Source: an uncultured virus (IMG/VR IMGVR_UViG_3300005613_000038)
Taxonomy: Duplodnaviria > Heunggongvirae > Uroviricota > Caudoviricetes
Virus record (IMG/VR): IMGVR_UViG_3300005613_000038
DNA length: 20,000 nt
Strand: one strand, 5' to 3'
The notes below the pieces were generated by a model. It was not told where the DNA came from, did not search any database, and worked only from the letters and a program-made list of their open reading frames with translations. A program made the position numbers and the translations under genes. Below, in pieces: positions 1 through 20,000 of the stretch (position 1 is its first letter; each line of letters opens with the position of its first letter).

Positions 1-1
1 C

Positions 2-988
2 TTGAATAGGATAATTCTTCACATATCCACCTAAATCAACAGAAACATCATAACTCTCAACATCATTAAATATATCTTCACTTGTTCCAATTGCACCTTC
101 ACCTATTCTATTTAATGTAGCTGAAATTGATAAAGATGTTAATTTATCTAATTCTACAGCACTATGTGTTCCGTCATCAACAGTAACAGTCACATTCTCT
201 GCTGGTATATAATAATCATCTGCATCATTAAGAACTTGTGGATCTCCAGCAGAACCATAAGAAGCGGCTGTATACCAAATTCTATAATTATCACTAGCTA
301 AACCAGATATAATAGTTATTTCTTTAGAAACATTACTATAAGTATAATCTGTTGTTAAATCTAACTCTGTAGCAACACCCGCTCGAATTCTATAAATTTT
401 CAAAATATATTCATCAGCAACATTAGGATTTACAACAGGTGCGGGGTCACTTACATCTATAACATAATTTCCAGATGTTCCAGATGGAGCATCATCAGAA
501 ACAAAAATAACATATTTATTTCCTTCTCTTGCTATTTTACAATAATTACCACTTAATTCAAAACTTCTTTCTAATCTTTCATCTGCATTGATATTTAAAG
601 TGAATGAATCAAGAGATAATCTCTCAGCCCATAAAGTTTGCTCTAATGTTCCAGCATATTCTGTTTTCCCGGGACTTATAAAATCTGTTCTAGCATTATC
701 AAAATCATCTAAATCTAATCCACCAGACGGCATAGATGATAAACCAGCTAATTGCAAGAAAGAATCTAATGTTCCATATTCATATTGAGTGATAGAAACA
801 GATACTTCTAGTTTATCTTTGTCTGTAGCCATTTTCTCTAATCTACCCAACTCATATAATTTTTCTTGAGGTTGATTAACCGCAACTGAAAAATTTTGAA
901 CTCTATCCCAATTATCTCTATCTATTGCGTTTCGTTCTGCAACCGTAATAGGTTTAAAAGCACTGGAATGTCTAATTTCTGTGGCCAT
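2..988 (-). CDS. Major tail (tube) protein, partial; C-terminus lies beyond the left edge
   Basis: Not in the ORF track because there is no stop in the window. Hand translation from ATG 988 (SD AGGAG at 996-1000) gives an open frame of 329 codons, MATEIRHSSAFKPITVAERNAIDRDNWDRVQNFSVAVNQPQEKLYELGRLE...GGYVKNYPIQ. It is acidic and beta-rich, follows the tail terminator, and 'RVQNFSV...EKLYELG' is tail-tube-like. Confidence 0.75.
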   Translation of the reverse strand, partial: MATEIRHSSAFKPITVAERNAIDRDNWDRVQNFSVAVNQPQEKLYELGRLEKMATDKDKLEVSVSITQYEYGTLDSFLQLAGLSSMPSGGLDLDDFDNARTDFISPGKTEYAGTLEQTLWAERLSLDSFTLNINADERLERSFELSGNYCKIAREGNKYVIFVSDDAPSGTSGNYVIDVSDPAPVVNPNVADEYILKIYRIRAGVATELDLTTDYTYSNVSKEITIISGLASDNYRIWYTAASYGSAGDPQVLNDADDYYIPAENVTVTVDDGTHSAVELDKLTSLSISATLNRIGEGAIGTSEDIFNDVESYDVSVDLGGYVKNYPIQ

Positions 989-1017
989 TTTATTTCTCCT
1001 TTTATATTATATATAAA

Positions 1018-1233
1018 TTATTTACTTAATTTTCCTTCGATAGTTGAAACTCTTTCTCTTATTTTAGAATTACCAATTTCTATCGAATTAACTTTTTCTT
1101 TTATTAATGTAATATCTTCTTGTAAATGTTTCCAATGATTTGTTAGAATTTTCCATCCAAAGAAACAAATTATCCCAAGCTGTAAAACATCTAAACCATA
1201 ATTTTCCCATAAATATAATAAAACTTTAAACAT
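1018..1233 (-). CDS. Small membrane protein, holin-like or XhlA-like (one TM helix plus coiled coil)
   Basis: 71 aa with a hydrophobic segment (VLQLGIICFFGWKIL) followed by a heptad tail (LQEDITLIKEKVNSIE...RERVSTIEGKL). SD GAGGAG lies upstream. Confidence 0.5.
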   Translation of the reverse strand: MFKVLLYLWENYGLDVLQLGIICFFGWKILTNHWKHLQEDITLIKEKVNSIEIGNSKIRERVSTIEGKLSK

Positions 1234-1247
1234 TTAAATACTCCTCA

Positions 1248-1730
1248 TTAACTAATCCAAACATTAACAGACACTCTGTGTCTATGAGCATCAATCTCTG
1301 AAATATTTTGTCCTAATGAAACTCTTGTATTTGTTAAAAAATCCACATTAATCCATCCACCAGCAACTTTAGTTGGTGATTCTGGGTTACTGGGTTTATA
1401 AGTATATGTATAATATCTTAAACCATTATTAATTGTATCTGTCAACCATTTTGCTAAATCTAATCTTTCTCCTTCATTTGTGGCATAAATATCTATTATA
1501 ATCAACTCTCTAGCATCTCTATTATTTGAACCAATTTCAAATCTTGATAAAGTTTCAGATTCATTATATAGAGAAATGCATGGAAGTGTCCAATTATCAT
1601 CATTTTTTCTACCAACTCTAACTGGAATATTAACACCATTAATATCTGTTACAGAATCTGTTATTATTTCTGTATCTAAAAAATCTTTAATACTATTTTC
1701 TAAATTTCGTAAAATGCCCCAAGCTAACAT
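1248..1730 (-). CDS. Tail terminator / tail completion protein
   Basis: 160 aa. 'LPCISL...IIIDIYATNEGERLDLAKWL' fits the pattern of lambda gpU / SPP1 gp17-like terminators. It lies just upstream of the tail tube gene. Confidence 0.65.
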   Translation of the reverse strand: MLAWGILRNLENSIKDFLDTEIITDSVTDINGVNIPVRVGRKNDDNWTLPCISLYNESETLSRFEIGSNNRDARELIIIDIYATNEGERLDLAKWLTDTINNGLRYYTYTYKPSNPESPTKVAGGWINVDFLTNTRVSLGQNISEIDAHRHRVSVNVWIS

Positions 1731-1736
1731 ATATTT

Positions 1737-2195
1737 TTATCCTTTTAATATTCTAGGTATCTCAATTTCCATACGTTGTAATGTCTCGGAAATATAATTC
1801 ATGGCTGGTATGGGTGAATTTGGTTGTATTCCAGAATAACCATCTTCACTTTCAAGCCATCTTCCATCGTGCCACAAACCCTTTGGTAAAAAATGTTGCC
1901 AATTGGCTCCTATTCCTTCACTACCCTTATCAACATGATTCCAATACGGGACTGCACTATCTAACTCGTCTATATCACCAACTGCCCAACCATCTACTAT
2001 TTGATGAGCATAAAATCCATGTGCTAAATTACCAGTTGGATGTTTTGCTTTGTTCATTATTGTTTCACGAATTACAGCTTGACATTCTCTAGCAATTCTT
2101 TCTAAATCTAAATCAGCCACATTGGCAATTCTTTTTAATTCTCGAATAGTAAAATCTTTTCCTACCTTGTCCCTCATAGCTACTCGTATACGCAT
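1737..2195 (-). CDS. Neck / tail-completion protein (HK97 gp10-like, Ne1 type)
   Basis: 152 aa with 'PTGNLA', 'VPYWNHVDKG' and C-terminal 'IPAMNYISETL', resembling HK97 gp10-like motifs (TG.L / Y...V..G / P...Y/F). It sits between head closure and terminator. Confidence 0.6.
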   Translation of the reverse strand: MRIRVAMRDKVGKDFTIRELKRIANVADLDLERIARECQAVIRETIMNKAKHPTGNLAHGFYAHQIVDGWAVGDIDELDSAVPYWNHVDKGSEGIGANWQHFLPKGLWHDGRWLESEDGYSGIQPNSPIPAMNYISETLQRMEIEIPRILKG

Positions 2196-2197
2196 TA

Positions 2198-2599
2198 TTA
2201 TGCTCCTTTACGGAACAAAACAACCCTTGAAAAATCAAAATCACTTTTATATATTTGAACTCTATCACCTAAAGCCTTATTAAATGGAGAATATTCAACA
2301 TCATTATATTTTACTTTTTCACAAATTCTAAATAAATTGGCATCTCTTGATTCAATAACAATTTCAATTGCACCAGAATGAACTAAACCTAATTCTCTAG
2401 CAATTAAACTATCACCTCGTATTTGTCTAACATACGCTTTTACTGGTTCTGGACTTTGATTAGTTTTAGTATATCCAGTATTCCTGTAAGGATCGTAGGA
2501 ATTTCCCTTAGTATTACTAGCTTTCAAATAAACCCAGACGGTCTCTGTGTAATCAGAAAAAATACTATCTTTTAATTTTTGATGTACATTTCTATTCAT
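2198..2599 (-). CDS. Head closure / stopper protein
   Basis: 133 aa, beta-rich, with 'YDPYRNTG' and 'KVKYNDVEY'. Size and position in the neck module match SPP1 gp16-like stoppers. Confidence 0.55.
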   Translation of the reverse strand: MNRNVHQKLKDSIFSDYTETVWVYLKASNTKGNSYDPYRNTGYTKTNQSPEPVKAYVRQIRGDSLIARELGLVHSGAIEIVIESRDANLFRICEKVKYNDVEYSPFNKALGDRVQIYKSDFDFSRVVLFRKGA

Positions 2600-2657
2600 T
2601 ATTTACCTTTATAACGATAATACAATATTAAAAACATTATTAATATTAAAATATTTA

Positions 2658-4631
2658 TTAAGATGGTTCTGTCCATGATAAATCTTCATCTTCAAAATAA
2701 AAATCTTCTTTAAAAATTGTTCTTACTTGACCACTCGAATTTTCAATTTCTATTTCTATATTTATATTATTTAAAAAATTATCTGTTAAATCTTTAGCAC
2801 AAGTAATAATAAATTCACCAGTAGACGCATTTATGATTTCTATTTGTGCATCAGACCCACCACTGTTTGAAGTGGCTAATTTAACTTCATTTTCATCACT
2901 ATCAGTTATTTGACATCTAATTTTATAACTTGTTAAATTCGTGTCAATCACACCATCTAATGTAAAAGTATCACCCAAAATAAATCTATCAGGAGCATCT
3001 ATATTTGCAATTAAATCATCAATTCTAGTTTCTCTACTCATTGAAAAATTTAATTCAGTAGTAGCAATTGTTATTGTGTTAGATTCAGATAAAGAATCAA
3101 AATGGGTCTTACTTAAAGTTGCTGTATATGTTCCTATATCATAAGTAAAAGAAAAAGGACTACTTTGAACAGAAGAATCAGAACTATCTCCCGCATCAAA
3201 TGTAACATCTGGTATATGATTATCTTTTGAATCTTTAATATTAATTGTTATAGTTACTTGATTAACATTAACAACTAAAACATCTTCGGTATAAGCATCA
3301 TAAGAATCAGTGATTTTTAAATATACATTTTTATTTCCAGAATGAGTAAAAGCATTAGAGAATGCTTGAACCGCTTCTAATAGAGTAGAATAAGCTCCCT
3401 GTGAAATTTCAACATAGCTTCCACCTTCTTCTTTCCATTCTGCTTTTACAATATTACCTTCAGCGTCTGAAAATAAACAATCTGAAAAAGGAGTAATAGC
3501 TACATTATAAATCGCTGTTTTATTTAATCCCGCATATACTAATGGAGCAGTATTAACTACATAACCCACCTGGTTTTCATTCAACTCTACTTTTTGTGTT
3601 CCATCAGAAATTAAAAAGACTTTAACATATATTTTATCAGCAGTTGGGTCAAAATCTAACATATGAGCTTCACATTCTGCCTCTGTGTTATAATCGCTTG
3701 CTCCCGCTGTCGCCCAAATAAAACCATTCCAATATAACCAAGTTACACCATCATCAGATAATTGATATCGAACATCACCTTCATTTCCACTTCCTAAAGT
3801 TTCAGAAAAAGCTATAAATTCTTCTATATTTGCAACGCTGTCTCCAAGAGTTTTATAAATAGTTGGAGAATCATCAGTATAAGGGTTTTCTGGAATTGCT
3901 ACTGGAGTATAATTAGCGGTATGCTGAACTGTAGAAAAAACTTGAAAATCATCTATTTTAAATTGAGAATAAGTATAATTACCAGCATCATAATCCGTTC
4001 CAATTCTTAATAATCCAATATTTGAATCTCTTAAACAAGTGCTAATACATGTAGAGCCATTCTGTGCCCCATTTATAAACAAACGTGATGCACCAGTAGT
4101 AAAATCCCAATTAACTTCAATTTCATATTCTGTTCCTGCAACTGGTAAAAATTGACCAAAAAGATGTCCTCCTACAAAATTTCCATCTTTATCATAAACA
4201 TGAAGTCTTAAATAAGCTCCTGAATTAGAATGTCTTAATTGTATTGTATTTTTTATATCATTATGTGCTTTACATACACAAAAAAACCATCTATCAGTTG
4301 TCGGAGCATCTGAATAAGCTGGTGTAATTTTAAATCTAATGCATCCTACTTGTTCACTGTCAGCATTTAAATTTGCATCATAATTTACATATCTTTTATC
4401 ATTGTAAGATAAATCTAATTTACCACCATTAACCGAAGCCCCACCAACAGCAGTTCCAATTAAAACACCTAATCCTCTACTTCCATTTATGTTAGAGTTA
4501 TAATTAGCATAAAATGTTTCATTAGTAGGTGTGAGATTTTTTAATTTAGCTAACCCTGAATCTACTTCAATCTTATCAGAATTATATTGATAATTTGCAG
4601 GTGTTGTATATGGTATTGAAAAATTTGCCAT
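2658..4631 (-). CDS. Multidomain virion surface protein (LamG/ConA-like, PKD/Ig-like and BppU-like domains)
   Basis: 657 aa. LamG-type segment 'YEIEVNWDFTTGASRLFINGAQ...LRIGTD...FKIDDFQVFS'; PKD-like start 'NTAPLVYAGLNKTA'; C-terminal 'GDTFTL...IEIINASTGEFIIT...IEIEIENSSGQVRTI' resembles BppU-type beta-sandwiches. Confidence 0.6.
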   Translation of the reverse strand: MANFSIPYTTPANYQYNSDKIEVDSGLAKLKNLTPTNETFYANYNSNINGSRGLGVLIGTAVGGASVNGGKLDLSYNDKRYVNYDANLNADSEQVGCIRFKITPAYSDAPTTDRWFFCVCKAHNDIKNTIQLRHSNSGAYLRLHVYDKDGNFVGGHLFGQFLPVAGTEYEIEVNWDFTTGASRLFINGAQNGSTCISTCLRDSNIGLLRIGTDYDAGNYTYSQFKIDDFQVFSTVQHTANYTPVAIPENPYTDDSPTIYKTLGDSVANIEEFIAFSETLGSGNEGDVRYQLSDDGVTWLYWNGFIWATAGASDYNTEAECEAHMLDFDPTADKIYVKVFLISDGTQKVELNENQVGYVVNTAPLVYAGLNKTAIYNVAITPFSDCLFSDAEGNIVKAEWKEEGGSYVEISQGAYSTLLEAVQAFSNAFTHSGNKNVYLKITDSYDAYTEDVLVVNVNQVTITINIKDSKDNHIPDVTFDAGDSSDSSVQSSPFSFTYDIGTYTATLSKTHFDSLSESNTITIATTELNFSMSRETRIDDLIANIDAPDRFILGDTFTLDGVIDTNLTSYKIRCQITDSDENEVKLATSNSGGSDAQIEIINASTGEFIITCAKDLTDNFLNNINIEIEIENSSGQVRTIFKEDFYFEDEDLSWTEPS

Positions 4632-4633
4632 TT

Positions 4634-5245
4634 TTAATCCTTAATTTCTAAAAAATCTAAGGAAATAAATCCTCGATTAAATTGAACAAAAACATCATTA
4701 ATTAATTCGCTTTTACTTTTATTTTCGGTAGAACTTATTGTAAAATCTCTTGTTCTTATATCTATATTCTGTGGGTCTATATCAATAGCTGTTATTAACG
4801 CAATCAAATCACCTTCACTTCTTGTTGGATTTACTCCGTTATCGGTAACAACTTCATTATCATCATTCATATAAAACCTTTTATTATATCTCATTTGAGT
4901 AAAACGAGTAAGATTAGATTTTATATAACTTGTAATTTCATTGTCCGACCACTTCTCGTAAAAACTATAAGTAATAATAATTGAATCACCTGAGGTTAAT
5001 GAATAACCTGAACCACTCATATTTAAAGTTACTTTATTAGTATCAGCATTATATGAATATTCTGAAGAAGGTAATTCTGTTCCATTTTGATAAACTTTAA
5101 TTGTGGAAGAACTAACTCTAGAATCACCTAATTTAAAAGAAGCATCAGTTTCATATTCAAAACCATCACGTCCATTAGAATTAAGAATGTCTTTGATCAA
5201 ACCACGTATTAAAGTAATTATTGATGCTGTAGTAACTTGTGCCAT
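4634..5245 (-). CDS. Head-tail adaptor/connector with an inserted beta module
   Basis: 203 aa. Helical N-terminus 'IITLIRGLIKD' and 'WSDNEITSYI' are typical of gp6/gp15-type adaptors. It is the first structural gene after the capsid, HNH and GNAT-like ORFs. Confidence 0.6.
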   Translation of the reverse strand: MAQVTTASIITLIRGLIKDILNSNGRDGFEYETDASFKLGDSRVSSSTIKVYQNGTELPSSEYSYNADTNKVTLNMSGSGYSLTSGDSIIITYSFYEKWSDNEITSYIKSNLTRFTQMRYNKRFYMNDDNEVVTDNGVNPTRSEGDLIALITAIDIDPQNIDIRTRDFTISSTENKSKSELINDVFVQFNRGFISLDFLEIKD

Positions 5246-5247
5246 AA

Positions 5248-5640
5248 TTATTTACCTTTTTTATAATATCTTTTTTCTGGATTATAATATAATAAAAATA
5301 CTGTATCTTGTTTACCGATTATTCTAAATCCATTAGATTTTAAAACAAAACCTAATTTATTCTTTTCATCTATTTTTGCATATATAGATTTTTTATAATT
5401 CCAAAAAAATATTTTTAATAAATTATTTGCTACTCTTTTTGTTTCTGTTACTATCTTTAAATAACAATCTTTATCTTGTTTTTCAACAAAAATTAAACCA
5501 TTTATTTCATTTTCTTCATCTGATATAAACGCTAATTTTTTACATTTAATAAAATCAGAAAATAAATAATTAGATAAATTATGATTATTCGCAAAACATT
5601 GAAAATTTAATTTATCTTTTGATTTCAGTTTTCGTAGCAT
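5248..5640 (-). CDS. Hypothetical protein, possible degenerate GNAT-fold protein
   Basis: 130 aa. 'AFISDEENEINGLIFV' and 'IYAKIDEKN...VLKSNGFRIIG' resemble GNAT beta-strands and motif B, but the acetyl-CoA loop (R/Q-x-x-G-x-G/A) is not clear. Overlaps the HNH 3' end by 16 nt. Confidence 0.4.
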   Translation of the reverse strand: MLRKLKSKDKLNFQCFANNHNLSNYLFSDFIKCKKLAFISDEENEINGLIFVEKQDKDCYLKIVTETKRVANNLLKIFFWNYKKSIYAKIDEKNKLGFVLKSNGFRIIGKQDTVFLLYYNPEKRYYKKGK

Positions 5641-6329
5641 TTGATTCCTTTAATTAAATTTTCTTTGGCCCATAAAGACTGTAAGTTACTGTAATGAAAA
5701 CATTTGCGTTGTTCTTCGGGTTTACTCAAATCAAAACTTGCACAGGGTTTGATATGGTCTATATGCCATTCTTGCATTCCTTTTCCATTGAGACCAGTGC
5801 CATAATTATCCCAGTTCATGCCTTCTGTAAATTGTGATTCTAAGTGTTTACGCAAAAAAGCAATAGTACAGCCAGTTAATTTTTCTGTTGAATCTGATTT
5901 TTTTCTATGTTTAATTGAGTGTGTTATTCTACCTCGTAAATTACACAAAATTTTATATTCAACATCGTTTTTTCTGCGTTTTCGACAATAAGAATTTTTA
6001 TATTCTCTTATGCGTTCTTTATTTTCTTGTCTATATTTTTGATAATATTCTTTATTTTCTGCCCAATCTATTTTATTATATATTTTGCGTTCTTCTATAT
6101 GTTCAAGATAATATTTTCTAGATTGCTTTTTAATTTTATCTTTATTCACATCTCGATATTTTTTGTGACGTTGTTTCTCTTTTTCTATATTATTATCTCT
6201 ATATTTTTTACTGATTTTACTTCTACATTCTTTACACTGAAAACATAAACCATCTTTATTTCGTTTATTTTTACTAAACATAGATAGTTCTTTTTCAATT
6301 TTGCATTTAGAACATTTTTTCGTTTTCAT
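5625..6329 (-). CDS. Free-standing HNH endonuclease (homing-type) with N-terminal Zn finger
   Basis: N-terminal CSKC...CKEC, Lys/Arg-rich helical repeats, and C-terminal 'WHIDHIKPCASFDLSKPEEQRKCFHYSNLQSLWAKENLIKG' carrying the HNH signature DH...N...N. Confidence 0.85.
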   Translation of the reverse strand: MKTKKCSKCKIEKELSMFSKNKRNKDGLCFQCKECRSKISKKYRDNNIEKEKQRHKKYRDVNKDKIKKQSRKYYLEHIEERKIYNKIDWAENKEYYQKYRQENKERIREYKNSYCRKRRKNDVEYKILCNLRGRITHSIKHRKKSDSTEKLTGCTIAFLRKHLESQFTEGMNWDNYGTGLNGKGMQEWHIDHIKPCASFDLSKPEEQRKCFHYSNLQSLWAKENLIKGIKCYEN

Positions 6330-6357
6330 TTTAACCAGACCTTGATATTGTTTTTGG

Positions 6358-6383
6358 GATGAGAGGAAATAAATCCTCTCATC
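6358..6383. other. Perfect 10-bp stem-loop between major capsid and HNH genes
   Basis: GATGAGAGGA-AATAAA-TCCTCTCATC. There is no U-tract after it on the coding (minus) strand. Confidence 0.7.
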
Positions 6384-6399
6384 ATATAAAAACTATTTA

Positions 6400-7365
6400 T
6401 TAAGAATAAATAGAAGCCTTCTTGTACACTGCAAATGCAAACGGATTCACAACTACACTTCCATATTGTTCCATCGCCACGATCGCATAAGCCCATTTGC
6501 GAACTGCTCCAGCCCAAAAACCTGGGCCAGACGCCATTACTACACGTTCTTTCTCACCAGAACCATCAATAGACTGAACACTTCGTCTAACAAAATCAAC
6601 AGGTCTGTTTCCTTCAGAATCACTAACAGCTACCAAAATAGCCTTATCTGATGGCATAACAGTTATTGTTCCACTGTGCGTGTAAGTAAGAGCTTCAATT
6701 CCTATGTGCTTCGCAATACCAGCTTTTGCAAGTGATACTTCACGATTTTTATCCTCTGCATAGTCCATTAAAACTATATCAGTAGTAACATCAGCACCAG
6801 TAATCAAAACTAGATTTTTTCCATATTTTGCAACACTACGAACCATCTCTACAACTTTCTCAAAATCAATAACGCTATCTCCAGAATCATTAGCAAATGT
6901 ATTAGATTTACTTTCAGCACTAGCTATACAAAGAGCAAGAACGTCTTTAATTTCTTTACGATTTAAAGATTCCATTGCATTCTTTGTTTTAATAGCTATT
7001 GGTTCATACTTTGCTTCTAACAATTTTTCAACATAAACATAATACTCATCAGATTCATAAGTTGAAAAAGATAAGTCATTTTCAGAATCAGGTGTAACAT
7101 TTGTCTGTGTAATAGTACCATCTACAACAGTATACACAGATTTTGTCTCAACACCTACTACAAAATATTCATAATCTTCACCTTTTGCTACAGTTGCAGT
7201 TTTAGCAATAGCTGAAATAACTTCTGGAATTGGGAACTCTGCATCATAAGGCATATTAGCTAATCTAGCTAATTCAACAGAATTTCCACTCGCACCAGAT
7301 ACTGCGATTTCCTGTAATTTGGCTTTTAATTCTTCTTGAGCCACTAACAATTTTTTCTCGTCCAT
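6400..7365 (-). CDS. Major capsid protein (probably HK97 fold)
   Basis: 321 aa directly after the protease/scaffold, with a strong SD (GGAGG at 7376-7380). The C-terminus 'YAIVAMEQYGSVVVNPFAFAVY' fits the HK97-fold terminal pattern G..V..P.A. Confidence 0.8.
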   Translation of the reverse strand: MDEKKLLVAQEELKAKLQEIAVSGASGNSVELARLANMPYDAEFPIPEVISAIAKTATVAKGEDYEYFVVGVETKSVYTVVDGTITQTNVTPDSENDLSFSTYESDEYYVYVEKLLEAKYEPIAIKTKNAMESLNRKEIKDVLALCIASAESKSNTFANDSGDSVIDFEKVVEMVRSVAKYGKNLVLITGADVTTDIVLMDYAEDKNREVSLAKAGIAKHIGIEALTYTHSGTITVMPSDKAILVAVSDSEGNRPVDFVRRSVQSIDGSGEKERVVMASGPGFWAGAVRKWAYAIVAMEQYGSVVVNPFAFAVYKKASIYS

Positions 7366-7397
7366 TTTTAAATTTCCTCCTATGGGATTTATAAAAA

Positions 7398-8348
7398 TTA
7401 TTTTTTTCCGTATTTTGATTTAAGATAATTGCCAACTCTTTCATCGGCAGTTTCTTCTTCTTTTTGGTCTACTTCTTCATGACCAGTTTTTAAATCTTCT
7501 TTTTCTTCTTCCTTATCACTAGCAGTTTCAACATCTTTATTTTCTAATTCATGAACACGTTTTTTTAAACGAGCATTCTCTAATTTGCTTTCATCTATCA
7601 AATCTTCATCTGATAAATCTTTTACAAAATCACCAAGCTCTGCTCTAATTTCAACAACTTTTTTCGCATTCTCTTTTAAGAAAGCAATTTCTTTATCTTT
7701 CTCTTCGAGTTGTTTATCATACTCTGCTTTAATTTCTTCCATCTGTGCATAAGTATAAGTAACTTCTCTATTTACTTTCTCTTCTACGACTGTTTTTCCA
7801 TCTCTTTTTACAACTCGTTCAGCTTCAGTTTTCGTTGTTTCTTTTTTAATTTCGTCATCATATGTTTGTTCAATTTTAATTTTATCTTCAGTGACAATTG
7901 TAGTTTTTTCAGACTTAGATTCTTCGTCTTTAACTTCGTCTTCAGAAGCTTTATTTGTTCCTTTTCCAGGTCTATCTTTTCGTCTCATTTCTCCACCACA
8001 TTCAGAACATTTTATATCCTTACAATGTTCAGACGATTTGATAACTTTGCCACAATCTACACATTCACAATCAACTGCTTCTTCTATATCCTTAGACTCT
8101 TCAACTTTTTTATCTTCGGATTTTTTAACTTCTTTGTCATTCTCTTCTTTTTTATCCTTAGACTCTTCAGCTTTTTCTTCAGAAGCATCAGTAGCCTTGG
8201 ATTCAGTCTCATCAACAGCAGAAGCTCGTTTTTGTAATTCAGCTTCCCATTGTTCATCAGACCAGTCTTTGACAGCTTCTTCGCCAAGTTCAGCTATAAC
8301 ATCTTCTCTGAATTTAGCTAATAAAGCCTCTTGAGCCTTTTTATCCAT
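7398..8348 (-). CDS. Nested in-frame scaffold protein (internal start M218, 316 aa)
   Basis: SD AGGAG (8357-8361) lies 8 nt before in-frame ATG 8348, exactly at the protease/coiled-coil boundary (EKGDNT-MDKK). Confidence 0.6.
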   Translation of the reverse strand: MDKKAQEALLAKFREDVIAELGEEAVKDWSDEQWEAELQKRASAVDETESKATDASEEKAEESKDKKEENDKEVKKSEDKKVEESKDIEEAVDCECVDCGKVIKSSEHCKDIKCSECGGEMRRKDRPGKGTNKASEDEVKDEESKSEKTTIVTEDKIKIEQTYDDEIKKETTKTEAERVVKRDGKTVVEEKVNREVTYTYAQMEEIKAEYDKQLEEKDKEIAFLKENAKKVVEIRAELGDFVKDLSDEDLIDESKLENARLKKRVHELENKDVETASDKEEEKEDLKTGHEEVDQKEEETADERVGNYLKSKYGKK

Positions 8349-8999
8349 TGTATTATCTCCTTTTTCTGTTAAAGCTTTTTCTATTAATTCTCCAATTTTT
8401 GTCCATTTTTTAATTATATCTTTTGTGCTAGCATAAACTAATTGTTTATCTTCTTGATTAAAAGTATCTTCAATAATTTTCATGGCGGTCTCGAGAATCC
8501 GAGCATTTGAATATGCTGGTTTTACATTCATTAAAATTCCAACACCCTCCCATTCAATATCATGAAGTCTACGAGTACCATCTGCTAATTTTTCTACTGT
8601 TTTTGGGTCTGTGCATAATTCAAAAGACACAAATAATTTTCCTTTTTTAGCTAATTCTATAGCTTCTTTATACTCTTTCGGAAATAAATTCTTAAAAAAA
8701 GAAACAACTATTTCAATTTCATCATTTTTATTTACCCAAGCGTCAACAATAGCTCCACAACCAGCTAATCTCTCATGATTAATATTAGCCTGTGTGCCTC
8801 TTAATTGTTTAATAGATTTTTCAACCGCTTTTTCAGATAAACGAACACCATTTCCATTAGCATCTTCTATTGGACTATAAATAAAATGAAAAAACCCTAA
8901 ACTTGGATGTGGAGACACCAAGTTTTCTTTTTTTAAAACCTTTTTTAATGTTTTTTCTTCTTTTTTTACTTTTGCTGTTAAAATTATTTTATCATTCAT
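7398..8999 (-). CDS. Prohead maturation protease fused to scaffold protein
   Basis: The N-terminal ~200 aa carry prohead-protease-like motifs (DANGNG, NINHE with candidate catalytic His, FVSFE with candidate catalytic Ser, GVGIL..VKPAY). The C-terminal ~315 aa are E/K-rich coiled coil. It lies between portal and capsid genes. Confidence 0.8.
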   Translation of the reverse strand: MNDKIILTAKVKKEEKTLKKVLKKENLVSPHPSLGFFHFIYSPIEDANGNGVRLSEKAVEKSIKQLRGTQANINHERLAGCGAIVDAWVNKNDEIEIVVSFFKNLFPKEYKEAIELAKKGKLFVSFELCTDPKTVEKLADGTRRLHDIEWEGVGILMNVKPAYSNARILETAMKIIEDTFNQEDKQLVYASTKDIIKKWTKIGELIEKALTEKGDNTMDKKAQEALLAKFREDVIAELGEEAVKDWSDEQWEAELQKRASAVDETESKATDASEEKAEESKDKKEENDKEVKKSEDKKVEESKDIEEAVDCECVDCGKVIKSSEHCKDIKCSECGGEMRRKDRPGKGTNKASEDEVKDEESKSEKTTIVTEDKIKIEQTYDDEIKKETTKTEAERVVKRDGKTVVEEKVNREVTYTYAQMEEIKAEYDKQLEEKDKEIAFLKENAKKVVEIRAELGDFVKDLSDEDLIDESKLENARLKKRVHELENKDVETASDKEEEKEDLKTGHEEVDQKEEETADERVGNYLKSKYGKK

Positions 9000-9018
9000 T
9001 TTTATTATTCCTCAAATA

Positions 9019-10803
9019 TTATTTCTTTACCCATTTATTCTTAACTTTTTTATATTTTAATTTAACATTTCTCCAAGCCGCTTTGCGAGCCTTATCGTCA
9101 TCTTTTGTTTCTTTATACACAGAGTTAAATGTATCTATCCAAATACTTCTTGCTCCTTGTGGTAAATTCTTAATCGAATCTGGATAATTTTCCTTAGTAT
9201 ATGGTGCTTCTATATATCTTTTAGTTTCTTCTGTGGCAAATTCTAACGACGCTTGTTCTCTTAATTTATCATCAAATTCTAATTCAGTACATTTTGCGAA
9301 GCATAAATTAAATGCGTTTTTATAAATTCTCTGCTCATCTTTATTTAATTCATCTCTAATTTCATTTGGTATACTTCTTATTGTTTTCATTGGTTCTATG
9401 ATACATTCAGTCTCTTCACAAGCATTTTTATAGTTATCAGCTTCTGGAGTCCCTGGTTTTTTATCATCTGGAATATTTTCATTATCAGGTGATAAATCTG
9501 CTGGGTTTTGTTCTGTATTTTGAACCACTCTTGGATATAATTTTCTATCTAATTTGTTCTTTTTCTCAAAATCTCTTTCTTTAACTTGTGTTTCATAATC
9601 TAAACTGGTCGTATTTTCTAATGCACTCTTTTGTCCAACTATACCTCTATCATACCAAGAACGAATTAATGTTCTTAATTCATCAGTTAAAAATGTTTTA
9701 ATAATTCCAGATTGAACTTCAACTTTTTCATTAACAGTATATTTTCCAGAATTTTTTATTTTAATTTGTTTTACTATTTCATTTAATAATTCAACATAAT
9801 CTTTAACAGCATCTTCCACTTCTTCAACTAATACCTTTGGATTTAAAATAGCTTCTTCTCTATTAGAAGAAAATCCTCTTAATTCAATCATACCTAAAGA
9901 ATATAAAATATTTTTATCTACTGGTTTTAAAATAGCTTCATCTAACGCTTTTTTATAATCAGGAATTAATTCTTCTAAATTAACATCTCCAGCAAAAGCA
10001 CCAACTAATCCTTTTGCAAATGTTTGTTCATCAAAATTTTTCTTTTGTTCTTGAAATTTTTTCTTAATAGTGTCTAAATCTGTTTGTGATGGTCCCACAC
10101 CTTTTTTAATAGCTTCTTGAGTTCCAACTTTAATTAATAATTGATAAGGAAAAGCGGTTTCAATAATATCAGATTGACGTTCTAAAACTTTAATTTTAAA
10201 CAACGAATGATATAAAGCCCCTTTTCTAACTAAATAAGGAACTGGATATTGATCATACCAATTATTATATGGCTTTCTTATAATAATAGTCGTTGTTTCT
10301 GTGTTTCTTAATCTATTACTTTCTTCTGTATGAGGTTTCCCTAAATAATAAGTATTACTATTTAAATTTCCTTTATTATTTTTAACATAAATACTAGCAC
10401 CATCCATTAAATACATTCTTGTTGGCATCCAAAAACCATCAAATTTATGCCATTTTAAATTCACAACAATAAAAGAACTTTTCCATCTTTCTCTAAAATA
10501 TTGTTCAGTAAATCCTCTTAGTCCACTTGGAATATCTAAATTTAAATCTGAATTAACATTATTTTTCCACGATTCAAAAAGTTTTGTTAAATTCGAATTA
10601 GATGCGTTAAAATTTATATCAACAGTTCCAGCATGTATCATATACTCTAAAATAGTACTAATAAGAGCAGTTTTATCGTTAGATAATAAACTATTAATCT
10701 GTTTCATCTGATTATGAAATGTGTTGGCAACTTTAATCTTACCAGTTGGTGAAAGCATCTGGTCAAAAAGCTTATTATAATATTGTTCGACGACAGTACT
10801 CAT
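9019..10803 (-). CDS. Portal protein with C-terminal tandem ChaB-like domains
   Basis: 594 aa directly after terL, with portal-like size and organisation. The last ~60 aa (PYTKENYPDSIKNLPQGARSIWIDTFNS...ARKAAWRNVKLKY...KWVKK) match the ChaB consensus. Confidence 0.8.
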   Translation of the reverse strand: MSTVVEQYYNKLFDQMLSPTGKIKVANTFHNQMKQINSLLSNDKTALISTILEYMIHAGTVDINFNASNSNLTKLFESWKNNVNSDLNLDIPSGLRGFTEQYFRERWKSSFIVVNLKWHKFDGFWMPTRMYLMDGASIYVKNNKGNLNSNTYYLGKPHTEESNRLRNTETTTIIIRKPYNNWYDQYPVPYLVRKGALYHSLFKIKVLERQSDIIETAFPYQLLIKVGTQEAIKKGVGPSQTDLDTIKKKFQEQKKNFDEQTFAKGLVGAFAGDVNLEELIPDYKKALDEAILKPVDKNILYSLGMIELRGFSSNREEAILNPKVLVEEVEDAVKDYVELLNEIVKQIKIKNSGKYTVNEKVEVQSGIIKTFLTDELRTLIRSWYDRGIVGQKSALENTTSLDYETQVKERDFEKKNKLDRKLYPRVVQNTEQNPADLSPDNENIPDDKKPGTPEADNYKNACEETECIIEPMKTIRSIPNEIRDELNKDEQRIYKNAFNLCFAKCTELEFDDKLREQASLEFATEETKRYIEAPYTKENYPDSIKNLPQGARSIWIDTFNSVYKETKDDDKARKAAWRNVKLKYKKVKNKWVKK

Positions 10804-10820
10804 AATTTATTTCCTTTAGT

Positions 10821-13589
10821 CTATGAGCAAAAAGCTCGTTTAACTTTTTTATATTGTCTTTTTAAAATATTAAATTGATTAAAAAATCTACAAATTGCAA
10901 AAACTTGAAATGCTTGAACTAAATGGTTTGCACCTTTTGAATCAAAAAGTGTTTTTAATTTATTTCTTTTGCATATAATATTTGAAAATTGGTCTTCAAA
11001 TTTTGCGTCTGGTGGTGTTTCAAATTCACCGCTATAAAAAAACTTTTCTAATTCCGAAAACGACCAATGCTCTGTATTAGCTTGTCTCATTATTGGATTG
11101 TTATCGTTATCCATTAATGGTTCGTCGCTCTCATTATCTCTTTCAAAATCAATTTCAATATTTTCATTAAATTTGACTTTTAATAAATATTCAGTAGGAA
11201 TTCCTTTTTCTTTTAATCGGTCAATAATAACACCGCCATCGTGTGTAGCATCAATGGCTATATATGCTCCCTCTAATTTTTCCCAAAGCCAATAAAAAAT
11301 CTCAGCCTGTTCATCTTGAATTAATCTATAAAGAGATATGTTATATGCATATTTAAATTTTTTACCATCAAAGAACACTATAATAATTTCTGTTGGAGCA
11401 GAACCAGTACCAATATCAGCACAAACGTATATTTGGTCAGCACCTGCCATTCTTTCTATATGTAATCTATTCTCAAATCCTTCGTAAGTTTTTCTTCCAA
11501 TTTCAAATGTCTTAATACGACCTGTTTTTCTAAAACTTTGTTCTTTCAATCTTGCTATATCAAAAAAGTTAAATGCACCTTCCAGTGTTTCTGCCTCGAC
11601 GTTAAGCTTATATCCAGCAGAATTTCCTGTAAAATGACATTTGCCGTTTCTTCTTATAAAAAAATTATGATAAGGTTGAACTTGAAGACACCATATCTTG
11701 CCTTCATAATGCATCTTTTTTATTTTATTTAAATGACATTGTGCCCCGACATTCATTGTTCTTCCTTCAGAAATAGTAAACATATTTCTGTCGAGTCGTT
11801 TTCGCAAGCAAGAAAAATGACCAGATTTAAAAATTAATTCTTGTAGGTCATCAGCTAGTTGCGATGATGATGTATAATATATTGTTTGTTTTCCATTATT
11901 TCCATCGCCTTTATTAAAAGCTAACAAAAATATTCGAAGTAATCTTGGCGACCATCGTTTAACATACTCTGGGACTTTTTTATTTTTCGCTCCAACTCCG
12001 CAATGTTTTTTTAAATGTTCGACTAAAGCTTTAGAATTTATCAGAAATGCTTTATTAGAAGAATTATATGTTCCTTTAAAACCCAATCTTTTTAATAAAT
12101 ATTTGATTTCTAATAAATGCTCTTTTTTTGACTGAGCAATAGATATGATATTAGAATAATATCGTTTTCCTGATTTGGTAACTCGTTTCGTCTGAAAAGT
12201 GCATCCTTCTGAGACAAACCATCCTAAAAATTCTGCCCAATCATCACTTTTAAGTTTAAAATTTTTAGCGTTTCGTGAATTAGTTTCAATTTTTATAAAT
12301 TTAGGATTCTCTCCTTTGAATTTAAAAATCGATGGTATCGAAATTTTATTTAAATTTTTAGCAAAAGATGATGTGCAATATTTGCCACGACACGAATAAG
12401 AACAAAAATGTCTTTGATGTTTATTTTTAAAATCTAATTTTTTATGACATTGTAAACAAAATTCTAAATTTTCTGTTTCAATAATATTTTCTAAATGATT
12501 ATTTTTATTCAATAAATCAATTAATGTTTCATAACGAAAACCTTTTTTCCATGTTCGAAAAAGAAGTTTGTGATTATCGGTAATAGCAAAATTTAATTTT
12601 ATTCCGTCATAATAATTTAAATCGCCCTTATAATCATAAATATAAATATGCGATATATTTTCGTATTTTGCCTCTAAAGTGTTCGGATTCAAACTTAATA
12701 CTTTATCACTATATGAAATATTATTATATGTTTTCCAGCCACTATCTGTTAGAACTTCTGTTTTCTCATCAAAACAACTTTTTCCATTGTATTTTTTCGC
12801 TTTTCTTTCTTCAACTTCTTCAGTCCAGTCAGACCTCACATATTGCGGAAGACGCCAAATCCAATTTTTTAATTGTTTATCCTTTAAAATTTTTCCTAAA
12901 GGAGAATCAACATGTAAATCTGGAATACCTGATGGTCTTTCAATATGTCCATAGGACATTTCGGCATCTTCGGCTTGTTCTTGTCCTCTTTTGGTCGAAT
13001 AACTATATTCTTCAGTCCATCTAATATCGTAGTGTTTTCCTTGAAAATGAACTCCTGGATTATCTCCGTCAACTTTTTCATTAACAGATAAAATCAGAGA
13101 ACCATTTTCCCCATTTATTGTTAATGGGTCTCGTTTAACTGTTTTACTTCTTGTTGTTTCTTGTTTTAAATGAAATATTTTACAAAATTTATGAGCTTCG
13201 ATAAACTTACAAATAGGTTCTGTAACCTTTTTTAATTTTTCAAAAGTAACCGATGCAACACATCCCTCTTTACAACCCTTAATAAAGGATAAAACCACAT
13301 CAATAATAAGCCACAAGGACTTGCCGGTGTTCCGAGAACCAATGCTATATAAATCCCCAGCTATCTTTTTTAATGAAAAATTTTCTTCTACTGAAAGAAC
13401 GGGGTCATCGGCAATTAAATATGAATAATTTTGCATTGCAAACTGATAATCCCGTAATACCAATGTCTTACAATTTGGCCAAGTCTGAGGAGAATTTGGA
13501 TTCTCTGGCATTAAACATTCTGTCAACGCTGTGGGATCTGAAAAAAACTCACAGAACTCAATTTCTGATTCTTTTATTTGTGACTGCAT
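10821..13589 (-). CDS. terL: Terminase large subunit containing an intein (537 aa after splicing)
   Basis: Q motif LRDYQ, Walker A GSRNTGKS, Walker B-like IRWTEE, and RNase H-like nuclease motifs YVCADIG and IAIDAT. It lies upstream of the portal. Confidence 0.9.
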   Translation of the reverse strand: MQSQIKESEIEFCEFFSDPTALTECLMPENPNSPQTWPNCKTLVLRDYQFAMQNYSYLIADDPVLSVEENFSLKKIAGDLYSIGSRNTGKSLWLIIDVVLSFIKGCKEGCVASVTFEKLKKVTEPICKFIEAHKFCKIFHLKQETTRSKTVKRDPLTINGENGSLILSVNEKVDGDNPGVHFQGKHYDIRWTEEYSYSTKRGQEQAEDAEMSYGHIERPSGIPDLHVDSPLGKILKDKQLKNWIWRLPQYVRSDWTEEVEERKAKKYNGKSCFDEKTEVLTDSGWKTYNNISYSDKVLSLNPNTLEAKYENISHIYIYDYKGDLNYYDGIKLNFAITDNHKLLFRTWKKGFRYETLIDLLNKNNHLENIIETENLEFCLQCHKKLDFKNKHQRHFCSYSCRGKYCTSSFAKNLNKISIPSIFKFKGENPKFIKIETNSRNAKNFKLKSDDWAEFLGWFVSEGCTFQTKRVTKSGKRYYSNIISIAQSKKEHLLEIKYLLKRLGFKGTYNSSNKAFLINSKALVEHLKKHCGVGAKNKKVPEYVKRWSPRLLRIFLLAFNKGDGNNGKQTIYYTSSSQLADDLQELIFKSGHFSCLRKRLDRNMFTISEGRTMNVGAQCHLNKIKKMHYEGKIWCLQVQPYHNFFIRRNGKCHFTGNSAGYKLNVEAETLEGAFNFFDIARLKEQSFRKTGRIKTFEIGRKTYEGFENRLHIERMAGADQIYVCADIGTGSAPTEIIIVFFDGKKFKYAYNISLYRLIQDEQAEIFYWLWEKLEGAYIAIDATHDGGVIIDRLKEKGIPTEYLLKVKFNENIEIDFERDNESDEPLMDNDNNPIMRQANTEHWSFSELEKFFYSGEFETPPDAKFEDQFSNIICKRNKLKTLFDSKGANHLVQAFQVFAICRFFNQFNILKRQYKKVKRAFCS
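11622..12776 (-). mobile_element. Intein with LAGLIDADG homing endonuclease (385 aa, residues 272-656 of TerL)
   Basis: Block A S|CFDEKTEVLTDSGWK; block B ITDNHKL; LAGLIDADG motifs FLGWFVSEG and FLLAFNKGDG; blocks F/G YEGKIWCLQVQPYHNFFIRRNGKCHFTGN|S. Confidence 0.93.
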
Positions 13590-13591
13590 AT

Positions 13592-13816
13592 TTATCCAAT
13601 TGTTGGTAATCTATAATTTAAAGAACCTCTAGTTGACCAATTTGTTGAATAATCGCTCGCACCTATTTTAAAACGATATTCACTTTGATCAGTTTTTTCT
13701 CTCATAATAGCCCATTCACCATTATGACGAATATGACCATAATAATTATAACCACTTTCTTCTTTGGCTATATCTACAACTTTCATTCCTTCTGTTATAT
13801 TTACATATTTTTGCAT
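13592..13816 (-). CDS. Small hypothetical protein, probably virion-associated
   Basis: 74 aa with SD GGAG and the pattern YYG...W.I.R...NW..R..L.Y. It ends 2 nt before the terL start. Confidence 0.6.
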   Translation of the reverse strand: MQKYVNITEGMKVVDIAKEESGYNYYGHIRHNGEWAIMREKTDQSEYRFKIGASDYSTNWSTRGSLNYRLPTIG

Positions 13817-13841
13817 TATAATTCTCCACTTAATTTTAAAA

Positions 13842-14606
13842 TTATATTGTTGCTCCTAAAATTTTTGAAATATTAGCCTTTTCTACATTCGAAACTTTTC
13901 CAATTAAAGCAGAAGAATATGCTGATGATGACGGAGTAAAATTTGATGTCCATCTAGCAATACCTTTAGAAATTCGAACTTCATCAATTCTTCCTTTTAT
14001 TCTTGATGTTGTATTATAACCACCAAAATTAATAGCATCTAATGCGTTTCCAAGTGTTCCAAAATTACTATTTGTTGTAAGAATTTGACTTTCTCCATCT
14101 ATAAACATGTGTGGATTTGAACCATTACGAACAAAAGCAATGTGATACCAAGTATCAGCAGAAACAGACCAATCGTTAGTCATTATAAAATTCCCACGTT
14201 CTGCTCCAACTCTTCTAGCACCAAAGTGCAATTTATGAGACGTTGATTCTTTTTTAATATAAAGAAAATCAGACCATGTAGGAATTCTATAAGTTAACAT
14301 AAAATATTGTTCACCAGAAATATCAGATAAATTTATCCAAAAATCAATTGTAAAATCTCCATCAGAAAAATACCAATCAGAACTTGCTGGAACTTTTATA
14401 TAATCGCTTCCACTAGAAAATAAACCAGATGCAGTTCCAAATTTCTTTTCTGAAGTATCTAACTGTGCATCGCCATACGCTGTAATAGTATGAGCAGATG
14501 GTGATGAATCAATAAAAGATGTAGACTCATCTGCACCATCACAATGTAATAGTAATTTTGTGTATTCATCACTCTTTGATATATTTAAAATTTTATTAAT
14601 ACTCAT
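13842..14606 (-). CDS. LamG/concanavalin A-like lectin-domain virion protein
   Basis: 'TKLLLHCDG...FIDSS', 'KFGTASGLF', 'DFTIDFWI', 'WYHIAFVRNG', 'FIDG' and 'GRIDEVRISKGIARWTSNFTP' are classic phage LamG_3 motifs. Confidence 0.85.
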   Translation of the reverse strand: MSINKILNISKSDEYTKLLLHCDGADESTSFIDSSPSAHTITAYGDAQLDTSEKKFGTASGLFSSGSDYIKVPASSDWYFSDGDFTIDFWINLSDISGEQYFMLTYRIPTWSDFLYIKKESTSHKLHFGARRVGAERGNFIMTNDWSVSADTWYHIAFVRNGSNPHMFIDGESQILTTNSNFGTLGNALDAINFGGYNTTSRIKGRIDEVRISKGIARWTSNFTPSSSAYSSALIGKVSNVEKANISKILGATI

Positions 14607-14608
14607 GA

Positions 14609-15427
14609 TTAAGATATCTCAACTTGAACTAATTCAGGTTTAAAATATATTCTATTTGCATGAGTTGCTATACCTAAAATTTGCACTATATCACCACTTC
14701 CAGAAGGAGCAGTTTGCGTTATAGCACCGGCCGTTGTATTTAAATAAATAGGACTTCCAACTGTCCAAGACCAAGAATCATCTCTTACAATACCAATTAA
14801 AAGAAAACTACCAGAAGCATCTGTTAAAACACTTTCTAATGCTATTGCTATACAATAAGAAGTGCTTTCTGCATTGGCATCTGCTTTCCACATTTTGCCA
14901 TCGCTTTTAACATAACAAACATTTCCAAAAACCACATTTTCTCCAACAGTAAAATCACCTTTAACACCATGAGCAGTTGTGTTTGAATCTGGTTCTGTGT
15001 CTAAAACTAAAGTATCATCAGTATTTTGTGAGTGTTTTTTATCAACTGCATCTTTAACATTTGCAACAGTAACTTCATTTGCACCACCATCATCTAACTT
15101 TTGATCAGTGCCTTGTGTGTGTGTTTTACTTACAGCATCATCTATTTCTGCTGGTGTAGAACTCGGTTTTCCTGTAATCGCACTCCAATCAACAGAACTC
15201 GCTGAACCGATTTCAAGCCAATCAGTTAAAAGTCCGCTTGAAGAAGCAATACTCCATGTATACATTTTATCTGTGTCAGCAGTAATTCTTACATCATTTT
15301 CTGAATTTCCTGTTATTGGTAGACTAGCATGTGTATCTACTCCATCTTTTAAATGAAAAGCAGATTCAGAATTTATTAATTGTAATTTTCCTGTAAATGG
15401 ATTAACTGTAACACTATATAAAGACAT
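14609..15427 (-). CDS. Head decoration or fibre-like structural protein
   Basis: N-terminal NPFTGKL, fibre-type motif VDWSAITGKPS, two 'DAV.K.H.Q.TD' repeats, and a C-terminal domain (VGENVVFGNVCYVKSDGKMWKADA...WTVGSPIYL...TQTAPSGSGDIVQILGIA) resembling DUF2190/cement-type decoration domains. Confidence 0.55.
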   Translation of the reverse strand: MSLYSVTVNPFTGKLQLINSESAFHLKDGVDTHASLPITGNSENDVRITADTDKMYTWSIASSSGLLTDWLEIGSASSVDWSAITGKPSSTPAEIDDAVSKTHTQGTDQKLDDGGANEVTVANVKDAVDKKHSQNTDDTLVLDTEPDSNTTAHGVKGDFTVGENVVFGNVCYVKSDGKMWKADANAESTSYCIAIALESVLTDASGSFLLIGIVRDDSWSWTVGSPIYLNTTAGAITQTAPSGSGDIVQILGIATHANRIYFKPELVQVEIS

Positions 15428-15429
15428 AA

Positions 15430-16257
15430 TTATTTCCTCTTATCTTTTAAAATATTATCTAAAATTTTTTCTTTTTTTAAATGTGGTGTATTATTTATAA
15501 ATTCTTGAATATCTTTTTCTTCAACTTCATCTATTTCAACAATTTTATGTTCGTTAACTAAAACCCAATTAACATATTTTACTGATGTATGAAATACCCA
15601 AGCATATTGTTCTTTTGTCCAAATATTTGCCTTTACTAATTCTATTCCTCGACGATTATACCAAAATCTACCAGAAAAAAATGGATGCTTTAAAGCTTCA
15701 AAATCTTTAACTCTTCTTCGTAAAAGAATAGGCTCAACATCTTTATTTCCACATTGCTTACACACTATTGGAGCATACAATGTAAATTCATTGCGATTTT
15801 GAGAAATATAAATCTTAAACTTTTTTTCTAACTCTTGTAAAGCTGTTAAATCATTTTGTTCTTTTTTTCCAACAATTCCAGCTTTTTCTTTTAATTGATA
15901 TATAATATCTTCAATTTTATGCAAAGAATCGATTAATTTATCAGGAACAAATTTTGTGTTTTCATCGGCAGTGATTTCAGAAATTTGTTGTTGAATTTTT
16001 AATTTTGTTATTTCTTCAAAAACTAAATCTGCAACATTTTGAACATCTGTCCAATTTTCAAACATATAATTACTTAAATAATCTTCAAAAATTTTCTCTG
16101 CTAATTTTTTATCTTCTTTTGATGTAAATCTTTCAGAAATATTTGTTTGTTTTAACCAAATATTTTTTTGAGCAATTTGTTCTAAAGTTGATTTATCTTT
16201 ATTTTTATTCTGTTTTAAATTTTTAATCCGTCTTATTTCATTCTGTAAATCATTCAT
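15430..16257 (-). CDS. First gene of the late operon; hypothetical protein, possible terminase small subunit or regulator
   Basis: 275 aa with helical/coiled-coil segments, one CKQC motif and an HTH-like C-terminal segment (TKEQYAWVFHTSVKYVNWVL). Function is inferred from position only. Confidence 0.4.
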   Translation of the reverse strand: MNDLQNEIRRIKNLKQNKNKDKSTLEQIAQKNIWLKQTNISERFTSKEDKKLAEKIFEDYLSNYMFENWTDVQNVADLVFEEITKLKIQQQISEITADENTKFVPDKLIDSLHKIEDIIYQLKEKAGIVGKKEQNDLTALQELEKKFKIYISQNRNEFTLYAPIVCKQCGNKDVEPILLRRRVKDFEALKHPFFSGRFWYNRRGIELVKANIWTKEQYAWVFHTSVKYVNWVLVNEHKIVEIDEVEEKDIQEFINNTPHLKKEKILDNILKDKRK

Positions 16258-16274
16258 ATTTTAACCATACCTTT

Positions 16275-16307
16275 AAAATAAAAAATCGACCTCATTTTGA
16301 AGTCGAT
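16275..16307 (-). terminator. Intrinsic terminator immediately upstream of the late operon
   Basis: Minus-strand RNA: (A)UCGACUUCA-AAA-UGAGGUCGA followed by UUUUUUAUUUU. The stem is fully paired only on the minus strand (one G-U pair). Confidence 0.75.
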
Positions 16308-16738
16308 ACAGTTTTAATCTATGCTATTTGTATTAAAATAGACAGAGTGACACCATGCGTGATTATCTTGTGAAAAATTATAAACCATTGGGATAGAACG
16401 ACTTAGCATTCTATCATTTGATAAGCTGTGGTCGAAGTCGAGTGATGCTTCGACCTTTGATGCAGACTGTAAACTGCTCGCTTTTGTTATTTTCTTTCGA
16501 TATGCTATATCGAAACAGTTTTAAGCATTAAATAAATTATTTATTTCTCGAATAAATTTAAATTTATTTGCGTAATAAAGCTCTATATAATAAAGCTTTA
16601 ACTCCTTCTACACACGGTAGATGAGTTATATAACTCTTTTTAAGTCTATTTAAAAAGTTAAAAAGAGAGTAATTTTCATAAATTGTTGATAATAAAGAAC
16701 TTAAATAATAAAAGACAAAGCGATGCCTTTATGTTCTT
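16275..16738 (-). ncRNA. Candidate ~460-nt structured leader or non-coding RNA
   Basis: Bounded by a consensus promoter and an intrinsic terminator, with no ORF in the track. It holds about 11 consecutive inverted repeats, several with G-U pairs that form only on the minus strand. Confidence 0.55.
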
Positions 16739-16913
16739 ACTATAAGTATAACATACCGAAGTGCTGTTTGTCAAGAGAGGAATTTAAGACAGAAAAAATC
16801 GTTAACTTTCTCATAACTCTTTTATTCGCAATGAGTTACTGAAAATTCACGACTATATTAAATTTCTATAAATTATTCTTAATTTGTTTAACATATTGAT
16901 AATAAACAAGTTG
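16679..16913. repeat. Three copies of a 25-bp quasi-palindromic motif flanking the late promoter
   Basis: TAAATTGTTGATAATAAAGAACTTA (16679-16703, +), TAACTCATTGCGAATAAAAGAGTTA (16814-16838, -) and TAACATATTGATAATAAACAAGTTG (16889-16913, +). A fourth weaker copy lies at 19883-19907 (-). Confidence 0.5.
16745..16774 (-). promoter_or_regulatory. Sigma70/SigA-type promoter with extended -10
   Basis: TTGACA (16774-16769), 18-nt spacer ending TGT, TATACT (16750-16745). Confidence 0.8.
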
Positions 16914-16952
16914 CAACATTAAAAATAAATCTTAATTATTTTAAAATAAATA

Positions 16953-17582
16953 TTAAATTTCAATAATAGTTAGTTTATTTGTTCGTTTGTATTTTTCATC
17001 AAGTACAGAACAATTGTAAAAGTCTATATTTTCTTGTGTTATTGATTGCCCACCATATCTATGTAAATGACCAAATAAATGCCTTTTTGGCTTCTTTTTC
17101 ATTATTTCTCTAGCTAATACTTCACAACCACATCTTATATCTGATAAATTTCGATCTAATATTCCATAACACGCACCGTGTGTTATTAAAAAATCAAGAT
17201 TATAAGGAATTTTTTCCCATATTCTCTTTGCTTCTAATGAGCATCTTTGATACATAAAACTCCAATTATTAAAATATGGTGTATAAGGAGAGCCATAAAA
17301 TCTTAATCCCTCAATTTCAACTAAATCACTCTCTAAATAAATAACATTAGTAAATAAAGATTTGGTTTTATCTTTTCCGATTTTCTCAATTTCTGTGTCA
17401 TGATTTCCAGCAACGTAAATTTTATGAGTAAAATTTTGTTTTCCAAACCAACGATTAGCATATTCTAATTCAGCAAGAGAAGTTATATGAAAATCTCCAC
17501 AATGAATTAAAATATCCCCTTTTGGTAAATCTAAATAAGATTCCAATCCATGTGAATCAGAAATTGCTACAACTGTTATCAT
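16953..17582 (-). CDS. Calcineurin-like metallophosphoesterase (239FB/MPPED-like)
   Basis: Complete motif set SDSHG, IHCGD, AGNHD, ITHG and FGHLH, plus 'YGSPYTP.F.NW.F'. Confidence 0.9.
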   Translation of the reverse strand: MITVVAISDSHGLESYLDLPKGDILIHCGDFHITSLAELEYANRWFGKQNFTHKIYVAGNHDTEIEKIGKDKTKSLFTNVIYLESDLVEIEGLRFYGSPYTPYFNNWSFMYQRCSLEAKRIWEKIPYNLDFLITHGACYGILDRNLSDIRCGCEVLAREIMKKKPKRHLFGHLHRYGGQSITQENIDFYNCSVLDEKYKRTNKLTIIEI

Positions 17583-17698
17583 TCTGTTTCCTCTTCAGAA
17601 TCTAATATTCTATATCCACAAAGAGGACATTCTTCTAAATTTCCTATTTCACCTATAAATTCTTTACATCTTGGACAAATAACCGATTTTTTAGACAT
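17579..17698 (-). CDS. 39-aa Zn-ribbon microprotein
   Basis: Hand translation MSKKSVICPRCKEFIGEIGNLEECPLCGYRILDSEEETE (CPRC...CPLC). SD GGAGG; its stop overlaps the phosphoesterase start (ATGA). Confidence 0.7.
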   Translation of the reverse strand: MSKKSVICPRCKEFIGEIGNLEECPLCGYRILDSEEETE

Positions 17699-17867
17699 CT
17701 TTAACCTCCTGTATACTATCTCCATTTCCTAAAGTAAACACTATTTTTCCTTCATCACCGTAAACTTCATATCCCGATAACACTAAAGCAGAAATAAGAT
17801 CTTTCCACGCTTCTCTTGACATTTCTTCTGTTCCTGTCCATCTATCAATTGTTATCTGTTTTTTCAT
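17691..17867 (-). CDS. 58-aa hypothetical protein
   Basis: Hand translation MKKQITIDRWTGTEEMSREAWKDLISALVLSGYEVYGDEGKIVFTLGNGDSIQEVKDV. ATGA overlap with the upstream ORF and 8-nt overlap with the downstream ORF. Confidence 0.65.
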   Translation of the reverse strand: MKKQITIDRWTGTEEMSREAWKDLISALVLSGYEVYGDEGKIVFTLGNGDSIQEVKDV

Positions 17868-18097
17868 ATTTTATTTTCCTCAATTTTAATAATTAAATTT
17901 TCTTTATTATGTTTACTATAATAAACTGCAAAATAATCCATAACTTCATAAAGAACATTTTTCATACCTTCTAACTTCGAATTATCTATATTATTGTCTT
18001 CAATAACCTGCTCAGTAATATTTTCACTATTACCAAATCTACCTTTTAAAATATATCCATTATTAACTTTTTTTATTTCTAGTTTCCAATCTTCCAT
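17864..18097 (-). CDS. 77-aa hypothetical phage protein
   Basis: Strong SD AAGGAGG. The start 'LEIKKVNNGYIL' resembles a pattern common in small phage ORFs. Confidence 0.7.
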   Translation of the reverse strand: MEDWKLEIKKVNNGYILKGRFGNSENITEQVIEDNNIDNSKLEGMKNVLYEVMDYFAVYYSKHNKENLIIKIEENKI

Positions 18098-18108
18098 TGT
18101 TTTCCTCC

Positions 18109-18255
18109 TTAAAAATTAAAAATTTTATCTTGTAAATTATTTAATGCTATAATAATATTTTCTTTATCACCTTCATTACAATCATTTAATTCAGTTACTA
18201 ATATTCTTATTTGTATTATATCATCTATTAAATCATTAATTTTATTTTTTAACAT
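18109..18255 (-). CDS. 48-aa hypothetical helical protein
   Basis: Hand translation MLKNKINDLIDDIIQIRILVTELNDCNEGDKENIIIALNNLQDKIFNF. SD AAGGA; the stop codon overlaps the SD of the next gene. Confidence 0.55.
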   Translation of the reverse strand: MLKNKINDLIDDIIQIRILVTELNDCNEGDKENIIIALNNLQDKIFNF

Positions 18256-18301
18256 TATTTATATCCTTAAATTTTAATATAACATATTAAATTATTAATT
18301 G

Positions 18302-19480
18302 TCAAATTTTTTCAATTTTTAAATAAGAAATAAAAAAAATACAAACAAATGTTAATATACTTGAAATAATAACATTCCAATTATACCCTAAATTATCATA
18401 AATAATTCCACCAAATAAACTTCCACCTTTTACACATAAATTACTAAGAGCAGTAACACAAGCATATATCAAACCCTCAGACCCTTTTGGTATTATAATT
18501 GCAAAAAAAGCTAAAATTGACATAAATGTAATTCCACTAAAAATCCCAAAAGCAATATTATATCCTAATAAATACCATTGATTAGGAATATATAAATAAA
18601 ATAAATTAGTTATTGCACTAAATATAACAGTAAAATATAATAATTTCTTTAAATTATAATTATAAAACTTCCAATAATAAAGTAAATATCCTAAAATACC
18701 AAGAACAGTTCCAGTAGCTCCTAAATAACCTAAGAACATTTTATCTACATATAAAACTTCTCTTGCTTTAATCATTAATGCAGTTCCAAAAGAAGGAGAT
18801 AATTGGAAACAAGCTATAAACAATAAAGATAATAAAAATTGTTTATTTTTAAAATATTTTAAGATTGATTTAAATGATTCCTTTTTCTTTTTACTAACAA
18901 TAGGTTCTTGCCATTTAAATCTTAAATATAATAATGTTATAATAGGAACAATACTCACAATTAAATAAGAAATCCTTATTCCTAATTCTGAAGTAAATTT
19001 ATCAGCTATATATGCCCCTAACAAAGAAGTTATTAATCCTGCTATCCCTAAAGAAATCCATTGAACACTCTGCAATTTACCTTGTAATTTATACTTTTGT
19101 TCATATTTCACCATAACTGAATCATTTGCAACATCATTACAACCAATAAAACAATTAATTAAAGTCAATGTAATTAAAAGTGACCAAAAATTTAATCCAT
19201 ATATAATAATATAACTATATAATAATAAAAGACTAATATAATTAATATATAATAAATTTCTAATTTGACCTTTTTTAGAAGCAAATTTATCAATTAAAAA
19301 TCCCCATAAAATCTTAATATACCAAGCTAAAGAAGTAATAAAACCAATTAATCCTATTAAAGTCGCCGATAGCCCCCAAGTTTCTCTAGTTAAATAATAA
19401 ATAATCTGAGAGCTTAAATCATAAAAACCTTGATTAAAGTAAATTATAATAAAAAATAAAATTGGAATTTTCTTTTTCAT
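18302..19480 (-). CDS. MFS transporter, BT1/folate-biopterin (FBT) family-like
   Basis: 392 aa with about 12 hydrophobic segments. 'IYFNQG', 'LAWYIKILWGFLIDK', 'DVANDSVMV', 'LQSVQW' and 'PKGSEGLIYA' match FBT-family motifs (YF.QG, PW.IKPL.G...D, DV..D, LQS..W, P.G.EG..FA). Confidence 0.8.
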   Translation of the reverse strand: MKKKIPILFFIIIYFNQGFYDLSSQIIYYLTRETWGLSATLIGLIGFITSLAWYIKILWGFLIDKFASKKGQIRNLLYINYISLLLLYSYIIIYGLNFWSLLITLTLINCFIGCNDVANDSVMVKYEQKYKLQGKLQSVQWISLGIAGLITSLLGAYIADKFTSELGIRISYLIVSIVPIITLLYLRFKWQEPIVSKKKKESFKSILKYFKNKQFLLSLLFIACFQLSPSFGTALMIKAREVLYVDKMFLGYLGATGTVLGILGYLLYYWKFYNYNLKKLLYFTVIFSAITNLFYLYIPNQWYLLGYNIAFGIFSGITFMSILAFFAIIIPKGSEGLIYACVTALSNLCVKGGSLFGGIIYDNLGYNWNVIISSILTFVCIFFISYLKIEKI

Positions 19481-19642
19481 AATTCACTCGAACCTTCATC
19501 ATAAATTGATTTTAAATAAGAATATTTAAAATTACCACAATCTTCACAATATATTACTATTTTTATATATTTAAAATTTTTTTATTTTTTCATGTTGAAC
19601 AGTATTATTTGTTAATTTTTCACAATTTACACAATAAGTCAT
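19477..19642 (-). pseudogene. Zn-ribbon microprotein gene interrupted by a 1-nt insertion in an A7 run
   Basis: SD AAAGGA and ATG 19642 give MTYCVNCEKLTNNTVQHEKIKKF*. Removing one A from the run at 19577-19583 gives a 54-aa protein (CVNC...CEDC) whose TGA overlaps the MFS ATG. Confidence 0.65.
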
Positions 19643-19743
19643 TATAATTTCCTTTAGTTATTTTTTATTTCAACTTAATAATTTGAAATATTTTTTAGTT
19701 ATTATAGTTTTATATAATTCTCTTAATTATTTCCTTTTGTTTA

Positions 19744-19773
19744 ATTATAACATATGAAATAGTTGTTTGTCAA
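19744..19773 (-). promoter_or_regulatory. Sigma70/SigA-type promoter with extended -10
   Basis: TTGACA (19773-19768), 18-nt spacer ending TGT, TATAAT (19749-19744). Confidence 0.85.
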
Positions 19774-20000
19774 GATTTATAGCTAATTAATTTAATAAAT
19801 TAGTTTTAATGTGTTAATTAATAAATATACAAAAAATGTTCATAAATCATCAATTTTGATATATTTATTCGGTAATTAAAATAATATTGTTTAATTTCAA
19901 TAACTTACAACATATTTATAATATATATTTTGCTATATTCTTATATATTCACTATATATTATCTCCGAAAGCCATATATTTGTGTCTTTTTAAGAGATTT

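Follow-up and report, generated by a model that had tools for sequence, protein, structure and literature searches.

The pyrBI operon of E. coli senses UTP through pausing and uses an ordinary ribosome-binding site. In phage lambda, the pR'-6S RNA-tR' arrangement with Q protein consists of a host-type promoter and a short terminated leader transcript, followed by the late genes. We know of no conserved pseudoknot or ORF in lambda 6S and, to our knowledge, the known phage late switches act via proteins on RNA polymerase or promoters. The pyrBI leader holds a short ORF that ends at an intrinsic terminator, where the ribosome blocks the hairpin directly (PMC4824070); the same paper reports for E. 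coli that termination at tR2 is about 90% with a stop codon 28 bp ahead of it and falls below 10% once the stop is brought to 5 bp. In the tisB mRNA, a pseudoknot and a single-stranded region upstream of a small ORF with a structured start region load 30S/S1 (PMC7708055, partial text). The put RNA of HK022 is a structured nascent RNA of about 70 nt downstream of a phage promoter, formed by two adjacent stems with a triplex, that binds RNA polymerase (PMC9378689, partial text). A structured leader RNA, conAn, also controls a long operon in pLS20, its bipartite antitermination requiring an adjacent protein gene (PMC8191782, partial text), and the yxjB attenuator of B. subtilis needs a specific stalling peptide (PMC6851288, partial text).

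The phage leader described here sits where the lambda 6S leader sits, and no Q homologue was recognised. It shares with pyrBI a short ORF ending at an intrinsic terminator and the lack of an antiterminator stem, the latter here by prediction only, but it has no SD, carries a covarying pseudoknot and a hairpin before the AUG, and has a virion operon as its target. The tisB mRNA encodes a conserved, hydrophobic toxin, its ribosome-binding site is sequestered and it has an antisense RNA, whereas the phage leader peptide is unconstrained and hydrophilic, its ORF is SD-less, and a terminator and an operon lie downstream. The secondary topology of the phage pseudoknot differs from that of put, no adjacent protein gene of the conAn kind was found, and the peptide is not conserved as in yxjB. 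The closest functional analogue would be pyrBI, supplemented by a loading element of the tisB kind.

The leader and the operon behind it

The window, a stretch of 20,000 nucleotides, holds the virion operon of a tailed phage that is uncultured. GenBank phages include no relative of it: no similar DNA or capsid/terminase protein was found among them beyond chance matches of 25-37 nt. The features are as follows.

16889..16901, minus: IHF-consensus-like site upstream of the promoter (putative DNA-level function; match to the assumed consensus)
16745..16774, minus: sigma70-type promoter with extended -10 (sequence pattern; also upstream of the terS-like gene in relatives)
16679..16691, minus: second IHF-consensus-like site in the early leader, overlapping a boxA-like sequence (consensus match)
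16530..16738, minus: 5' leader, a variable series of stacked hairpins (length in relatives 26-756 nt; some carry an HNH or other ORF)
16515..16519, minus: pseudoknot 5' strand a, with conserved As before the strand (alignment of relatives)
16495..16515, minus: hairpin P2 in the pseudoknot loop, then a conserved A-rich linker at about 16494-16478 (alignment of relatives)
16462..16477, minus: hairpin P3 with an invariant G-C closing pair and an 8-nt UU-loop (covariation)
16430..16455, minus: optional hairpin Q, missing from many relatives (folding, relatives)
16392..16415, minus: conserved hairpin R of 8-9 bp, ending 3-5 nt before the AUG, where an SD would be (covariation)
16314..16388, minus: 24-codon leader ORF with a CCA-AUG start and no SD (frame and SD tests)
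16306..16314, minus: conserved motif of the type AA(C/G)UGU, located after the stop codon and ahead of the terminator (relatives)
16275..16307, minus: intrinsic terminator, stem 16307-16285 plus U-tail (called in 51/54 distinct ORF-bearing leaders)
15430..16257, minus: first late gene, with a normal SD (gene order, weak structural support)
1018..15427, minus: co-oriented virion operon with LamG proteins, an intein-bearing large gene, a ChaB-fused probable portal, capsid, HNH and neck genes

The near-consensus sigma70 promoter proposed in the initial annotation was confirmed as TTGACA-18-TATACT with a TG, matching 11/12 consensus positions. Of the 135 promoter-like sites in the window (shuffling predicts 126), it is one of three that carry a TG and match at 11-12/12 positions; two further 11/12 sites, at 2947 and 1592, lack the TG. 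The U-tailed terminator also stands, 17 nt from the ATG at 16257, and would gate the whole virion operon. The stretch between the two had been called free of ORFs, a description that fails since the conserved 24-codon ORF lies inside it. From the eleven stem-loops proposed, eight fold alone at their given coordinates (-3.7 to -10.8 kcal/mol), 16549-16570 is marginal (-1.0 kcal/mol), and 16530-16546 and 16312-16338 do not fold at theirs, the real hairpin for the latter being at about 16346-16318. One relation had been missed: 16477-16462 forms one half of a pseudoknot whose other strand is 16519-16515. The four stems said to gain G-U pairs on the transcribed strand each have one minus-strand G-U and fold worse on the plus strand. 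Against shuffled sequence the leader folds with z = -4.9 on the minus and -3.5 on the plus strand, and its local-fold z is -6.7, while none of 16 other 465-nt stretches went below -2.4. The leader is thus structured, but the array of about 460 nt does not hold up as a unit: the conserved part covers only about 240 nt in the 3' half, and the hairpins at 16738-16530 are not a conserved entity because the promoter-proximal part varies so widely in length among relatives.

Several leaders carry long insertions (L001, L011, L014/L015, L003, L036, L032, L054, L071). Those inspected are HNH-like genes that lie upstream of the pseudoknot in L001 and L011 and in the gap from terminator to terS in L014, L003 and L036, not inside the conserved unit, and in L016 (3600-3730) a small hydrophobic ORF with a good SD was seen by eye upstream of the pseudoknot. 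Hairpin modules recur in differing combinations among the leaders (for example at window 16621 and in L051, L062, L072 and L080), and a GTCGC-loop-GCGTC-type module was seen in both orientations and once in the tail region of the related genome G001. Matches to what we take to be the IHF consensus, in its relaxed form, occur in 25/48 upstream stretches (3.0 expected); the early-leader site is present in 14/51 leaders (1.9 expected) and the boxA-like sequence in 9/51 (1.0 expected), neither being family-wide.

The first late gene probably encodes the terminase small subunit. The best solved match of its product is the HK97 small terminase (Z 9.0, rmsd 5.2, 111 aligned), below the bar for helical proteins, and several weak viral TerS sequence matches include none at E <= 0.001; this support is weak, and the identity leans on gene order. 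By position, the intein-bearing gene 10821-13589 would be the terminase large subunit; a terminase profile had no PDB sequence match. The capsid gene 6400-7365 has YonB/HK97-fold look-alikes, and the probable portal (window 9019-10803; G001:86418-88235) has a C-terminal ChaB domain; the portal, terminase, protease and capsid bodies had no Pfam or PHROGs match. The virion gene order is the same in the related genomes G001, G004, G005 and G002. The terS genes of these phages have an unusual doubled AAGGT-type ribosome-binding region (in the window, upstream of 16257), and that of the HNH gene 5625-6329 is near-identical to it. A conserved GC-rich hairpin with a U-tail occurs at G001:76226, G004:14245, G005:83029 and G002:62192, in the first three at the end of a small gene after the major tail gene; it is either a terminator or a tail-chaperone frameshift signal.

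Other neighbours include a metallophosphoesterase gene directly upstream of the late promoter (16953-17582) and a phage-carried BT1/MFS-family transporter gene (window 18302-19480; G005, L199:8069-9280). In G001 (2605-5017) a metallophosphoesterase gene lies with RNA ligase and HD-domain genes, possibly an RNA repair cluster, and G005 has a Thg1-like gene. G001 also carries ribosomal protein bS21 (47682-47936; L168:7682-7936), in a phage that uses ordinary SDs; the gene is absent from the four other records.

A conserved unit of pseudoknot, hairpin and SD-less ORF

At least 100 homologues of the terS-like gene were found among the matches listed, and 82 were aligned and used to fetch loci. Of the 83 usable loci that this gave, 80 came from metagenomes (best 80 of 96) and 2 were viral; a genome collection contributed 1, after 3 short chance matches there were dropped. 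Locus L007 is identical to the window over this region. The promoter pattern lies within 1300 nt upstream of the gene in 60/83 loci (54 distinct), and 21 of the 23 others have less than 630 nt of upstream DNA. G004 and G005 were reached later, via the large terminase, after the element model was built. No host assignment came from bS21, RecA or source names, and the MAG holding L003 had no match to the model.

Across these relatives, the leader keeps the position before the late operon that had been claimed for it, and in 46/54 distinct full leaders, by the core model, the same order precedes the terS-like gene: a pseudoknot, an 8-9 bp hairpin, CC(A/G)-AUG, an ORF of 10-29 codons and an intrinsic terminator. 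In the pseudoknot, which spans 16519-16462 in the window, the P3 loop (16470-16466) pairs with strand a (16519-16515), and some unpaired bases are invariant. On a sequence-only alignment of 39 distinct cores, 372/390 cells are paired, with 18 different strand pairings, and covariation is 0.80, compared with 0.19 when shuffled and at most 0.125 when the partners are slid; P2 pairs were left uncounted because MAFFT misaligned two subtypes. On the terS tree, the two sides of the four variable pairs change together in 38/39 possible cases, whereas for slid partners they do so in 11-15 of 14-31. Since G-U pairs outnumber A-C (9 vs 1 in 351 cells) and the pairs covary, the selection at the RNA level suggested in the initial annotation is supported. 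Unit folding has a median z of -5.1 in sense and -3.9 in antisense; the sense z is lower in 33/41 units, the sense energy in only 24/41.

A pseudoknot descriptor gave 35 matches in 33 kb of sense leader and none in antisense or in 66 kb of coding sequence, a count that is circular by construction since the descriptor was drawn from the same sequences. The core model has a single match per locus, always sense and in the leader, in 58 of 83 loci searched at E<0.05, of which 39 are training rows. It matches 46/54 distinct full leaders; among the eight others, L068, L069, L072 and L076 have variant folds by eye and L002 and L083-L085 have none. Two pattern scans of viral contigs (75 loci; 80 of at least 120 stretches), with patterns that cover only some strand variants, gave a best E of 0.007, three terminator-like hairpins and no further true element. 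In the unrelated viral contigs L142, L097 and L159, near 1500, a terminator loop could pair with upstream AAAACCGA, probably by chance. Judged by eye, pairing of the pre-terminator motif with loop a' into a second pseudoknot fails across variants.

Hairpin R covaries at 0.60 vs 0.23, in 32 rows of which some are out of register; a tRNA-Ala-like G3-U70 is present in just two of these hairpins. The distance from P3 to the AUG ranges over 25-129 nt and all three frames equally, which does not agree with the fixed pseudoknot-to-codon spacing of a dicistrovirus-type IRES. The AUG opens a frame of 10-29 codons in 54 distinct loci and has CCA or CCG 0-1 nt before it in 51/54 (ACA in 3/54, CCG in 6/54), although its conservation is partly built in because the search pattern contained ATG; the frame test is not affected. 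With the three loci lacking a terminator call dropped, the frame runs without a stop to 15 nt or less from the terminator in 46/51 leaders (10.5 +/- 2.9 expected by shuffling), and with one leader per terS cluster in 26/30 (6.4 expected) and 16/19 (3.8 expected), while the other two frames reach a stop at a median of 8 and 6 codons, compared with 22 for this frame. The stops of all 51 lie in a zone that begins 23 nt ahead of the stem and extends 13 nt into it, with 33 of them at 0-12 nt; in the window the stop is 6 nt before the stem and 8 nt before its first G-C pair. An SD precedes the leader ORF in 4/54 leaders and terS in 47/54. The peptides are mostly hydrophilic (median GRAVY -0.51) and show no sign of selection (pN/pS 0.87 in a small sample of 15 independent pairs); they have no shared codon run, the top enrichment being Tyr and Asn at about twofold. 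The whole unit is present in G004, with an 18-codon ORF, and in G005, with a 29-codon ORF and a new strand pairing that the core model missed.

Readings of the unit

We consider the unit, with a probability of roughly 0.45, to be a leader-ORF attenuator of the pyrBI type, where SD-less translation, assisted by the RNA structure, would block the terminator and so open the late operon. As deduced from consensus and conservation, host RNA polymerase would start at the strong promoter, and the nascent RNA folds the covarying pseudoknot and hairpin R. By default, polymerase would halt at the terminator, giving an RNA of about 460 nt. Alternatively, a ribosome would initiate at the SD-less AUG, with the pseudoknot and A-rich linker as putative loading site and hairpin R in the place of the SD duplex, run through 10-29 codons and halt at a stop few nt before the stem, covering its 5' arm. 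Under the distance rule of E. coli, which may not be that of the host, this would allow read-through into terS and the virion genes, and control would act on initiation or on ribosome-polymerase coupling. The more specific proposal, that the pseudoknot recruits 30S, hairpin R replaces the SD duplex and minigene initiation times the late operon instead of Q, a sigma factor or a polymerase, is doubtful. The structure, the order of parts, the open frame, the missing SD and the unconstrained peptide are observed, while transcription, translation, read-through and timing are inferred.

The late genes most simply need read-through because the terminator lies 17 nt from the ATG and no strict promoter was found inside the late regions of G001, G004 and G005. 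In addition, 125 G001 and 132 G004/G005 proteins (Pfam) and 74 G001 proteins (PHROGs), many of them unannotated, included no recognisable Q, sigma factor or RNA polymerase. The lambda 6S/Q or put-like reading of the initial annotation may still hold, but it leaves the conserved SD-less ORF ending at the terminator unaccounted for. No conserved antiterminator pairing was predicted in the leader (0.344 vs 0.351), which fits pyrBI-type and not trp-type control. Coupling-type attenuation is favoured because read-through would most simply be needed, antiterminator stem and late factor are not seen, and stops keep near the terminator; given the pN/pS, the act of translation and not the peptide would matter. 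A trp/his-type amino-acid attenuator was rejected, with no regulatory codon run and no 2:3 antiterminator, as was a ribosome-arrest peptide attenuator, with no conserved peptide motif. Phage bS21 was rejected as general trigger, being present in 1/5 records (1/2 complete), G001, and absent from the element-bearing G004 and G005.

Several observations count against the attenuator. Five of 51 stops lie 16-23 nt from the stem; L068/L069, one lineage, keep a pseudoknot-like fold, hairpin R and terminator without an AUG; and the same operon runs without the element in L002/G002, L081 and L083-L085. In the distant relative G002 (40201, minus; the L002 leader) a consensus promoter points back into the late leader, which suggests another control design. 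The attenuator also leaves unexplained the AA(C/G)UGU motif, kept beside the terminator whether in a loop or not. Its weakest link is the coupling of the host. In hosts with runaway transcription, such as B. subtilis, terminators work unblocked close to stops (PMC7858274, partial text), and purine-rich genes mark such hosts (PMC13323073, partial text); G001 coding strands are 57% purine and the capsid resembles YonB. Four of six other terminator-like hairpins in the four genomes overlap a stop codon, and a further one sits 13 nt downstream of the G001 capsid gene; these few may include frameshift hairpins. Even so, pausing can still permit leader-peptide control of termination in B. subtilis (PMC6851288, partial text).

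Among the alternatives, factor-mediated antitermination survives best, although it is unlikely. The pseudoknot (about 65 nt) or the pre-terminator motif would bind RNA polymerase or a phage protein in a put-, nut- or conAn-like manner, the ORF being secondary and serving, for example, to shield the leader from Rho. A size like that of put (about 70 nt; PMC9378689, partial text), the invariant unpaired bases, the constant motif, the boxA-like site in 9/51 leaders, the existence of internal late terminators and the AUG-less L068/L069 all fit, and several unannotated genes are common to G001, G004 and G005. However, no known antiterminator was recognised among the proteins of these genomes and the candidate trans-factors they share had no family match; a stop that tracks the terminator in 46/51 leaders would go unexplained, and a protein-free put-like RNA would give no delay.

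The leader may instead yield a stand-alone small transcript that engages ribosomes, as decoy or small-peptide message, with an ordinary terminator in an uncoupled host, the late genes being reached by leak or from an unrecognised late promoter. This we regard as quite unlikely. The transcript would have its own promoter and terminator, a stop near a terminator is normal in uncoupled hosts (PMC7858274, partial text), the genes are purine-rich and HNH genes are tolerated on both sides; but the peptide is unconstrained and mostly hydrophilic, the terminator is close to the ATG, the late regions of G001, G004 and G005 have no strict promoter, and the element was never found away from terS in the loci, the four genomes or 155 viral-contig pattern matches. 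A related candidate, a type I toxin mRNA of the tisB kind, was rejected: the pseudoknot is present, the conserved hydrophobic peptide with sequestered SD is not.

We regard it as improbable that the pseudoknot acts as a ligand-sensing aptamer, or that it serves as a processing signal in which a hairpin-N-CCA tRNA mimic is cut to leave a leaderless AUG. Its compactness, the conserved A-rich strand and the frequent CCA or CCG before the AUG would suit such roles, but no Rfam riboswitch or ribozyme was found at threshold, no alternative pairing with the terminator was seen, ACA and CCG replace CCA in some leaders, and ARAGORN found no tRNA/tmRNA in the window or G001. Finally, it is very improbable that the stretch acts at the DNA level, as a cos/pac packaging signal with IHF sites or as an origin, with the hairpins as by-products: the site adjoins terS, IHF-like sites are enriched, one hairpin module occurs in both orientations and the other strand also folds strongly (median z -3.9), but loop-to-strand covariation, the excess of G-U over A-C, the lower sense z and the conserved reading frame are RNA-level traits, and 67 contig 5' ends are spread with no shared position. 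A packaging site near the promoter may nevertheless co-exist with the RNA element.

Family status and significance

That the leader belongs to no known RNA family, as first proposed, agrees with Rfam 15. The window has no match at E<=1, the leader alone has 7 matches at E 0.9-6, all far below threshold, and 20 related loci have 2 chance matches and G001 none; no family in it (ROOL, GOLLD, OLE, riboswitches and ribozymes where curated) reached its gathering threshold. No description of the element was found in the literature, where the virus RNA catalogue PMC10690425, covered here for 3 of its 6 supplements, may still hold an entry. Phage-encoded bS21, found in G001, is known (PMC9723584, partial text).

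The element is a real, uncatalogued family of cis-elements, and would be a variant of leader-ORF attenuation if the mechanism holds. Whatever that mechanism, it is a phage RNA family of about 240 nt that covaries strongly, and its roughly 50 natural variants can guide mutagenesis. An initiation element that covaries and lacks an SD, if true, would offer a compact and testable case of structure-driven initiation in bacteria, and a ribosome-operated switch, if true, would be a new way for a phage to time the making of its virions.
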